From contig CAVSOU010000011.1 of NCBI GenBank assembly GCA_963729625.1, forward strand, positions 864,001 through 928,000: a DNA stretch of 64,000 bases, written 5' to 3'. The stretch's first letter is position 1; every line of letters begins with the position of its first letter. The DNA is from an uncultured bacterium. Lineage in GTDB: Bacteria; Chloroflexota; UBA5177; JANWHV01. The position numbers were made by a program, and so were the translations under genes. Under the pieces are notes generated by a model. The model was not told the DNA's origin, did no database searches, and was given only the letters and a program-made list of their open reading frames with translations. This document shows, piece by piece, positions 1 to 64,000 of this stretch.

Positions 1-363
1 AGGCTTATATCAAGCGGCCCAGCCCACCGTCGGCATCGGTGTGTAAAGCCATCGCCCCCAGTATAGCGGACACGCGTGCAAGATAGGGCTCTTTATCTCG
101 CACTGATCTTACGCGAGAAAAGGCCAGTGCAGCTGGTACTTTGCGCAAATTCGTCCACAGAGCCTGATGCTCGCGCTCACCGGTGCGGACCGAGTGCCGC
201 AAGCTACTGCCGGCGCCAGAGCCGAAGGCACTGATCGCGCCTGTGGCCTTGAGCACTACGCGCTACAACGGAGGACGCAAGCACCTTGCCTTGCGGCGGG
301 TTCTTGCTGCACGATTCAAGCAATGCACTTGTTACCCATGCAGCATCGTGGAAGGACCCGCAG

Positions 364-1623
364 TTGCCTACACGCGTCGTCGTCACTGGACTTGGAGTTG
401 TCACGCCGCTCGGCTTGACCGTGAGGGGATTTTGGGAGCGCTTGACTCAAGGCGTCTCGGGTGTGCGGCCGATCAGCCGTTTCGATTGCTCCGACCTGCC
501 GGTCCGGATCGCCGGCGAGGTGCCGGATTTTGATCCGGCAAACTACATGGAGATAAAGCAGGCCCGCCGCATGGAACGTTTCTCCCAGTTTGCCGTCGCC
601 GCCGCGCGAATGGCTCTGGACGACGCCGGTCTGCGTGTCACTCCCGCCAACGACGGCGAGATCGGCATCGTGATCAATACCGGCGTCGGCGGTATCAGCC
701 GGCTGGTAGCCGAGGAACGCGTGCGCTTGCAGAAGGGACCTGAACGCGTTAGCCCGCTGCTGGTGCCCGCGCTTGCGCCGAACATGGCGGCGGCACAGCC
801 GGCGATGTGCCTGGGCATTCATGGGCCTGTCACGAGCGCGACGGGCGCCTGCGCCGCCGGCGCGCTCGCGGTCAACGAGGCGCTGCGCCTGATACAGCGT
901 GGCGAGGTCCAGACCGTGCTGGCAGGCGGCACCGAGTCGTGTCTGGAGCCGCTGTCGGTCGCCAGCCTCGCCAACATGCACGGGCTCTCCAGACGTAACG
1001 ACGAGCCGGCTCGTGCGTCGCGCCCGTTCGACCGCGACAGGGACGGCTTCGTCTTGAGCGAGGGCGCGGCTGTCCTGGTTCTGGAAGATGCCGGCCATGC
1101 ACTGCGCAGGGGGGCGCGCATGCTTTGCGAAGTGGCTGGAGCCGGGGTTACCTGCGACGCCTATCACATCACCGATCCGTTACCCAGCGGGGAGCAGGTG
1201 GCCATTGCCATGCGAAAAGCCCTGCGTGAGGCGCGTTTGGCCCCGGAAGATGTGGCCTACATCGCCGCGCACGCCACCGCTACGGCGGCGGGCGACGTGG
1301 CGGAGACGCGCGCGATAAGGGTTGCCCTTGGCGAGGCGGCCGGGCGCGTCGCGATCAGCGCCAATAAGTCCATGCTGGGGCACACGTTCGGCGCGGCAGG
1401 CGCGATATCGGCCGTATGCAGCGTTCTTGCCATCGTTTCGGGTGTCATTCCGCCTACGATCAACCTGGAGAACGCCGATCCTTCCTGCGATCTGGACTAT
1501 GTTCCGCACGTCGCGCGGATCCGGCCGGTGCCGGCGGCACTGGCCAATGCTTTCGGATTCGGCGGGCAGAACGCGGTGATCGCCTTCCGTGCCTGGCAGG
1601 AGCACGGCGTGCCGGTAGCGTAG
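364..1623 (+). CDS. fabF: beta-ketoacyl-ACP synthase II
   Basis: RVVVTGLG N-terminus, TGACAAG catalytic Cys, SRPFDRDRDGFVLSEGA, HATAT, KSMLGHTFGAAG, NAFGFGGQN. Start taken at TTG 364 after GGAAGGA (ORF opens at 286). Confidence 0.93.
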   Translation: MPTRVVVTGLGVVTPLGLTVRGFWERLTQGVSGVRPISRFDCSDLPVRIAGEVPDFDPANYMEIKQARRMERFSQFAVAAARMALDDAGLRVTPANDGEIGIVINTGVGGISRLVAEERVRLQKGPERVSPLLVPALAPNMAAAQPAMCLGIHGPVTSATGACAAGALAVNEALRLIQRGEVQTVLAGGTESCLEPLSVASLANMHGLSRRNDEPARASRPFDRDRDGFVLSEGAAVLVLEDAGHALRRGARMLCEVAGAGVTCDAYHITDPLPSGEQVAIAMRKALREARLAPEDVAYIAAHATATAAGDVAETRAIRVALGEAAGRVAISANKSMLGHTFGAAGAISAVCSVLAIVSGVIPPTINLENADPSCDLDYVPHVARIRPVPAALANAFGFGGQNAVIAFRAWQEHGVPVA

Positions 1624-1850
1624 AACCTGGCAACTCCAATGAGCGCGTCGGTCCTGAACCGGGGCGCAGGTGCCAGGACGGAGCACACCTGGCAAGAGTG
1701 ATCGTCGGGGCGCGGCCATCTGCCGGGCCGTGGACATCGTGTCCGCCCCGTTTTTGGCAGCGCGTGGCGCCGGGAGCAACGGTGCGGCGCAGTCATTATG
1801 TGGGGACAGGAGGACACAGCGACCGCCTGGCGCCGAGTTGCACGAGCTCG

Positions 1851-2942
1851 CTAGAGGTCAATCCACCTCCGTTCGTCGTCGGAGCGAATGGCCGCATCCA
1901 GGATCTCCTGGCAGCGAAGGCCGTCTTCGAAATCCGGCGACATCGGCCGTCCATCACAGATGGCATCGATCCACGCCACGGTATTTCCTCCCCACGTCGG
2001 AACCGCAGGATCGCAGGCATATACTTCGCGGAACCCATCGCCGCGCCAGCCCGTCATGCTGTCCGCGCGCAGGACCCGAGTGACGCCGGTATCGACCTCC
2101 AGCACCAGCGAGGCCCGATCGCCGTAGAGCTCGACGCGCCTGTAATCGCAGCGGCCACGCGCGATGCGTGAGACGCGCAGCAGCCCATATGCGCCGTTCG
2201 CATAGCGCAGGTGCACGTGCGCCAGGTCGTCGGCATCCACGATGCCCATCTCGCCGTCGCCACGCGGGCGCTCCGGCGTCACGACCGCCAGCTGGGCGCT
2301 AACCGCGGAAACTTCCCCAATGAAGACCCGGCTCAGGTCCAGCATATGCGAGCCGAGATCGCCCAAGACGCCACTTCCACTTTCGGTGCGGCTGTTTCGC
2401 CATGTATATTCGGCGTTCGAATCGCTCAGCCAGTCTTGAAGGTATGTCAGGTGGACTTCGCGAATGCGCCCACACACGCCGGTCTCCAGTTGAGTCTGGA
2501 TATACTGCACGGCGGGATTGGATCGGTTGGAAAAGTTAATCCCGTGCGTGATGCCGGCTCCACGCGCGGCTACGACGAGCGAGTGCGCTTCGGCTGCATC
2601 GAGCGTGAGCGGCTTCTCGCACATCACGTGCAGGCCGCGCGCGACGGCGGCGCGCACCATCGGCGCGTGGAGCCGGTTCGGCGTGCAGATACAAACCGCA
2701 TCGAGCTCCTCAGTCGCAAGCATCTCATCGTAATCCGAGTAGACGGCGTGCACATGATAACGGCCGGCCAGTGAGCGCGCGTGCGTATCGCGCGCGTCGC
2801 ATAGTGCGGCGACCGAGGCGCGGGGCGACGTCGACACTGCGTTCAGCATAGATTCTCCCATGCCCAACCCCACGATAGCTACCCGAAGCTGCCGGCCCGT
2901 CCCTGCGTTTGTCGTGCTATGCGCACTACCCTGGTTTGACAT
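1851..2942 (-). CDS. Gfo/Idh/MocA family oxidoreductase
   Basis: LRVAIVGLG Rossmann start, HVMCEKPL motif, GVLGDLGSHMLD, PDFEDGLRCQEILDAA C-terminus. Confidence 0.92.
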   Translation of the reverse strand: MSNQGSAHSTTNAGTGRQLRVAIVGLGMGESMLNAVSTSPRASVAALCDARDTHARSLAGRYHVHAVYSDYDEMLATEELDAVCICTPNRLHAPMVRAAVARGLHVMCEKPLTLDAAEAHSLVVAARGAGITHGINFSNRSNPAVQYIQTQLETGVCGRIREVHLTYLQDWLSDSNAEYTWRNSRTESGSGVLGDLGSHMLDLSRVFIGEVSAVSAQLAVVTPERPRGDGEMGIVDADDLAHVHLRYANGAYGLLRVSRIARGRCDYRRVELYGDRASLVLEVDTGVTRVLRADSMTGWRGDGFREVYACDPAVPTWGGNTVAWIDAICDGRPMSPDFEDGLRCQEILDAAIRSDDERRWIDL

Positions 2943-3199
2943 TTGTGTGCCCTTCGATAATTACCCAGCCTGATGGCGCGCCGTTCCGCGCCCAGATCAG
3001 GGTATCAGCCGTCGCCTGCTGCAGCGGGATCGTGGCACGCTGGAAACGCCACATGTCCTTCTGTCCTATCCGAACGTGCCATTGCTCAGCCTGAAGGAAT
3101 CTCCCTATGATGAGACCGGTTGACGATGGCCTGGCTCCAGAGTCGCGTGCGCGACACGACGACGCGGTCAAAGATGATGACGAGACGAGGGCATTGGGC

Positions 3200-3601
3200 A
3201 TGAGCGTGTCGAACATTAACAACGTCCTGTCCAGCGGCGCGCCGAAGAGCGTAGAAAAGGCGTCCGCTGCCTCGCCGCAGGGCGCGCGACGCACTTCGGA
3301 AGATGTACGGGCCACACAAACGACGGCAAGTCCGGCCTCACGCGTCTCGATCTCCGGCGCCGCCAGGGACCGCATCGCCGCCGAGCACGCCTCGATCGCG
3401 ACCACGAGTTCCAGTGCGCAACCATTCAGTACGCATGCCGCGTCAAGCGCCGTCAAGTTCCTCTCGTCGTTGTACGGCGCCTCCAACACCTCTGCCTCAA
3501 CGTCGGCGGTCGACCACAGGACGCAGCTACAGGCCGGGCTTGGTGCGCTTCAACGCACCAGTCAGGCCAACGAGGCGGTGCTGAACCACTTCCAGAGCTA
3601 A
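3200..3601 (+). CDS. hypothetical Ser/Ala-rich protein with flagellin-like C-terminal helix
   Basis: ATG at 3200 in the 3107 frame, GC-rich codon usage, fills the gap between two clear genes. C-terminus QLQAGLGALQRTSQANEAVLNHFQS. Confidence 0.6.
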   Translation: MSVSNINNVLSSGAPKSVEKASAASPQGARRTSEDVRATQTTASPASRVSISGAARDRIAAEHASIATTSSSAQPFSTHAASSAVKFLSSLYGASNTSASTSAVDHRTQLQAGLGALQRTSQANEAVLNHFQS

Positions 3602-3774
3602 TGCCTTGCTCGCGCCCGCGTACCCACCTCGAAGCCCTGGTATAGTAGTCATTGCGTCGCCCCCATGAGCACCTCGGACGGCGGCCGCGGCCGCGCATGA
3701 CGCTCCGCGCCGGATTTGGGCTGCTTTGGGCGACGACTGTGTACGCTGCCAAGCCAGGCAATTGGAGGGTTCCC

Positions 3775-5403
3775 ATGAGTACCGCAGGAGCCGCCAACCC
3801 GCCCATCCCGGTCAACGAGCCAACACGGGCATATGCTTCCGGGTCGCCCGAGCGCGCCTCCCTCGAGCAGTGCCTCACACGCATGTGCGGTGAGCGAATC
3901 GAGATTCCGTTGGTCGTCGGGGGCAACGATGTGCGCACGGGGAATCTCCGTCCTGCCATCATGCCCCACCAAAAGGACCATGTCCTGGCCGACGTACATC
4001 AAGGCGGGCAGCGAGAGATCCAGCTGGCCGTCGACGCCGCGGCACGAGCCTGGCCGGACTGGGCCGCCACCGCCTGGCAGGACCGAGCGGCGATCTTCCT
4101 GCGCGCCGCCGACCTCCTTGCCGGCTCATGGCGCGACCGGCTGAACGCGGCTACCATGCTTGGCCAATCGAAGACCGTCCATCAAGCCGAAATCGACGCC
4201 GCCTGTGAGCTCTGCGACTTCTGGCGCTTCAACGTCGCATATATGGCGCGCATCTACGCCGAACAGCCATTCTCCCCGTCCGGAACGTGGAATCGACTCG
4301 ATTACCGTCCTCTGGAAGGTTTTGTCTTCGCCATCACGCCGTTTAACTTCACGTCCATCGCGGGCAATCTGCCAGCAAGCCCTGCCATGCTCGGCAATAC
4401 CGTCGTCTGGAAGCCGGCTTCAACCGCCGCCTACTCCGCCCACGTCATCATGCGCCTGCTGCAGGAAGCAGGATTGCCGGACGGCGTGATCAACCTCGTC
4501 TATGGGCCCGGATCGCAGATCGGCGACGCGGCGCTGCGGCACCCCGGCCTCGCGGGCATTCACTTCACGGGCTCGACGGCGGTTTTTCAAAGTATGTGGC
4601 GGACCATTGGCAGCAGCATCGCGTCGTACCGCAACTATCCCCGCATCGTGGGTGAGACCGGGGGCAAAGACTTTATCGTCGCCCATCGGTCCGCCGACGT
4701 CGACGCCCTGGCCACCGCGGTCATTCGCGGCGCTTTCGAGTATCAGGGCCAGAAGTGCTCGGCTGCCTCGAGGCTCTACGTTCCATCCAACCTCTGGCCC
4801 AGGCTGAGAGCGCGACTGGTCGACGAGATCGCCACAATTCCCATGGGTCCCCCCACCGATCTCCGCAACTTCATGTGCGCGGTGATCGACGGCGCTGCGT
4901 TCGCCACGCACCGGAAAGCCATAGAGGAGGCGCGGAGCGACCCCCAGGCCGAGATACTCGTGGGCGGAGGCACCGACGACTCAGTCGGCTACTTCGTGCA
5001 GCCGACCGTGATCGTCACGCGCGATCCCGACTATCGGCTGCTGCGCGAGGAGCTGTTCGGGCCGATCATCACGACTTATATCTATCCTGAGGGCGAGTAC
5101 GAAGAGACGTTGAAGCTGATCGATCGCAGCAGCCCATATGCGCTCACGGGAGCCGTGTTCAGCCAGGATCGCAAGGCGATTGTCCAGGCAATGGGTGCGC
5201 TCCGGCACGCCGCCGGCAACTTCTACGTGAACGATAAACCGACAGGAGCGGTTGTCGGGCAGCAGCCATTTGGCGGCGCGCGTGCCTCGGGCACCAATGA
5301 CAAGGCCGGGTCGATGTGGAATCTGATCCGCTGGACCAGCCCGCGCGCGATTAAGGAGACCTTCGAGCCTCCGCGCGACTACCGATACCCGTACATGCGC
5401 TAA
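3775..5403 (+). CDS. pruA: L-glutamate gamma-semialdehyde (P5C) dehydrogenase
   Basis: NEP..YA.GSPER N-terminus, ITPFNFTSIAGNL, FTGST, GETGGKDF, FEYQGQKCSA, GARASGTNDKAGS. RBS GGAGGG before ATG 3775. Confidence 0.95.
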   Translation: MSTAGAANPPIPVNEPTRAYASGSPERASLEQCLTRMCGERIEIPLVVGGNDVRTGNLRPAIMPHQKDHVLADVHQGGQREIQLAVDAAARAWPDWAATAWQDRAAIFLRAADLLAGSWRDRLNAATMLGQSKTVHQAEIDAACELCDFWRFNVAYMARIYAEQPFSPSGTWNRLDYRPLEGFVFAITPFNFTSIAGNLPASPAMLGNTVVWKPASTAAYSAHVIMRLLQEAGLPDGVINLVYGPGSQIGDAALRHPGLAGIHFTGSTAVFQSMWRTIGSSIASYRNYPRIVGETGGKDFIVAHRSADVDALATAVIRGAFEYQGQKCSAASRLYVPSNLWPRLRARLVDEIATIPMGPPTDLRNFMCAVIDGAAFATHRKAIEEARSDPQAEILVGGGTDDSVGYFVQPTVIVTRDPDYRLLREELFGPIITTYIYPEGEYEETLKLIDRSSPYALTGAVFSQDRKAIVQAMGALRHAAGNFYVNDKPTGAVVGQQPFGGARASGTNDKAGSMWNLIRWTSPRAIKETFEPPRDYRYPYMR

Positions 5404-5527
5404 GCGCTGCTGCCAGTCTACGTATCCTGGTCAGTAGACCGGCAGCAATCGCGCATCGGTGTCGATCGCCCACGCACCCCGGGGGACTCGCTCCACCGAG
5501 GACGCACACGCCGACCTGAAGGTGAAG

Positions 5528-5597
5528 GAAGTGTGGGTTGACGTCGCCAGCCGGCACTCCCTAATAGGCGGTCGCAGCGACATTCATCCCACACTTC
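5528..5597. repeat. imperfect ~20-bp inverted repeat between convergent genes (possible terminator or miniature element)
   Basis: GAAGTGTGGGTTGACGTCGC (5528-5547) versus GCGACATTCATCCCACACTTC (5577-5597). Confidence 0.5.
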
Positions 5598-5639
5598 AGA
5601 GTGCCTGAGATTCTTGTAGGGCGAATGACCATGCCTCGC

Positions 5640-6677
5640 TTAGCCCACCCGGCTCCAGTTGGCACCGCCATCGTGGCTGACCAGGAAGTCTCGTCCCGCC
5701 ATAAAGCAGGTATGGACGGTCGGACAGCTCACCGCCACGGTGAGCATCTCGCCGTAGAGCGCGCCGGCTACTGCCGCCGCGGCCGGACCGGCCCAGGTCG
5801 CCCCGCCATCCGTGCTCAGCACCAGCGCCCAGGTGCCCGGCGTGACGCCGGGCGTGGCCACGTAGAAGCCGAGGGCCACACAGCGCGCCGTCGACGGACA
5901 GCTCACACTGCGCAAGGCGGCATCCACGTTCGCGCGCCCCGCACGCCAGCTGGTGCCGCCGTCCCGGCTCGCCAGGAGTGTGCCGTGTTGGCCGACTGCG
6001 ACACATGCTGCTACGCTCGCGCAGCTCACGCCAAACAGACTATTGGTGCTGCCGGACGACCGCCTGGCCCACGTCGCGCCCCCGTCCGCCGTTGTGAGCA
6101 CCCTCGCTTCGGAGCCGGCGGCAGCGTCACCCACGACCACGCATCGCTGCTTCTCGGCGCAGCTCACGGCGCGCAGATCGCGTTGGGTCCCCGACCGACG
6201 CGCCGCCCACGTCTCGCCGGCGTCAGCACTGGTCACGATGGTGCCCAGCGCACCCACTGCGACGCACGTCGTCGGGGATCCGCAGCTGATGCTGTTGAGT
6301 CGCGCTGTCACATGCGACGTGCGAGCCGCCCACGTCGCGCCGCCGCTCGAGATCAGGATGCTACCCTTGTCCCCCACGGCCACACAGAAGCGCGCACTCG
6401 CGCAGGCAACACCGGCCAGCGCCGTGCCCGCTGGCGCCCGCGTCGTCGTCCAGTGCGCGCCCGCGCTGCTGGTCAGGGCAATGGCGCCGTCCCCGGTCAC
6501 TGCGACGCAGGACGTGGCAGTGGGACACGACAAGGCAGCGATGTGGTTAGCTGCAGCTGCCTGCACCGTACCGCGCAGCGGACGCGCCCATACCGGAACA
6601 GCCAGGATCAGGACGCCTGCTAGAATCAGCCGTACCGGTGCTGTCTGCTGCTGCGGACGGATTGCCGGTCGAGCCAC
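5640..6677 (-). CDS. secreted BNR/Asp-box (Ycf48/WD40-like) beta-propeller protein
   Basis: Signal peptide followed by about 7 repeats of L..VSC.S...CVAVG..G.I..S.DGG.TW. Confidence 0.85.
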   Translation of the reverse strand: MARPAIRPQQQTAPVRLILAGVLILAVPVWARPLRGTVQAAAANHIAALSCPTATSCVAVTGDGAIALTSSAGAHWTTTRAPAGTALAGVACASARFCVAVGDKGSILISSGGATWAARTSHVTARLNSISCGSPTTCVAVGALGTIVTSADAGETWAARRSGTQRDLRAVSCAEKQRCVVVGDAAAGSEARVLTTADGGATWARRSSGSTNSLFGVSCASVAACVAVGQHGTLLASRDGGTSWRAGRANVDAALRSVSCPSTARCVALGFYVATPGVTPGTWALVLSTDGGATWAGPAAAAVAGALYGEMLTVAVSCPTVHTCFMAGRDFLVSHDGGANWSRVG

Positions 6678-6919
6678 GTGACACTCCCTTCATGCACTGC
6701 ACGCGACCACTGCAAGTCGGAGTCTACCCGCGGAATGCTGCTCGCACCCATTATAGAGCTTCCTGCAGGAGTCACGAGCCTCGGGGCCTAACCAAAGGCT
6801 TGGCGCGATCGTGACGCCGCGATCACGCGGGCGGAGGCATACATCGTCCACCATGCTCATTGTCGCTCATGGTAAACTCTCCGACGACGGCACCTGCCCG
6901 GCGTGAACGGACGTGACTG

Positions 6920-7477
6920 ATGAGCACGATCTACACTATTGGCCACAGCAATCACCCCGGGGAGAAACTCGTCGACCTGCTGAAACAGTTCAGTGTGACC
7001 GCCGTCGTCGATGTGCGGACTGCGCCGTACAGCCGTTACAATCCGCAGTTCAACCGAAGTAACGTTGAAGTGCTCCTGGCTCAGTATCACATCAGCTACG
7101 CATATGGCGGCAAACACCTGGGTGGCCGCCCGGGGGATCCGACCTGTTATAAGAGCGGCAGCCTTCCCGGCGACGGCGCAGACTATCTGCACCAGGTTGA
7201 CTACCCGGCAGTGATGCAGCGCGACTGGTTCCTGAAGGGGATCGAGCGGCTGCTGGAGATGGCAGCATCGGAATCCGTCGCCATCCTGTGCAGTGAGGAG
7301 GATCCGGCTCAGTGCCACCGGCACCACCTCATCGCGCGATATCTCCTGGATAGCCATCCGGAGGTCGATGTGCGGCATGTCCGCGGCGACGGGAACATGT
7401 TCTCGGCCCGCGACATCCCGAGATCTGTCGACATTACCGTGGTCACGCAACATTCGCTGTTCCCGGATATGCCATGA
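6920..7477 (+). CDS. DUF488 family protein
   Basis: IYTIGHSN, VVDVR..PYSRYNPQF, LGGRP and LCSEEDPAQCHR motifs. Confidence 0.93.
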   Translation: MSTIYTIGHSNHPGEKLVDLLKQFSVTAVVDVRTAPYSRYNPQFNRSNVEVLLAQYHISYAYGGKHLGGRPGDPTCYKSGSLPGDGADYLHQVDYPAVMQRDWFLKGIERLLEMAASESVAILCSEEDPAQCHRHHLIARYLLDSHPEVDVRHVRGDGNMFSARDIPRSVDITVVTQHSLFPDMP

Positions 7478-7914
7478 GACTGCACACGCTCGGCTTTACG
7501 CGGAAGCGAGCGGAAACGTTCTTCCGCCTGCTGGGCCGGTACGCCACCCAGCGCCTCGTCGACACTCGGCTCAAGCCGGGCGGGCAGCTGTCGGGTTTCG
7601 CCCAGAAGCAAGGCCTGCCGTATTTCCTCTCCAAATTGGCCGGCGGCTGCCAGTATGTACACGGGCCTGTGCTCGCACCCGACCGGGAAATCCTGCAGGA
7701 CTCTCGCGCCGGCGGCGACTGGGCGCGCTGCACGACTCGATTCGAGGCCTGGATGAACGCGCGCGGCATTCCCGGAGCGCTGGACCGCTCCAGATGCGAA
7801 GCGCTGAGATCCTGCCTGCTGTGCAGCGAGGTCATAGCCCAGCATTGCCGCCGCGGGATCGTGGCCAAGCGACTGGCGGCGCGCTGGCACGACGTGGAGA
7901 TCATCCGCTTGTGA
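7474..7914 (+). CDS. DUF488 family protein (second subfamily)
   Basis: LHTLGFTRKRAETFF, LVDTRL...QLSGFA, LAP, CLLCSE....CRR. ATGA overlap with the upstream gene. Confidence 0.85.
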   Translation: MRLHTLGFTRKRAETFFRLLGRYATQRLVDTRLKPGGQLSGFAQKQGLPYFLSKLAGGCQYVHGPVLAPDREILQDSRAGGDWARCTTRFEAWMNARGIPGALDRSRCEALRSCLLCSEVIAQHCRRGIVAKRLAARWHDVEIIRL

Positions 7915-10900
7915 GGCAGCGCCTCGTAATCACCGACCTGACCCGCATGCAGCAGGGACGCGTGTGCGTGGCAGGCTACGATCCCGGCATGCAGTGCGTC
8001 CGGCCGGTGCTTCCGCCTCCGGGTATCCTCGAATACATGCTGGGCCTGCCCGGCCGCCCGCTCGTTTTCCCGGGCGCCGAGATCGAGCTCGAGCTTGGCG
8101 AGCCAACCCCACAGCCGCCACACACGGAAGATGTGCCCTTCGCACTGCACTCTCTGCGATTCCTCCGGCGACTGCCGGAGCCTGCCTGGAGAGAGTTGCT
8201 CGACGCCACCGAATCCGAGAATGCCGAGGCGATCTTTGGCCAGCCGATACGCCAGGAGCCGGGTCACTACGTGATGGACGGCAGCGGGCCTCGCTCCCTC
8301 GGCACCTTGCGGCCGCGTCGTGTCTTGGGTGTCAGGCAGGAACGGCGCGATGGCACGTCCAGATACCGCCTGGGGTTCGTGGACGCGAGCGCTGCCACAT
8401 ACTGGCTGGCGGTCACCGACCTGGCCTGGCGCTACTTCCTCAACCTCCATGAAACGGATAGCGGCGATCCGGAAGCGGTCGCACGCCATCTCACCGACGT
8501 GCTGCGGAGCCGCAGTGTCTACCTCCGTCTCGGGCTCGCTCGCGGCTGGGAGCAGCATCCGGGCCTTTGCTCCGTGCAGATCACCGGCGTTCATACCTTC
8601 CCTGATTACCTGGACGGGCACACATTTGCCGATTTCGCTCCGGCGATCGACGGAGACGGCGGCTCAGCCAACTTGCTGGCACGATTCAATCTCGCTCTCT
8701 TGCCCGACGACGATCCGCCGGCCTGGAGCAGCCGCCTGCGAACCGGGCTGGTCACACTGGCCGCCGAGTACGGCGGGCCCAACGCCGGAATAGCCTTGCT
8801 CGAACAACTGTTCCCTGATGGACACTGTGCGGCAGGCCTCACCGAGCGCGACGCCTGGGCGCGTCTGCTTGTACGCAGCGGAAGGCTCTCCGAGGCGCTG
8901 TCGTGTGCCGAGCAGCGCCGTCAGACGCGCGATAGCTATCTTCCGCGCATGATCATGCTGCAAGCCCATCTTGCAGCGACCGATCTCGAAGCTGCCACCG
9001 AGGATGCACGCGGTATCGAGGCCGTGGCGGAGCAGCAGTCTGTCGCGCCAGCGATCGCGCGCGGCTACATGGCCCTCGCGCGCTCAAGCCCGGCCGAAGC
9101 GGAGCAGTCATTTCGTGACGCCCTGGCTTCCCGTCCCGATCACCTGGAAGCGCTGGCCGGTCTTGCCGAGGCTCTCGCTCAGGCAGACGATACTGCCGGC
9201 GCGGCAGCCGTGCTGCGCGACGCCGTTGGGATCTGCGGCGCCGAAGCCAGGCCGGCCCTGCTGCGCAGGCTGGCAGAGTTCTGTCCCGAGGAACACGAAT
9301 GGGCGCAGACCGAGCTCCGCGCCGCGATCGGTGGACTGGCCGAGCGGATACGTGCCAACCTGGCGGAGGCCCGAGTCGCACACCGCTCCGCCGCGGCCCG
9401 GGCGGAGGCCGGCGTGCCGCGACGAGATACGGAGAGGACCACTGTCGTGCCTGGGGCCGATCTCCTCGCCGCGGCCACCGTCGATGCGAATGAGCTCCCT
9501 TCCGAGAAGCTAGCCGGGATCCTCTACGAGCACTTTGGCCACAGCACGTTCCGGCCGGGCCAGGCGGTGGTGCTGCGTTCGGTGTTGAGCGACGGCAAGG
9601 ATACGCTCGCGATCATGCCGACCGGGGCCGGCAAGTCGCTGTGCTTCCAGCTACCGGCGCTGGTGTTGCCTGGCGTCGTGCTGGTCATCTCGCCGATCGT
9701 CGCGCTCATGGCCGATCAGATTGCCGGCCTGGCCGACGTTCCGGCTCTGGCCGAGCGGTCATGCCTGATCAACAGCACACTGACTGTCGCGGAACTGGAG
9801 AACCGGTATCGGCGGCTGGCGGCCGGCGCATACAGCCTCGTGTATGTCGCACCGGAGCGCCTGCGGCAGGGCAGATTGATCCATGCCTTGCGGCGCGTGG
9901 GAGTCTCCCTGCTGGTGATCGACGAGGCGCACTGCCTCAGCCTGTGGGGGCATGCCTTTCGGCCCGACTACCTCGCCATCGGTCGGGTGGCTGAGTTGCT
10001 GCGGCGCCCGAGGATACTCGCCGTCACGGCTACCGCTACCCCAGAGATGCAGGCCGAGATCGCGCACACGCTCAACCGCAAGCTGGCGGTGGTGAACACC
10101 GGGGTCTTGCGCGACAACCTCTTCCTCGAGGTCTGCAAGGTGGCAAACGAGCGGGAGAAGCGATCACAGCTCCTGGAGTTCGTGCGCAGCGCGCGCGGCC
10201 CCGGGATCGTGTATACGGGCAGCCGTGACCGGTGCGAGCAATTGGCGGCAGCGTTGCGCCGGGGGGGCGAGCGGGCGGCCTTCTATCATGCCGGCATGCC
10301 GGCCGCCGAGCGCGACGCCACACAACGCGCTTTCATGGCCGGACAGATCCGTGTCCTTGTCGCTACCATCGCCTTTGGCCTCGGCGTCAACAAACGCGAC
10401 ATCCGGTTCATCGTCCACTATCAGCCGTCGCGCTCGCTGGAAGCGTATACGCAGGAAGCAGGCCGTGCGGGCCGCGATGGTCAGCCGGCGCACTGCGTGC
10501 TGCTCGCCACCTCGGCGGACAAAGGTACCCTGACGCGTCGGGCGCACGAGGATCGCGTGCAGCTCGATAACCTGCGCGAGCTGTACAGACTGGTCCGGCG
10601 CGCGGTCCAGGACAGCGCCGGCGGGCTGGTCGACGGGCATGCCCTGCGGCACGCAGGCGAGGAGGGCGACCAGGCGGAAACGACGAAACGGGTCGGGCTG
10701 AGCATACTCGAACGGGCCGGGTTCCTCACGCGCGGCCTCGACGTCCCGCGCGATGTCACCATCCAGCTCTTGCACGATCCACTGGAGCAGCCTCTCAAAG
10801 ACCAGGCGGCGGCACTCCAGTTGCGCCTGGGTCGACCGCGCACACTGCGCCTGGACCAGGCGGCGAGCGCCCTGGGCACGCCGGCCGACACGGTAGAGCC

Positions 10901-11498
10901 CGTGCTGACGGGATGGCGCGATCAGGGATTGATCAGCTTTACGGTGGGTGGATCTGCTTTGCAGCTGACACTGGCAAATCCCGTGCCGCCCGACGGCACC
11001 CATCGGCTTGACGAGATTCTGGCGACCATGGATCGCGCATCCCAGGCCCGTGCTCGGGCTCTTGCCCGCTATATCGACACTACCACGTGCCGCAATCGGG
11101 TCATCGCCCGGCACTTCGGCGTGCCCGCCGGAGCATCGTGTAGCCGCTGCGACGTCTGCGATCCTACCGGGCGCCGGGCAGCACGCCGTGCACCCCCGCG
11201 GCCGCCGCCGCCGCGCGTGAAGGGGCTGGATACGCGCGAAGCGATCCTCCGGCTGGTGGCAGAGCTACCGTTTGCCGCAGGCAGGACCGGCCTGAGCAGA
11301 ATTCTGGCCGGCGCCGGCAGCAGTCCTATTGAGCCGCAGCGATGCAGGCTGTTCGGCGCCCTTGCCGGGCGGACGCAGGTGTCGATTATTCGGGAAATAG
11401 ACGCCCTCCTGGAGCAAGGCCTGCTTGCCGTCAGCTTCAGGCAGCAGAAGCCGTGCGTCGTGCTCACCGAGGAAGGTTATAGCCGTCTGGCCCGGTGA
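7911..11498 (+). CDS. fusion protein: dual-OB-like domain + TPR-like helical region + RecQ-family helicase (Zn-binding and RQC winged helix, no HRDC)
   Basis: GTG 7911 overlaps the upstream stop (GTGA). N-terminal ITDLTRMQQGRVCVAG...VRP...PPHTED...RSLG; helical repeats; MPTGAGKSLCFQLP, VIDEAHCLSLWGHAFRPDY, TATAT, QEAGRAGRDG; CR...CSRCDVC; GRTGLSRILAG. Confidence 0.88.
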   Translation: MRQRLVITDLTRMQQGRVCVAGYDPGMQCVRPVLPPPGILEYMLGLPGRPLVFPGAEIELELGEPTPQPPHTEDVPFALHSLRFLRRLPEPAWRELLDATESENAEAIFGQPIRQEPGHYVMDGSGPRSLGTLRPRRVLGVRQERRDGTSRYRLGFVDASAATYWLAVTDLAWRYFLNLHETDSGDPEAVARHLTDVLRSRSVYLRLGLARGWEQHPGLCSVQITGVHTFPDYLDGHTFADFAPAIDGDGGSANLLARFNLALLPDDDPPAWSSRLRTGLVTLAAEYGGPNAGIALLEQLFPDGHCAAGLTERDAWARLLVRSGRLSEALSCAEQRRQTRDSYLPRMIMLQAHLAATDLEAATEDARGIEAVAEQQSVAPAIARGYMALARSSPAEAEQSFRDALASRPDHLEALAGLAEALAQADDTAGAAAVLRDAVGICGAEARPALLRRLAEFCPEEHEWAQTELRAAIGGLAERIRANLAEARVAHRSAAARAEAGVPRRDTERTTVVPGADLLAAATVDANELPSEKLAGILYEHFGHSTFRPGQAVVLRSVLSDGKDTLAIMPTGAGKSLCFQLPALVLPGVVLVISPIVALMADQIAGLADVPALAERSCLINSTLTVAELENRYRRLAAGAYSLVYVAPERLRQGRLIHALRRVGVSLLVIDEAHCLSLWGHAFRPDYLAIGRVAELLRRPRILAVTATATPEMQAEIAHTLNRKLAVVNTGVLRDNLFLEVCKVANEREKRSQLLEFVRSARGPGIVYTGSRDRCEQLAAALRRGGERAAFYHAGMPAAERDATQRAFMAGQIRVLVATIAFGLGVNKRDIRFIVHYQPSRSLEAYTQEAGRAGRDGQPAHCVLLATSADKGTLTRRAHEDRVQLDNLRELYRLVRRAVQDSAGGLVDGHALRHAGEEGDQAETTKRVGLSILERAGFLTRGLDVPRDVTIQLLHDPLEQPLKDQAAALQLRLGRPRTLRLDQAASALGTPADTVEPVLTGWRDQGLISFTVGGSALQLTLANPVPPDGTHRLDEILATMDRASQARARALARYIDTTTCRNRVIARHFGVPAGASCSRCDVCDPTGRRAARRAPPRPPPPRVKGLDTREAILRLVAELPFAAGRTGLSRILAGAGSSPIEPQRCRLFGALAGRTQVSIIREIDALLEQGLLAVSFRQQKPCVVLTEEGYSRLAR

Positions 11499-11826
11499 AG
11501 CGGCGGCGGCGCACCCTCCAGCACCAGTCGTGCCTGTACTGTGCCTTGCTCTGCTGGGATGCACGAATAGGGCTGCTGGATGATAGCCCACAGCCTCGCG
11601 CCGCCACGCGTACCAGGAGCCTGCTACAGTAGGATTCATGGGCAGATGCGGGTCAACTCAGCAACGGAGGTCCTGATGCGGCCGGAGTATCTGAGCCATA
11701 TCGATGCGCTGCCGGCTGGGCAGGGATGGCGTGCCTGGGCCAGGCGGCGGCTGCGGTGGCCCGCTCGATGCGCACCGAGCACTGAGCTGACGGTGCGCCG
11801 CGCCAACAGATAGGAAGGAGCAGCCC

Positions 11827-12237
11827 ATGGACCACGAACAGGCCCGGGCGTTCATTCGCGCCAACCACCATGCTGTCCTTGCCACGCGGCGGCTGGACGG
11901 CGGCATCCAGATGTCGCCGGTTCTGGCGGGCGTTGATGGTGCGGGACAGGTGATCATCAGCACGCGCGAAACCGCCGTCAAGACCCGCCATCTGCGCCGT
12001 GACCCCCGCGCCTCGCTCTGCGTGCAGAACGACGCCTTCTTCGGGCAGTGGGTCCAGATCGACGGTGCGGCGGAGGTCCTCTCCCTGCCCGAAGCCCTCG
12101 AACCACTGGTCGACTACTACCGGCGGGTGATAGGCGAGCACGCCGACTGGGACGACTATCGCGCCGCCATGGGTCGCGAGCGACGGGTGCTGCTTCGCAT
12201 CACGATCGGGCATGCCGGACCGGACCAGCACGGCTAA
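11827..12237 (+). CDS. PPOX-class F420-dependent oxidoreductase
   Basis: AVLATRRLDGGIQMSPV, KTRHLRRDPRASL, EHADWDDYRAAM. RBS AGGAG. Confidence 0.9.
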   Translation: MDHEQARAFIRANHHAVLATRRLDGGIQMSPVLAGVDGAGQVIISTRETAVKTRHLRRDPRASLCVQNDAFFGQWVQIDGAAEVLSLPEALEPLVDYYRRVIGEHADWDDYRAAMGRERRVLLRITIGHAGPDQHG

Positions 12238-12471
12238 CTGAGACCTGGTCATAAACAATAAGAGTGGACGAGGCTCCTTCATGCGGCGAGGAGAAACGGC
12301 TTGAGGCCGACCGCTGGAATGTCCGCCATGGATCGCGGACAGCGACTGGCCTCGTAGCGCCGGGTTGTCTGAGCCGCTCTTCGGGTCGCTCCGCGCCGTT
12401 TGTCTAATCTGACGGCACGATCGTACGATGGCAGGTAGTGTCGCTCAGGTCACGGTCAAGAAACAGCTGCT

Positions 12472-12852
12472 ATGAACTCGGCTGCCGACGAACAGGCCCA
12501 AACGGTTCCTACCACGCCTACCGTATCCGGCGGCGAAGGATATAGTGTTCCCTGCCGGCCCAACCCGTATTGCCTGGCCGCGGCGGACATCCTGGTCGAA
12601 GAGGGGGTGTGTGCTGACCGGAGCGCGGCCATCGCCTGGCTCAGTGAGGCGGGCCTCGTCTCGCATCGCTCGCTGTTCTTCCGCGCCATAGACCGCGTCA
12701 AGGCCGCCCACGGGACCGGAACGGCCAGGGACATCGGCGGCCTCGAGGATCAGACGGCGGAGCACTGCAGCTCCCACCTGCACGAAGGCAAGCGGGAATC
12801 GTTCTTCCACGCGGTATGCCGCATCCTTTTCACACGTCCGCCGACGGGTTGA
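12472..12852 (+). CDS. hypothetical protein (possible ribbon-helix-helix-like segment)
   Basis: Plausible ORF containing DILVEEGVCADRSAAIAWLSEAG, reminiscent of CopG/RHH-type helices. Weak. Confidence 0.45.
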   Translation: MNSAADEQAQTVPTTPTVSGGEGYSVPCRPNPYCLAAADILVEEGVCADRSAAIAWLSEAGLVSHRSLFFRAIDRVKAAHGTGTARDIGGLEDQTAEHCSSHLHEGKRESFFHAVCRILFTRPPTG

Positions 12853-12917
12853 CGGGCACGCGCTTCCGCTGGCGCTGGCATGCATGGGGTCGCCCCTGGT
12901 CCCACCTGCCCTCCTCC

Positions 12918-13732
12918 ATGTTGGTGGCGGAAGGCAGGCTGTCACCGTTACTGAAAGCAGCCGCTCCCTGTGGTGGACCGGCACTTGTTGCACGCAGGTC
13001 AGCCTGTGCGGAAAGTGAATGGGCGGTAGCCGCCGCTGGCCTCGGCGCTCGGGGGCCTCAGTCGGTCACACCTGGACCCGGGCGCTGGGAGCACCCGGCC
13101 TGCGGACGGTGGCGGGCAGGCTTGGCATCGCCCGGCACGTCGATCGCCTGGCGACGCGTCTCCAGTCGATGCGACCTGCTGGCATCATGGTCTGCCGCCT
13201 GATCCCCGGTCTGCGTGTCACCACCACGTTGGTGGCCGGCGCGGTGCCTGTTGAGCGAAGAACCTTCCTGCTCGGCGTGGTGCCGGCCATCGCGATCTGG
13301 GTGCTGCTCGGCACGACCCTGGGTGTGCTCGCAGGCGTCCCGGTCGCGCACTTCCTCAGCACGCTGGATCGCTACGCGCTGCAAGGCGCCGCTCTCCTCT
13401 GCGTGGGCGCTGTTGGCTACCTGGCCGCACGCCACGTACCGGCCCTTCGCGGTACCGATGACGGCCTTCTCGCAGCGCCGTGGCGGGTGGCGCTGGCCGT
13501 GGCGTTCGATGTCGGCACTGTGACATGCATCATCGCGGGACTGGACATCCTGGCGCGAGCGGTGCTGCGGACCGGAGCGATCGACGATTGGGAGGATGCC
13601 GCCACGACAGCCGCCCTCACCGTGCTTGCCTACCTGGTGGTCGCCAGGGGAGGCGTGGACTCAGGCAGGGAGGCACTCTTCCGTGCGACGTATCGCGCGC
13701 GCCGTTGGCCACGTCGCGGCAGTCTGGCATAG
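12918..13732 (+). pseudogene. DedA/VTT-family membrane protein, 5' part disrupted
   Basis: GASVGHTW, CRLIPGLRVTTTLVAG and several TM helices in the 13019 frame. An upstream LVAEGRLSP piece lies in another frame, and no intact DedA N-terminus is seen. Confidence 0.65.
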
Positions 13733-13869
13733 GTGGTTCGACCTGGCTGACGCGGGGGATGTGTCACTTCCCGAGTCCCACAACGCCATAATCCCGCAGC
13801 GTTCCGATCATAGGCCTCTCATCATGCTCGCCTGTGCTTGAACGTGTAACCTCAGGACAGGTGGCAGGC

Positions 13870-14208
13870 TCATCGCGCTGCTCCACTCGCGAGGACACCA
13901 GCAGCGACGAACGACAGCACCAGGAACGCGACTATCAGCCAGAGCGCGTCGAGCAGCCCGAATGATTGCGACAACAACCCGACGGCAGGCGGAGCGGTAA
14001 GGTTCGCAACATATCCGATAGAGGCGACAACACTGACCTGGGCCGCGGGGTCCGGCCCACTCTCTGCCGCGGTACTCATGCCGAGTGGAAACCCCAGCGA
14101 CACGCCCACGGCCCAGAGGACCGTCCCGGCAAGGACGAGCCAGGCCGGTGAGCCGACGATGAACAGGAGCATGCCGATCACGCCCAGCGCTATCGTGAGC
14201 CGCACCAC
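13870..14208 (-). pseudogene. MFS transporter C-terminal fragment
   Basis: LWAVGVSLGFPLGMSTAA...VSVVASIGY..PPAVG: the last 4 TM helices of an MFS. The 5' ~300 codons are absent. Confidence 0.8.
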
Positions 14209-16830
14209 TGCTCGGCACCGCCACGTCCTATGTCATGGAGCAGCTAGGCAATGGCAGCAGCCGGCAGACGCGCATCGACCCAGGCGGGGCGCGCACGGTG
14301 ATCACCGATGGGCTCGACGGCTCGCAGACCGCCCTCTATCCGGACGGCATCAAGCTGGTTGTGCAGCAAGCTCCCGATCCACGCTGGGGCATGGAGACGC
14401 CGATGGCCGCCAGCATCACCGCGACCACGCCGGGTGGCAAGGTCACGACCGTCACCAACACCCGGTCTGCCTTGTTGAACACAGCCGGTGATCCACTCAG
14501 TCTCTACACGCTCACGGTGACCAGCGCACTCATTAACGGCGCCGCCACGACCACGACCTATACCGCGTCATCGCGCACCATCGCCATTTCGACGGCAGCA
14601 GGGCGCAGTTCGACCAGCGTGCTCGATAGCCTTGGACGGGTGGTCTCCTGGCAGGCGGCGCCCGGCGTAATCCCGATCACCTACACGTACGATGCGCTGG
14701 ACCGGCTGATCAAAGCGCAGGAAGGAGGCCAATTCGAGACCTACACCTACGATGCCGCGAAGAATCTCGCCACCCGTACCAACGCGACGGGTCAGGCATG
14801 GACGTACGGGTATGATGCCGATGGCAACGTCACGACGCTCACGCTGCCAAAGGGCGAGATCTACAGGCTGGGCTACGACGCGGACGGGAACCAGACAAGC
14901 ATTACCATGCCGAACGGCTCCATCCATAGCCTGCAGTACACTGCGCTTGACGACCCCGCCCGGCAGCGCGGCCGGATTCGCGCACACCTATGATGCGGAG
15001 CTGCGGCTGGCCATGTCCACACTGCCGGATGGCCGTGTCAGCACTCGAAGCTACAATGCCGCAGACCGGCCAAGCACGCTCCAGTACCCTGAGGCGACGA
15101 TCAGCTACGGCTACGCGGCGAACAACACCACCGACCCATTGAGCACACTGTTGCGCACGCCGACCTCGATCGGGGCGGCAGAGACGGTGGGCTTCACCTA
15201 CGATGGGTCGCTGGTGACGGGCAGTGCCCTCAGCGGCGCCGCGGCCGGCCAGTTCAGCTACGGCTATGACACGAGCCTCTTGCTCAACGGCATCTCCCTG
15301 CAGAGTGGCAGCGATTCGGTCAGCATCCCGGTGGGCCGCGACGCGGACGGCCTGGTGACCACGTTCGGGCCGCTGAGCCTGGCGCGGAATGGCCCGCTGG
15401 GTCAGCAAAGCAGCGTCAGCGACGGCACCGCGATGCGCATAAGCGAGACGTACGACGGGCTGGGCGAGGTGGCGAGCCGGGCGCAAAGTGTGCAGGGCAC
15501 GGCCGTCCTGACCGATGCCTACAGCTACGATGCCGTGGGCCGCATCGGCCAGGTCGCGGATCAGGCAGGCGGTGTCTCCCATACCTACACCTACGCGTAC
15601 GACGCGGACGGGCAATTGATAACAGTCAACGAGGATGGCGCCACGATCGAACAGTACAGCTACGATGCGAATGGCAACCGCATGAGCAAGACGCTGGGCG
15701 GCGCGGCGCCTGAGACGGCGACGTATGACGCGCGCGACCGATTGCAGATGCGTGGCAGCACGGCCTACGCCTTCGACGCCTCCGGCTTCATGACCGGACG
15801 TGGGGCTGACACGTTTGACTACAGTGCCCGTGGCGAGTTGCTGCAAGCGACCGTGGGCGGCAATACGGTGACGTACAGCTACGACGGGCTGGGTCGTCGG
15901 GTGAGCCGCACCGACAGCGGCGGCACGACCCAGTGCCTCTATGGAGATCCAGGGAATCCCCTCCAGGTGAGCGCGGTACGCGACCCAGCGGGTGCCCTCA
16001 CTGTCCTCTACTACGACGCGGCCGGGGCACTGACGGCGTTCGACAGCGGCGGCAGCCGGTATTACGTGGCAACGGATGCCGTGGGTACGCCACGGGTGGT
16101 GACCGACGCCACGGGGACGGTGGTGAAGGCGCTCACGTACAGCAGCTATGGCGAGGTGCTGAGCGACAGCGCGCCGAGCTTTGCCCTCCCAATCGGCTTC
16201 GGGGGTGGGCTTACGGACCCGGTGACCGGGCTGGTGCATTTCGGGGCCAGGGACTACGATCCGGCGGCGGGACGCTGGACGGCGATCGACCCCGCGCTCT
16301 ATGACGGCGCGCAGGGGAACCTCTACGCCTATGCCACCAGCGACCCGGTCGATTTCCGCGACCCCACCGGCCTGTTCTGCGTGGGCGCCTCCGCCTACGA
16401 CGGGATCGGCGGTGGCGCACAGTTCTGCGTCGACGACAAAGGCTTCTCCATCTGCGCCGAGGCCGGCTTTGGCTTCGGGGAATCGTTCGAGGCCAATCCC
16501 CTTGGTGGCATGGCCGACAACGGAGTCTCGGCGATAGGGGAGCTGCAATTCAACTACGGTCTGGGCAGCGTCAGCACTGCAGTGACGCTTACACCCTGTG
16601 GAGATGGGCCTGTAGGGCCACAGCAGTTCAAGTTACAGGGAGATTCGAAGGTCACTGCGCTCGGCCTGGGACCTGAGGGCTCAGTTAACCTTGATGGCAA
16701 CGGGAACGTGCAAAGCAGCGGCGACTTCTCGCCGAATAAGTTTGACTTAGGCTCCGTGGGGGAGATGGGATTCGAGGGGAAGATTGCCGCCCAGGCCTGC
16801 AGCAATCTGCCCTGGGGCTATCTCAACTAG
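14208..16830 (+). pseudogene. RHS/YD-repeat protein, 5'-truncated and frameshifted near 14950, with RHS core and C-terminal extension
   Basis: YD repeats (YTYDALDRL, YGYDADGN, YSYDANGNR), core end TGLVHFGARDYDPAAGRWTAIDP...NLYAYATSDPVDFRDPTGL. Split over ORFs 14235-14993 and 14752-16830. Confidence 0.88.
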
Positions 16831-16906
16831 CGTGCCCGCATGTACCGGCCTGCTGGCCCGCAGGCGCCGGTTTCACCGGCGCATGGCGAGTCGAAGGGAG
16901 CATGGC

Positions 16907-17395
16907 GTGCCCGAGTACGACTCCTTCTTGCTACGTGTGTGGCGCAGCAGGCGACGCGATGGCTGGGAGTGGGTACTGAGATTGGAGCACCTACAGGGAG
17001 AGGAACGGCAAGAGTTTGATAACCCGGAAGCGCTGGTAGAGGCGCTTTGGGCGCTGGTGGAGGCGCAGTCCGCCTCGAAGGCCGAGCCGTCGCACATCGG
17101 CAGTGCCGGCGAGGTCAGCGTAGCGGAGTCCGCTGAATCTGAGATGCAGAGGGGCCAGTCAACCGGACCCCAGGTCATCTGGTCCGCCAGGGTGCTGTGC
17201 GCGACTTGCTCAGCGGTCAGACGTGTTCTCCACTGTGCTCCGCTGAAGGGCCGCGCTAGAAGTCGCCGACTACCACCCGGGCGGACGACATGCTGCGTGT
17301 CCGCCGCGGCAAAGGGACCAAGACGCGATCCGGGCGGCTGTCTTCGGCGCGGTGCTCGACGTCCTGTACCAGTTGGAGCCTACAGCATTTCGTGA
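16907..17395 (+). CDS. small hypothetical protein (SFLLRVW...W..RLEH...ER..F family)
   Basis: GTG after GAAGGGAG. The ~50-aa N-terminal motif resembles a small-protein family I recall from Chloroflexota; the C-terminal part looks non-conserved. Confidence 0.55.
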   Translation: MPEYDSFLLRVWRSRRRDGWEWVLRLEHLQGEERQEFDNPEALVEALWALVEAQSASKAEPSHIGSAGEVSVAESAESEMQRGQSTGPQVIWSARVLCATCSAVRRVLHCAPLKGRARSRRLPPGRTTCCVSAAAKGPRRDPGGCLRRGARRPVPVGAYSIS

Positions 17396-17629
17396 CTCTC
17401 CACTGACCCGGCGTAACTCCCTACTCGCCGCGCACGTCAACGCGGAACAACGCAGTCTTCACGACCGAGTCGCCTTGGTTGATTCCGCGTACCCTTACAG
17501 TTGTGCGGCTGGGGACGTTCAGGCTCTGCAACCGGAAGGTGCGCCGGTCAGGCCCGCACTCTCGAGCCAGGTCCTTGCCATTTGGCGCGCGTGGTCGCGT
17601 TTATCGGCGTGCGATACGGAGGGCGGACA

Positions 17630-18597
17630 ATGCGTCTCGGACGTCATGCGACACGCGTCTCGCGTCTGGTTCTTGCTGCCTGCGTCATCTCCACAGGAGG
17701 GGCGGTTCTGGGCGCTGGCGCCGGTGCGCGCGTCAGCGCGGCGAAGGACTCAGGCTCGAATGTGCAGATCGAGTACAAAGGGAACTTCGTCAGTACCGGA
17801 ATCTCACAAGTCAATCAGGGACAGGTGATCAAGAGGGTCAGCGCGGTTCAGTGGGACTTTGTCTGGTCAGGTACGGTCGACCAGCTGTTCTATCCGATCA
17901 AGTATGGCTTGCCTTCGGGGAACGTGCTTGTGCCGCGCTTGCTGACGGGTTCGACCATCGTCGCCTATCCCCCGAATGAGCCTGGAAGCTGCACGGGCGC
18001 ACTGTCGCTGCGCAAGTTCGCACAGGCATCGAACGGTGCGGCGAGCATACCTACCGCGCTTGCTCTGAACGGCGTCCCGGATGTCGACCGATCCAAGATT
18101 GACCTGGGGTTCGTCATCCCGGAATCGGGTCTTATCCTGCAATCCAGCGGCACAGGGGATTGCTCAGCCGGTTCCTACAGCTCCGGCGCAGCGGACAGCC
18201 TGAACATCAAACGGCCACAACCGGTGTTCAGCCTGACGAACCTCGGGGTCACGCAGACTAAGAGCTACAACGGCACCGAAAGGACCGCGACCTCCGGCGA
18301 GGTCGACACGACCACCATACGATCGACCGTTATGTTTGGCGGCGCGGCCTGCACCGGCTCGTCGTCTGCCGGAGGCTCGAGTGGGCTGGCCGCGCTCTTC
18401 GGCTGCTATGTGGCACTTGGCGATTCCTACTCGGCAGGTCAGACCCCATCTTCGCCGGGCACGACGTCTGCTCTGCCTCGAGCTACTTCTTCCCGCTGGA
18501 TGCTGTGACCTACGCCGAGACGCTTCACCCGAACGCCGAAGGGCACGCACAGCTGGCGTCGCTCCTGCGGCGTGCTGCCGGCCCACCTCCCGACTGA
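17630..18597 (+). pseudogene. secreted protein with internally deleted SGNH/GDSL hydrolase domain
   Basis: Signal peptide. Block I YVALGDSYSAG is followed immediately, in another frame, by FAGHDVC...ETLHPNAEGHAQLA (block V), ending TGA 18595-18597. Confidence 0.75.
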
Positions 18598-19294
18598 CAC
18601 ATGTCTCTGTCGGCGCGTGTTTCACGGCAAGCAAAGCATGTTCTCGTCTCAAGGCTGGCCGCGGGGTCGACAGAAGACTTGAGCGCCCGATCCTCAATTA
18701 TCGAGAGCCGTAATCGCCACCGCCTTTACAGACGCGACTCATGGATCTCGGAAGCCCACGGACTGCACGGAATTGCAGTACCAGGCTCAGTGAGGTGCAG
18801 CGGCAGCGCAGTCATGCCGTATGGCCGTTTCGTCCGTCTGCTCGCCGCTGCAGCGTCCGCAAGAAGCGCGGCACTGGTCACTTGTCTGGGAGCGGGACCC
18901 ACTCCTTCTGCTCGGTGTGTGCTTACCGGCATGGGCCCTACACTGGTACTTACCATGGGCCCAATTGCGGCGTGAGGAGTCAGGAGCGCCCGGAAGCATC
19001 ACCGCTCGCCGTAGCGGGGCGGGCAGGGCAGAGCGATATGACGGGCCAATGTCGAAGACCGCGGCGAATTGAGGCGCAGACGACGAGGACGGCGGATGCT
19101 GCTGCCTCGACACCGCTCAGGCGACCTGGCGAAGCCTTCGTGCGCGGCACCAATCAAGTGATAAACCAACCGGAAAGTGGCGCACAAACGCGAAGGAACC
19201 CCGAACTGTTACGTTATGCGGCAACGTGCTAGCGTAGAGTCTGGTCGTGCAGCGTGTATGACTGCCGGAAGCGCTCAATCAGCGGGGCGGCAGC

Positions 19295-19369
19295 CACCGC
19301 GTCACCAACATCTACCGCCGTGAGGGTGGGGAGTGGAAGATTGTTCATCACCACGCCGATGCCTCGGCG
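19295..19369 (+). pseudogene. SnoaL/NTF2-like protein C-terminal remnant
   Basis: Translates as HRVTNIYRREGGEWKIVHHHAD. No start or N-terminal part is seen. Confidence 0.6.
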
Positions 19370-19490
19370 GACGAGGAGTTGGCAGCGGTCCAGCTGCGCC
19401 CCCATGTCTTCCATGGTGAGTGGAACTACACCATCAGTCCTGCTGCAAGCGTGGCATGATTGTCCACTTTATCCTTTGACAGATCATAAG
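19370..19490 (+). mobile_element. ISAzo13-family IS right-end remnant
   Basis: DEELAAVQLRPHVFHGEWNYTISP matches the ISAzo13 transposase C-terminus. It is followed ~30 bp later by TTTGACAGATCATAAG, a candidate terminal IR. Confidence 0.65.
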
Positions 19491-19516
19491 TCCCCAAGAC
19501 AACTCGTGAACGGGGT

Positions 19517-22500
19517 GTGTGTGTGCGCAAAGCGTGCCGACTAATCTCTGCTTGCGCGCTGCTCGTGGCCTGGGTGATGCGGCTCCTGGCCGTGCCCGCC
19601 GTCGCGAGTCCCGTGCAGCTCTCGCCCTTCCACAGTCAGATCGCACACCATGCGGTAATGCAGGTGGCCGTGCTGCCCTCGAGCATCGACGTCGGCCGTG
19701 ATGTTGTGCTTCGCGTCGTGGTGCGTGGCGCTTCCGGCACGCCCCTCAGTGACGCCGTGCTCAATGTGAGCGGCGCCGGCCTGCCTGTGCTGGCTTCTAC
19801 GAAAGACGGACAGGCGCAATTGCGTATTCACGCAGCGGTGTTGGGTGTCGCGACGCTTGCGGTCAGCCACAGTGGCTATGCCCCCGCAGTGCTCAGGCTT
19901 CCCATTATTGCAGGTCCACCGGCGGTCGTGGTGGCGCTCAAACGAGGTTTGAGCGTGCGTGCGCCGGGCGCGCCTGCCCAGCCGGGCCGGGTCGGACTTG
20001 ATCTCTTGGAGCGCTACCACGCTGCCACGGCAGCTCGCCAGTTTGCCTCGCTGGGCCTCCGCGACGGGACACTGGTGGATCTGAACAGTCAGACCGACGT
20101 AATGATTCGGGACCCGCTGCACATGACCCTGAGCAAGGGAGAGTTGTTCCTCGAAATCGTGCACGGAGATGTTCAGCCGCATGTGATTCAGGTGGGAAGT
20201 GCGGTGGCCGCGACGCACGGCACACGTCTCGACGTTCGCCTTGACCGAGCGACCCGGGTCACGGTAGTGACCGTGTTCGATGGGCTGGTGCGCGTCAGCA
20301 ATAAGGGCGCAACGGTGTCCGTGGGCGCCGGTCAACAATCTACCATTCCGGCCAATGCATCCCCAGGTGCGCCTGCACCTGCGAATCTCAGCACTATTGC
20401 TGCCTGGCTCAGCAACCTTCCCAATACCACGCCAGCAGTGGTACCAGCTTTCGCGACCACGGTGTTGCCGCCTGCTCCACGGATAGGATTTCCTCCTGTC
20501 GCGCCTACGGCCACGCTGACTATCACCGCAAATCTTGAGCGCACGAACTGGTCCGGCGTGGTGCGTCTTGAAGGTGCGGTCACCATACCGGCGACCAGCA
20601 CTGTGACCGTTCAGCTGGGTACTGTCATGCTGACAGACGGCTCCAACTTGACTGTGGAAGGCACGCTACTTGCCCAAGGTACCGCCAACGCCCCGATCAT
20701 TGTCACCAGCTCGTTGCCGAGTCCCCATGCCGGAGTCGGCGGCGCGATATTCATCGACGGACCGCGGGCGGGTGGCACACGTCTGGACTACGTCCACGAT
20801 TTCTATAGCCTTGGGTCCGGTGTGTCGGTCACGGGTGGGGCGCAGCCGGTGATCAGCAACAGTGCGTTCATCGCGAGCACCGAGCAGGGGATATATATCG
20901 ACGACACAAGTGCACCCACTATCGCGAATTGTGTGTTCGCGAGCAACGGGGAATATGCAGTCTCCAGCCCGGTGAGTGCATCGGGATTAATTACCGGAAC
21001 AGCCCTCGGTGCAGGTCAACTTGGCATATTGGTGCGCGACGGCACCACGAGCCATGCGACGACCTGGCACAGTCAGAACGCTCCGTTTATCCTTTCCTTC
21101 GTGACGGTGGCGGCAGGCACAACGCTGAGCGTCGAGCCGGGAGTGGTGGTCGAGATGGTCAAGCGGGAGTCCTCGGACTCAACCTTGACTATCCGGGGAG
21201 TGCTCATTGCCCGTGGCACTGCCGCGGCGCCGATCATCTTTACCAGCGCGGCTCCGCAGCCTCAGCCGGGCGACTGGCGCTCCATCGCGTTCACGGGTAC
21301 CGGCACTGCCGGGAGCGTCCTCGAGCATGCGCTTGTGTTTTATGGGGGATCCGGGCTTCTCAGTCCGGGCTCAGTGGTCGCGACAGCTGGCGCGTCGCCC
21401 AGCATTCTTCGGAGTACAATCGCCCAATCGGGACAGAATGGTATCTACTCCGACGATGTGAGCCGCCCAGACGTCTTGAACTGCACCTTCGCCGGGAACT
21501 TGCTGTTTGCAGCATCTGTCCCGGCTGAGGGCGCGGCCCTGGTTTCGAACGCGGCCTTTGCGACCGGCCAGGCGGGCATCGAGATCCGCGGCAACAGCTT
21601 CGGCCACGTCCTGTCGATCACCCGTCCGACCATCTGGCCGTATGAATCGGTGCCGTATGTGCTCGACAACGGCGCGGTAACCGTAACAGCCTCGCTCGTG
21701 ATTGAGCCCGGCACCGTGATTGAGCTTGGCGAGCTGAATAGGTTCGTGATTACCGGCACCTTGCTGGCGGTCGGGCAGCCAGACAATCCGATTATCTTCA
21801 CGGACATTCCGAGCTCGGGTCCGAGCGCTATCGGCGGCAGTATTGTGCTGAGCGGCCAATCGGCCAGTCACAGCGCTTTCCAATACGTGGGCTTCTTCCA
21901 CGGCTACGATCAGCTCGTATCCGTAGACGGCGGCGCCGCTCCCACCATCGCCGACAGCTTGTTTGCGCAGGCGGCTGGAACCGGTATCTATGTGGACGCA
22001 ACAAGTCATCCGTCGATCACTGATTGTGTTTTCGCGGGCCTCACCCGCGATGCCATCGAAGTGCCCGGCGACGCCGCGGATGGGGTTCGCGGCACGCTGC
22101 TGGGACTCGGGCAGGCAGGCATTGCTATCACGGGCTCGGTAATCACACACAGCACCACGTGGCATCGGCAGGACGCGCCGTTTACTATCGCTGGCAGCGA
22201 GACTGTCGTAGCTGGCGCGACGCTGACCATCGAGCAAGGGACGGTGGTGGCCATGGAACACCACCAGTCGTCTGGCGGCTTACTTTGGATTCGAGGTACG
22301 CTGCTGGCACGCGGGACAGCAAACGAGCCAATCACGTTCACCACCGATGCACCAGTGCCCCAACCTGGCTCCTGGGAAGGTCTGTTTTTCGATGGGAAAC
22401 GCGCCAGCGACAGCAGAATGGACCACACGATCATCGAGTATGGGGGCTCGGTCGACTATGTCGCGGGCATGGTCTACATTGGAGACGGTGCCAGTCCGGC

Positions 22501-22693
22501 CATTACCAATTCAAGCATCCTCAATTCATCCAGTGGGGGAATAGTGGTGAGTAGCACCAGCACCCCCACGATCCGCGGCTGCTTCTTCCGTGGTCTGCGC
22601 GGATACGCCATTACCATTCCGGCTGCAGACCGTGCGAATGTTGGCGGCAACACCTTCGCTCCGGGTCAGCTGGGCATCGAGACCAGCAGTTGA
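19517..22693 (+). CDS. large secreted protein: Ig-like + FecR domain + three parallel beta-helix modules
   Basis: Signal peptide; FecR-like DGTLVDLNSQT...AATHGTRLDV...VTVFDGLVRV; repeated TLTIEPG.V...L.I.GTL.A.GT...PI.FTS...PGDW and P.I.NC.F modules. Start uncertain. Confidence 0.8.
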   Translation: MCVRKACRLISACALLVAWVMRLLAVPAVASPVQLSPFHSQIAHHAVMQVAVLPSSIDVGRDVVLRVVVRGASGTPLSDAVLNVSGAGLPVLASTKDGQAQLRIHAAVLGVATLAVSHSGYAPAVLRLPIIAGPPAVVVALKRGLSVRAPGAPAQPGRVGLDLLERYHAATAARQFASLGLRDGTLVDLNSQTDVMIRDPLHMTLSKGELFLEIVHGDVQPHVIQVGSAVAATHGTRLDVRLDRATRVTVVTVFDGLVRVSNKGATVSVGAGQQSTIPANASPGAPAPANLSTIAAWLSNLPNTTPAVVPAFATTVLPPAPRIGFPPVAPTATLTITANLERTNWSGVVRLEGAVTIPATSTVTVQLGTVMLTDGSNLTVEGTLLAQGTANAPIIVTSSLPSPHAGVGGAIFIDGPRAGGTRLDYVHDFYSLGSGVSVTGGAQPVISNSAFIASTEQGIYIDDTSAPTIANCVFASNGEYAVSSPVSASGLITGTALGAGQLGILVRDGTTSHATTWHSQNAPFILSFVTVAAGTTLSVEPGVVVEMVKRESSDSTLTIRGVLIARGTAAAPIIFTSAAPQPQPGDWRSIAFTGTGTAGSVLEHALVFYGGSGLLSPGSVVATAGASPSILRSTIAQSGQNGIYSDDVSRPDVLNCTFAGNLLFAASVPAEGAALVSNAAFATGQAGIEIRGNSFGHVLSITRPTIWPYESVPYVLDNGAVTVTASLVIEPGTVIELGELNRFVITGTLLAVGQPDNPIIFTDIPSSGPSAIGGSIVLSGQSASHSAFQYVGFFHGYDQLVSVDGGAAPTIADSLFAQAAGTGIYVDATSHPSITDCVFAGLTRDAIEVPGDAADGVRGTLLGLGQAGIAITGSVITHSTTWHRQDAPFTIAGSETVVAGATLTIEQGTVVAMEHHQSSGGLLWIRGTLLARGTANEPITFTTDAPVPQPGSWEGLFFDGKRASDSRMDHTIIEYGGSVDYVAGMVYIGDGASPAITNSSILNSSSGGIVVSSTSTPTIRGCFFRGLRGYAITIPAADRANVGGNTFAPGQLGIETSS

Positions 22694-22894
22694 GGCCGGT
22701 ACAACGCGGCGATGAGCGGCCCCCACGGAATAGCGCGTCGGTTGGCACACGGCGCATGTTTCGTGCGCCACCGCCTGCTCCGTGCTCAAGAGCGGCGTCG
22801 TCTCGCGCCTTCACCGCCCCGCCCGCCGTGATCGTCAGGGCTATCGCCGCCGCACTCACTCACGTTGTCCGGCGCCGCCACGATGAGCACCACG

Positions 22895-23782
22895 TCATAC
22901 CACCTCTTCCAGCTCGTCGGGTGCGGGCGTGGAAGCGGCGCTGACCGTCTCTTCCACGCGGTCCAGCCACTCGCTCACGAGGGCGTCCGTCACCGCCGGC
23001 TGGTTCCCAAAGAGGGTGTGACCGGCGCGATCGAGCACGGCGTAGGTGGCTCGCGGGTATAGCTCCAGCAGCCGCCATGCGTCCTGATAGCCAACAATCG
23101 CGTCCTGTCGCCCGGTCAGGATGAGGGTGGGACCGGCGAACGGCTCCGCCAGGTCGTCCGCGTCGAAGGAGAAGTCCAGGGCGCCGTCATTGGCCTGCCG
23201 CAAGCGCGCCAGGAACGCGCCATTGGCGGCCATGGCCGCGCGCAGAGCGCCTTGGTACCAACCGACGAGGTGCGGACTTTGCACCGGTTCCCCGGCGATG
23301 AGTGCGGCGATATCGACGGTGCCTTGGGGGTCGATGGCCTGCATCGCGGCCACGAACGCCGGGTCACGCACCAGCGTCTGCCTGGGCGGCTTGCTGGCTC
23401 GGCTGCCCATAGCGGGCACGAGGAAGCAGACGCCGTCGATCCTGGCCTGCCGCCGCAGCACCAGCCCGCGCGCCAGCAGGCCACCGTACGACCCTCCCAC
23501 GACCGCGAAGCGCCGGCCGGGCAGCACCGCGTCGATGAACGCCAGCAGTACCTCGAGCACCTGATCGTGGGTGGTCAGCCAGTCGGGTCCTGCCGTCTGC
23601 CCCGTACCAGGCAGATCCGGATAGATACGCCGCCAACCGGATCGCGCGGTGAAGTACGGCTCTATGACGTCTGCCGCAAAGCGGCTATCGTGTGCCCAGC
23701 CGGGCAAGACCAGCAGCGGTTGCCCCTCGCCGAGCTCCTCATAGTAGACCGAGATGTTCGGCAATTCGCAGCGCATGGGCAC
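22895..23782 (-). CDS. alpha/beta fold hydrolase
   Basis: IYPDLPGTG, GGSYGG nucleophile elbow, GRQD, VLDRAGH. GTG 23782 after GGAGGT. Confidence 0.9.
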   Translation of the reverse strand: MPMRCELPNISVYYEELGEGQPLLVLPGWAHDSRFAADVIEPYFTARSGWRRIYPDLPGTGQTAGPDWLTTHDQVLEVLLAFIDAVLPGRRFAVVGGSYGGLLARGLVLRRQARIDGVCFLVPAMGSRASKPPRQTLVRDPAFVAAMQAIDPQGTVDIAALIAGEPVQSPHLVGWYQGALRAAMAANGAFLARLRQANDGALDFSFDADDLAEPFAGPTLILTGRQDAIVGYQDAWRLLELYPRATYAVLDRAGHTLFGNQPAVTDALVSEWLDRVEETVSAASTPAPDELEEVV

Positions 23783-24263
23783 GTACCTCCAGCCTCCTGC
23801 ATCGGACGATCTGCGCGCATACGGCCCAATCTCTCGCGCAGCCCGCAACGTATCCCACACAACCCAGCTCGACTGTAACGTGCAACGCCGGGGCGACTGG
23901 AAGGGCCGAGAGCGCCATCCGTAGCGGCTGAGCAGCCGTCGGAGGCGCTGTCCATTCGAGCACTTGCGCCCGGATCACTGGGCATGCGAGTGGCACACTG
24001 GTCGACAATCATGCCTTTTTCGGCACCTGCGCGCGACGCCCGCCAACGCATAATATGCGCGACATCAGCGTGTTCTGGGAGCGAGACGAAGCGTCCGGCA
24101 CGAGCTGGACGCTCAGGACGGTACTGCCAACACATCTCTCAGCCAACACTTAGCACGCCGTCACGCATCGATCATCATGCGGCGGTACGCTGCAATAGGT
24201 CGAGCGATGGGTAAAGGCGTGTCCACGGCCCGCGTGCGCGGCCCTCAGATTGGGGAACGAACC

Positions 24264-25109
24264 ATGCTACCTGTGATAGCGGCGGTACGCCGGCGCCAGT
24301 TCTTGCTGGCGATGCTTGGCGGAGCGCTGGCCGTCCCGGCCCTTGCGCGCAACGCGCTTGCCGCATCCGACATGCCCGCTGCGGCGAGCCTCGGACCATT
24401 GGTAAACATCCCGCAGACATACAACAATTGCGGTCCGGCCACGGTCGCCGAGGTGCTTGCCTACTGGGGCATCGCGCGCACGCAAGGCCAGGTGCAGGCC
24501 GCATTGCGCGTGGATGGATCGATTGTCGGCATGACACCCTACGGCGTACCCTCATATGCTCGTGACCTCGGCTTGCGCACGCTGATTGGTGTCGGCGGCA
24601 ATGCCGCGCTGATCAAGCATTTCGTCCAGAATCGGCTTCCGGTGATCGTTCATCAGGTCGTCAGCCTGAACGACTCCACCGGGCACTGGCGGCCGGTCGA
24701 AGCGTACGACGACACCCAGGGCGTGTTCGTGACCAGCGACACGTACCTTGGAGCCGGCTACCGGCTCGCCTACGACACGTTCGCGCGGCTCTGGGCGCAG
24801 CGTGGATATGCGTTCACCGTGCTCTACCCAGCCGCGCGCCAGGTGGCCGTCTCGGCCTCCCTGAGCGCTGCCGGCTGGCAGAAGGCGGCAGCCTACCGGC
24901 ATGACCTGGTTCTGCTCGAAGCCAATCGGCTGGACGCCAGCCCTGCATCCGCGCCGGCGAGCGCGGCCGCTGCCTACCGTTATCTCGCCATGGCCTGGGA
25001 CGCGTCGCAACTTGCACGCGCGTCGGATGCGCGTGCGTTCCTGCGGCAGGCGACGCGTGCCGGTGCAAGTCCAATCGAAGTGCGCTGGATCAGCGCCGAG
25101 ATCGCCTAG
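24264..25109 (+). CDS. Tat-exported C39-like cysteine peptidase
   Basis: RRRQFL twin-arginine signal; QTYNNCGPA catalytic Cys; GHWRPVEAYD His/Asp. Confidence 0.85.
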   Translation: MLPVIAAVRRRQFLLAMLGGALAVPALARNALAASDMPAAASLGPLVNIPQTYNNCGPATVAEVLAYWGIARTQGQVQAALRVDGSIVGMTPYGVPSYARDLGLRTLIGVGGNAALIKHFVQNRLPVIVHQVVSLNDSTGHWRPVEAYDDTQGVFVTSDTYLGAGYRLAYDTFARLWAQRGYAFTVLYPAARQVAVSASLSAAGWQKAAAYRHDLVLLEANRLDASPASAPASAAAAYRYLAMAWDASQLARASDARAFLRQATRAGASPIEVRWISAEIA

Positions 25110-25183
25110 ATTTCCGGCCGCCCGAGCCTATCGCTGAGGGCGCAGCCCTGACCGGCACATCAAGCTCAGGAGGGAGACTCCTC

Positions 25184-26344
25184 GTGATCCACTGGCGAAA
25201 ACCGGCACTCATCTGTGTACTGCTTTCGATGCTCACGCTCCCACTCGCCGGCGCCCACGCGCCCGTCGCGCGCGCCGCGACCGGTATCTCGACGATCGTG
25301 TTGCCCGACGGAAGTCGACATACGCTGCAAACACCATCCGACCTGCAGGTTTCGGTCTACGCCACCGGGCTGCCCAACGCCAGGTTTATGGCTCTGGGAC
25401 CGCGGGGCGACGTCTTCGTGGGAAGCTGGTATGCCGGCACGGTTAGCGTGTTGCTCAACCGGAGCGGGGCGACGAGGGCGACCGGCGCCGTTACGCTGCT
25501 CAGCGGCCTCACCGTGCCCCATAGCGTAGCCTTTCGGAATGGACTGCTGTACGTTGCCGAGGAGGGGCAGGTCACCAGCTGGAGTTACGATCCGTCGGCC
25601 GTGCGCGCCGGTAACGAGCGCGTGGTCGTCGCGAGCCTGCCGACCGGAGGGCGGCATGTCACGCGTACCCTCAGCTTTGGGCCGGATGGATCGATCTATG
25701 TCTCGGTCGGCTCGTCCTGCAATGAGTGCATCGACTACTCGAATCGAGCCGTGATCATGCGCTATCGCGCCGACGGCTCCGGCGGGACCGTCTATGCGAG
25801 CGGCCTGCGCAACTCGGTCGGGCTGGCCTGGCAGCCGGGAACAAGCAGGCTGTGGTCGATCGACAACGGCGAAGATCTGCTGGGCGACAATATTCCTCCC
25901 GATGAGATTGACATAATCAAGCAAGGCGCCAACTATGGCTGGCCGTATTGTTGGGGCAATGGGCAGAAGGATCCGTCCGTCTACTCCGCCCCGGGCTACT
26001 GCGCGCGCACCGTCGGCCCCACCGTATCGCTGCAGGCGCACTCGGCCCCTCTGGGCCTGACCTTCTACAACGGCACCCGACTACCGGCGCGCTACCGTGG
26101 CGGCATCTTCGTGGCTTACCACGGATCGGCCTACCGGTCGCAGCTGACCGGCTACAAGGTTGTCTTCATACCGGTGCATGGGACATACGCCGGGCAGCCG
26201 CAGGACATCGTTTCGGGCTGGCTTCCATCGGACGGGAGCAGCGTCTGGGGCCGGCCGGTTGGACTGCTGGTCGCTGCCGACGGCAGCCTGCTCATCTCCG
26301 ATGATATGGGTGGCGTCATCTACCGTCTGTCGACGGCAGGGTGA
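25184..26344 (+). CDS. secreted PQQ-dependent (glucose/sorbosone) dehydrogenase-family beta-propeller
   Basis: GRHVTRTL.FGPDG, VGSSCNEC, ASGLRNSVGL, NYGWPYC, AHSAPLGL, GRPVGL...LLISDD. Confidence 0.92.
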   Translation: MIHWRKPALICVLLSMLTLPLAGAHAPVARAATGISTIVLPDGSRHTLQTPSDLQVSVYATGLPNARFMALGPRGDVFVGSWYAGTVSVLLNRSGATRATGAVTLLSGLTVPHSVAFRNGLLYVAEEGQVTSWSYDPSAVRAGNERVVVASLPTGGRHVTRTLSFGPDGSIYVSVGSSCNECIDYSNRAVIMRYRADGSGGTVYASGLRNSVGLAWQPGTSRLWSIDNGEDLLGDNIPPDEIDIIKQGANYGWPYCWGNGQKDPSVYSAPGYCARTVGPTVSLQAHSAPLGLTFYNGTRLPARYRGGIFVAYHGSAYRSQLTGYKVVFIPVHGTYAGQPQDIVSGWLPSDGSSVWGRPVGLLVAADGSLLISDDMGGVIYRLSTAG

Positions 26345-26625
26345 TGATCCCATACCAATGGCCGCCGGCCTCTCTACGGCTGCTGAGCATCGTACGCCGG
26401 CCGCTTGCGCGTCCAGGTTAGGTTGTGTGCACAGCCCCATGTGCCAAAGGGCGGGCCGCCTCGATAAAGTTTGATCCGGGGTCAGCGGGTTTCGGCGGTG
26501 GCGAACCGCTGTACCCCTCGGTCGAGAACCTCGAGTGCATTCTCCGCGATCTGCACAAGTGACGTCCTGCTGGCTAAAGATCCGTCTGCTTCTGCCGAAT
26601 ACGGTAGCGAGCGGAAAGGTCTGAC

Positions 26626-26907
26626 ATGCCTGTAGCGGTGGCGGAGCAGAGAGAGTTCATCGACCTGTTCCTCGATGCACTCGACGAGCAGGAGGCCGTC
26701 CAGGCAGCAGCCCCAACGGTACTCTGGCAGCCTACGTGCGCTGAGATGGCCAGCGTGCGGCACGCCAGCATGAACCGCGTTGTGCAGTCCGCCGCGGCGC
26801 GTCATACCGCCTCGCGGCAGCAGATGGCGACCTTGAGGCAGGGCCAGGAAACCGTCAGCTTCTACTATGGCCGCGGCGTAGTGCTCGAGCAGATGTGGCT
26901 CGCCTAG
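26626..26907 (+). CDS. hypothetical protein
   Basis: ATG after GGAAAGG, GC3-rich codons, directly upstream of ftsZ. Confidence 0.55.
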   Translation: MPVAVAEQREFIDLFLDALDEQEAVQAAAPTVLWQPTCAEMASVRHASMNRVVQSAAARHTASRQQMATLRQGQETVSFYYGRGVVLEQMWLA

Positions 26908-27093
26908 TGTATTCCCACGCGTGTGGGTACCCGACCACCTCCCAGCAGTAGGGAGAGAAGCGCGAACCGGTTCGGATTACGCCCCCCTATGCTACGTTTT
27001 CGAACGCAACGTGCCCGTCCAGTGCTAGTATGGAACCCAACAGGTGTACAAATGCGCATGCGATCGGGTCGCGTGTTTCGAAAGGCGAATCCA

Positions 27094-28125
27094 ATGGATA
27101 GCCCACGGGCGACCATCAAGGCTGTAGGCGTTGGCGGCGGCGGGTGCAATGCGATTAACTGGGCGGTCAATCAACGCGTCCAGGGGCTGGAGTCGATCGC
27201 CGTCAATACGGATAACCAGGCTCTGCTTAATGCGCAGGCCGCGATCAAGATTCGCATCGGCGACAAGGTGACCAAGGGCCTTGGATGTGGCGGCGATCCG
27301 GAGGTGGGCCAGCGCGCCGCCGAGGAATCGCACGACGATCTGCAAGCCGTCCTGGAGGGCGCGGACATCGTTTTCATCGCCGCGGGTATGGGTGGCGGTA
27401 CCGGCACCGGCGCGGCGCCCGTGATCGCGCAGATCGCGCGGGATACCGGCGCCCTCACCATCAGCATCGTCACGAAGCCGTTCGTCTTTGAAGGCACCAG
27501 GCGGCGGCAGATCGCGGAAACCGGCGTCGTCGCGCTCAAGGCGTGCTCGGACACACTGATCACTATTCCGAACGATCGGCTCCTCGGGCTCACCGACAAG
27601 AAGATGACCATGCGTATGGCCTTTGCCCTGGCAGACGACGTCTTGCGCGCCGGCATCCAGGGGATTTCGGACACGATCACCCTGCCGGGCCTGATCAATC
27701 TTGATCTGGCCGATATCAGGAGCGTCATGGCCAACGCGGGCACCGCTTTCATGGCCGTCGGTCGCGCCGCCGGTGACGAGCGGGCCACAAACGCGGCGCG
27801 CCAGGCCATCAGAAGCCCCCTCCTGGAAGTCTCGCTCGAGGGCGCCCGCTCCATACTGCTGAATATCACCGGGAGTGACTACACGCTCTTCGAGGTGAAC
27901 GAAGTAGCCGACATCATTCAGAAGACCGCCGACCCCGAAGCCGATGTCGTGTTCGGCGCCGTCCTCGACGAGGCTATGAAGGGCGAACTCCAGGTGACCC
28001 TGATCGCTACGTACCTCCAGGATCCAACGCTCCGGCTAGATGGCGGAGCCGATGCCGGGACGCCGGGCCTTCGCGCCGGCCAGCTACGATCTTCCGGCTA
28101 CGCTGGACCCCCTCGTATGCCGTAG
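27094..28125 (+). CDS. ftsZ: cell division GTPase FtsZ (stand-alone copy)
   Basis: IKAVGVGGGGCNA, AVNTD, tubulin signature AGMGGGTGTGAAP, TKPF.FEG, T7 loop INLDLAD, SPLLE. ATG 27094 after GAAAGG. Confidence 0.95.
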   Translation: MDSPRATIKAVGVGGGGCNAINWAVNQRVQGLESIAVNTDNQALLNAQAAIKIRIGDKVTKGLGCGGDPEVGQRAAEESHDDLQAVLEGADIVFIAAGMGGGTGTGAAPVIAQIARDTGALTISIVTKPFVFEGTRRRQIAETGVVALKACSDTLITIPNDRLLGLTDKKMTMRMAFALADDVLRAGIQGISDTITLPGLINLDLADIRSVMANAGTAFMAVGRAAGDERATNAARQAIRSPLLEVSLEGARSILLNITGSDYTLFEVNEVADIIQKTADPEADVVFGAVLDEAMKGELQVTLIATYLQDPTLRLDGGADAGTPGLRAGQLRSSGYAGPPRMP

Positions 28126-28233
28126 CCGCCGGCAGACCCGGCCTTGGAGTAACAGGCAGGTGGAGCCTAAACCGCGCCGCGGGTACGATCGACGTTGTAT
28201 GCACTGGTGGCAAGCGCGGAAGGAGTCGGCGAA

Positions 28234-29001
28234 GTGAGCCTGCACGGCAAAGTGGCGATTGTAACGGGCGGTAATAGCGGCATCGGTGCGGCGATCGTGT
28301 TGGCGCTGGCGAAGCGGGGCGCCAACCTCGTCATAGACTATGTCTCGCACCCGGAGGCCGAGGCGGAGCTGGAGCGGCAGGTGGCGGCGCTCGGAGATAA
28401 GGTGACCGGGGTCGAAGCCGACGTGAGCAAGGTCGCCGATCTGCAGAGACTCGTCGACACGGCGGTCGAGCACTGTGGCCGCCTCGACATCATGGTCAAT
28501 AACGCCGGAATAGAGACGCGCACCTCCGTGCTCGACACGACCGAGGCGCAATACGAGCTCGTGCTGTCCGTCAACCTGAAGAGTGCGTTCTTCGGCACGC
28601 AGCTGGCTGCCAAACAGATGATCAAGCAGGGAAGCGGCGGCCGTATCGTCAACATCTCATCGGTCCACGAGGACTGGCCCATGCCTGGCAACGCGCCGTA
28701 CTGTCTCTCAAAAGGCGGCATGCGCATGCTGACGCGCACGGCGGGCGACGAGCTTGCCAGGCATGGTATCCAGGTCATCGGCGTTGGCCCCGGCGCCGTG
28801 GCGACCCCGATCAACAGCCAGACGCTCCAAGACCCTTCCGCCCTCAGCAAACTCAACGCCGCTATTCCGTTGGGTCGTATGGCGCGTCCGGAAGAAATCG
28901 CCGACGTCGTCGCCTATCTGTGCGACGAGGGTGCGAGCTACATAACCGCCACGACATTGTTCGTGGATGGCGGCCTGATGCAGAGCAGTCCCGGTCTGTA
29001 G
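28234..29001 (+). CDS. SDR oxidoreductase, glucose 1-dehydrogenase-like
   Basis: TGGNSGIG, NNAG, SSVHEDWPMPG, YCLSK. GTG after AAGGAG. Confidence 0.92.
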   Translation: MSLHGKVAIVTGGNSGIGAAIVLALAKRGANLVIDYVSHPEAEAELERQVAALGDKVTGVEADVSKVADLQRLVDTAVEHCGRLDIMVNNAGIETRTSVLDTTEAQYELVLSVNLKSAFFGTQLAAKQMIKQGSGGRIVNISSVHEDWPMPGNAPYCLSKGGMRMLTRTAGDELARHGIQVIGVGPGAVATPINSQTLQDPSALSKLNAAIPLGRMARPEEIADVVAYLCDEGASYITATTLFVDGGLMQSSPGL

Positions 29002-29274
29002 CCCGCTGCTCGCGTTCCAGCAACGCGCCGCAATGAAAAGCCCGGAAGCAGTGCTTCCGGGCTACGTATTGTCTGCATCGACGGCTGTGATGATACAAGA
29101 ATGAAAATGTATGATAGTGTCGCCGCGATGCGCCAATGGCGAGGCGCGTACTCTGCGCCAGCCCCATGAGTGTAGTCCCTGCGAGATGAACGCGACATGA
29201 CGCTCGGGGCGGCGCCAGTGGCCGTTGCCTGATGGAGGGCCGCAGGCGCGAGCGGAAGAGCCGCGCGCGGCATT

Positions 29275-29781
29275 CTATACGAAGGGCTGCCCGAGCCGCT
29301 CCCTGAAAGCTACTTCCGCCAATGGCTTCCGATTCTTCTTGCCCCGTCCAATTGCATCGAGCGGGTAGCCAAACGGGACGATCGCCAGGATCTCCAGGTC
29401 GTCTGGAATGCCAAGCAGCGAGTTGACACGCTCGAGCCCGGAGAAGCCGACCCAATTTGAGCCAACCCCTTCGGACCACGCGGTGAGCATCATGGATTGG
29501 ATAGCCCGGCTGGCATCGGATACGGCGTACGGCGTCTTCTCGATTGCCACGGCGATGGCGAGCGCCGCCTGCGCGATATATGGACCTGTCTTTGCCAGGC
29601 CTCCAAGCTGACGCAGCGTATCGCGGTCCTGTACCACGATGAAACGCCACGGCTGCTGGTTCATCGAGCTTGCCGACACGTGAGCGGCTTCGACGATCTT
29701 CATCACCACCTCTTCGGGCACGGGCTTGTCAAGGTAGCGCCGCACAGCCAGCATGGTTCGAACAGCATCAAAGGTATCCAT
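29275..29781 (-). CDS. nitroreductase family protein
   Basis: AVRRY, SSMNQQPWRFIVV, AWSEGVGSNW, VPFGYP, RKPL. Confidence 0.92.
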   Translation of the reverse strand: MDTFDAVRTMLAVRRYLDKPVPEEVVMKIVEAAHVSASSMNQQPWRFIVVQDRDTLRQLGGLAKTGPYIAQAALAIAVAIEKTPYAVSDASRAIQSMMLTAWSEGVGSNWVGFSGLERVNSLLGIPDDLEILAIVPFGYPLDAIGRGKKNRKPLAEVAFRERLGQPFV

Positions 29782-29947
29782 TTCACGAGTTTCCTTTCTC
29801 CAAATACTGCTGCATTTTCTCGCCGAGCCCGCTGCTTCGCACTGGTGGCGCCCCGGCTCGGGTACCATACTTAATACTACATTCGTGCCGCGGCGATCGA
29901 CTCATCCGGCCGGCCGCGTGCCTTGAGACATAATGAGGGTAGGCGCA

Positions 29948-30211
29948 ATGCAAAAGTGGGAGTACTGTCACATCGACACCTTCCGGAGTCCAAAAGTGGC
30001 CCGGTTCGCGGACGCGACAGGCGTGCGCGAGGAGACCTTCGCGCCGGGCATCGAGGGCACCCTCGCGTACTTCGCAAATCTCGGTCTTCAGGGCTGGGAG
30101 TTGGTAGGCGTGGAAGTGCGCGTCGAATCGCGTCAGGCCGAGGCGGGGTCTCTTGATCCAAACAACGTTCGCAGCCAGCCGGTCTATTGGTTCAAGCGGC
30201 CACTGGACTGA
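29948..30211 (+). CDS. DUF4177-like small protein
   Basis: KWEY...NLGLQGWELV...WFKRP pattern. Confidence 0.7.
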   Translation: MQKWEYCHIDTFRSPKVARFADATGVREETFAPGIEGTLAYFANLGLQGWELVGVEVRVESRQAEAGSLDPNNVRSQPVYWFKRPLD

Positions 30212-30295
30212 GTCTCGAACAGGGATTCCGTTCGCTTACCCCGTCGGGTCCTTCCAAGCTTCCAAGCCCAAGCTCTAACCGTCGATGCCGCGATG

Positions 30296-30304
30296 TGCTA
30301 TAGT
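30296..30304 (+). promoter_or_regulatory. extended -10 promoter element (TGnTATAGT) of the cold-shock gene
   Basis: TGCTATAGT about 90 nt upstream of the csp start, consistent with the long 5' UTRs of csp genes. Confidence 0.45.
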
Positions 30305-30391
30305 TAGTTGTCAGCACAGGAGCCTCTAGATCGAGTTGGCGTTCAACCAATCCTCTCACCGATCCTCCTCACATGGCAGAAAGAGAACACA

Positions 30392-30604
30392 GTGGCACAG
30401 GGAACTATTGCACGCGTTACCGACCGGGGTTTTGGCTTTATCCAGCAGGAACAGGGCGGAGAAGACCTCTTCTTCCACTCGTCAGCTCTGGTAGGCGTCA
30501 CGTTCGACGAATTGCAGCGCAATGACGTTGTTCAGTATGACACGGAGCCGGATACGCGAGGTCGTGGAAGTCGCGCTGTGAACGTTCAGAAGGTTCGTCG
30601 CTAA
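30392..30604 (+). CDS. cold-shock domain protein
   Basis: RNP1 RGFGFI, RNP2 LFFHSS, C-terminal RAVNV. Confidence 0.95.
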   Translation: MAQGTIARVTDRGFGFIQQEQGGEDLFFHSSALVGVTFDELQRNDVVQYDTEPDTRGRGSRAVNVQKVRR

Positions 30605-30845
30605 CCCGCGCCGCGTTCCTCTTGGGCATGACAAAGCGCGCGTAGACCCAGAGAGAAGGTAGTTCACAGATAGCTACCTTCTCTCGCTGATCCGGTTGAC
30701 CACAGATTGCTCGTGCAGCAGAGAAGCTGATGGCGCAGTGGTGAACATGGGCATATCGAGCTAGCCTCACTCCGTGCACGAGGTGTCTGAACGGGCCCAA
30801 CGGCAGTCGTGCAGGGGGCCAGGGACGCACGGGAGGAGAGCCACC

Positions 30846-31259
30846 ATGTCCCGCGATCAAGAGCCACTGGAACGCGACGCGCGGCTCACGGAGAACAGCA
30901 TGATGGATTCTATCCTCTATGATGGTGTGGATCCAATGGCCACGCGGCGAGCGCACATGAGAGACGTGACGATGGCGCGCCAGGCGGCTGAGCGTCGCTT
31001 TGCACAGCGTGGGCCCGCCGAGAAACAAGACAGACCAGCACGGCTCACCGCCGCGAAGGAGCGCGCGGCAGCGCTCAGGCTAGAGCTGGAACGTATCAAC
31101 GTTGCCAACCGGCAGTGGCAGATCGAGCATGGCGAGGCTGTCCTCGATCTCCCCGATCGAGGACATCGGAAGATCTCAGTCGAGGAACAGCGCCACGCAC
31201 CGACCGGCGAGTTTACGCTTGATCAGATGAGCGAGTCTCCTGCATCTGTCGATCCATAA
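30846..31259 (+). CDS. hypothetical protein
   Basis: ATG after strong RBS GGAGGAG; charged helical sequence; 3' end overlaps ackA. Confidence 0.55.
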   Translation: MSRDQEPLERDARLTENSMMDSILYDGVDPMATRRAHMRDVTMARQAAERRFAQRGPAEKQDRPARLTAAKERAAALRLELERINVANRQWQIEHGEAVLDLPDRGHRKISVEEQRHAPTGEFTLDQMSESPASVDP

Positions 31260-32346
31260 AGATCTTGACTCCGCGCAGCACGCTGAGATCCTCTCGGGAC
31301 CGCACGACCGCCACCTGAACCGTGGCGCCCTGATCGCCGATTGCGCGGTCCCCTGCGCCATGCAGGTTGGCATTCTCGTCCAGGGAAACGCCGAGGTAGC
31401 TGAGCCCATCCGCGATATCCCGGCGAACGAGCGCCTGATGCTCGCCGACACCACCCGTGAATGTCAGGGCGTCAATGCCCTCCAGCGCGGCGACCAAGCC
31501 GCCGGTCACACGCGTTACGCTGTGGATGAACATCTCGTAGGCGAGCCGCGCGTGAGCATTGCCGCGCGCAGCCTGGTCCATCACGTCGCGAATGTCGCTA
31601 GACACCCCTGAAACGCCGAGTATGCCCGATCGGTGCTCGAGCGTGTCGTAGAAATACTCGACCTCGATTCCGTGGCGCACGAGAAACAGAAGCGTGCCGG
31701 GGTCAATGGCGCCCGATCGCGTGGCCATGATCACTCCGTCGAGCGGCGTGAAGCCCATGCTCGTATCGATCGACTCGCCGTCGAGCACGGCAGTAGCGGA
31801 ACAGCCGACGCCGAGGTGACACACGATGTGGCGGTGGGGAACGATGCCGAGCAACGCGGCGGTCCGCCGTACCGCATGCTCCACGCTCAGACCATGAAAG
31901 CCGAGCCGGCGTATGCCCCAGCGCTCGGTCCACTCGCGCGGAATGGCATAGACAGCGGCTCGATCAGGAATGGTGCGATGGAATGTGCTGTCGAAGGCAG
32001 CCACGTGAAGCGCGCCGGGCAGTGCCTCCAGAGCAGCGCGCATGCAGGTCACAGTGACGGGATTGTGCAGCGGTGCAAGCTCGTTGAAGCCCGCGATCCG
32101 CTCGATCGTGGCGCGGTCGACACGGACAGGCTCGTGGAAGACGCCGCCGCCGTGCACGACGCGGTACCCCACCGCGCTCACATCACCGGCTGCCGCAAGC
32201 ATGCTCTTCACGGCCCCGCCCAGGTCGTCCGCGGCTATGGCCGAGTATGGAAGGTCGGCCTCGGCAAACAGGGCGTCCGTATCGGCATCCAGCAAGGACC
32301 ATTTCAGGCTGCCCGAGCTGGCGTTGAATACCATGACCTTGACCAC
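31213..32346 (-). CDS. ackA: acetate/propionate kinase
   Basis: FNASSGSLKW, GYRVVHGG, LAPLHN, GFHGLS, DTSMGFTPLDG, FTGGVGE. Confidence 0.93.
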   Translation of the reverse strand: MVKVMVFNASSGSLKWSLLDADTDALFAEADLPYSAIAADDLGGAVKSMLAAAGDVSAVGYRVVHGGGVFHEPVRVDRATIERIAGFNELAPLHNPVTVTCMRAALEALPGALHVAAFDSTFHRTIPDRAAVYAIPREWTERWGIRRLGFHGLSVEHAVRRTAALLGIVPHRHIVCHLGVGCSATAVLDGESIDTSMGFTPLDGVIMATRSGAIDPGTLLFLVRHGIEVEYFYDTLEHRSGILGVSGVSSDIRDVMDQAARGNAHARLAYEMFIHSVTRVTGGLVAALEGIDALTFTGGVGEHQALVRRDIADGLSYLGVSLDENANLHGAGDRAIGDQGATVQVAVVRSREDLSVLRGVKIFMDRQMQETRSSDQA

Positions 32347-32497
32347 GACTGCACTCCCAGACCCGATAGGTCTCGCCGCCTACCTGAATACTACCAAGTA
32401 CCGGAGGCGTGGTACGTCCGATACGCACGGAGCACAGGAAAGGCTCTGCCAAGTCCTGTTCGCGGCTCGGCGGACAAGGCTCAGCAGGCCGCGGGCT

Positions 32498-33298
32498 CTA
32501 TGGTTCCAAGTGATCGGTGAGGAGGAATCGCGTCACTATGCCGGCAAGTAAAGCGGGCGCGGAGTACATCGCGACGTGCTCCTGCCCAGGCAGCAGCGCG
32601 ATGCTGCCGTGCGGCAGTGCCCTGGCCACGGCTTCCACTGCGGCGCGCATCCGCGGTGGGCTGTTCTCGCCAAGCAGCAAAAGGCTGGGCGCCCGTACGA
32701 CCGCCAAGCGCCGCGGATCGAGCACGTAGTCGCTGACGATCTGAGCGTCGTAGGGAGTAGTATGCGCCAGGGCAACAGTGGCCGGCCAGCGTGTGGAGTG
32801 CTGCATCCAATCAATCTCTGTGGCTTTCAGCCTCGGCCCCTCACGCAGGAACGTGCGCATGGTCTCCGTCTGGTCACCGCGAGCGAGCAGGGCGCGCAGT
32901 CTCTGGGCAAGGTCCGCCGGGAACCGGTCCGGACCCGTAAACAGCGGTGGTTCGTAGAGCACCGTCCGCATCAGGCGCTCGCTCGCCCGCTCTGCTGCCG
33001 CCATGGCGCAGATCGCGCCTGAGGAATGGCCGAACAGGAAGGCCGGCGCACCAATCTGGTCAAGCACGGCGATGATATCCTCCGCCTCTCGCTCAGGCGC
33101 GTAGTCAGCGGCATCACCGCTCCCGGCACGGCCGCGCCGGTCCATTGCGTGGACCGTGAAATGGGCGCGAAGCAGGGGCAGCACTGCCTTCCAGCAGCTC
33201 GAATCGACCGTAGCCCCATGCACGAGAAGAAGCTGCGGCCCTGTACCTACCGTGTCGAAGGCGATCCTCGTACCGTCCGCGGAGCAGGCTAATCCCAT
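32498..33298 (-). CDS. alpha/beta fold hydrolase
   Basis: SADGTRIAF, LVHG, DRRGRAGSGD, GHSSG, LYEPP, LPGQEH. Confidence 0.9.
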   Translation of the reverse strand: MGLACSADGTRIAFDTVGTGPQLLLVHGATVDSSCWKAVLPLLRAHFTVHAMDRRGRAGSGDAADYAPEREAEDIIAVLDQIGAPAFLFGHSSGAICAMAAAERASERLMRTVLYEPPLFTGPDRFPADLAQRLRALLARGDQTETMRTFLREGPRLKATEIDWMQHSTRWPATVALAHTTPYDAQIVSDYVLDPRRLAVVRAPSLLLLGENSPPRMRAAVEAVARALPHGSIALLPGQEHVAMYSAPALLAGIVTRFLLTDHLEP

Positions 33299-33341
33299 GC
33301 TGTTCTCCAATCTCGCTGCCCGGCACGATCCTAGCACAGTC

Positions 33342-33580
33342 TGACTTCCGGGTTCCTGGAGGAGTCTTGACGGTTACGTTCGGCGGCGGCATGCTCGGCT
33401 CGGCGATCTTGGCGGTGCGTCGCCACCCATACGCGTACAAGGCTGCGGCAGCCGCGGGATCGGCACTGGCGATCTTCGAGATCGTTCAGGCCGCTATGAT
33501 CGGCTTCAACCCTCAGCAGCCGGTCTTCCGGTGCGCCGGCTATGCACTGTCGAGCTTAGCCTGGGAACGACGCAGCAGCG
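33342..33580 (+). pseudogene. membrane protein C-terminal remnant
   Basis: Hydrophobic DFRVPGGVLTVTFGGG...LAIFEIVQAAMIGF segment with no evident start. Boundaries approximate. Confidence 0.35.
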
Positions 33581-33672
33581 CCCCAAGGCGCTGGGGGTCC
33601 GCGGCGCTCCACGCGCTGCCAGGGCGACCCACTACGGCGGGTACCCAGGCTGCTTCCCGTGCCACGACCGTT

Positions 33673-34089
33673 TTACTTGTGGCTCGCCAGCCAGCCAGCC
33701 GCCTCGTCGAACGAGGTGAAGGATCGCGCCTCGCGCTTGAGGCCCCGCTTCGTGCCACTGCTTACCATGTTGGCAACGGACATCGCACCGACGGCCGACT
33801 CCGATATCAACACGGCCGAACGCTTCAAGCCCGCGGCCACGAAGCGCGGCATAAAGTCGGACGCAAACCACGCTTGGTCGATCGCCTGCAAGACCTTGAC
33901 AGCCCGCGTGTCGAAGAGTATCTGGGCGCCCTTGTTCCGCCGGAGCACGTCGATCGCCGCCTCGTTGCCGGAGTGGTAGTACTCGGAGGTCGGCGCGCCG
34001 CGCCACTCCATATGCAGGTACTGGCCCTCCTCGATCCAACGCAACGTGCAGTATGGGTTCTCGTATGCCACGATATCCGTAGGAAGCAT
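33673..34089 (-). CDS. STAS/SEC14 (SpoIIAA-like) small protein
   Basis: LHMEWRG...ILFDTR...DQAW...GLKRSAVL...FTSFDEAAGWL pattern. Confidence 0.75.
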   Translation of the reverse strand: MLPTDIVAYENPYCTLRWIEEGQYLHMEWRGAPTSEYYHSGNEAAIDVLRRNKGAQILFDTRAVKVLQAIDQAWFASDFMPRFVAAGLKRSAVLISESAVGAMSVANMVSSGTKRGLKREARSFTSFDEAAGWLASHK

Positions 34090-34394
34090 TGCTTATGGTC
34101 TCTCCTCGCTCATCTCTGAAACCGGCGGCACACCGCGTCGAATGCGCTGCCGTACCCGCCAGCGCTTGCGGCAATCTTCTCTCAGGGTCAACGCGACACC
34201 TGCCAACACGCGCGGCAATGGTAGTGCGCTGCACCTCACCGAACATTCTACCGCTTGTGACGGACAACCGGGGCGTGACGCACGGTCAGCCAGGGGTAGC
34301 CGTTACTGGCAAATTCATCGCCGCGGCGGGCGCCAGCGGGCAGCGCCATCCACGACCAAGAAACACGATATGGCCGAATGACATCGATCGCGAG

Positions 34395-35921
34395 TCAGCC
34401 GCGATCGCCGTACAGCGCGTTGCGGATGGCCGCGATGTCCTTCCGCACCTGGATATTCTCGTTCTTGACCTCGGCCGCGATGCGGTCGCAACCATGTGTT
34501 ACCGTGCTGTGGTCGCGATTACCAAGGTACTCGCCGATCCGCGGCAGGGAGCAGCGTGCCTCCTCGCGCATCAGGTACATCGCCACCTGTCGCGGCAGGG
34601 AGATGCTCCGCTCGCGTGAAGGCCCAAGCAGGTTATCGCGTGTCACCATGTAGTGCTTCAGCACCGCGTCGACGACGTCATCGACCGACGGAGCGGCCCG
34701 GCGAGCGCCCACGGCGTTGGCTTCCAGCTCGGCGACTGCCAGTTCCATGGTTACGGCTTTGTTCTGCACTCTTGCCGTCATGATCAGGCGCTTGAGCGCG
34801 CCTTCGAGCTCGCGCACATTGGTATCGACACGCCTGGCAACGTACGAGATGACCTCGCGCGGCACCGGAACGGGCTGTAATTGTGCCTTGGCGCGCAGAA
34901 TGGCGATGCGGTGCTCGAGATCCGGCGCCTGGATATCGGCGATCAGGCCCCATTCAAAGCGAGATCGCAGCCGATCCTCGAGCGTCGTCATGGCCTTGGG
35001 GTGTCTGTCGCTCGTCATCACGATCTGCTTCTGCGTGTCGTGCAGCGCGTTGAACGTGTGGAAGAACTCCTCCTGCGTGCTTTCCTTCCCGGCGATAAAG
35101 TGAATATCGTCGATCAGCAGGATGTCCACGCGCCGGTAGTAATCGCGAAACTCCTCGGTTCGCGTTCTCCGGATGGCGCCGATCATATCGTTCATGAAGT
35201 TTTCCGACGAAGTCAGCAGCACGCGGCTACCGGGACGCTGGCGCAGCGCCTCATGCCCGATAGCGTGCAGCAGGTGCGTCTTCCCAAGGCCGACGCTTCC
35301 CCAGATGAACAGCGGATTGCAGTCGGCGGCCGGGTTATCGGCAACGCTTCGGCACGCGGCATGTGCAAGTTGGTTCCCGCTCCCCGCGATGAAGGTGTCG
35401 AACACGTAGCGCGAATTCAGGGGCAGCCCCGCGTTCACCGGATCCGGCGAGGCCGGCTCCTGTGCCCAGCGCGCCGTGCGGCGGTCGGAAGTAGCTGCTC
35501 GCGATGGGCCGCGTCCAGTTGCTCGCAACCGGTACCCGCTACTCTCGGATGTGTCGGCTGGTAGCGACGCAACCGCGTACCGCACCCGAATATGGTCGCA
35601 GCCAAGCGTGTGTAGAGCCGTGCCGATCAGGGCTGGAACCTTCTTCTCCAGGTACTCCTGGTGGAACGGGTCGGGAACGCCGATGGTCAGCACCGAGCCG
35701 TCGAAGTCCAGGCAGTGTGTGTCGCGCAGCCACGTCGAGTAGCTTGGCTGGGGCATGGTGCTTTGCAGCTCGGCCAGGGTCCGTTGCCAGATGCGTGTGC
35801 CATCCTGTACAGGGAGGTCTCTCATGACCCTGCGCTCGGGGACTGCCGGAGCGTGAGCGCACGGATGCTCGCCGGCGGCGAGCCGGTCGGTCTTGTCGTT
35901 TCCATGCGTGTATTTTGTCAT
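34395..35921 (-). CDS. dnaA: chromosomal replication initiator DnaA (stand-alone copy); true start may be 35826
   Basis: Domain I YSTWL; YVFDTF..GSGN; NPLFIWGSVGLGKTHL; LLIDDIHFIAGKESTQEEFFHTFN; RLRSRFEWGL; NVRELEGAL; domain IV RQVAMYL...RDHSTV. Confidence 0.96.
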   Translation of the reverse strand: MTKYTHGNDKTDRLAAGEHPCAHAPAVPERRVMRDLPVQDGTRIWQRTLAELQSTMPQPSYSTWLRDTHCLDFDGSVLTIGVPDPFHQEYLEKKVPALIGTALHTLGCDHIRVRYAVASLPADTSESSGYRLRATGRGPSRAATSDRRTARWAQEPASPDPVNAGLPLNSRYVFDTFIAGSGNQLAHAACRSVADNPAADCNPLFIWGSVGLGKTHLLHAIGHEALRQRPGSRVLLTSSENFMNDMIGAIRRTRTEEFRDYYRRVDILLIDDIHFIAGKESTQEEFFHTFNALHDTQKQIVMTSDRHPKAMTTLEDRLRSRFEWGLIADIQAPDLEHRIAILRAKAQLQPVPVPREVISYVARRVDTNVRELEGALKRLIMTARVQNKAVTMELAVAELEANAVGARRAAPSVDDVVDAVLKHYMVTRDNLLGPSRERSISLPRQVAMYLMREEARCSLPRIGEYLGNRDHSTVTHGCDRIAAEVKNENIQVRKDIAAIRNALYGDRG

Positions 35922-36267
35922 GGCCTGTGGATGTGCGCAACAGCCAATGTTCAGTCAACCGCTGTTTCTCATCGATACAGGTCGTCACACATGGCGGATA
36001 TGGCAGGGAGTTTGCACAGGCAGTGACTGCCGCGGCGACGACATCGAGCGGACACTGACACGCAGTGGCAGGACCAGCTTTCCTGGCGGGGATATGACGA
36101 CGTTAGCTCGATCTTTCGGCAAGGCCACGCCTGCCTCCACGCAGATCACTGATGTGGACTCACTGAACGTTCGGTCAACAGTCCCTCTTACGTGGCGCGA
36201 TGGTGTGGTCGAGCTTCACTGGTCCAATTCGCACGTAAAGGCTTGAACCAACCGGGTGGCGTGTTCC

Positions 36268-36296
36268 TTAGCAGCCGGCCTCCAATATGCTAGGGT
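36268..36296 (+). promoter_or_regulatory. sigma70-type promoter for a leaderless hicAB transcript
   Basis: TTAGCA-17 bp-TAGGGT with TG extension; the GTG start lies 6 nt after the -10. Confidence 0.45.
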
Positions 36297-36302
36297 GGCG
36301 TA

Positions 36303-36509
36303 GTGAAGGAAATCACCAAGGCTGAGTTGATCAAAATCCTCCGGCAGCACGGAGCTGTGAAAGTGCGGGAATCCGGCAACCACGAAATCTGGCGTGTGGG
36401 CGCGTGCCAGACCGCGATACCGAAACATCGCACAATCGCGCCAGACACCGTTCGCAGCATCCGTGATCACCTGGCACCTTGCCTGGGAGAGAGGTGGCTG
36501 GACGTATGA
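36303..36509 (+). CDS. hicA: type II toxin HicA
   Basis: ELIKILRQHG...GNHEIW...IPKH..I...TVRSI pattern. Confidence 0.9.
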   Translation: MKEITKAELIKILRQHGAVKVRESGNHEIWRVGACQTAIPKHRTIAPDTVRSIRDHLAPCLGERWLDV

Positions 36510-36788
36510 GCGAGCACGTGGTGTATCGGGCGACGGTTGCTCGAGAGCCCGGCTGGTGGATAATCACCGTTCCGGAACTGAATCACGTGACGCAGGCACG
36601 GCGGCTGCGCGAACTTCAGCGCATGGCTACAGATGCCGTAGCAGTGTGGCTCGGACGTCGTTCCTGCGACAACAAGCGTGCAAGTTGAAGATGTCGCGGC
36701 TCCAGCGGCGAAAGTCCAGCAGACGGCACATGCAAAGCAGTGGCCGTATCTCAAGCCAGCGAGGGACAGGCACATGCTAATCGTCTAG
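36506..36788 (+). CDS. hicB: HicB-like antitoxin (apparent frameshift near 36653; stops at 36688 as sequenced)
   Basis: ATGA overlap with hicA; YRATVAREPGWWIITVPEL..TQARRL.E...MA.DAVA.WL. The expected DV..SVQVE continuation is in the shifted frame. Confidence 0.75.
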
Positions 36789-37001
36789 CACGGTACGACG
36801 GCGCAACGGCCCACGCCGGACTGAAGATGGTGCGGAACTGCCCACCTGGCCGGCAGCTCGCGGGGGCGCGCAGCGCAGCTATATAGGCAGAAGCGGGTCG
36901 CCGCATGCCAATGGGCTGAATGAAAATGAGCCCACTGCCGGCTGCCGAAGTCGATTACTCCGATTCCAGAGGTCGTGAGCGTCGGCGTCGGCGCCGTGGT
37001 A

Positions 37002-37946
37002 TCACGTCCACGAGAGGTCGCGGGCCGCGAGCACGCCGAGGAGGGACGTGGCTTCGCATACCGCGCGACGAATGGCTTGCGCGACGACCTCGACCGCGAT
37101 CACCGCCAGCGCGTCGAGATGAGCCGAGACTTCCCCGGTCGACAGCGCGAAGACCACGTCGCCGTCGTAGCTGGTGTGCACTGGACTGATTGCCAGTGCC
37201 AATCCGTCGTGCGACTGTTGCGCGAGGCGGGTGAGCGCCAGCTTGTCGAGCCGGGCGTTGGTGACGACGGCGACCAGGGTCGTGTTCCCAGGCGCCGGCG
37301 CGATGCCGGCTGCGGCGCGCAGCAGAAGGCGGCTGTTGGCGAATCCGGTATCCGCGCGCGTGCCGGCGATGATCGTGCCGTCGCGCTCAACCACGTCTCC
37401 CAGGGCGTTGACGACGGCCAGCGCACCGACGCTCACGCCGGAGATGGGATCCGAGACCGCAAGCCCTAGCCCACCCTTCGTGCGAGCCGTGGGACCCCCC
37501 ATGCGACCAACCGTGGCGCCACAACCGGCCCCAACAGATCCTTCGCTGCACTCATGCTCGGTCGCGGCGAGGCATGCCGCGTACCCGGACTCAGCGCCGG
37601 GGAATACATCCGGCGATCCGAGATCGAGGTCAAATAGCACGGCGGCGGGCACTATCGGCACCCGCGCGACAGGCGTGGCGAAACCAATGCCGCGCTCGCG
37701 CAGATAGCGCATCACGCCGCCGGCCGCATCGAGTCCAAATGCGCTCCCACCCGTGAGCAGTAGCGCGTGGATCGCCTGCACTGTCGCCGACGGCGCCAAC
37801 AGGTCGGTCTCGCGCGTGCCGGGTGCGCCACCCCCGACATGGACGCCCGCACACATCTCGCCGGCCAGGGGAAGCAGCACTGTGCAGCCGGTGCCGGTCT
37901 CCAGATCGTGCCAGTGACCGATGCGAATCCCTGGTAGCGTGCTCAT
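37002..37946 (-). CDS. P1/S58 (DmpA/NylC-like) Ntn-type peptidase
   Basis: TGCTV, GGAPGTRETDLL, LTGGSAFGL, VPIVPAAVLFDL, EGSVGAGCGA, GNTTL autocleavage site, HTSYDGD. ATG overlaps the panC stop. Confidence 0.9.
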   Translation of the reverse strand: MSTLPGIRIGHWHDLETGTGCTVLLPLAGEMCAGVHVGGGAPGTRETDLLAPSATVQAIHALLLTGGSAFGLDAAGGVMRYLRERGIGFATPVARVPIVPAAVLFDLDLGSPDVFPGAESGYAACLAATEHECSEGSVGAGCGATVGRMGGPTARTKGGLGLAVSDPISGVSVGALAVVNALGDVVERDGTIIAGTRADTGFANSRLLLRAAAGIAPAPGNTTLVAVVTNARLDKLALTRLAQQSHDGLALAISPVHTSYDGDVVFALSTGEVSAHLDALAVIAVEVVAQAIRRAVCEATSLLGVLAARDLSWT

Positions 37947-38803
37947 GGCTCGATGCTCCCGTCCAGGGAAAGGTTGTCTATCAACCGCGTGCGTCCCAGG
38001 TGCGCCGCGATGACAAGCAACGAGTCCGGTCGCGCTACAGCAGGCGTTTCCCACGATGTGCCGTCCACAACCTCCGCGTAGTCGAGCCGGGCCAGCGGCT
38101 CGGCATCGACGACCTGCCGCATCACCCTGCACAAGAGACCAACGTCGAGGGTGCCGGAGTGGAAGGCTGTGCGAGCGGAAGTCAACGCCCGATAGAGCAC
38201 CGGAGCAGCGCGCCGTTCAGGGGAAGAAAGGTAGCGATTCCGCGAGCTCATTGCCAGACCATCGCCCTCTCGCACGGTTTCACCCGCCACCACTTCCACT
38301 CCCAGGTTGAGATCGACGACGAGCTGCCGAATCACGGCCACCTGTTGCGCGTCTTTCTGTCCGAAATAGGCGCGGGTCGGGCGCGCGAGATTGAGCAGCT
38401 TGGTCACGACCGTCGCCACTCCGGAGAAATGCCCGGGACGCTGCGCGCCTTCGAGGATCGTGGCTAACCGCCCGACGTCGATGCGGGTAGCGAACCCCGC
38501 GGGGTAAACTTCCTCCACGGCAGGCATGAACACCACATCCACACCTGCGGATCCGAGTACGTCGAGGTCCTGCGCCGGACTGCGTGGATAGCGCCCGAAA
38601 TCTTCTGACGGACCAAACTGTGTGGGGTTCACGAAGATGCTGGTCACAACCAGGTGATTCTCCCGGCGGGCCCGCCGCACGTGCGAGAGATGTCCGTCGT
38701 GCAGCGCTCCCATGGTAGGAACCAGCCCGATAGTCGACTGTGCTTTCCAGTACGGGGCTAGCGTCTGCTGGAGATCGGCGACGGTCGTGCGGGTCTGCGT
38801 CAT
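37943..38803 (-). CDS. panC: pantoate--beta-alanine ligase
   Basis: VPTMGALHDGH, SIFVNPTQF, RPGHFSGV, FGQKDAQQ, GLAMSSRN, TRLIDN. Confidence 0.97.
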   Translation of the reverse strand: MTQTRTTVADLQQTLAPYWKAQSTIGLVPTMGALHDGHLSHVRRARRENHLVVTSIFVNPTQFGPSEDFGRYPRSPAQDLDVLGSAGVDVVFMPAVEEVYPAGFATRIDVGRLATILEGAQRPGHFSGVATVVTKLLNLARPTRAYFGQKDAQQVAVIRQLVVDLNLGVEVVAGETVREGDGLAMSSRNRYLSSPERRAAPVLYRALTSARTAFHSGTLDVGLLCRVMRQVVDAEPLARLDYAEVVDGTSWETPAVARPDSLLVIAAHLGRTRLIDNLSLDGSIEP

Positions 38804-39060
38804 GTGTAGTGCCTCCAATCACATATCAATCATAGGACCCGCGGCGCTGTCCCGGTGATGGTCAGCCCATCGTGGAGATGTTCCAGCTTCGCGCGCGCCC
38901 GCCACGCCCTGATGTCCTCGTCTAGCTCCGCACTTGACCGGCGATCGCTGCGGGACGTACTATCGGGCGCAATGGCGATGCGCGAGCGTCGGGCTTCGAC
39001 CGCACAAAACAAGCCCGCTCATGAAAGCGCCGGCGGGCAAGCTGCTAAGGAAGCGGGACC

Positions 39061-39912
39061 TTGAAGGAGAAACTTACTGCAGTCGGCATGCGTGCTGCCA
39101 AAGAACGTGGGCGCAAATTGACCATGGTGACGGCCTACGATCAGCCGTCAGCCGTGCTCGTCGACCGATCCCCGATCGACATACTCCTGGTCGGCGACTC
39201 GTTGGCCAACAACGTCCTCGGCTACGAGGGGACTGCACCGGTCACCATGGAGGAAATGCTCCACCACCTGCGCGCGGTCGTACGTGGGGTCTCGCACACC
39301 ATGGTGGTGGGCGACATGCCGTTCGGCAGCTACCACGTGTCGCCTCAGAAAGCCATCGCCAATGCGATCCGCTTCATGAAGGCGGGTGCGGATTGCGTGA
39401 AGCTCGAAGGTGGCGCAGCCTTATCCGAAACCGTCCGCGGCCTGGTGCATGCGGGCATCCCAGTGATGGGCCATGTCGGGTTAACTCCCCAGACGCTGCC
39501 GCCGAGCGCCTGGCGCGTGCAGGGGAAGGACGTCGAGTCGGCGCGCCAGATTCTCGATGACGCTCGGGCGCTGGAACGGGCAGGTGTCTGCTCCATGGTG
39601 GTCGAAGCCGTGCCGGCGGCACTTGCCGCGCACATGACCAGGAATCTCTCGGTGCCCACGATCGGTATCGGCGCAGGGCCGCACTGCGACGGCCAGGTGC
39701 TTATCTGGCACGATCTGCTTGGCCTGCACGAGTTCTCCCCACGACACAACAAGCAGTACGCCAATCTTTTCGTCACGATCGGCGATGCGCTCGACACCTA
39801 CCATCGCGAGGTGAGCAGTGGCATGTTCCCTGCCGCCGAGCACAGCTACACCATGAAGGATTCCATCCTGGAAGCAGCTATCCGTCAGGAGGACGAGAGG
39901 CTACAGGAGTAG
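39061..39912 (+). CDS. panB: 3-methyl-2-oxobutanoate hydroxymethyltransferase
   Basis: MVTAYD, LVGDSL, VGDMPFGSY, VKLEGG, GHVGLTPQ, TIGIGAG..CDGQVL. Confidence 0.97.
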   Translation: MKEKLTAVGMRAAKERGRKLTMVTAYDQPSAVLVDRSPIDILLVGDSLANNVLGYEGTAPVTMEEMLHHLRAVVRGVSHTMVVGDMPFGSYHVSPQKAIANAIRFMKAGADCVKLEGGAALSETVRGLVHAGIPVMGHVGLTPQTLPPSAWRVQGKDVESARQILDDARALERAGVCSMVVEAVPAALAAHMTRNLSVPTIGIGAGPHCDGQVLIWHDLLGLHEFSPRHNKQYANLFVTIGDALDTYHREVSSGMFPAAEHSYTMKDSILEAAIRQEDERLQE

Positions 39913-39915
39913 TAG

Positions 39916-40620
39916 TCACGCCATCACGGAGGCGTGATTGATCGCGTCGGCCAGGACCGAATAGGGTACTTCACCCGAGCTGGCATAGCGAATGACACCT
40001 TCCACGTCCACGACATAGATCGTGGGGTAACTGAAGGCGGCCATGGCGTTCGTGTTCGAGAACGACGGATCGATAAGGATCGGGTTCTTGACATTGAACT
40101 GTGCTGCAAACGCCGTAACATCCGCCGCCCCTGCCGGCGCTGTATCGCCAGTGCTTTCGTAGTTCTGCCGGTAAGGATTTGCCAGCACCATGGCGAACTT
40201 CACGCCTTTTGGCGCGAAGTCGGCGTACAGCTGAGCGATCGTCGACGCCTCATTCTGGCAGTGCGGACACCAGAGCGCGAAGTACTCGAGCAGCACGACT
40301 GACCCCCGCATCCCCGAAAGGGTATAGTGCTTCCCATCAACCGTCGCGAGATTGAAGTCCGGTGCTTTGGTGCCGACCGCCAGCAGCGGCGCCTGTGAGG
40401 ATCGCAATGCGCTTGGGGTAGTGATTCCCGGCGTGCCGCCCTTTGTGTTCGTGCTTGTACTGCCGCCCTGAACGATCAGAACGACCATCGCGACGATTGC
40501 CACCACCACGACGCCGATAGCGCCGAGCAAGACCCGCAATCGCAATTGCTGCTGTTTCGCGCGGACTGTCGCGCTCCGGCTAACGCCGGCGCGGCGTGGA
40601 GATGGTGTCTGCGGCTGCAT
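39916..40620 (-). CDS. membrane-anchored TlpA/redoxin thioredoxin-fold protein
   Basis: N-terminal TM helix, APDFNL, WCPHC active site, YPTIYVVD. Confidence 0.88.
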   Translation of the reverse strand: MQPQTPSPRRAGVSRSATVRAKQQQLRLRVLLGAIGVVVVAIVAMVVLIVQGGSTSTNTKGGTPGITTPSALRSSQAPLLAVGTKAPDFNLATVDGKHYTLSGMRGSVVLLEYFALWCPHCQNEASTIAQLYADFAPKGVKFAMVLANPYRQNYESTGDTAPAGAADVTAFAAQFNVKNPILIDPSFSNTNAMAAFSYPTIYVVDVEGVIRYASSGEVPYSVLADAINHASVMA

Positions 40621-40993
40621 TGTCGATCAATCCTTTTGAACGCGGTCGATGGCTGAGGCGACGGCGCGCCTTGATCGTACCACACCATTCCTGTCCCATC
40701 AGCACGCATGGCCGGGGCGGTCGGCCGTCGCTTTGATCCACCATCGGCGCCTGCTCTGGAATTTCTGTGTAACTTGTGCACCATGCCCGCTATGAGTGGC
40801 GCGAAAACGCGGCTACACTTTCCTAGAGTGAATCAGCTCCGGCTGGACGGTCATGACCGAACAGGGTATAGACCGTGGGGACCGTGGCGCGTATGCTCGC
40901 CATGCACCATATGCACCATTCACGTCCTGCCATCCAGGCCGCCCATGAATGCACGGGGACTCGAGAGAGCGACAGAGAATCGGGAAGACGACG

Positions 40994-43900
40994 TTGATCG
41001 AGCAGCGCGAGACCTCCTACCTGACCACTGGTGAGGCGGCGAAGTTCATTGGCGTTTCGCGTCACACGCTGCTCCGTGCGGTGCACCGCGGAGAGATCCG
41101 CCCGGCAATGAAGACGCCTGGCGGAAGACTTCGCTTCCGGATCGACGATATCGAAGCACTCGTCGATTCGTTGACTCCGACTCCGGACCTCGAGCAAATC
41201 GCGGAATCGGTGCTTCTCGATCGAACCCCGAGCCCCTACGATGCGTACGTCGAAGCGTTCTTCCAGGTACCCGCGCCAATCGCGCTGCTCGCGCAGGACG
41301 GTATGTGGCTGCTCGTCAACCCCGCATTCTGCGCCATGCTCGGCTACACCCAGGACGAGTTACTGACGATGGGACCGATCAGCGTGGCCCATCAGGAAGA
41401 CTTGGGAAACTCGCTCGAAGCGCAGCAGGCTCTGCTGGCGGCCACGTGCCTCACCGCCAATTTTCAGAAGCGGTACCGGCACAGGAACGGCCACTATGTA
41501 TGGTTCGACGTGACCGCGTCGCTTGTCTCCGACGCGCAGGGCAGGCCGCTCTACTTCGTCAATCAAATGCAGGACATCACCGAGCAGAAACTGGCCGATG
41601 AAGCCCGGAGAGCCGGGGAGGAGTTGCTTCGGTCCGTCGTAACCCACGCGCCGCTCGCGCTGGTAGCCATCGATATGCTTGGCACTATCACTCTCGCCGA
41701 GGGGAATGCGCTCCAGGGCCTTGGCCTCGATCCGCTCGATCTCGTCGGCCGTTCGCTGATCGAAGCCTTTCCGGAGGAGCCCGAAATGGTCGCCCTGGCA
41801 CGGCGGGCGACGGCCGGCGAAAGCGTCTCCGGCGTGCTTGCGCTCGGCGGTGCTGTTATCGACAGCCGCTGGACACCACTGTACGATGCTGAGCGCAGGA
41901 TAGCCGGCGCCATCAGCATCGGCACCGACATATCAGTGCAGAAGCTGGCCGAAAAGGAGCTCATCGAGCGAGAGGCACGCTTCCGCGCGCTCACGGAGAA
42001 CGCCGGAGACCTGATCTGTGTCTGGGACATATCCGGCGCAGTGGAATACGAAAGCTCATCCTATGCACGACTGCTTGGCCGACCTCTAGCTGCGTGTGCT
42101 GGCGAAGGAGGCTTTGACGCATTCCATCCAGATGATCGCGAGAAGGTCCGGATGGCACTCCAGCGCATGGTCGTCGATTCCGTGCAGCAGACCCGCATCG
42201 AGTTCCGGCACGCCGGGGCGGACGGCTCCTGGCATACGCTGGACTCGGTCATCGTGAATCGTCTGGGGGACCCTGCCGTACGGGGTATCGTCGCCACGAG
42301 CCGGGACATCAGCGAGCAAAAGGCTATCATGGCCGCGCTTGCCTCGAGTGAGAACCGGGCGCGCTTGCTGATTGAAAATGCGCCGATCGGTGCATGCATC
42401 ATCGACCATGCGGGCAATTTCGAGATCGTCAATGCTGCCTATGCCGACATCTACGGATTCTTGCCCGAACAGTTGCTTGGCAGGCATGTCGAGATGGTCA
42501 AAGAGGAAGTGCTGGAGCGCCAGGTGACCAGCGTCCGCCGGGAGAGCGAGCTGGCAGCGGATGGCATCGCCACGACCGTTGAATACGAGCTCGTCGACCG
42601 GCGCCATCATTTCCGCATGGTATCTGCTACCACCTTCAAAGTGCTCGGACGGGATGGGCGTCCGCGGCAGGTGTCATTCGTGGTCGACGTGACCGATCAG
42701 AAGAAGCACGAGCAGCGGCTGGCCTATGCGGCAAACCACGATACGCTCACCGGGCTGCCCAATCGCGCGCTCTTCGACGATCGACTTGAGCATGCTCTCC
42801 AGATGGCGGCACGCGATCGCTTGACGCTTGCCGTCTTCCAGATTGACCTCGATCGCTTCAAGCAGATCAACGATCGCCAAGGTCACCATGCGGGAGACGA
42901 GGTCCTGAAGGCCGTCGCCCAGCGTGTCAGCGGCGTGCTCCGTGTCTCGGATACTGTTGCCCGCCTGGGTGGGGATGAGTTTGCCGTTATCCTTCCGCAT
43001 TCAGACGAAGCCGGCGCGCTGCAGGTGGCCCGCAAGGTTCGCAGTGCTGTCAAGATGCCTATCCAGGTCGGCGGAACGTCTGTCTCGATCGACGCCTCCA
43101 TCGGCATCTCGCTCTATCCGGAACATGCCACGGACAGCACGACGCTCATGCGCTATGCCGACCAGGCCATGTATGTAGCAAAAGCTCGAGGTGATGGCGC
43201 TGTGGTCCACAGCGCCGCCGGAAAGCGGAACGGCGGCCTTCGCTCGCTCGCCTCCGACCAGCGCGATGCAATCAAGAGCGGGCAGATGCGGCTGTGGTAT
43301 CAGCCGATAGTCGACTGGCGCTCGGACAGCACCACGCGTGTCGAGGCCCTCGTGCGCTGGCAGCATCCCACGTTGGGTATCCTGGAATCGGCCGATTTCG
43401 TGCCGGTCGCCGAACAGGTCAGAGCAATCGACGCCCTGACTGTCTGGATCCTGGAGCAGATACTCCGGCAGGTCAGCCACTGGCGCAGGACAGGGGTGAA
43501 TCTCGACGTATCTGTCAATGTCTCGCTGGATGTGCTGCTCGATCCTCACTTCCCCGACCTGATTACCGCCCTGCTGCGACAGTACGCCGTTGAGCCTGGT
43601 CGCCTGATCCTTGAAGTCGACGAAGCATCGCTACTTCGGGGAGCGAACTCCGCCATTCTGGCCATTCATCGTCTAGCCACGCTTGGCGTGCGCATTGCCC
43701 TTGACGGCGTCGGCGTGGAGCATACGTCCTTCGACCTTGTCAGCAGGTTGCCGCTTGGCGAGATCAAGGTCGACAAATCGATCATCCGGCAGCTCTACGC
43801 AACCCATGGTCCGGCCCTTGTCGGCGCTATTCTGGGGCTGAGTAGAGGGCTCGGACTCCGGATCGTTGCCGAGGGCGTCGAGGACCGCGGACTATGGGAG

Positions 43901-44023
43901 CGATTGCGCTCCATGGGCTTCGATCTCATGCAGGGCTGTTACCTCTGCCGGCCGCTGCCGCCGGAAGAGCTTGCCGCGTGGATAGCGTCCAGCCGCCGCG
44001 ACCTGGTCGAGCCGGCAAGCTAG
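40994..44023 (+). CDS. MerR/excisionase-type HTH + 4 PAS + GGDEF + EAL protein
   Basis: YLTTGEAAKFIGVS...KTPGGRLRF; PAS ends DITEQK, DISVQK, DISEQK, DVTDQK; HDTLTGLPNR, RVSD I-site, RLGGDEF; VEALVRW with degenerate loop DGVGVEHTSF. Confidence 0.92.
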   Translation: MIEQRETSYLTTGEAAKFIGVSRHTLLRAVHRGEIRPAMKTPGGRLRFRIDDIEALVDSLTPTPDLEQIAESVLLDRTPSPYDAYVEAFFQVPAPIALLAQDGMWLLVNPAFCAMLGYTQDELLTMGPISVAHQEDLGNSLEAQQALLAATCLTANFQKRYRHRNGHYVWFDVTASLVSDAQGRPLYFVNQMQDITEQKLADEARRAGEELLRSVVTHAPLALVAIDMLGTITLAEGNALQGLGLDPLDLVGRSLIEAFPEEPEMVALARRATAGESVSGVLALGGAVIDSRWTPLYDAERRIAGAISIGTDISVQKLAEKELIEREARFRALTENAGDLICVWDISGAVEYESSSYARLLGRPLAACAGEGGFDAFHPDDREKVRMALQRMVVDSVQQTRIEFRHAGADGSWHTLDSVIVNRLGDPAVRGIVATSRDISEQKAIMAALASSENRARLLIENAPIGACIIDHAGNFEIVNAAYADIYGFLPEQLLGRHVEMVKEEVLERQVTSVRRESELAADGIATTVEYELVDRRHHFRMVSATTFKVLGRDGRPRQVSFVVDVTDQKKHEQRLAYAANHDTLTGLPNRALFDDRLEHALQMAARDRLTLAVFQIDLDRFKQINDRQGHHAGDEVLKAVAQRVSGVLRVSDTVARLGGDEFAVILPHSDEAGALQVARKVRSAVKMPIQVGGTSVSIDASIGISLYPEHATDSTTLMRYADQAMYVAKARGDGAVVHSAAGKRNGGLRSLASDQRDAIKSGQMRLWYQPIVDWRSDSTTRVEALVRWQHPTLGILESADFVPVAEQVRAIDALTVWILEQILRQVSHWRRTGVNLDVSVNVSLDVLLDPHFPDLITALLRQYAVEPGRLILEVDEASLLRGANSAILAIHRLATLGVRIALDGVGVEHTSFDLVSRLPLGEIKVDKSIIRQLYATHGPALVGAILGLSRGLGLRIVAEGVEDRGLWERLRSMGFDLMQGCYLCRPLPPEELAAWIASSRRDLVEPAS

Positions 44024-44135
44024 CAGCCCGTCGCAACCGCGTTCGTCACGCGCCGCGAGCATCCAGCCGTTGCCACCATGAACAGCGCGTCTCCAGCCCG
44101 CGCGTTCAGGAGTGAGATGGCAGGCCTGAGCTGTG

Positions 44136-44807
44136 TCAGCTCAGGATGTTGACCGCCCGCGCGGCCACCAGGGCAACGGTGAGCAATGAAGCCAGCGCCT
44201 GCACCATCATCAGTAGCTTGGCGGCAACGGTCAGCGGCATCGTGTCGGTCGGACTGAAAGCGGTGGCGTTCGTAAACGACACATAGAGGTAGTCGACAAA
44301 GTGAGGCCGCCAGTGTGCCGCTGTCGTTGCCATCGTCATTTGGGGGAACAAGAGATCGGGCGCCCGCTGAGAAGGCCGGTGCCGCGCAAGGGGGCCGCCG
44401 CGATCGATCTCCCAGTACCACAGGGCGAACACGAGAATATTGGTCAGCCAGACCTGTACGGAAGCAAGGAGAAGTGTCTGCCCGGTAATCGGGGCGCCAT
44501 GAAAGGCAACACCTTTATGGAGGAGCGCCGCGATCAGCAGCACCAGCGATCCGATGTTCGCCAGATTGATAAGCGCGATCAGGGAGATCGACACGACTCG
44601 CTGGATTCGGGCCTCAGTCCTGTGGCGGACGGGAGCCAGGGCCGTCAGGAGGGCAAGGAGTATCACTTCCAGGATCGGTGGAGTCCATTTATAGCCGACC
44701 GCAAGCGTATCGGGCAATGTGATGTACAGGAATGCGGCCAAAATGATAGCCGATCGCGCCGGCCACAAGTTCTCGTGCTGGGGCATAACAGACGAATGCA
44801 CGGCCAC
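44136..44807 (-). CDS. DUF1345-like membrane protein
   Basis: FALWYWEIDRGGP, DLLFPQM, WRPHFVDYLYVSFTNATAFSPTDTMPL, VAARAVNIL. Start uncertain. Confidence 0.85.
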   Translation of the reverse strand: MAVHSSVMPQHENLWPARSAIILAAFLYITLPDTLAVGYKWTPPILEVILLALLTALAPVRHRTEARIQRVVSISLIALINLANIGSLVLLIAALLHKGVAFHGAPITGQTLLLASVQVWLTNILVFALWYWEIDRGGPLARHRPSQRAPDLLFPQMTMATTAAHWRPHFVDYLYVSFTNATAFSPTDTMPLTVAAKLLMMVQALASLLTVALVAARAVNILS

Positions 44808-45911
44808 AGCTATTCCCCCACGAATTTCCTTGAATACAGCACTAGTACTGTGAAGTAGTGGCCATGCCTCGCGGACGGCGTACACAGGGAGGATAACTCA
44901 TGACGATCAAGCCTGGCTTTCGCTGTGTTAAGGCGCCTTCAGGGGCCGTTCACGCAGTGACGATCAGGGAAGGCAGATAGACACAACATACGGTGGTGCT
45001 GGGCGCCGGTACCCCAACATATGGATCCTAGACTTCACAAGCACGTGCAACTGATTCGCCAAGCGCCCAGCCCAGCTGGGATCTACAGTGCAATTCCCGC
45101 TGCAGCAACAGACGCGATGATTTGAACGATATTGGCATGTGCAGCCAGGCCAAAGAACGGGAACCCTGTCCCGGAGTAATAAACATATTTATTCAATTAA
45201 TAGTGTAGAATAGTCTGAAACTACTATGGGCATTGTGGCTTACAACCAGTAGATGTTAGTGTCTCGTGCATGCTATAGTACAACATAGCGCTTGCAGCGC
45301 GCTCGCAATCTGTGCTTGCCGTGCCTCTGAAGCTGCACCTGCGCACGCTATGCGTCAGATGGGTCATTTCCGGCAAGGCACGTGTATGCTAGGCTGCCTT
45401 TGATTGTTGTACATAGGCGTGGACCCAATAGCACTCACAGGCCCTTCCTCAAAAGGGGAAGAAAGCTGCCGGGACTGGCGGTGAAAGGCGGTGCCGGCGC
45501 GGAAGGGATAGGCAATGCGTGCCCCACTGGCATGCACGGTCACGTGTGCCGTCGCGAGCGCTTGCCACGAGCACGTCGGACCGGGGCATTGCCGTCTGCG
45601 CCTCGGATCTGAGCCGGCACGGCAGAACTCGACGCCTCGCGCGGTACTTGCGCGGCAAGTATCGCGACGGCGTCGAATCAGTGGCGGCGGCGAGTTGGTC
45701 ATGGAGGACTTCTCCGGCCTCTCTGGTCGTGTGCGCGAGTACACCTTAATCGAAGGTCACTCTGGAGAATCCACGACCGACCCTCCGTTCATTACCCATT
45801 TAGTGGGTGGTACCATTTTGCCATACGAATTGGCTGCCATACCGCGCTAATTGGGTCTTGTGCGGGAGACACACAAGCCGTAGAGTACTGGGTAGATGGG
45901 TGGGATGCCCA

Positions 45912-45987
45912 TTCGAGAAGAGCAAACTCGTCGTGAGGCGAGGACGCAAAGCCACGGAGCTCGATGAGCCCGCCGGGTTGCCGAAAG
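45912..45987 (+). promoter_or_regulatory. c-di-GMP-I (GEMM-I) riboswitch aptamer, A20 variant
   Basis: TTCG-AGAAG-A-GCAAACTCGTC-GTGA-GGCGAG-GACGCAAAGCCACGG...GCCGGGTTGCCGAA: GCAAA bulge, GNRA loop, CGCAAAGC and GGGTTRCCG hallmarks. It ends ~55 nt upstream of the GTG at 46041. Confidence 0.9.
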
Positions 45988-46153
45988 CATAGCCGGCGTT
46001 CGGCTCCTCGTTCTTCCGGAGCACAAGGGGGCCGAGGGACGTGATCAAACGAATACTCCAGCTGACGCCTGCGCTAACTCTTGTTGCAGCTCTAGCCTTC
46101 CAATCCGGGTTCCTGCGCGCCTCCCAGGACCTCGCTATGGCGGCCATGCCAGC

Positions 46154-47240
46154 GTTCTCCGTGGGCTACACTGGCGTGGACTACGTCAATCCGGCATCCG
46201 GGCTTACCGGCTGCCTGGAATGGGGCCTGGTTGCAGGGCTCGTGCTACTCCAACAGCGCGCTCACCATCTCGCACCTCTCGCCCCAGCAGCTCTTCGCCA
46301 GCGACCTCAGCTTCATCAACGCTCAGCATTTGGGCAGCTTCCAGCGCGTCTGGATTAGCCTCGACCAGCTGATGAACTGGAACGGCACCACCGGCTACGC
46401 TGGCTACAACAGCCAGGGGCTGGCCAACGTGGATGACATGCTCCACCGCGCCGCCGCGGCTGGCCTCAAGCTTGACCTGGTCCTCTTCGTCTACACGAGC
46501 GACGTCTCCCACACCAACGAGTTCCATCCCGAGGCACTGGACGGCAACCATGCCGCGATGCGCGCCAACTACCTGCAGGCGGTACGTGACTTCGTCACGC
46601 ACCTGGCCGCCGACCCCATCGATACCAGCGCAGTGGCAGTGCTGGACCTGCAGCAGGAGGGCTACTACCAGTTGGAAGTCTACTTCTACACGCCACGGCA
46701 TCTGGGGCTCTGGGACTACAGCATGCCGGTCTGGCCCCAGAGCGAGCAGTGCTACGTGCTGGGCAACACCCTCTGCACGGGTGGCTCAGCCGGGCACGGG
46801 TGCGTCTCGGGCAGTGGTGCCATCGACACCACCTGCCTGGACGTGAACATCATCGAGCCTTGGTTCAAGGACCTGTACACCACGGCTAAGGCCGCCGCTC
46901 CAGCGTTTAGCTACACCGTAAGCGACACTGGACGTCTGCTCACGACCGGCACCGGCCCATATAGCTCCCAGGCCTGGCAAGTGAGCCTGTATCCCGTAGA
47001 TGCTTACGACATTCACCTCTACAGCGACGCGCCCGGGACGGAGACGGCGCGCTGGTCCTCGGGTTTGACGTTGCCCAAGCCGTGGTTTGCCGGGGAAGCA
47101 GGCTGTACATCGGGCGACACGGCGTGCACTTACAACAGTACGACACTCTCGGTTGTCTATCAGTGGTGGCTGCAGAACATGGCCGTTTACGGGGCGCGCG
47201 CCGTCCTACTCGAGGACCGGCATACCGCGTGGACCTACAC
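46154..47240 (+). repeat. ~1.1-kb direct repeat, copy 1 (GH catalytic domain)
   Basis: Near-identical to 48652-49737 (offset about 2497 bp). Confidence 0.95.
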
Positions 47241-47343
47241 GTACACCAACGGCGCGCAGATGCCGACTCTGAGCCCCACTGGCCAGTTTGTCGCTACCAC
47301 TACTCTTGCCACGCGTGTCAACAGCTCTCCGACGCCGACAACA

Positions 47344-47553
47344 CCGCCGACGGCCATGCCGCTGCCCGCCAGCACCGCGACCATTCCGCCGACGGCCATG
47401 CCGCTGCCCACCAGCACCGCGACCATTCCGCCGACGACCATGCCGCTGCCCACCAGCACCGCGACCATTCCGCCGACGACCACGCCGCTGCCCACCAGCA
47501 CCGCGACCATCCCGCCGACGACCACGCCGCTGCCCACCAGCACCGCGACCGCG
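47344..47553 (+). repeat. 5 x 42-bp coding tandem repeat (PPT[AT][MT]PLP[AT]STATI linker)
   Basis: Unit CCGCCGACG(G/A)CCA(T/C)GCCGCTGCCC(G/A)CCAGCACCGCGACCATT repeated five times. Confidence 0.9.
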
Positions 47554-48487
47554 GCGCCAACTAGCGGGACGAGCTTCTCCACAAGCTTTGATAGCCAGGC
47601 ACCAGGCGCGCTGCAGTTGGGTGTCGCCCCCGGCCGGTTCACGGGTACGCTCGGTTCCACGGCGCCGATCGTGGAAAGTGGCGTGGCCGCCAGCGCACCC
47701 TAACGCACTCATGGCCACGCTCACCGGCGGCGGCTCTAGCATGGCATTCACCCAATATCCTTCCGTCTACGCCCAGCATGACTTGCGTTTCCGCATTTTA
47801 CTGGGTACCGACATGAACCTCCCTACGAGCAGTTACCTGCTGCTTGCCCGTGCCGCGCCAAGTTCAACTGCACTGGCAGGCAAGGTCGACCTAGTCATGA
47901 ACGGGAGCGGCTCGCTCTTTCTCGACTACTTCACTGGTGCAGGGGTGCGTGCGTACCTGTGGACCTCCGCAGCACCTCTCGCACACGGAGTCTGGCACAC
48001 TCTGGAGCTACGCCAGAGCGTTGGTGCGAGCACTGGCACTCTGCAGTTGCTACTGGATGGGACGACCATCGGGCAGGCTAACGGACTCAATCTGGGCACC
48101 GCCAGGGATAAGCTACTTCGCGGTGGGCGACGTGTTCACTCCGCAGAGCACCGCGACCACCGGGCACCTCTACGTTGACGACGTAACCGCCGCGACAACC
48201 GTGTAGGCCGCTGCTCCTTCCAGGGGTGGGCGAGCACTGAGGGTCGCCCACTCCGGATTGCAGCGGTCAGCGCGTTCGTTCTCCACGATCGATTCCTTGT
48301 CCTTCATCTTCTGACCTTCCAGAGCCCGAACGGGTGACCGTTCGGGTAGTGTGCTTGGGCCCTCGCCGTGCTAAGATAGTCCACGATCGGGCTGCCGGCG
48401 TAGCGAGGCACGGCATCCTTTGTCGCGCTGGCTGGAGTGCGTCACCGACTGCCGTTAGCAGGGACCATGCTGAAAGGGGAACGACCC

Positions 48488-49867
48488 ATGTCGGGGAGGA
48501 GAAGGCTCCTGGGCGCCCGTATAGCAGCCTTGGCAACGGCCTTACTTATCTCGGTGCAGGGTGCTGTCCCGCTATGGGCTACGGCCACTAGTCTGCACGG
48601 CGCGCCGGCGAAGGGCCCGTCGCAGCAGCCGTCGCGCGCGGCGCGGGCCGAGTTCTCCGTGGGCTACACCGGCGTGGACTACATCGATCCGGCATCCGGG
48701 CTTACCGGCTGCCTGGAATGGACCTGGTTGCAGGGCTCGTGCTACTCCAACAGCGCGCTCACCATCTCGCACCTCTCGCCCCAGCAACTCTTCGCCAGCG
48801 ACCTCAGCTTCATCAACGCTCAGCATTTGGGCAGCTTCCAGCGCGTCTGGATTAGCCTCGACCAGCTGATGAACTGGAACGGCACCACCGGCTACGCTGG
48901 CTACAACAGCCAGGGGCTGGCCAACGTGGATGACATGCTCCACCGCGCCGCCGCGGCTGGCCTCAAGCTTGACCTGGTCCTCCTCGTCTACACGAGCGAC
49001 GTCTCCCACACCAACGAGTTCCATCCCGAGGCACTGGACGGCAACCATGCCGCGATGCGCGCCAACTACCTGCAGGCGGTACGTGACTTCGTCGCGCACC
49101 TGGCCGCCGACCCCATCGATACCAGCGCAGTGGCAGTGCTGGACCTGCAGCAGGAGGGCTACTACCAGTTGGAGGTCTACTTCTACACGCCCGCGCATCT
49201 GGGGCTCTGGGACTACAGCATGCCGGTCTGGCCCCAGAGCGAGCAGTGCTACGTGCTGGGCAACACCCTCTGCACGGGTGGCTCAGCCGGGCACGGGTGC
49301 GTCTCGGGCAGTGGTGCCATCGACACCACCTGCCTGGACGTGAACATCATCGAGCCTTGGTTCAAGGACCTGTACACCACGGCTAAGGCCGCCGCTCCAG
49401 CGTTTAGCTACACCGTAAGCGACACTGGACGTCTGCTCACGACCGGCACCGGCCCATATAGCTCCCAGGCCTGGCAAGTGAGCCTGTATCCCGTAGATGT
49501 CTACGACATTCACCTGTACAAGGGCACGCCTTGGACGCAGAGTGCTCGCTGGTCCTCGGGTTTGACGTTGCCCAAGCCGTGGTTTTCAGGCGAAGCGGGC
49601 TGCTCGACACTCGATTTCGCCTGCACTTACAACAGTACGACACTCTCGGTTGTCGATCAGTGGTGGCTGCAGAACATGGCCGTTTACGGGGCGCGCGCCG
49701 TCCTACTCGAGGACCGGCATACCGCGTGGACCTACACCTATTCCCCTAGTGGCCAGTTGCCTACCTTAAGCGCTACCGGCCAGTTCATGGCCTGCCTGGC
49801 TGCGTGTTGCCAGGGTCCTACCGGCTGTCTCAGGCGGCGGACGGCCGCCGGCCCGTATTGCCAGTAG
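48488..49867 (+). CDS. secreted clan GH-A-like glycoside hydrolase (copy 2, no linker or C-terminal domain)
   Basis: ATG after GAAAGGGG, signal peptide, same LDLQQEG / YDIHLY / KPWFSGEAG motifs. Confidence 0.75.
   Translation: MSGRRRLLGARIAALATALLISVQGAVPLWATATSLHGAPAKGPSQQPSRAARAEFSVGYTGVDYIDPASGLTGCLEWTWLQGSCYSNSALTISHLSPQQLFASDLSFINAQHLGSFQRVWISLDQLMNWNGTTGYAGYNSQGLANVDDMLHRAAAAGLKLDLVLLVYTSDVSHTNEFHPEALDGNHAAMRANYLQAVRDFVAHLAADPIDTSAVAVLDLQQEGYYQLEVYFYTPAHLGLWDYSMPVWPQSEQCYVLGNTLCTGGSAGHGCVSGSGAIDTTCLDVNIIEPWFKDLYTTAKAAAPAFSYTVSDTGRLLTTGTGPYSSQAWQVSLYPVDVYDIHLYKGTPWTQSARWSSGLTLPKPWFSGEAGCSTLDFACTYNSTTLSVVDQWWLQNMAVYGARAVLLEDRHTAWTYTYSPSGQLPTLSATGQFMACLAACCQGPTGCLRRRTAAGPYCQ
48652..49737 (+). 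repeat. ~1.1-kb direct repeat, copy 2
   Basis: Near-identical to 46154-47240. Confidence 0.95.
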
Positions 49868-49933
49868 CAGAGCGTAGCGGGGTGAATAGGAATGCTTGGT
49901 GAGACGCTAACTCTCGACGGTCGGACAGCGGAG

Positions 49934-51068
49934 ATGCGGGTTGCTAGCCAAACGCGACACAATGAGCTATGGCTGACGGAGGTCGATCCCAAAGCGGACC
50001 CGAACTGGGATAGGTTTGTCGCGACACACTCTAGCGGACTGGTCTACCACCGTTCGGCGTGGCTTCACGCGCTAGAACTAGAGTATGGTTGCAAGCCTAT
50101 CGGCATTGAGTGCAAGTCTGGCGACGGCCAGATCCGCGGGGTCCTCGCCGCTCCTTCCCACTAGGGGGCTGCCGTTCCGCATCGGGGCTCGCTGGCCGGA
50201 CCTCGCCTATCGTCACTCCCGCGTACGCCGATAGCCGGTCCACTCTTTCTTGATGGTGCGGCCGCAACTGTTCTGCTCCAAGCGGCCGTGAAGCGGTATC
50301 CATGCTGAGCCGCGCTTGCGCCTCCAAATCAAGCTCTGGTCCGACGAGCTTGTAGGACTCGTGGATGGATTGGCCGCGCTCCCCTGGCGGCTGACATTCG
50401 TGTTGGATCTTCCAGCGCGGCCTGACGAACTCACGTTCGGCGGTCCGAAGCACCGTGAGCGACTCAGATGGGCGGCCCGCAAGGCTGTTAGGCTGGGAAT
50501 GGTGATTCGGCCTGCGGAGACAGAGGGCGAGCTCAGGGCCTGGTACAAGCTCTACTTAGAAACTATGCGGTGGCACATGGTACCCCCGAGATCCTACCGC
50601 TTCTTCCGGGCCTGCTGGGAGTTGCTCCGGCCGCACGGGCTGATGCGCCTGCTGCTGGCAGAACAGCATAGCGCGGCTCACTGTACAATAGTTGGCGGCT
50701 CGATTTTTCTGATGTCTGGCCAAACCGTCTTTTACGCCTTTAACGGATGGTCCCGGAGAGGGGCTTTGTTGCACCCGAATGACGCAATTCTGTGGAAAGC
50801 GATCCACGATGCCTGTCAAGGCGGCTTCCGGCAGTTCGATTTCGGCGAAGTCAGCGCTGACAATGAAGGGCTGGCCACTTTCAAGCGCAAGTGGGGTGCA
50901 GAGGCAAGACAGATGTATCACTACTACTACCCCGCGCCGCAGGTGGCAGAATCGGACCCATACGAGTCAGTTCCCAGGGTTGCTAGCCGTCCCCTGAAAG
51001 TGGCTTGGCATGCTGTGCCGCTTCGCGTGACCGCCCCGCTAGGCAGTTGGATCTATCGGCGCCTTTGA
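49934..51068 (+). pseudogene. FemAB/BioF2-like GNAT acyltransferase, several frameshifts at ~50150-50300
   Basis: WDRFVATH...VYHRSAWL, RLSSLPRTPIAGPL (middle frame), PPRSYRFF, PNDAILWKAI, FDFG...GLATFKRKWGA. Confidence 0.8.
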
Positions 51069-51508
51069 GTGACGCTCGCCGAGGGGCAAGAGCGCTTACG
51101 CCTCAGGTCCCAATTGGTCATGTGTCGGCGCGGGCCACGGTCTGCGGCCTGTTGAGCCACCTACTGGAGAACGATGACAAGATGCACATGGACTGGCTTG
51201 AAATGGCATATCGAATCGCTATTGCCGGCTGTGATTGATGTACCCGTGAGCCACCGGCCATCCGGCAGACAGCAGCCGCAGCCGGCGGCGGCTTCGACCT
51301 CGATAGTTGCTGCGTGGCACAGCCGGGCAAGAAGGGGTTTCAGGTGGTCAGCCGCATGCGCGTGCCCTGAGTGCCAATCACGAGGGCGCGCGCCGGCTCG
51401 CTGTTGGTCACGGTTGGGAGTTACGACTACCGATCGAAGGAAGGTGTCCGCTAGGTGGCTATGATTGAGCCGAGCGCCGTCCCGCGAGGGATGTCATGTG
51501 CAGGAGGC

Positions 51509-51639
51509 ATGATGGAGATTCTCTTCGAACAAAGTCGGGGACTAGACGTTCACAAGAAGACGGTGGTCGCCTGCCTGGTGACACCGGCGGACGCGGGGCG
51601 CGTGCGGCAAGAGTTGCGGACGTTTGGCACGATGACCAA
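51509..51639 (+). mobile_element. IS110-family transposase N-terminal fragment
   Basis: RBS AGGAGG, then MEILFEQSRGLDVHKKTVVAC...RTFGTMT; similarity ends abruptly at ~51639. Confidence 0.85.
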
Positions 51640-51690
51640 CCGGATGGCTTTGCGTCCCCGTCTCACGACGGGTTTGCCCTGTTTCACTGG
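51640..51690 (-). promoter_or_regulatory. c-di-GMP-I riboswitch aptamer, 3'-truncated (G20 type)
   Basis: Minus strand reads AAACAG-G-GCAAACCCGTC-GTGA-GACGGG-GACGCAAAGCCATCCGG, then runs into IS110 sequence. The 3' half is missing. Confidence 0.8.
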
Positions 51691-52298
51691 GGAACGCCTC
51701 CGGGCAGCTGTCGGCCTGCGGTCGCAGTCCCCGTTGCACGATATCGAGATTAGCGGCGATAAACTCTGGTTACTATCGCCATGCTTCGTCCAGTCTAGGT
51801 GCCCGGCCGAATAATCACCATCGCCTATCCTGGGGAGCCTGCCTGGATGGCCCATGTTGGATGGCTGTTTCGGCCTTGCCAGCATTTATTACACGATAAC
51901 ACAAGAATACATAGTAAAAATTGTATGTCATGGTGTTAAGGCAGCCCCTGCCGTCGGTGCGTTGCCGGCTGCGTGAAGAACCGTGGGAGTGGACTACTCG
52001 TTGTTGGCAGTCTTGCTGGACAAGTCGGACGCAATGAGGAGCGCCCCATCGATGTCCACGATAGCCGTCGTGCCGCGCATGCCGAGTCTGCCGTGACCGA
52101 GCACCCGAACCTGCTCGCCCATGGCAATCGAGTCCGCACTGAGACCGCCATCCAGGGCATGCGGCAGGGTTTGGCTCGAGTGGATGCGCCGTTCTGTAAG
52201 GCGGTGATAGGTGATCGCGTTACACCATCAACGTCTGACTGAGGAGGATATTCTCTTGAGCGCGTCAAACCACGTTCAGGTATGGCGTGACCATATTC

Positions 52299-52436
52299 AG
52301 CGTGCTGCGCTGTTAGTAGTACTTTTGGGTGCCGAATACAGCATTTTCGGGATGGCGCCGACCCTTGTCTGTTCTACTGTGAGTAGCGGACAGCTCATGA
52401 CACGGAGATTATGCCCGGGGCACCTTGGTCTCCGCT
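52299..52436 (+). repeat. diverged non-coding repeat copy A (candidate promoter/operator module)
   Basis: About 80% identical over the first 93 nt (19 mismatches by hand count) to 53832-53967; contains ATGGCG-17-TACTGT. Confidence 0.75.
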
Positions 52437-52638
52437 TCGCGAGCGTTGCGGCGGGCCGGGTCTCTCCGCGCTGGGCTGGCCCAAGCCGCTTGTCTTGGGA
52501 GCGCGGCGCGCCAGCTCCGTTTCATAGTGGCGCTTGGTGCCAGTTGTGCGCTCAGGGCCGGCAGCATCTGATCTTTGGCCAGGCAATTCTAGCTAGTTCT
52601 TACTATATAGGGCCTGACACGAGAGAGGAGAAGCGTCG

Positions 52639-53589
52639 ATGCGTGTCCTGGTAACTGGCGGGGCAGGTTTCATCGGCTCCCACATCGTCGATGCGGCGAT
52701 CGCAGCCGGTCATACGGTGGCGGTGGTAGACAACCTCTTGCAGCACGGGGGGGGCCGGCGGGAGAACGTGCATCCTCTGGCACGTTTCTACCAGGTCGAC
52801 ATCAGCCACGGCTCAGCGCTGCGCGCGGTATTCACTGAGGAGCAGCCCGAGATCGTCTACCATGAGGCAGCCCAGGCTAGCGTCACGATCTCCGTTGATG
52901 ACCCAGCGCTGGACGCCCAGATCAATATCCTCGGGCTGATCAACGTTCTGCAATCCAGCGTGCACGTGGCCGCGCGCAAAGTGATATTTGCTTCGTCTGC
53001 TGCTATCTTCGGCTCAGTAGCCAGTCTTCCGGTGACGCCCGCGACGCCTACACTGCCTGAATCGCCGTACGGGATCTCCAAGATGGTGGCTGAACACTAC
53101 TTGCGCTTCTGGAAGACGGCCTACGGCCTTGAGTATACGGCGTTGCGCTACGGCAATGTCTATGGGCCGCGCCAGAATCCCAACGGCGAAGCCGGCGTGA
53201 TTGCCGTCTTCACGCAGCGCATTCTGGACGGGAAATCGGTGCGTATCGACGGAGACGGAGAGCAGTCTCGCGACTTCGTGTATGTGGGCGATGTAGCGCG
53301 GGCCAATATGCTCGCACTGGAGCATGGCGACGGCCAGGCGCTGCTTGTGGGCACCGGCGTCCCCACGACGATCAATGCAATCTATCGGCAGCTCACCGTG
53401 CTAACCGGGGTAGCAGCACCAATCACCTATGCTCCCACCCGACCGGGCGACATCGCCCAGGCCTATTTCGACATCACGCAAACAGTGCGGTCTCTTGGAT
53501 GGCGCCCACAGTTTGACGTCGCCTCTGGCTTGCGCGGGACTGTCGACTACTTCCGCGCACGGAACGCGCAAGGTGTGACCAGCGTCTAG
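52639..53589 (+). CDS. NAD-dependent UDP-hexose(amine) 4-epimerase (GalE/PelX-like)
   Basis: VTGGAGFIGSH, AAQASV, ASSAA, PYGISK, LRYGNVYGPRQ, RDFVYVGD. Confidence 0.92.
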   Translation: MRVLVTGGAGFIGSHIVDAAIAAGHTVAVVDNLLQHGGGRRENVHPLARFYQVDISHGSALRAVFTEEQPEIVYHEAAQASVTISVDDPALDAQINILGLINVLQSSVHVAARKVIFASSAAIFGSVASLPVTPATPTLPESPYGISKMVAEHYLRFWKTAYGLEYTALRYGNVYGPRQNPNGEAGVIAVFTQRILDGKSVRIDGDGEQSRDFVYVGDVARANMLALEHGDGQALLVGTGVPTTINAIYRQLTVLTGVAAPITYAPTRPGDIAQAYFDITQTVRSLGWRPQFDVASGLRGTVDYFRARNAQGVTSV

Positions 53590-53831
53590 TGCATCGCTTT
53601 CCTAGCCGTCCCCGGCCACCCCGCCGTAGGTGCGAGCCCGCAGGCGCTCACGTCCGGACCAGTCGCAAGGCGACGGGCGTACCACGTTCGTGAGCTAAAG
53701 CCTCCCTCGGATGATGCCCAGCCGGCTTTCGCTGTTGCCGGAGTTGATCGGGCCCTCTGGCAGCATCCTCACGCTGCTGCCGGAAGCGGTCCAGGCTCGA
53801 TCGTGCGGGTTCGGCACAGCAAGATCTCCCA

Positions 53832-53967
53832 AGCGGGCTGATCTGTTAACAGTGCTCTTGGCTGGCGACTACAGCATTTGCGGGATGGCATCGAGCCTTC
53901 TCTGTTCTAATGTGAATACCGGATAGCTTTGACGCGCAGATAGTACCTGGGCACCTTTGTCTGCGCT
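53832..53967 (+). repeat. diverged non-coding repeat copy B (candidate promoter/operator module)
   Basis: Aligns to 52299-52436; contains ATGGCA-17-TAATGT. Confidence 0.75.
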
Positions 53968-54277
53968 GAGCGAGTGGTGCAACCGGCCAGATCTCTCTGT
54001 AGTGGGGCGATCGAGGCCGTTTTTCATAGTTGAGCGCCGCGTGGTCCGGCAAGTGGTGTGGTGTGTCAATGAGTGGGCCCGGGCAGGCGCCGAGAATTGA
54101 GGTGGTTGCATATCGCCGTTCCCGCGCCTCTCAGCGACGGCGAACACCGCCGGTAGCGTGTCGGCAACAGGATCGGCGAACAGCACGGCGCTGCCCATGG
54201 GTTCCTTCATGCTTCCCAATAGCGCTCGCCGTTGACGCACGTTCGTCATCCGCGCGCACGACCGAAAGGGCTCGCCA

Positions 54278-55720
54278 GTGATGGCTACAGAACAGCGACA
54301 GGTGGCGCAGGACGCAGTACCACGACCTGCTTTGCAGTCGGTCGGATTGCTGGAAGCGTTCGTTGGCGTAGCCCTGGTAACGACCGTCGCCATGTTCGTA
54401 CCTGGGAATTGGGGACTGCTGGGGGTCCAGCCACACCCACTGTGGCTGGTGGTGCTGGCCATCGCCATACGCTACGGCACCGCAGCTGGGTATGCCGGAG
54501 GAGCATTTGCAGCCTGCGCGTATTGGCTGATGCTTTGGCTCCAACCAGGTTCAAATGGCCAGCTTCCGGCAGCGTACGAACTCTTGCAGCCGCTACTACT
54601 GTTCGTCGGGGGCGCCATTACCAGCGAGCTTGTGCAGAGCGAGCGCGAGCGCGGCAAGCATGCGGAAGACGATCGCCGCAGGGTAACCGCCGAGCTCCAG
54701 GAAGTCACGCAGCGATGTGCGGCTTTGCAGGAGGTTCATGAGGAGCTGCAAAAGCGGATCGTCGGCCAGACAGCGTCGATCATCAGTCTCTATGAGGTGG
54801 CCAAGCAGCTAACCACGCTGGATGCCAAAGCGCTCTGCAAGTCAACAGTCAACCTCGTCGTGAACTATATCGGAGCGGACGCCGCTTCTCTCTATCTGCG
54901 GAATAGCCAGGGTGATCTGGAACTGCAGGCCCGCGTGCCTCCCGTGGACAGCTTGCGTCGCACCGTTCTCGACCCGAGAAGCGGCCTGGTGAGCCGAGCG
55001 CTGCGCGAGGCCCGGGTCGTGACGCTCCACGAGCAGCTGCCCAGCAGCATGGCGGATTTAGGCGAGGGGGTGCAAGCCGTGATGGCTGGCCCGCTGCTCG
55101 ACGAGTCCGGGCGCGTGTGCGGCGTTGTTGTGGTCGAACGCATGCCATTCATGAAGTTCACACCAGCTACTGTTCAGTTATTCGACCTGCTCGTGGACTG
55201 GGCCTCGACTGCGCTGCAAAGCGCCGAGAGCCATGCGCTGGCGCGCGCGAGAAACATCATGGATGAGGAAACAGGAGTGTACACATCGTCGCACACGCTC
55301 GCACTCCTGCGCAAAGAATTCAATCGAAGCCGTCGTTATCAGCTGCCGCTATCGCTGATCGTGATGCGCATGCGCTCGTTTTCCAATCATCGGTCTGCAT
55401 CCCGGATTCAGTCGGAGCTGCTCGCGCGAGTAAAGCCGCATTTGCGGTCGGTCGACGTGTTGGGGCAGGCTGGCGAGCCCGGTACATTAGCCCTGATCCT
55501 GCCTCTCACAGAACTTGCCGGCGCACGGCGCGTCGCGCTGCGGATTCGCGACGATATTCAGGCGAACATCGCAGATGACGACCTTGGTCTTGTCACCGTG
55601 CGAACCGGGGTCGCAGCTCTCTCGAACGCGCACTCCGAACCGGAAGTCATGCTCGCGAGCGCTCTGGCAGGTATGGACGACGCCGCGCTCGATCTCATCA
55701 TTGGCGAAGCGGCTTCATGA
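54278..55720 (+). CDS. pelD: PelD-like c-di-GMP receptor (TM + coiled coil + GAF + degenerate GGDEF)
   Basis: PHPLWLVVLAIAIRYG TM region, GAF with VERMPFMKF, GGDEF fold lacking the GGDEF motif but with RxxD (LRSVD). First gene of the pelDEFG order. Confidence 0.82.
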   Translation: MMATEQRQVAQDAVPRPALQSVGLLEAFVGVALVTTVAMFVPGNWGLLGVQPHPLWLVVLAIAIRYGTAAGYAGGAFAACAYWLMLWLQPGSNGQLPAAYELLQPLLLFVGGAITSELVQSERERGKHAEDDRRRVTAELQEVTQRCAALQEVHEELQKRIVGQTASIISLYEVAKQLTTLDAKALCKSTVNLVVNYIGADAASLYLRNSQGDLELQARVPPVDSLRRTVLDPRSGLVSRALREARVVTLHEQLPSSMADLGEGVQAVMAGPLLDESGRVCGVVVVERMPFMKFTPATVQLFDLLVDWASTALQSAESHALARARNIMDEETGVYTSSHTLALLRKEFNRSRRYQLPLSLIVMRMRSFSNHRSASRIQSELLARVKPHLRSVDVLGQAGEPGTLALILPLTELAGARRVALRIRDDIQANIADDDLGLVTVRTGVAALSNAHSEPEVMLASALAGMDDAALDLIIGEAAS

Positions 55721-55745
55721 TTACACCCCGTCAAGGGGACGAACG

Positions 55746-56936
55746 ATGACTGGATGGAGCCATATGCAACGACTCCCGCGCCAACTGTGTGGTGCAGCGC
55801 TTGCGGTGTCCGGGCTTGGCGCGGATTGTGTCGCGGCAGTGTGGGTGCTGGATACCGCGGACCCGCGGAGTGCGCTGCTTCATATGGCAGCAGTGGTCGT
55901 GTGGATCGCCGGTGTGAGAATGCTCGCCGGAGAGCGCCACGATCTGGAATCACACGCGGACCGTCGCCGGCGGATAAGGTCTGCAAACGGGCGCCCCGCC
56001 GCGCGGCCTCGACGACTGTATCTACCCAGCTTCATCTGGACGCGCTTAACAGAATCCTGGACTCCCTCTGACAATACTGCCGCGGGGCGCCTGGTAGCCG
56101 AGGACATGGACGGCTGGACTGTAGTCGCCCTGATCGTCGGACTGGTTCCTTTTCCAGCGGTCGGACCGCTCGCGCTGAGCATCGCACGCGCCGCGGTCTG
56201 GCTGCTCCGATTGGTCCCCAACCCGCAAGACGCGCGGCGCTCCCAGACGGAGCGCGGCCTAGAGATGCCTCACGCCCGTATGGTCTCTATCCAGCGGGAA
56301 CTGGAGGTGCAGCCCATCGTCGATATCCTCCATGGGTCCGACCGCGCGCTCAAGCGCGCGGCCATACATGCTCTCGCCCGTCAACCCAGCGGTGAAGGCG
56401 TGCAATGGCTCAGGGATCTCCTCGTCGATTCAGATGCCGACCTGCGTGACGCTGCGTCATTGGCCCTATTTCGCCTTGAGGTCGACTTTGAACGGGAATT
56501 GCGCCGGGCTGGACGACAGGAAAGCGCGACGCCACCCGCCGCGCTGGCCAGTCTTTACATCCGCTATGCTCGCAGTGGACTGCTCGACGACATATCCGGT
56601 GCGCTCTATCTCCACAAAGCGTGCGACGCCCTGCAGCAGGCAATTGCCGCAGAGCCTGATTGCACCAGACTTCAGTTCCAGCTCGCATCACTGCAAAGCG
56701 AACTTGGCATGGAGGCAGAAGCGTGTGAGACGCTCGAGTGCGGACTCGGTTCGGGACAAGTCGACGCGCAGAGCTGCCTGGAAGGTATGGATATTGCCTT
56801 CCGCAATGGACGATGGGAGCAGCTTCTGCAGCTTGCACAGAGGGCACGGCTCGTGTTCGACGATGACCCTGAGCCCAAGGCCCTGATCCAGTGGTGGACC
56901 GAAGCGCACTGGGACGTGGTTGGGAGCGGCGCATGA
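55746..56936 (+). CDS. pelE: PelE-like membrane protein with HEAT/TPR repeats
   Basis: N-terminal TM helices, VQPIVDIL...KRAAI, HEAT repeat, YARSGLLD, TPR-like end. Lies between pelD and pelF. Confidence 0.68.
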   Translation: MTGWSHMQRLPRQLCGAALAVSGLGADCVAAVWVLDTADPRSALLHMAAVVVWIAGVRMLAGERHDLESHADRRRRIRSANGRPAARPRRLYLPSFIWTRLTESWTPSDNTAAGRLVAEDMDGWTVVALIVGLVPFPAVGPLALSIARAAVWLLRLVPNPQDARRSQTERGLEMPHARMVSIQRELEVQPIVDILHGSDRALKRAAIHALARQPSGEGVQWLRDLLVDSDADLRDAASLALFRLEVDFERELRRAGRQESATPPAALASLYIRYARSGLLDDISGALYLHKACDALQQAIAAEPDCTRLQFQLASLQSELGMEAEACETLECGLGSGQVDAQSCLEGMDIAFRNGRWEQLLQLAQRARLVFDDDPEPKALIQWWTEAHWDVVGSGA

Positions 56937-58438
56937 TAGCCGACGTCTGCGTGCTTGTCGAAGGCACCTATCCATACGTGGCGGGGGGCGTCTCGAGCTG
57001 GATTCATACGCTGATCCGCAACCTCCCCCAGTTCACCTTCAGCGTTGTCTATCTTGGTTCTACACCCGAGCAGCGAGGAGAGCGACACTACGAGTTACCG
57101 GAAAACGTGATCGACTTTCGCGAGCTGTTTATTCATGACACGAAGTGGACGATTGCTCGGCGCGCACCACGGTATGACCCGGAGCTTTGGACAGCGCTAC
57201 GCGACTTTCATCTTACCGGGGCTACTGGGAAGCCAAGCAGCTATGCGACCATGTGCCGCCTGCTTTGCGAGAATATGCCAGGCACCATCTCGGCCTTCGA
57301 TCTCTTCAGTGCCAAGCAGAGCTGGGACATGATCGTCAAGATGTATGCCCTGCGCGCAGCTGACTTCCCATTCATGGACTACTTTTGGACCTTTCGTCTC
57401 ACGCATCTCCCGATTCTGTATCTGCTTGAAGCTGAGATCCCCAAAGCTCGGGTCTACCACACGCTGAGCGCCGGCTATAATGCGCTCCTTGGCGCGTTCG
57501 CCAAGATTCGTTCCGGTGCCCCCTTGCTCATGACCGAACACGGGATTTACACGCGGGAACGCGATATTGAGATCGCGCAACTCGACTGGATCCGAAGCCC
57601 TCACCAGAGTGAGCACATCGTCTCGGCCACGCCAGGCTACTTCCAGCGTTGGTGGGGAGAGATGTTCCGCTACATCACGCATCTCTCCTACGAACTATCG
57701 GATCGGGTGATCTCGATCACCGCCGCAAACCAGCGCTTTCAGCTCCAGAACGGGGCCGAACCTGAAAAGATGCTGGTAATTCCGAACGGCATCGATGTTG
57801 AGCACTTGCGCGGTGTGCGCACGGCATCGCGTGCCGACACAGATCGCTTCACCATTGGGTTTGTCGGACGGGTCGTAGGAATAAAGGACGTCAAGACTTT
57901 CATTCGCGCGATCAAGATCGCAAGCACTGTGATCCCGAATCTGCTGGCATGGATAGTTGGACCGGAAGGCGAGGAGCCTGACTATGCTGCGCAGTGCCAT
58001 GAATTGGTCGAAACACTTGGTCTCACGGAGTTGATCGCGTTCACCGGTCCTCAGGATGTTCGCGAGTACTACAGTCAGATGGACGTGCTAGTTCTGACTA
58101 GTCTGAGCGAGGCCCAGCCGCTCGTGATCCTGGAGGCAAATTGCGCGGGCGTGCCTGCAATCGCGCCAGACGTTGGCGCTTGCCGCGAGCTACTGTACGG
58201 GATTACCCCGGATGACCAGGCACTCGGTCCAAGTGGTGTGATCACGCCTCCCGCACACCCGCGTGCAACAGCCGACGCACTGGTCCAACTCTGGCGCGAT
58301 GACGCATTGCGAGCGCGGATGTCGACGGCCGGGGCTGAACGGGTGCGACGGTACTATGGGCAGGAAAGCCTGTTCGCCGCATATGGCGATCTCTATCAGC
58401 AGTACATTGACATGTCACCAGTGGAAGCAGAACGGTAG
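56933..58438 (+). CDS. pelF: GT4 glycosyltransferase PelF (DUF3492)
   Basis: EGTYPYVAGGVSSW, TEHGIYTRER, GRVVGIKDVKTFI, LTSLSEAQPLVILEA. ATGA overlap. Confidence 0.95.
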   Translation: MIADVCVLVEGTYPYVAGGVSSWIHTLIRNLPQFTFSVVYLGSTPEQRGERHYELPENVIDFRELFIHDTKWTIARRAPRYDPELWTALRDFHLTGATGKPSSYATMCRLLCENMPGTISAFDLFSAKQSWDMIVKMYALRAADFPFMDYFWTFRLTHLPILYLLEAEIPKARVYHTLSAGYNALLGAFAKIRSGAPLLMTEHGIYTRERDIEIAQLDWIRSPHQSEHIVSATPGYFQRWWGEMFRYITHLSYELSDRVISITAANQRFQLQNGAEPEKMLVIPNGIDVEHLRGVRTASRADTDRFTIGFVGRVVGIKDVKTFIRAIKIASTVIPNLLAWIVGPEGEEPDYAAQCHELVETLGLTELIAFTGPQDVREYYSQMDVLVLTSLSEAQPLVILEANCAGVPAIAPDVGACRELLYGITPDDQALGPSGVITPPAHPRATADALVQLWRDDALRARMSTAGAERVRRYYGQESLFAAYGDLYQQYIDMSPVEAER

Positions 58439-58443
58439 CGCGT

Positions 58444-59820
58444 ATGGCTGGCATTGGCTTGCGATTGCATCGCTTGGTCGACCGGGGGACGTATTTCCAG
58501 GCGGCGGGCGCCTATGCGGCGTCCGCCATTATCTCCGCGGGGCCCTGGCTATCCGCGGTTTTCTGGGTCGGACTTCTCGGCAGCGTCGCCTCCACTTTCT
58601 TGAATCCGACAGATCGCGCGCTGATGCTTACGACGATCAGCTACGTGTTCTGCGCGAGCCTGTTGGTAACCGGCGGGCCTCAATTGCTCGTGACCCGGTT
58701 CCTGTCGGATCGCCTGTATGTAGATGATGAGGAGGCATTGGCGCCAACCTGCACTGGGGTGCTACTTGCGGCGATCCCCCTGCTGGTCATTGCATTGCCG
58801 TTCCTTGCGTTCGCGCCATTCGATCTTCGCTACCGGTTGCTTGCCACGAGCCTGTTCATCTCCGTCTCGCTGGTCTGGATGCTCGTCGTCTTCTTATCCG
58901 CAACTCGCGACTTCGTCCGCATAGTGGTGGTGTTTCTGTCTACGTATGGCCTGAGCGCGCTCGCGGCACTCGGGCTTGGACACATATTTGGCCTTCTGGG
59001 CTGCCTGTATGGCTTCACGCTCGGGCAACTCGTGTGCCTGTGTCTGCTTGTCGCGCATGTATATCTGGAGTTTCCACCGTCAAGAGGAATTCAGCTCGGC
59101 TTCCTGAGTTACGGAAGGCGGTACTGGGATCTGCTGCTGATCGGGCTCTGCCAGTCGATTGGCCTGTGGATGGATAACATACTTTTCTGGTTTTCCAAGA
59201 ACGGGATCGTTATTGCGCACTTCTACCATGTTTTTCCGGCGTACGACCTGGCGAAGCTCGTCGGCTACCTGTCTACCATTCCCGCTGCCGCGGTGTTCCT
59301 CGTCCGGCTGGAGACCACTTTCTACCAGCATTACGCGAAGTTCTACCGCCTGGTCACCGAAAAGGGTGTTTTGTCGGACATCGTCCTCGCCCGAAAGGGT
59401 ATGGAGAAAGCGGCGCAATCTACGGTTCTGACCATTGTGAAGATTCAGGTCATCGTGGATCTATTTCTGATTGTCTTCGCCAGAGATATCGTGGAGAAGC
59501 TTGGTCTGCCTGATAGCCGGATATCGATTGTGCGCATTCTAGCAATAGGGACGAGCACGCAGTTCGTGCTCATGGTCGGCCTGTTGATGCTCCTGTATCT
59601 CGACGCGCGCCGCCCCGCGCTCAAAGTCACGCTGGTATTCGCCATCAGCAGCCCCATACTCACGTTGCTCACGCTGCGCCTGGGCTCGCCATTCTACGGC
59701 TGCGGCTACCTCGTCGCGGCGCTGGTCTCCGCGATACTGGCGCTTGTCGCCCTCCGTAATCGGCTCCACAACCTGGAGTTCGTGACGTTCATGCTGCAGC
59801 CCATGGAACCCGACGAATGA
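58444..59820 (+). CDS. pelG: Pel exopolysaccharide transporter PelG
   Basis: MAGIGLRL start, IISAGPW, TRFLSDRLY, GLWMDN..FW, YD......YL..IP, ETTFY..Y, LLYLD; about 12 TM helices. Confidence 0.95.
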   Translation: MAGIGLRLHRLVDRGTYFQAAGAYAASAIISAGPWLSAVFWVGLLGSVASTFLNPTDRALMLTTISYVFCASLLVTGGPQLLVTRFLSDRLYVDDEEALAPTCTGVLLAAIPLLVIALPFLAFAPFDLRYRLLATSLFISVSLVWMLVVFLSATRDFVRIVVVFLSTYGLSALAALGLGHIFGLLGCLYGFTLGQLVCLCLLVAHVYLEFPPSRGIQLGFLSYGRRYWDLLLIGLCQSIGLWMDNILFWFSKNGIVIAHFYHVFPAYDLAKLVGYLSTIPAAAVFLVRLETTFYQHYAKFYRLVTEKGVLSDIVLARKGMEKAAQSTVLTIVKIQVIVDLFLIVFARDIVEKLGLPDSRISIVRILAIGTSTQFVLMVGLLMLLYLDARRPALKVTLVFAISSPILTLLTLRLGSPFYGCGYLVAALVSAILALVALRNRLHNLEFVTFMLQPMEPDE

Positions 59821-59854
59821 CGCGAAGGAACATGACGGACTGGGGGGACACATA

Positions 59855-61186
59855 ATGCGCCTGCCACGTTGGCTCGTTCTCGGAATGTGCATCAAGCGCT
59901 GGATCGTGATGCTAACCCTCGGAATCGCGCTAATCAGTCTCAGCGCTGGTTACTTCTTGCGCGCCCTGTACAGTGTCGATGTCAGGTTCCCCAGGTGGGT
60001 TTACTACCTTACCCTCCAGTTCCTCAGCCGAGAGGCCCGCGGCGTGCTGTTCCTTGCCCTGGGGGCCGCGCTCACCGTCATTGGCCTCCTGAGCCTCAGC
60101 CGCACCCTGATCATGGCGCTCCTTCCGCGTCACGGCGCGAATGTCATAGACATCCTCCACTACCGCCTGATGCTCAAGCGCGGTCCGAGAGTGGTTGTAA
60201 TCGGAGGCGGCACCGGCCTGTCCGTGGTACTCACGGGACTCAAGGAGTACACGGGAAATCTGTCGGCCATCGTGACGGTTGCCGATGATGGGGGCAGTTC
60301 GGGCCGCCTTCGGCGAGATATGGGCATCTTGCCGCCCGGCGACTTTCGGCAGTGCCTCGCCGCGTTGGCCGACGTCGAACCCCTGATGACCAAGCTACTG
60401 CACTATCGTTTCCATGAAGGATCGGGCTTGGAGGGACACAGCCTGGGAAACCTCATCGTCGCCGCGATGACCGATATCAGCGGCAGCTTTGAGCAAGGGC
60501 TACGAGAAATGGGGCGCGTCCTCGCGATAAGAGGGCAGATCCTGCCTTCCACGCTTGAAGACATCGTGCTGGTCGCCGAACTGGGCGACAATTCATACGT
60601 CATCGGCGAGTCGAATATGCATGAGGATCACGCATCGACATCCGGCCTGCCCGTAGATCGCGCGCCAATCGCTCGGGTATTCATCAAACCTGCTCATGCT
60701 GCCGCCTATCCAGGGGCAGTACGGGCAATTCTGGATGCCGACATTGTGGTTCTGGGGCCTGGCAGCCTCTATACAAGCATTCTGCCAAACCTGCTGGTGG
60801 AAGATATTCGCCGCGCGCTATCCGCTACCACCGCGTGTAAGGTCTTTGCATGTAATGTCGCCACGGAGCCGGGAGAGACAGATAGCTACGCGATCGAAGA
60901 TTTCGCGGCGGCAATGACGCGGCATACTGGTGAGCAGATGTTCGATGCCATGATCGTCAACACGCGCGTGGACGCCAAGCGCCCACCTGACTGGCACGGT
61001 GAGATCGTGCAAAGCAGGACGGCCTGCCGAATAGGAACCCGTATTATCGCCGCCGATGTGGTGGATCAGAATAATGCAGCGCGCCACGATCCGGCGAAAC
61101 TGGCGCGCGCGATCATGCGCACGTGGGCAGAATCCACGCGCGTGAACGCTATCCTGCCCGGCAGGAATTCGGCACGCTCGCGATAG
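59855..61186 (+). CDS. yvcK: YvcK/GlmR (UPF0052) UDP-GlcNAc-binding protein with N-terminal TM helices
   Basis: VVIGGGTGLS, VTVADDGGSSGRLR, PPGDFRQC, GHSLGNL, GPGSLYTSILPNL, NVATEPGET, RHDPAKLA. Confidence 0.93.
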   Translation: MRLPRWLVLGMCIKRWIVMLTLGIALISLSAGYFLRALYSVDVRFPRWVYYLTLQFLSREARGVLFLALGAALTVIGLLSLSRTLIMALLPRHGANVIDILHYRLMLKRGPRVVVIGGGTGLSVVLTGLKEYTGNLSAIVTVADDGGSSGRLRRDMGILPPGDFRQCLAALADVEPLMTKLLHYRFHEGSGLEGHSLGNLIVAAMTDISGSFEQGLREMGRVLAIRGQILPSTLEDIVLVAELGDNSYVIGESNMHEDHASTSGLPVDRAPIARVFIKPAHAAAYPGAVRAILDADIVVLGPGSLYTSILPNLLVEDIRRALSATTACKVFACNVATEPGETDSYAIEDFAAAMTRHTGEQMFDAMIVNTRVDAKRPPDWHGEIVQSRTACRIGTRIIAADVVDQNNAARHDPAKLARAIMRTWAESTRVNAILPGRNSARSR

Positions 61187-61359
61187 GGCAAAGGCTACAC
61201 CTGCCACTGCACCACCTCCGCGGACCAGCTCACATACACGATTTGAACGGTCCGTGGACACCCTGCTGGAGCTAGAGGGACAACGATTGCGGCACGCCGC
61301 CGGTTTGCCCGCCCGGGCTGAGGCTGCCTGGAAGCTGCCCAGAGGCGGAAAATTCGTTG

Positions 61360-61388
61360 TTGACTATTCCGTATTGAGTGGATAGTCT
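61360..61388 (+). promoter_or_regulatory. sigma70-type promoter upstream of the GH114 gene
   Basis: TTGACT-17 bp-TAGTCT in a locally AT-rich patch. Confidence 0.55.
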
Positions 61389-61606
61389 GAACTAATGCGT
61401 GCTTTGCGTCGTATCGGCAGCCTAAGCCGGCGATCGGGGAAGGGAAGAGGATTGCAGGAATCGCCGGCGCCCGCCTCAAATGAGGAGCCATGTGATGCGC
61501 CCGGAGGAGGCAAGCTGTCGGCGTGCAAGCCGCAAGTAAATGCCGGCGGTCCGAATCGCGTTGAGCAGCGGATCGCTCGTGCCCAGGATAAACCTCGGAG
61601 GATCCA

Positions 61607-63151
61607 GTGACAATTCGTAGACTTGGCGTGCCACTTCTCACCCTCTGTCTTGCGTTGCCACTTTCGAGCATCGCGCGGCCAGAGGGCTCGGGCCAGGTCG
61701 TTTCGGCTCAGACCTCGTCGTCTGTGACCCTGTCCCCTGTCTCCATTACCAACACGGAAGGCACGACGGGCGGTCAGCCGGTCTCGGCGCTTGGCGTAGA
61801 AGATCAGTCTGGTACTGCGAACGACTGGAACAAGTACGTCGAATTCGACGGGCTTTACACCGGTTATCGAACCTATGACTTGAGCACCAGTGTTGCGCCA
61901 TCCAGCGTCAGCGTCATTGCCGTAAGCGTGAACTATCAAGGACCGGCCAAGGTAAACCAGGACTGGACATGGAGCATCTACGACTGGCTTCAATCGAAGT
62001 GGGTGGCGGTCGGAGACAATGGCGCGGCGCCCGATTGGGGTGCGTGGACATTGCTCAGGTTCAGTGCGACAGGAGCCCTGGCCAATTACGTCAACCCAAC
62101 GAGCGGCCAAATACGTGTCCAGGTGTCCTCGAACAACGCATCCGACAATATGGACCTGGACTACGAGTCCGTATCCGTGACTTACGGCAGCCAACCACAG
62201 CCAACCTCGACGAGCACCTCGATAGCGGCCACCGCGACACGCACGCCCACGCGCGGAACATCCACCAACACGCCGGTGCCGCCAACCGCGACACGCACGC
62301 CCACGCGCGGAACATCCACCAACACGCCGGTGCTGCCAACCGCGACACGCACGCCCACGCGCGCGACATCCACGAACACGCCGGTGCCGCCAACCGCGAC
62401 ACAGGCCCCGGCTCCAGGCAGCAGCCTATGGCGACCGACTCCCGGCACGACGTGGTTCTGGGAGATCGGTGCAACGCCCAACCTGAGCAGCCTCCACGCG
62501 GTCCAAGCGTATGACATCGACGGATTCGACAACCCGGCCTCGACCGTCGCCACACTCCACAGTCACGGCATCAGAGCGATTTGCTACATGGATGGCGGGA
62601 CCTACGAGAACTGGCGGCCCGACGCTGGGAGCTTCCCGTCCGGCCTGCTTGGAAGCTCGAATGGATGGCCAGGTGAGAACTGGCTGGATGTGCGCCCAAG
62701 CGGCGCCTACTACGGGACCCTGAAGTCGATCATGCAAAGCCGGGCGCAGGACTGCAAGAGCCACGGTTTCGATGCGATCGAGTGGGACAACGTGGACGGG
62801 TATACGAATTCGACAGGATTTCCCATCACCGCGGCCGACCAGATAGCCTACAACACATTCCTCGCGGGCGCGGCGCACGCGGTCGGGCTGTCCGTGGCAC
62901 TGAAGAACGATACCGATCAGGTTTCGACTCTTCAACCAAGGTTCGATTTCGGCATCGACGAGGAGTGCTTCCTGTACTCGGAGTGCAGTTCCGAGACGCC
63001 GTTCATTAACGCCAACAAGGCGGTCCTTGAGGTCGAGTACCAGGAAGACGGCATGACCACGTCCAAGTTCTGTCCGCAGGCCAATGCCATGCGCTTCAGC
63101 TCGGCGCTGGCAACCCTGAACCTGGATGGTCCCTGGACACCCTGCTGGTAG
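61607..63151 (+). CDS. secreted GH114-family endo-alpha-1,4-polygalactosaminidase with N-terminal beta-sandwich and Pro/Thr linker
   Basis: Signal peptide; YDIDGFD, ICYMDGGTYENWRPDA, WPGENWLDVR, GFDAIEWDNVDGY, ALKND, EECF.YSEC, VEY. Confidence 0.92.
   Translation: MTIRRLGVPLLTLCLALPLSSIARPEGSGQVVSAQTSSSVTLSPVSITNTEGTTGGQPVSALGVEDQSGTANDWNKYVEFDGLYTGYRTYDLSTSVAPSSVSVIAVSVNYQGPAKVNQDWTWSIYDWLQSKWVAVGDNGAAPDWGAWTLLRFSATGALANYVNPTSGQIRVQVSSNNASDNMDLDYESVSVTYGSQPQPTSTSTSIAATATRTPTRGTSTNTPVPPTATRTPTRGTSTNTPVLPTATRTPTRATSTNTPVPPTATQAPAPGSSLWRPTPGTTWFWEIGATPNLSSLHAVQAYDIDGFDNPASTVATLHSHGIRAICYMDGGTYENWRPDAGSFPSGLLGSSNGWPGENWLDVRPSGAYYGTLKSIMQSRAQDCKSHGFDAIEWDNVDGYTNSTGFPITAADQIAYNTFLAGAAHAVGLSVALKNDTDQVSTLQPRFDFGIDEECFLYSECSSETPFINANKAVLEVEYQEDGMTTSKFCPQANAMRFSSALATLNLDGPWTPCW
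62231..62401 (+). repeat. 3 x 54-bp coding tandem repeat (TATRTPTRGTSTNTPVPP linker)
   Basis: Unit ACCGCGACACGCACGCCCACGCGCG...CCGGTGC(C/T)GCCA repeated three times. Confidence 0.9.
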
Positions 63152-63222
63152 GAGCGCGGCTCTGAGCCAGTCGAGCGGCCTCATCAGAGGCCGAAGCGCC
63201 AGGGCCGTCGCACAGCAGAGAT

Positions 63223-63252
63223 CGGGAGCAATGCCACGCGGTATTGCTCCCG
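63223..63252. terminator. hairpin downstream of the GH114 gene
   Basis: CGGGAGCAATGCC-ACGC-GGTATTGCTCCCG. Confidence 0.5.
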
Positions 63253-63363
63253 CTGTATTCGGGGCGCAAGCACGATGCGTGTGAGCTCGGACGAAAACCG
63301 CGCTTAACCCCTTGTGCGCCGCGCCGATAAGCCTGTAACTACGACTGTCGGAGGCATCCGGGT

Positions 63364-63410
63364 GCGGCGAGGCGCCCTGCCACGGGTCTCGTGGCAGGGC
63401 GCCTCGCCGC
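63364..63410. terminator. perfect 21-bp inverted repeat between convergent GH114 genes
   Basis: GCGGCGAGGCGCCCTGCCACG-GGTCT-CGTGGCAGGGCGCCTCGCCGC; no long U tract. Confidence 0.65.
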
Positions 63411-63443
63411 GTATGTAGCGTTGCGCTGCTCTGGGCTTGCCGG

Positions 63444-64000
63444 CTACCGGCAAGCCACGCGGTATGAGTTCAGACTATTCTTCTTCTTCATCGCGTAGAA
63501 GCCCATACTGTTTGCCTGCGCACAGAACTTGCTGGTACTGAGCGAGTATTCGACGTCGTATACCGGCTTACCCGCCGCGATGAACAATTGGTAGTTCGTG
63601 CACTCCTTGTACTGGAAGCACTGCTCAGCGAGCTCCCAATCGAAGATCGACACCAGATCAGGCGCCTGCTCGAAGTCGTTCTTGAGCGCGATGGACATGC
63701 CCCGCGAATGTGCCTGTCCGGCCAGCCAGGTGTTGAACGTCAGCTGGTCCTGATAGGTCAGGGTGAACCCGGTCGTATTCACGAAGCCATTCACGTTGTC
63801 GGCCTCGACCGCGTCGAAGCCTTTCTGCTTGCACAGGTCGAACCTGGCACTGAGTATCGGTTCCAACACCGATAGCTGCCGAATGTCCAGCCACTTCTCG
63901 TCGGTGTAGGGCGGCTCGAAACTTGCGCCCTTCAGACTATCCGGGTAGCTGGAAGCGTCGGGCCGCCAGTTCTCCCACGTCCCTGCGTCGAGGTAACATG
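63444..64000 (-). CDS. second GH114-family polygalactosaminidase (5' end outside the window)
   Basis: CYLDAGTWENWRPDA...EKWLDIR...KGFDAVEADNVNGF...IALKND...EQCFQYKEC...VEY; frame open to the window edge. Confidence 0.92.
   Translation of the reverse strand, partial: CYLDAGTWENWRPDASSYPDSLKGASFEPPYTDEKWLDIRQLSVLEPILSARFDLCKQKGFDAVEADNVNGFVNTTGFTLTYQDQLTFNTWLAGQAHSRGMSIALKNDFEQAPDLVSIFDWELAEQCFQYKECTNYQLFIAAGKPVYDVEYSLSTSKFCAQANSMGFYAMKKKNSLNSYRVACR

Follow-up and report, generated by a model that had tools for sequence, protein, structure and literature searches.

A DUF488-DUF488-DuOB operon with its dual OB-fold domain fused to a RecQ-family helicase in an uncultured Chloroflexota bacterium: a candidate DNA-processing module

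DUF488 and DuOB (dual OB-fold) proteins form widespread families; to our knowledge, the function of neither has been tested experimentally, no biochemical activity is known for any member, and the only published idea on their function is a computational prediction, DNA-end processing in virus-host conflict. In 2023, Burroughs and Aravind reportedly described a DUF488-DUF488-DuOB cassette, predicted that enzymes of the RapZ-C/DUF488/DUF4326 clade process DNA ends in a novel way, placed some of these enzymes in virus-host conflict and mentioned activities on RNA termini for the superfamily. Our literature searches on DUF488 and DuOB returned no functional study, and no paper on PDC-M45 was found; published mentions of DUF488 include a CTP-binding fusion with ParB and a gene in the replication/repair neighbourhood of an archaeal plasmid. 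Catalogue entries already exist for the three-gene core (PF04343 and PF22557 in Pfam; PDC-M45B and PDC-M45C in PADLOC), and the unusual part of the locus described here is the fusion of its third component to a helicase. The first-pass annotation had known of no characterised system with this layout, which is overstated as regards the core.

The locus lies in a 64,000-nucleotide stretch of an uncultured Chloroflexota genome (hereafter the window), in which we confirmed three coupled genes that encode a DUF488 protein, a second DUF488 protein and a DuOB/TPR-like/RecQ protein of 1195 aa. The features are as follows.

6850-6878, + strand: possible promoter (TTGTCG at 6850-6855, 17 nt, then TAAACT, with the TG of an extended -10 at 6870-6871)
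6920-7477, + strand: gene 1, DUF488 paralogue 1 (185 aa, ATG start)
7474-7914, + strand: gene 2, DUF488 paralogue 2 (146 aa, ATG start)
7911-11498, + strand: gene 3, DuOB/TPR-like/RecQ protein (1195 aa from GTG 7911)
7911-8645, + strand: DuOB domain, residues 1-245 of the 1195-aa protein (Pfam PF22557, AF2, Foldseek)
8646-9500, + strand: TPR-like region, residues 246-530 (Pfam TPR matches at ~384-442, nt 9060-9236)
9501-10550, + strand: RecQ-family helicase core, residues ~531-880 (DEAD, Helicase_C, TIGR00614)
10551-11030, + strand: insertion of ~160 aa between helicase core and Zn module, residues 881-1040, with a homologous stretch in relatives
11031-11498, + strand: RecQ Zn-binding module (residues 1041-1083; RecQ_Zn_bind), RQC-like winged helix and stop codon

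Both overlaps from which coupling had been proposed are present, ATGA at 7474-7477 between the stop of gene 1 and the start of gene 2, and GTGA at 7911-7914 between genes 2 and 3. The listed open reading frame of gene 3 begins at GTG 7293 and ends at 11498; GTG 7911 was taken as the start, which lines up, residue for residue, with the initial Met of the stand-alone DuOB proteins and with that of P0004, a second protein of the same architecture. Judging by the dozens to hundreds of homologues found for each, the three genes are real and not chance open reading frames of a 65% GC genome. A compositional island was considered and rejected: GC content is 0.61-0.69 across the operon region, like that of the flanks, and the window shows no anomaly.

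The extended -10-like sequence noted earlier near 6870 exists (TGGTAAACT at 6870-6878, upstream of gene 1) and completes a candidate sigma-70-like site at 6850-6878 that agrees with 8 of 12 consensus positions in addition to the extended -10. This site falls under the threshold of the promoter/terminator scan, which reported no + strand site for the operon, and a sigma-70-like promoter at this position is plausible but unsupported. Across the upstream regions of 63 homologous cassettes there was no conserved motif, and no 8-mer was common to more than 9 of the 63. SOS regulation was likewise rejected: within 250 nt upstream of DUF488_1, the Gram-positive-type LexA box consensus GAAC-N4-GTTC occurred exactly in 0 of the 63 regions and with one mismatch in 2, against ~4 expected. 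There is no sign of DNA-damage regulation. No RNA family of Rfam was found near the operon.

The two DUF488 proteins are different, as first described, and both belong to PF04343 (gene 1, 77.4 bits, 1.8e-21; gene 2, 45.4 bits, 1.5e-11; cutoff 22.2); on PF22751, the DUF488-N3a subclade, they score 22.8 and 20.3 bits, below the gathering cutoff of 27. Across the cassette homologues that we compared, both paralogues show 100% conservation of the C-x-E...C-H-R motif. Gene 1 carries it complete (C124-S-E126...C132-H133-R134) and keeps 23 of 23 invariant columns of 33 aligned homologues. The motif of gene 2 reads C117-S-E119...C125-R126-R127, with Arg where His is nearly invariant; this CRR, where cassette relatives have CHR in DUF488_2, was seen in gene 2 of the window alone (1 of 35 aligned sequences), and the protein also deviates at several further positions where at least 90% of the sequences agree. 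Since the motif His is lost and other conserved sites deviate, DUF488_2 of the window may be inactive. An AF2 model of DUF488_1 (pLDDT 90.8) gave 0 Foldseek matches in the PDB at E<=1e-3; the weak matches beyond that level have the PTP fold and include the polynucleotide 5'-phosphatases BVP (1yn9) and Mce1 (2c46). By sequence, no solved structure matched either DUF488 protein at E<=1, apart from one chance match (E 0.45). The model weakly suggests a phosphatase-like Rossmannoid fold for the pair, with a likeness to Cys phosphatases, and, as Foldseek returned nothing at E<=1e-3, the idea of phosphatase-like chemistry draws on this weak fold likeness and on the prediction attributed to Burroughs and Aravind.

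The N-terminal OB domain proposed for gene 3 is borne out by Pfam PF22557 (residues 10-227, 31.7 bits, cutoff 27) and by 304 stand-alone homologues of ~247 aa, the best 120 of which are 49-59% identical to the window domain, with 119 of these 120 carrying PF22557. Its AF2 model is confident (pLDDT 91.6, pTM 0.90) and consists mostly of beta strands, and a Foldseek search of the PDB gave 13 matches at E<=1e-3, all to CTC1/CST, Teb1, POT1, a HIN domain and TEBP-alpha, followed by LEF-3, RADX, RPA70 and Thermus SSB. The best structural matches (POT1, CST/CTC1, TEBP-alpha, RPA70 and the HIN domains of AIM2/p202) are tandem-OB proteins that bind DNA ends or sense DNA, matched at a probability of 0.9-1.0, with low TM-scores of 0.23-0.38 and 6-13% identity. 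Taken with the Pfam assignment, the model identifies the domain as a tandem OB, and its invariant polar residues are R12, C19, R31, H71, E73, D74, D170, R206, R211, Q223 and D232.

The fusion of this domain to a TPR-like region and a RecQ motor, also described in the first-pass annotation, was recovered with TPR_19, TIGR00614 and invariant helicase motifs. The TPR_19 match is marginal (residues 388-438, 28.0 bits, cutoff 25) and TPR_16 stays below its cutoff (24-27 bits versus 32.7); the region is common to P0004 and to the DuOB-less proteins P0007-P0010 and P0131. The helicase core matches DEAD (1.1e-21) and Helicase_C (1.3e-17), belongs to the RecQ family by TIGR00614 (332.9 bits, cutoff 219.8) and carries TGAGKS (571-576), DEAH (671-674), TATA (706-709) and QEAGRAGRDG (848-857), of which GKS, DEAH, TAT and QxxGRxGR are invariant in alignment A1. 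Its PDB matches by sequence are the bacterial RecQ structures 4tmu and 1oyw; the A2 profile search of the PDB was dominated by helicase rows and informs on the helicase and not on DuOB.

Compared with E. coli RecQ (1oyw), the protein shares all helicase motifs, including the aromatic-rich loop region CLSLWGHAFRPDY, the four-Cys Zn-binding module and an RQC-like C-terminal winged helix, but it has ~530 extra N-terminal residues (DuOB and TPR-like region) and a ~160-aa insertion before the Zn module, and Pfam found no HRDC match. On TIGR01389, the canonical bacterial RecQ, it scores 388 bits, short of the equivalog cutoff of 640.2. A stretch homologous to the insertion occurs in 100 of the 150 best helicase representatives; no Pfam family matches it above cutoff, with a weak HTH_Crp_2 match only. 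RecQ_Zn_bind (PF16124) reaches 30.5-32.2 bits (cutoff 25), all four cysteines (C1060, C1077, C1080 and C1083) are invariant in A1, and RQC, at E 0.045 in the window protein, reaches ~1e-5 in the homologues P0010, P0131 and P0139. The RecQ-family motor and Zn-binding module are apparently intact. Closely related helicases are the Chloroflexota TPR-RecQ paralogues (P0007-P0010, P0131 and the nearest Atlas cluster, a Chloroflexota RecQ family of 81 members and 932 aa), which are 50-65% identical from residue ~256 to the C-terminus and share the TPR-like region, the insertion and the RQC-like end, but, unlike the window protein, have no DuOB domain.

A search with DuOB as the query supplied 80 loci for comparison with the operon, and 75 come from Chloroflexota. 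The complete DUF488-DUF488-DuOB set was found in 68 of the 80, in agreement with the co-occurrence stated in the first-pass annotation, and 7 more were cut by a contig end; 61 of the complete sets have the order DUF488_1-DUF488_2-DuOB, 4 have the DUF488 pair fused and 3 have DuOB first, an order also seen in those Bacillota loci with the top scores on the PDC-M45B/C models. DUF488_2 and DuOB overlap by 4 nt in 32 of 69 loci and DUF488_1 and DUF488_2 in 10 of 69, where gene-1/gene-2 gaps of -438 and -441 (6 of 69 loci) are artefacts of fused or cross-hitting open reading frames. Tight coupling is conserved within the cassette. Beyond these genes, every neighbour family is limited to 12 or fewer of the 80 loci, and DUF488-DUF488-DuOB is an obligate, self-contained cassette. 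The window shares with it the DUF488 order, tight coupling and conserved motifs, and differs in that DuOB, otherwise a ~247-aa protein, is the N-terminal domain of a 1195-aa TPR-like/RecQ protein. The four loci with DUF488_1 and DUF488_2 in one protein (L042, L046, L047 and L068) argue that the paralogues act together physically. The link to RecQ is rare, and a RecQ or TPR homologue lay within ~8 kb of the cassette in 0 of the 80 loci; a helicase is therefore not a general requirement of the cassette, and a three-gene layout with RecQ, conserved beyond this locus, was not recovered.

Fusions of DuOB to RecQ are nevertheless recurrent at the protein level. The full DuOB/TPR-like/RecQ architecture is found in the window and in one other protein, P0004, which has the same length, 75% identity to the window protein and an intact fusion. 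All three proteins of at least 430 aa with this DuOB are RecQ fusions, and none fused to a non-RecQ partner was found in that size range; further DuOB-RecQ fusions (P0133, P0227 and P0247) came from the 150 best helicase representatives. This makes six fusions besides the window (P0004-P0006, P0133, P0227 and P0247), five of them without the TPR region. Their RecQ partners differ, with helicase cores 32-44% identical to that of the window and with or without TPR, HRDC or a PRTase-like tail, and in a quick tree of DuOB the fused state appears to have at least two origins on well-supported branches. DUF488 genes beside a DuOB-RecQ fusion were seen at the window locus, and the six other fusions are known as protein sequences alone. 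Separately, a shorter DuOB protein, P0110 (370 aa), is fused to a glyoxalase-like domain.

That the OB protein is joined to a RecQ DNA helicase suggests DNA as the substrate of the cassette, and the reading we favour, tentatively and with a little less than even confidence, is that the operon encodes a DNA-end or single-strand DNA processing module tethered to a RecQ helicase. The RecQ motor would unwind duplex DNA with 3'-5' polarity, the DuOB domain would hold the exposed single strand or its end, and the DUF488 pair, probably a heterodimer, would be docked on DuOB, where the strand-end Cys (C124 of gene 1), with Glu, His and Arg, could act on a phosphate-linked group at a DNA terminus or lesion by removing, transferring or remodelling it. 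The cassette of most Chloroflexota would work with a separate helicase or none, and in this lineage the DuOB gene would have become fused to the ~930-aa TPR-RecQ paralogue of the phylum. The 'sensor' role given earlier to the fused module is pure inference.

An unlikely alternative makes the operon a PDC-M45-type anti-phage system that carries its own helicase, in which DuOB or RecQ would sense phage replication intermediates or DNA ends and the DUF488 proteins would modify or disable nucleic-acid ends of phage or host. PADLOC does assign gene 1 to PDC-M45B (1.7e-48) and gene 2 to PDC-M45C (5.6e-38), but the third component, PDC-M45A, has no match to window residues 1-300 even at E<=1 and weakly matches 2 of 19 DuOB sequences, those of L067 (8.7e-6) and L062 (1.7e-4); Burroughs and Aravind reportedly also invoke virus-host conflict. 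By their PADLOC naming, PDC systems are untested candidates. RecQ-like motors occur in known defence systems, and the PADLOC models of DpdF (7-deazaguanine DNA modification/restriction) and PsyrT (the RecQ-like toxin of PsyrTA) match residues ~532-885, although this is the generic helicase core only, the NCBIfam DpdF equivalog NF041063 gives 211.2 bits against a cutoff of 550, and no dpd genes or PsyrA-like partner were found among the neighbours scanned. Defence-like genes lie beside the cassette in two Bacillota loci (GmrSD/PDC-M55C-like in L076, PDC-S07/AbiEi-like in L051), and MzaA-like and mad3-like genes in L003, yet when 109 neighbour proteins of 11 loci, selected among the 28 loci with complete flanks, were compared with PADLOC at E<=1e-10, 3 had a match, as did 0 of 11 neighbours in the window, and no defence-island association was found. 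The window neighbours (KAS, a GFO/IDH oxidoreductase, ALDH, a BNR protein and PNPOx) are housekeeping genes, 7 loci have gatB immediately after the cassette, composition is unremarkable, and a search of 72,556 plasmid and 50,697 phage records, collections that both contain few Chloroflexota, did not find this DuOB. DUF488 in general occurs in 115 plasmid and 8 phage records, all at <40% identity and not informative for the cassette. Judged by its genomic context, which does not support an anti-phage role, the operon seems to serve maintenance of the host DNA rather than immunity, and DNA repair or processing, the alternative that the first-pass annotation also offered, fits the evidence better.

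Two further readings were considered. The fusion could be incidental, the DuOB stop codon having been lost beside an ordinary RecQ paralogue so that the halves work independently, as might be expected from the wide occurrence of TPR-RecQ alone, the spread of the cassette without RecQ and the restriction of the exact architecture to the window and P0004. We regard this as improbable, given that P0004 retains an intact fusion of equal length, that five other DuOB-RecQ fusions have other RecQ partners and that proteins of at least 430 aa include no non-RecQ fusion of this DuOB, the glyoxalase-like fusion being among the shorter ones. Least probable, in our estimate, is a cassette that acts on RNA (tRNA or RNA-end healing, NAD-derived adducts), with the RecQ fusion as a secondary recruitment. 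The downstream gatB genes, mnmA directly downstream in L015, the RNA 5'-phosphatases (BVP and the human capping enzyme) among the weak DUF488_1 fold matches, RNase R among the DuOB Foldseek matches (rank 37), the ability of OB folds to bind RNA and the RNA-terminus activities that Burroughs and Aravind reportedly mention would agree with it, but all long fusion partners found for this DuOB are RecQ-family DNA helicases, several of them different, the top structural matches of DuOB are DNA binders, and the neighbours, gatB apart, are unrelated.

The DuOB-RecQ fusions (the window and six proteins with differing helicases) provide independent evidence that the substrate of the cassette is DNA and its working partner a RecQ-type motor. 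The window protein would allow assays of OB binding, unwinding and DUF488 recruitment on one and the same polypeptide, and the housekeeping neighbourhoods advise against labelling PDC-M45-like matches as defence systems by default. A broader and more doubtful possibility is that the cassette, which is catalogued only as a defence candidate, instead serves RecQ-dependent DNA-end metabolism of Chloroflexota as a conserved accessory, an unrecognised repair step in which a POT1/RPA-like tandem OB would hold two Cys phosphatase-fold enzymes on single-stranded DNA while these clean or tag the DNA termini exposed by RecQ. If this is true, the recurrent DuOB-RecQ fusions would name both the substrate of the cassette, DNA ends, and its partner, RecQ.

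The first-pass annotation had described three translationally coupled genes ending in a 1195-aa third product, and this arrangement was confirmed, while its interpretation was partly supported: three overlapping genes on the + strand span 6920-11498 and are joined by ATGA and GTGA overlaps.

Genes of the operon
6920-7477, +: gene 1, DUF488_1, 185 aa; its terminal ATGA doubles as the start of gene 2
7474-7914, +: gene 2, DUF488_2, 146 aa; its terminal GTGA supplies the start of gene 3
7911-11498, +: gene 3, DuOB-TPR-RecQ fusion, 1195 aa, GTG start at 7911

The frame of gene 3 reaches back to a GTG at 7293 in the mechanical ORF list; 7911 is the right start because residue 1 then lines up with the initial Met of stand-alone proteins of the dual OB-fold domain (DuOB, PF22557) and of the 1195-aa homologue P0004. 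Upstream, TGGTAAACT at 6870-6878 forms, together with TTGTCG at 6850-6855, a sigma-70-like site with 8/12 matches, and since a promoter scan did not list this site, a promoter at 6850-6878 is a guess. Long antisense ORFs at 7443-8621 (-) and 10164-11114 (-) overlap the real genes, are typical of high-GC DNA and were rejected as genes; ORFs on the - strand likewise lie over the cassette in 65/80 homologous loci, where conservation of the sense genes alone makes them cluster.

Domains of the 1195-aa protein
Residues 10-227: DuOB (PF22557), Pfam, 31.7 bits (cutoff 27)
Residues 388-438: TPR_19, Pfam, marginal at 28.0 bits (cutoff 25)
Residues 549-713: DEAD, Pfam
Residues 750-857: Helicase_C, Pfam
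Residues 881-1040: insertion of ~160 residues, no family assigned
Residues 1041-1083: RecQ_Zn_bind, Pfam
C-terminus: RQC-like, E of 0.045 in this protein and about 1e-5 in homologues

The protein belongs to the RecQ subfamily by NCBIfam (TIGR00614, 332.9 bits against a cutoff of 219.8), and its Walker A (GKS), DEAH, TAT and QxxGRxGR motifs and four Zn cysteines are invariant across its relatives, from which the RecQ motor looks functional. Identity with the RecQ equivalog (388 bits against 640.2) or with DpdF (211 bits against 550) was rejected.

To place the operon among its relatives, we analysed the best 80 of 176 confirmed DuOB stretches from a scan in which each species was represented by one genome. 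Chloroflexota lineages account for 75 of these 80 loci, the others being from Planctomycetaceae (L009), Methanotrichaceae (L050), Bacillota (L051 and L076) and a bacterium (L032).

Layout of the cassette in the 80 loci
DUF488_1-DUF488_2-DuOB: 61
Two DUF488 fused, then DuOB: 4
DuOB-DUF488_1-DUF488_2: 3
Truncated at a contig edge: 7
Incomplete, not at a contig edge (L048, L052, L053, L059, L063): 5

The DUF488_2/DuOB junction is a 4-nt overlap in 32/69 loci, and no further companion family of the trio occurs in more than 12 of the 80. In PADLOC, gene 1 matches the candidate defence model PDC-M45B (1.7e-48) and gene 2 PDC-M45C (5.6e-38); PDC-M45A weakly matches 2 of 19 DuOB sequences tested (L067, L062) and does not match the DuOB of the window. 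The association of DUF488 pairs with a dual-OB protein given in the first-pass annotation was thus right, as the trio recurs across homologous loci and PDC-M45 covers the pair. The trio itself is already known and catalogued, not a discovery. Cassette DUF488 proteins also match PDC-M19A (up to 1.1e-20), with a weak match of PDC-M19B to one DuOB (L062), so PADLOC seems to contain a further candidate system that combines DUF488 with DuOB. Among the papers searched, none names 'PDC-M45' and none uses 'DuOB' in the dual-OB sense.

Both DUF488 genes are matched by Pfam (77.4 bits for gene 1 and 45.4 for gene 2; cutoff 22.2), and both paralogues keep the C-x-E...C-H-R motif with 100% conservation (~66 loci each). 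The sole exception among 35 aligned sequences is the DUF488_2 of the window, with CRR (Arg for the motif His), which also deviates at ~8 further sites where at least 90% of sequences agree; these departures might mean that its function has relaxed or changed in the RecQ-fusion lineage. The predicted model of DUF488_1 (pLDDT 90.8) has no Foldseek match in the PDB at E<=1e-3. Weaker matches (probability 0.87-0.97, TM 0.34-0.40) comprise PTP-fold phosphatases that depend on Cys, the polynucleotide 5'-phosphatases BVP and Mce1 among them, as well as unrelated folds such as KaiC, FtsY and Csa3. As we read the model, C124 closes a beta strand and H133-R134 begin the following helix, a PTP-like position. 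In four Thermomicrobiales/Chloroflexota MAG contigs (L042, L046, L047, L068), DUF488_1 and DUF488_2 form one ORF of ~330-390 aa upstream of DuOB, and these natural fusions suggest that the pair is probably a heterodimer. The excerpts of the DUF488 literature that were consulted report no function.

Searching with the DuOB domain returned 304 stand-alone proteins; the 120 matches listed are mostly ~247 aa long and 49-59% identical, with PF22557 in 119. Modelled with a 42-row alignment (pLDDT 91.6, pTM 0.90), DuOB is matched by Foldseek to 13 PDB entries at E<=1e-3, all tandem-OB DNA binders, and resembles CTC1/CST, Teb1, POT1, a HIN domain and TEBP-alpha, with LEF-3, RADX, RPA70 and Thermus/Deinococcus SSB just under this group; TM-scores to tandem-OB proteins are low, at 0.23-0.38. 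The invariant polar residues (R12, C19, R31, H71, E73, D74, D170, R206, R211, Q223 and D232, including PPH71-T-E73-D74) hint at a site with a specific ligand- or end-binding role. DuOB is also joined to a glyoxalase/dioxygenase-like domain (PF00903) in the 370-aa protein P0110, and lies in a 437-aa ORF of the Methanotrichaceae archaeon contig (L050:608-1918) whose extra part has no Pfam match.

What sets the operon apart is the helicase. Only 7 long proteins in 5.8 billion clustered proteins match residues 1-520. P0004 has the same architecture as the window protein at 75% identity, and in P0005 and P0006 (961 aa) DuOB runs straight into a different RecQ-like helicase, whose core is 32% identical to that of the window protein; we read a PRTase-like motif in the alignment of their tails, where Pfam finds no PRTase family at E<=1e-4. 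The other four (P0007-P0010) are TPR-RecQ proteins without DuOB. When the DuOB search was restricted to proteins of at least 430 aa, all three matches were RecQ fusions. An exhaustive whole-protein search gave 57,927 helicase relatives, and among the best 150 helicase representatives three further proteins have DuOB at the N-terminus: P0133 (1047 aa, its DuOB divergent at 28% identity, an HRDC-like end, no TPR, and a helicase of the window's RecQ clade at 43-44% identity), P0227 (900 aa, by our reading of its sequence a canonical RecQ with an HRDC-like region) and P0247 (a 626-aa DuOB-RecQ fusion). In a quick-search DuOB tree of 48 rows with SH-aLRT support, the window and P0004 form a group (support 99) that also takes in P0005, P0006 and a single stand-alone protein, P0227, P0247 and P0133 fall elsewhere on long branches, and the well-supported branches require that the fused state arose at least twice. 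The closest cluster in the Atlas, a RecQ family of 932 aa with 81 members, is most frequent in Chloroflexota. We read gene 3 as the cassette's DuOB gene fused to a Chloroflexota TPR-RecQ paralogue, and DuOB-RecQ fusion as a rare but recurrent event. Homologues of the window's RecQ or TPR-like part lie within ~8 kb of the cassette in 0/80 loci (0 matches in 6334 ORFs), as might be expected if DuOB and RecQ had been fused incidentally; we consider an incidental fusion improbable.

The genomic surroundings bear on whether the cassette serves anti-phage defence. PADLOC models were matched at E<=1e-10 by 3 of 109 neighbour proteins in 11 loci, which were selected out of the 28 whose flanks were complete. 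In a Chloroflexi MAG, the cassette is closely followed by MzaA-like (1.5e-67) and mad3-like (1.2e-31) genes (L003:9045-12744, -), and L013 has a type II methylase; defence-type neighbours occur only at these two of the 11 loci sampled. Defence-like genes also stand beside the cassette at both Bacillota loci. The neighbours in the window (0/11 matching PADLOC) include a ketoacyl synthase, a GFO/IDH oxidoreductase, an aldehyde dehydrogenase, a BNR/Ycf48-like protein and a PNPOx-like protein, the operon has no GC anomaly, and the DuOB of the window has no match in plasmid (72,556) or phage (50,697) records. These observations favour a chromosomal, largely vertically kept function, and a defence role appears the less likely reading. 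Elsewhere the gene after DuOB varies (gatB in 7 loci; also GNAT, alpha/beta hydrolase, mnmA, MoxR, a beta-lactamase-fold protein and NuoG-like). No LexA-type box or other shared motif was found upstream of the cassette, and nothing points to SOS control.

Further features of the window were recorded beyond the operon.

14235-16830, +: RHS/YD-repeat gene (teneurin-like shell), 2.7 kb downstream of the operon, present as ORFs 14235-14993 and 14752-16830, which overlap but differ in frame; a possible polymorphic-toxin gene, split or frameshifted
16784-17395 and 17501-18508: small ORFs downstream of it, no Pfam match
45912-45986, +: c-di-GMP-I-GGC aptamer
51632-51688, -: c-di-GMP-I aptamer
53912-53997, +: c-di-GMP-II aptamer

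The three cyclic-di-GMP riboswitch aptamers fall within 8 kb, all above Rfam gathering thresholds.

Domain content, the obligate trio, intact motifs and recurrent DuOB-RecQ fusions are established here. We propose that the RecQ part would unwind DNA, that DuOB would grip the single strand or its end, and that the DUF488 pair may process a terminal phosphate or adduct via a Cys-based, phosphatase-like site. The mechanism as a whole is put forward tentatively, with slightly less confidence than doubt. The abstract of a 2023 paper by Burroughs and Aravind reportedly predicts novel DNA-end processing in the RapZ-C/DUF488/DUF4326 clade, which agrees with the proposal and serves as a lead only. The same cassette could act on RNA ends; with RecQ-family DNA helicases as the long fusion partners found for DuOB and DNA binders as its top structural matches, this seems distinctly improbable. 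The DuOB-TPR-RecQ fusion is a new form of a known, uncharacterised cassette, not a new kind of system, and its worth lies in offering a Rosetta-stone clue and easy access for experiments.

What the first reader, a model, noticed from the sequence alone, without database searches (positions are those of the whole stretch)
52639..64000. Variant Pel-like exopolysaccharide system: epimerase-pelDEFG-yvcK plus two GH114s, without pelB/pelC or a visible deacetylase
Seen: a tightly spaced pelD-E-F-G-yvcK run, a C4-epimerase upstream and convergent GH114 genes downstream. Nearby are a GNAT, duplicated GH-A enzymes, two GEMM-I aptamers and a diguanylate cyclase. Known: Pel is an alpha-1,4-GalNAc/GalN polymer made by PelDEFG. 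Diderms add PelABC, Bacillus cereus-type monoderm loci carry a PelA deacetylase inside the operon, PelX-type epimerases supply UDP-GalNAc, and GH114 (Ega3) cleaves alpha-1,4-GalN. Inference: a distinct monoderm, probably Chloroflexota-type, Pel architecture with riboswitch control, a dedicated precursor module and possibly an acyl-modified polymer.
Basis: partly seen in the sequence, partly recalled or inferred. Interest (0 to 1): 0.82.

Follow-up and report, generated by a model that had tools for sequence, protein, structure and literature searches.

The report
Riboswitch-controlled Pel sugar-polymer operon, Chloroflexota
This is a biofilm sugar-polymer (Pel-type) gene cluster from a Chloroflexota bacterium, switched on by a c-di-GMP-sensing RNA; it is a variant of a known kind, and the enzyme that normally removes acetyl groups from the polymer is not in the stretch we can see.

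Summary
The genes are there as described: GalE-type epimerase, pelD-E-F-G, yvcK, then two convergent GH114 genes, the second cut by the window end. There is no PelB, PelC or deacetylase in the 64 kb.

- A c-di-GMP-II aptamer (53912-53997, 58 bits) sits in the pelD leader, with a terminator-like hairpin overlapping its 3' end.
- An about 80% identical copy of that leader lies before the epimerase, with its conserved 3' core changed.

PelD keeps an RxxD site (RSVD, residues 390-393), so c-di-GMP probably acts at both RNA and protein level.

PelG falls in a Chloroflexota/Thermomicrobiota clade. In 12 of 19 Chloroflexota or Actinomycetota relatives, an Agd3-type (CE18) deacetylase follows pelG directly, often with GH114 or a Sph3-like gene. 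That arrangement (PelD, GT, PelG, Agd3, GH135) was already tabulated for Rubrobacter in 2020. The window therefore departs from a catalogued class in four ways: riboswitch, yvcK, Ega3-type GH114s, and no deacetylase in view.

The source genome was not retrievable, so a deacetylase beyond 64000 stays untested. yvcK looks like the ordinary membrane-anchored Chloroflexota YvcK, and its place beside pelG is not conserved. An acyl-modified polymer has no support.

Verdict: new variant of a known kind, moderate interest.

The parts
52290..52520 (+). Epimerase leader. It is a paralogue of the pelD leader. Its aptamer-like part (52379-52466) keeps the helices but has a changed 3' core.
   Evidence: pairwise alignment, mean column identity 83%; two leader boxes occur exactly twice in the window (0 of 100 shuffles reach 2); 17 of 22 model pairs are canonical, with one double compensatory change; no Rfam hit at E<=1.
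52639..53589 (+). GalE/PelX-type NAD-dependent sugar-nucleotide 4-epimerase, inferred to supply UDP-GalNAc
   Evidence: PF01370, E 1e-60; galE TIGR01179 at 170 bits, below its 262 cut-off; best PDB match 4ZRM at 300 bits; PelX entries 6WJB/6WJ9 at 173-176 bits.
53912..53997 (+). c-di-GMP-II riboswitch aptamer in the pelD leader
   Evidence: RF01786, 58.0 bits (gathering 53.5), E 2.8e-10, full model 1-84; the core motif occurs once in the window (0.01 expected).
53984..54024 (+). Candidate intrinsic terminator: a hairpin at 53984-54019 followed by UUUUU. Its 5' arm overlaps the 3' end of the aptamer.
   Evidence: the hairpin is in both minimum-energy folds (-18.6 kcal/mol for the 56-nt piece; z -1.5, not significant). 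The consensus scan did not call it.
54278..55720 (+). PelD-like receptor: N-terminal membrane segments, GAF, and a degenerate GGDEF with RSVD (residues 390-393, nt 55445-55456)
   Evidence: GAF E 2.6e-11, GGDEF E 5e-4; the five best PDB matches are P. aeruginosa PelD chains (E 6e-5 to 2.8e-4). LR[S/A/T]VD is conserved in the window, L001 and L009; coordinates.
55746..56936 (+). PelE-like membrane protein with HEAT/TPR repeats
   Evidence: HEAT_2 and TPR; hydrophobic segments within residues 18-62 and 117-158. HEAT_2 in 10 of 10 proteins at this position; 25-36% identity to the proteins at this position in relatives.
56933..58438 (+). PelF, a GT4 glycosyltransferase (the polymerase)
   Evidence: NF038011 PelF at 500 bits (cut-off 100). 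DUF3492, E 3e-80; the ATG overlaps the pelE stop (ATGA).
58444..59820 (+). PelG, a multi-pass membrane exporter
   Evidence: PF16933, E 1e-121, full length; placed in the Chloroflexota/Thermomicrobiota clade.
59855..61186 (+). YvcK/GlmR-family protein (UDP-GlcNAc-binding family) with an N-terminal membrane anchor, 34 nt after pelG
   Evidence: TIGR01826 at 332 bits (cut-off 196); hydrophobic segments at residues 9-35 and 63-81; the roughly 440-aa form is widespread in Chloroflexota.
61607..63151 (+). Secreted GH114a: signal peptide, GH114-associated domain, Thr/Pro-rich linker, and an Ega3-like catalytic domain
   Evidence: GH114 E 3e-73, GH114_assoc E 6e-33; 6OJ1 (endo-alpha-1,4-polygalactosaminidase), E 7.7e-43.
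63444..64000 (-). GH114b, convergent with GH114a; its N-terminus lies beyond the window end
   Evidence: GH114 E 1.2e-61, profile positions 44-227; 46% identical to GH114a over 190 residues.

Best explanation
This is a c-di-GMP-switched Pel-type exopolysaccharide operon of a monoderm Chloroflexota bacterium.

Shown:
- An intact, tightly packed pelD-E-F-G run.
- A class II c-di-GMP aptamer in its leader.
- A PelD that keeps the RxxD inhibitory-site motif in a degenerate GGDEF domain.
- An adjacent GalE/PelX-type epimerase.
- Two Ega3-like GH114 hydrolases.

Inferred mechanism:
1. When c-di-GMP rises, it binds the leader aptamer. The PAS-GGDEF-EAL protein 10 kb upstream is one possible source.
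2. Binding holds the aptamer's 3' strand, so the overlapping terminator hairpin cannot form and transcription reads into pelDEFG-yvcK (an ON switch).
3. c-di-GMP also binds PelD, which activates the PelF glycosyltransferase.
4. PelF polymerises UDP-GalNAc made by the epimerase, and PelG carries the chain across the single membrane. No PelB or PelC is needed.
5. Outside the cell, the GH114 enzymes trim GalN-rich stretches.

That last step implies partial de-N-acetylation. The enzyme is most likely an Agd3-type CE18 deacetylase, as in relatives, encoded outside the 64-kb window.

yvcK is most likely the organism's ordinary UDP-GlcNAc-binding YvcK, co-transcribed here by local rearrangement.
For: Gene identities.
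Operon spacing and RSVD.
Aptamer: (58.0 bits against 53.5; E 2.8e-10).
Terminator-like hairpin overlapping the aptamer's 3' strand.
RxxD conserved in the 3 of 8 aligned PelDs that have the GGDEF domain.
Clade placement. The 16-row Chloroflexota/Thermomicrobiota clade has SH-aLRT 100. The window is sister to L001/L003/L009/L011 at 94.

Relatives:
- pelD-E-F-G is contiguous in all 11 loci long enough to show it.
- An Agd3-like gene lies directly after pelG in 12 of 19 Chloroflexota or Actinomycetota loci, and upstream in a 13th.
- In 7 of them GH114 follows Agd3.
- A Sph3-like gene lies after pelG in 4.

Literature:
- Ega3 acts on deacetylated regions, and GH114 co-occurs with bacterial Agd3 homologues (PMC7229062 section 13).
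- Deacetylase activity is required for Pel in B. cereus and P. aeruginosa (PMC13254593 abstract and passages).
Against: - No deacetylase was seen, and none could be looked for beyond 64000.
- The 120 listed Agd3-like clusters (of 349 with E<=1e-30) include none from a 942,533-bp contig, the length of the window's source. They include none from the contig lengths of the four closest PelG relatives either. This is weak evidence, because only the top 120 were visible.
- The window's GH114s belong to a different subfamily from the GH114 that follows Agd3 in relatives. They matched only L016 and L040.
- The terminator is not significant against shuffles (z -1.5). It was not called by the consensus scan, and about 250 nt lie between it and pelD.
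- Five of 11 P1 pairs of the aptamer are non-canonical.
- PelE homology to characterised PelE rests on position and architecture only.
- Polymer chemistry and c-di-GMP binding are untested.
Confidence: 0.62

Rival explanations
1. A truly deacetylase-free variant. The synthase makes a fully acetylated, or otherwise different, polymer. The two secreted GH114 enzymes then serve another purpose, such as digesting cationic GalN polymers made by neighbouring fungi or bacteria.
For: - No deacetylase in 64 kb.
- L016, which has the closest accessory genes (epimerase 57% identical, GH114 56%), also shows no Agd3-like gene in its 10 kb.
- No Agd3-like cluster from the source contig or from the nearest PelG relatives among the 120 rows listed.
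- GH114a carries its own signal peptide and sits 420 nt after yvcK.
Against: - Deacetylase activity is required for Pel output in both systems studied (PMC13254593).
- 13 of 19 related loci carry Agd3-like genes.
- GH114 genes consistently travel with such clusters (PMC7229062).
- The window and L016 are both short views of their genomes.
Confidence: 0.15
2. yvcK is a working part of the system. A membrane-anchored UDP-GlcNAc sensor, co-transcribed with pelDEFG, would tie precursor supply (GlmS activation) or the synthase itself to c-di-GMP.
For: - 34-nt gap on the same strand, with no terminator-like site between the genes.
- YvcK/GlmR binds UDP-GlcNAc and is proposed to stimulate GlmS (PMC7525490 and PMC6171935, abstracts in the listing).
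- UDP-GlcNAc flux and c-di-GMP/Pel are linked in P. aeruginosa (bioRxiv 10.64898/2026.06.11.731730, passages).
Against: - 0 of 80 pel loci have a YvcK homologue within 10 kb of pelG.
- All 120 listed homologue clusters include many full-length forms of about 430-450 aa, some labelled Dehalococcoidia, so the membrane anchor is the phylum's normal form.
- No contig length is shared between the PelG and YvcK lists apart from one 1,660-bp coincidence from different sources. The PelG and Agd3 lists share 11.
Confidence: 0.12
3. A rearranged, decaying locus. The deacetylase was lost in the same events that left an IS110 fragment, a truncated riboswitch copy and a frameshifted gene, and the operon no longer yields a working matrix polymer.
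For: - IS110 transposase N-terminal fragment at 51509-51650.
- A 47-nt inverted partial riboswitch copy.
- A 1-nt frame break in orfA relative to orfB.
- A duplicated leader with an altered core.
Against: - All nine genes of the locus have open frames (GH114b is open as far as the window reaches) with third-position GC of 0.67-0.81.
- Their family scores are full length.
- The aptamer scores above the gathering threshold.
- The scars lie upstream of the epimerase, not inside the operon.
Confidence: 0.08

Closest known systems
Actinomycetota/Chloroflexota pelD-(E)-F-G + Agd3 (+ GH114 or GH135) clusters. Example: Rubrobacter xylanophilus in Bamford et al. [quoted passage not shown]
   Same: Same PelDEFG core in the same order, with nothing between pelE and pelF. 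GH114-family hydrolase nearby. No outer-membrane parts. PelG is in the same clade.
   Different: - The window shows no Agd3-type deacetylase.
- yvcK occupies the place after pelG.
- Its GH114s are of the Ega3-like subfamily, shared only with L016 and L040.
- It has a c-di-GMP-II riboswitch; 0 of 21 monoderm-type loci have any Rfam riboswitch.
- The Ktedonobacteria PelDs lack the GGDEF domain, whereas the window's keeps it.
Bacillus cereus ATCC 10987 pelDEA(DA)FG with flanking PelA(H) hydrolase and GalE (Whitfield et al. 2020, PMC7112168; PelA(DA) = CE26 + CBM114, PMC13254593)
   Same: Monoderm Pel locus. PelD has a c-di-GMP site. An epimerase and a separate hydrolase flank the operon.
   Different: - No pelA(DA) between pelE and pelF; they overlap by 4 nt.
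- The hydrolases are GH114 (Ega3-like), not PelA(H)-like.
- RNA-level c-di-GMP control. 'Riboswitch' occurs 0 times in that paper's main text.
Pseudomonas pelABCDEFG (+ pelX)
   Same: PelD, PelF and PelG homology. The best PDB matches of the window's PelD are P. aeruginosa PelD. PelX-type epimerase adjacency is seen after pelG in 14 of the fetched loci, mostly Desulfovibrionaceae.
   Different: No PelA, PelB or PelC. In P. aeruginosa transcription control is by a protein regulator (FleQ; recalled, not checked here), not a riboswitch.
Fungal galactosaminogalactan cluster (Uge3, Gtb3, Agd3, Ega3, Sph3)
   Same: An epimerase plus Ega3-type GH114. Relatives add Agd3-type and Sph3-type enzymes. An alpha-1,4-GalNAc/GalN polymer is expected.
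   Different: The synthase is the bacterial PelDEFG complex, not Gtb3. c-di-GMP control.
c-di-GMP-II riboswitch family (Rfam RF01786)
   Same: Full-length match above the gathering score, with the conserved loop and 3' core present.
   Different: The weak outer P1 has 6 of 11 canonical pairs. The gene context (a pel operon) was not found in print in two full-text searches. A paralogous copy with a mutated core lies 1.5 kb upstream.

Membership tests
Pel synthase core (PelDEFG) | PelF: GT4 glycosyltransferase with the DUF3492 N-terminal domain | tested here: met
   NF038011 at 500 bits against a cut-off of 100. PF11997, E 3e-80.
Pel synthase core (PelDEFG) | PelG: PF16933 multi-pass membrane protein | tested here: met
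   407 bits, profile positions 1-452 of 452.
Pel synthase core (PelDEFG) | PelD: membrane region, GAF, and a degenerate GGDEF with an RxxD site | tested here: met
   GAF and weak GGDEF. The best PDB matches are PelD chains. RSVD lies five residues before GEPGT, which stands in place of GGDEF. Pfam returned only GAF, GGDEF and DUF4118 families for this protein at E<=0.01; I recall a dedicated PelD GGDEF model in Pfam, and none was among them.
Pel synthase core (PelDEFG) | PelD binds c-di-GMP | not testable with these tools
   Motif only.
Pel synthase core (PelDEFG) | PelE: small membrane protein with TPR-like repeats between pelD and pelF | tested here: inconclusive
   Position and architecture fit. 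No characterised PelE sequence was available for comparison.
Pel synthase core (PelDEFG) | The product is partially de-N-acetylated alpha-1,4-GalNAc | not testable with these tools
   Inferred from the gene families.
Bacillus cereus-type pelDEA(DA)FG | A CE26/CBM114 deacetylase gene between pelE and pelF | tested here: not met
   The pelE stop and pelF start overlap. No deacetylase family in the window. PDB searches with 5 window proteins and the PelE-position profile listed no 9ZAU chain.
Diderm pelABCDEFG | PelA, PelB (TPR + porin) and PelC (lipoprotein) | tested here: not met
   No such gene among the Pfam results for the window. No dedicated PelB or PelC model was run.
Bacterial Agd3/GH114 exopolysaccharide clusters (Bamford 2020) | Agd3-type deacetylase (CBM87 + CE18) | tested here: not met
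   No PF25115 or PF25116 hit. tblastn best E 0.33. Only the 64-kb window could be tested.
Bacterial Agd3/GH114 exopolysaccharide clusters (Bamford 2020) | GH114 gene(s), a cytoplasmic GT and a multi-spanning membrane protein together | tested here: met
c-di-GMP-II riboswitch (RF01786) | Covariance-model score at or above the gathering threshold | tested here: met
   58.0 against 53.5 bits. The upstream paralogue does not meet it.
c-di-GMP-II riboswitch (RF01786) | Ligand binding and a working expression platform | not testable with these tools
   The terminator candidate comes from folding only.
YvcK/GlmR (TIGR01826) | Family score above the cut-off | tested here: met
   332 against 196 bits.
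GH114 (Ega3-like endo-alpha-1,4-polygalactosaminidase) | Catalytic domain homology | tested here: met
   PF03537, E 3e-73 and 1e-61. 6OJ1, E 7.7e-43, with the DNVDGY and (D/N)E(E/Q)C blocks aligned. That these blocks hold the catalytic acids is recalled, not checked.

The most novel reading that the evidence does not exclude
The locus could be a self-contained, two-tier c-di-GMP circuit for a Pel-like polymer that works without a dedicated deacetylase.
- The epimerase leader would be a class-II-derived riboswitch that has changed its ligand. Its helices are kept, with a compensatory change, but the ligand-contacting 3' core is replaced.
- Precursor supply and polymerisation would then answer to two different signals.
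- The co-transcribed membrane-anchored YvcK would feed UDP-GlcNAc status into the same operon.
Probability: 0.1. Interest if true: 0.7.

Novelty: new variant of a known kind. Interest (0 to 1): 0.4.

Why it matters
Pel is a widespread biofilm polymer. Its published control by c-di-GMP is through proteins: PelD, and transcription factors in Pseudomonas. A riboswitch on a pel operon together with an RxxD PelD would be a compact example of one signal acting on both transcription and enzyme activity. It is easy to test in vitro.

The survey of relatives also adds Chloroflexota to the bacteria that join the PelDEFG synthase to the Agd3, Ega3 and Sph3 enzymes known from the fungal galactosaminogalactan cluster. 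That bears on the proposed bacterial origin of the fungal cluster, an idea already in print.

The altered leader copy before the epimerase is a small natural experiment in riboswitch decay or re-specification.

None of this overturns current understanding.

Tried and rejected
- **Contig-length matching, as a proxy for linkage.** The 120 listed Agd3-like clusters showed no 942,533-bp contig. This is inconclusive, because 349 clusters passed and only 120 were visible. The same trick gave 11 shared contig lengths between the PelG and Agd3 lists. It gave none for PelG and YvcK, apart from one 1,660-bp coincidence.
- **Riboswitches in relatives.** 0 Rfam hits in 21 monoderm-type loci. 0 of 80 loci carry the class II core motif. 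The other 59 loci were not run through Rfam.
- **Consensus terminator scan.** Nothing in the leader; 3 sites in 10.5 kb against 6.2 expected. The hairpin I propose comes from folding and is not significant against shuffles.
- **orfA and orfB as the missing deacetylase: rejected.** No PDB sequence match beyond a Thr/Pro linker. The model (pLDDT 90.3) resembles GH5 mannanases, a glycosidase fold.
- **GNAT as a polymer acyltransferase: rejected as unsupported** (0 of 80 loci).
- **Pfam missed the IS110 fragment.** tblastn against plasmids found it.
- **Not run.** No complex prediction, because I claim no new protein-protein contact. The second structure job and the protein atlas were not used.

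Full report
**What is there.** The window is GC-rich (0.59-0.68 in 2-kb windows). Between 52639 and 64000 the long ORFs with high third-position GC (0.67-0.81) are these.
- A NAD-dependent epimerase, 52639-53589.
- A 480-aa protein with N-terminal hydrophobic segments, a GAF domain and a weak GGDEF match, 54278-55720.
- A membrane protein with HEAT/TPR repeats, about 55746-56936.
- PelF, 56933-58438: NCBIfam equivalog NF038011 at 500 bits against a cut-off of 100.
- PelG, 58444-59820: PF16933, 407 bits, full length.
- A YvcK-family protein, 59855-61186: TIGR01826 at 332 bits against 196.
- A 514-aa secreted protein with a GH114-associated domain, a Thr/Pro linker and a GH114 domain, 61607-63151.
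- A second GH114 gene on the minus strand that runs off the window end, 63444-64000.

The operon is compact: 22 nt between pelD and pelE, an ATGA overlap between pelE and pelF, 5 nt to pelG, 34 nt to yvcK, then 420 nt to GH114a.

**PelD and PelE.**
- The five best PDB sequence matches of the PelD candidate are P. aeruginosa PelD chains, through the GAF domain (E 6e-5 to 2.8e-4).
- Its C-terminal domain has RSVD at residues 390-393. Five residues later comes GEPGT where an active cyclase has GGDEF. That is the layout of an RxxD inhibitory site in a dead cyclase.
- The PelE candidate has hydrophobic segments within residues 18-62 and 117-158, and HEAT/TPR repeats.
- All 10 proteins at this position in the window and nine relatives carry HEAT_2. 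A profile of them matches only designed or natural repeat proteins in the PDB.
- I had no characterised PelE sequence, so PelE membership rests on position and architecture.

**Epimerase and hydrolases.**
- The epimerase is closest to short GalE enzymes (4ZRM, 300 bits). It also matches the PelX entries 6WJB and 6WJ9 (173-176 bits).
- Its action on UDP-GlcNAc is inferred.
- GH114a matches A. fumigatus Ega3 (6OJ1, E 7.7e-43).
- GH114b is 46% identical to GH114a.

**RNA elements.** Rfam finds three things in the window.
- The important one was not in the finding. It is a complete c-di-GMP-II aptamer at 53912-53997 (58.0 bits, gathering 53.5, E 2.8e-10), 280 nt upstream of pelD.
- Folding puts a 13-pair hairpin at 53984-54019, followed by UUUUU. 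Its 5' arm is the 3' strand of the aptamer's P1 plus the end of the conserved core.
- The two structures exclude each other, so ligand binding should favour read-through.
- This is inference. The hairpin is not significant against shuffles, and the consensus scan did not call it.

A second point is new. The 230 nt before the epimerase (52290-52520) are a paralogue of the pelD leader (mean column identity 83%). Two boxes are shared, and they occur only at these two places in the window.
- Across the 22 model base pairs, both copies have 17 canonical pairs.
- The epimerase copy shows one double compensatory change and three one-sided changes that keep or improve pairing.
- Several bases of its conserved unpaired 3' block are different, and it gets no Rfam hit even at E<=1.
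- It is either a relic or a re-specified aptamer.

The two 'GEMM-I' elements of the finding are as follows.
- A c-di-GMP-I-GGC variant at 45912-45986 (61.4 bits).
- A weak minus-strand hit at 51688-51632. It lacks the second hairpin and is a 47-nt inverted partial copy of the first. It lies next to an IS110 transposase N-terminal fragment.

**Whose locus is it.**
- PelG has only four homologue clusters at 66-72% identity. About 65 more lie at 41-58%, and those that carry names are labelled Thermomicrobia, Chloroflexi, Chloroflexota or Ktedonobacteraceae. The rest drop to 37% or less.
The best locus is 51% identical.
- I built a PelG tree of 76 rows. L018 and L058 were dropped for in-frame stops; L024, L033 and L042 for short matches.
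- In it the window sits in a 16-row Chloroflexota/Thermomicrobiota clade (SH-aLRT 100). It is sister (94) to L001, L003, L009 and L011. An Actinomycetota pair lies outside that clade (97).

**What relatives look like.**
- In all 11 Chloroflexota loci long enough to show it, pelD, pelE, pelF and pelG are contiguous, with nothing between pelE and pelF.
- I ran Pfam on 105 flanking ORFs of 12 loci and tblastn over all 80 loci.
- An Agd3-type deacetylase (CBM87 + CE18) lies directly after pelG in 12 of the 19 Chloroflexota or Actinomycetota loci. It is divergently upstream in a 13th (L001).
- Pfam showed it for eight of the 12; for the other four the evidence is tblastn only.
- In seven loci a GH114 gene follows the deacetylase.
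- In L001, L003, L009 and L011 a Sph3-like (Spherulin-4) gene follows pelG.
- L016 has an epimerase (57% identical to the window's) and an Ega3-type GH114 (56%) just before pelD. It shows no Agd3-like gene in its 10 kb.
- The Ktedonobacteria PelDs end after the GAF domain. Only the window, L001 and L009 keep the GGDEF-like domain.
- No relative has a YvcK homologue near pelG (0 of 80).
- No relative has a riboswitch: 0 Rfam hits in 21 monoderm-type loci, and 0 of 80 with the class II core motif.

**The missing deacetylase.**
- Nothing in the window resembles CE4, CE18 or the B. cereus enzyme.
- Every ORF of 80 aa or more, in six frames, over 44000-64000 was scanned, as were the called genes elsewhere.
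- tblastn with relatives' Agd3-like and Sph3-like proteins gave noise.
- Two published points bear on this. Ega3 acts on deacetylated stretches, and GH114 travels with bacterial Agd3 homologues (PMC7229062, section 13 read). Deacetylase activity is needed for Pel in B. cereus and P. aeruginosa (PMC13254593, abstract and passages).
- I therefore think a deacetylase encoded elsewhere is most likely, but I could not test it.
- An indirect look did not show one. Of the Agd3-like clusters, 120 of 349 were listed, and none came from a 942,533-bp contig or from the contigs of the four nearest PelG relatives. In contrast, 11 other PelG contigs reappear in that list.

**yvcK.** Its 120 listed homologue clusters are mostly 430-450 aa with 95-100% coverage. 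Several are labelled Dehalococcoidia or Chloroflexota. The N-terminal membrane anchor is therefore the phylum's usual form, not a Pel-specific adaptation. Co-transcription with pelG is plausible here, but the link is not conserved. The YvcK/GlmR family binds UDP-GlcNAc and is proposed to stimulate GlmS (abstracts), so a functional tie to precursor supply remains a minority reading.

**The neighbours.**
- orfA (46231-47703) and orfB (48437-49867) are 93% identical over 355 residues.
- orfA's signal-peptide part is in another frame, because of a 1-nt difference near 46223.
- The family is rare: 71 representative clusters in 1.84 billion. It has no Pfam, NCBIfam or PDB sequence match.
- A model of good confidence (pLDDT 90.3) resembles GH5 mannanases at TM about 0.53 and 14% identity.
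- 'GH-A-like' is therefore fair, but it says nothing about the substrate.
- The GNAT is FemAB-like.
- Neither these proteins nor the GNAT occur in any of the 80 pel loci. I do not count them as parts of the system, although orfA lies behind the GGC-variant riboswitch.

**What is known already.**
- Whitfield et al. 2020 described Gram-positive pelDEA(DA)FG with flanking hydrolase and GalE. Its main text contains none of 'Chloroflexi', 'riboswitch', 'YvcK' or 'CofD'.
- Bundalovic-Torma et al. 2020 does not mention Chloroflexi in its main text. I did not read the supplements of either paper.
- Bamford et al. 2020 reported bacterial Agd3 homologues in operons with a cytoplasmic GT, a multi-pass membrane protein and GH114 (section 13). 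[quoted passage not shown] The five supplement files held contain no 'Chloroflex', 'Ktedonobacter' or 'Thermomicrob'.
- Two full-text searches combining pel terms with riboswitch or Chloroflex terms found no paper on either subject.
- A review of c-di-GMP control of exopolysaccharides mentions riboswitches only once, among the kinds of c-di-GMP effectors in its introduction.

**Verdict.** It overstates the novelty of the architecture. The clade's normal form includes an Agd3-type deacetylase and was catalogued in 2020, and the window cannot show whether this genome has one.

What is particular to this locus:
- the class II riboswitch together with an RxxD PelD;
- the duplicated leader with an altered core in front of the epimerase;
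- the Ega3-type GH114 pair;
- the yvcK insertion.

I rate it a new variant of a known kind, with interest 0.4.

Noticed in passing
window 45912-45986 (+) and 46040-47703: A c-di-GMP-I-GGC variant riboswitch (61.4 bits, gathering 59) precedes orfA. As far as I recall, the ligand of this variant class is not settled. orfA's signal-peptide segment is out of frame with the rest, through a 1-nt difference from orfB near 46223. This is either a pseudogene or an assembly error.
   Followed up: partly
window 46154-47240 and 48652-49737: Tandem duplication about 2.5 kb apart, 96% identical in DNA. It carries a rare secreted protein family (71 representative clusters in 1.84 billion) with no Pfam model. 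The model (pLDDT 90.3) has a clan GH-A-like barrel nearest to GH5 mannanases. orfA also has six 42-nt Thr/Pro-coding repeats at 47294-47603.
   Followed up: yes
window 51509-51691: An N-terminal fragment of an IS110-family transposase (plus strand; tblastn E 7e-8 to 1e-4 against plasmid records) abuts a 47-nt inverted partial copy of the GGC riboswitch. These are scars of a rearrangement between the GNAT and the epimerase.
   Followed up: yes
window 52379-52466: A class-II-like aptamer paralogue before the epimerase. Its helices are kept (17 of 22 pairs, one compensatory change), but the conserved 3' core is changed and it gets no Rfam hit at E<=1.
   Followed up: partly
window 40949-44023: A 1024-aa HTH(MerR-like)-PAS x4-GGDEF-EAL protein with GGDEF and EALVR motifs intact. 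It is a candidate source or sink of the c-di-GMP that the riboswitches read.
   Followed up: partly
window 34395-35921 (-) and 26923-28125 (+): DnaA and FtsZ genes lie in the window. No skew switch or DnaA boxes were looked for.
   Followed up: no
window 14752-16830: An ORF with RHS/YD-repeat shell (Teneurin YD-shell, E 2e-56), followed by small ORFs with no family. Possibly a polymorphic-toxin cassette.
   Followed up: no
loci L004, L005, L008, L012, L016, L018: The Ktedonobacteria-type PelD proteins end after the GAF domain and lack the GGDEF-like c-di-GMP-binding domain, as reported for streptococcal PelD.
   Followed up: partly
window 59855-61186: The protein collection returned the window's PelG at 100% identity, but no YvcK above 74%. 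The window's yvcK product seems to be absent from that collection, or to be called differently there.
   Followed up: no
locus L002: This contig is titled as a Proteobacteria MAG, but its PelG groups with Ktedonobacterales (L007, L016; SH-aLRT 100). It is probably a mis-binned contig.
   Followed up: no
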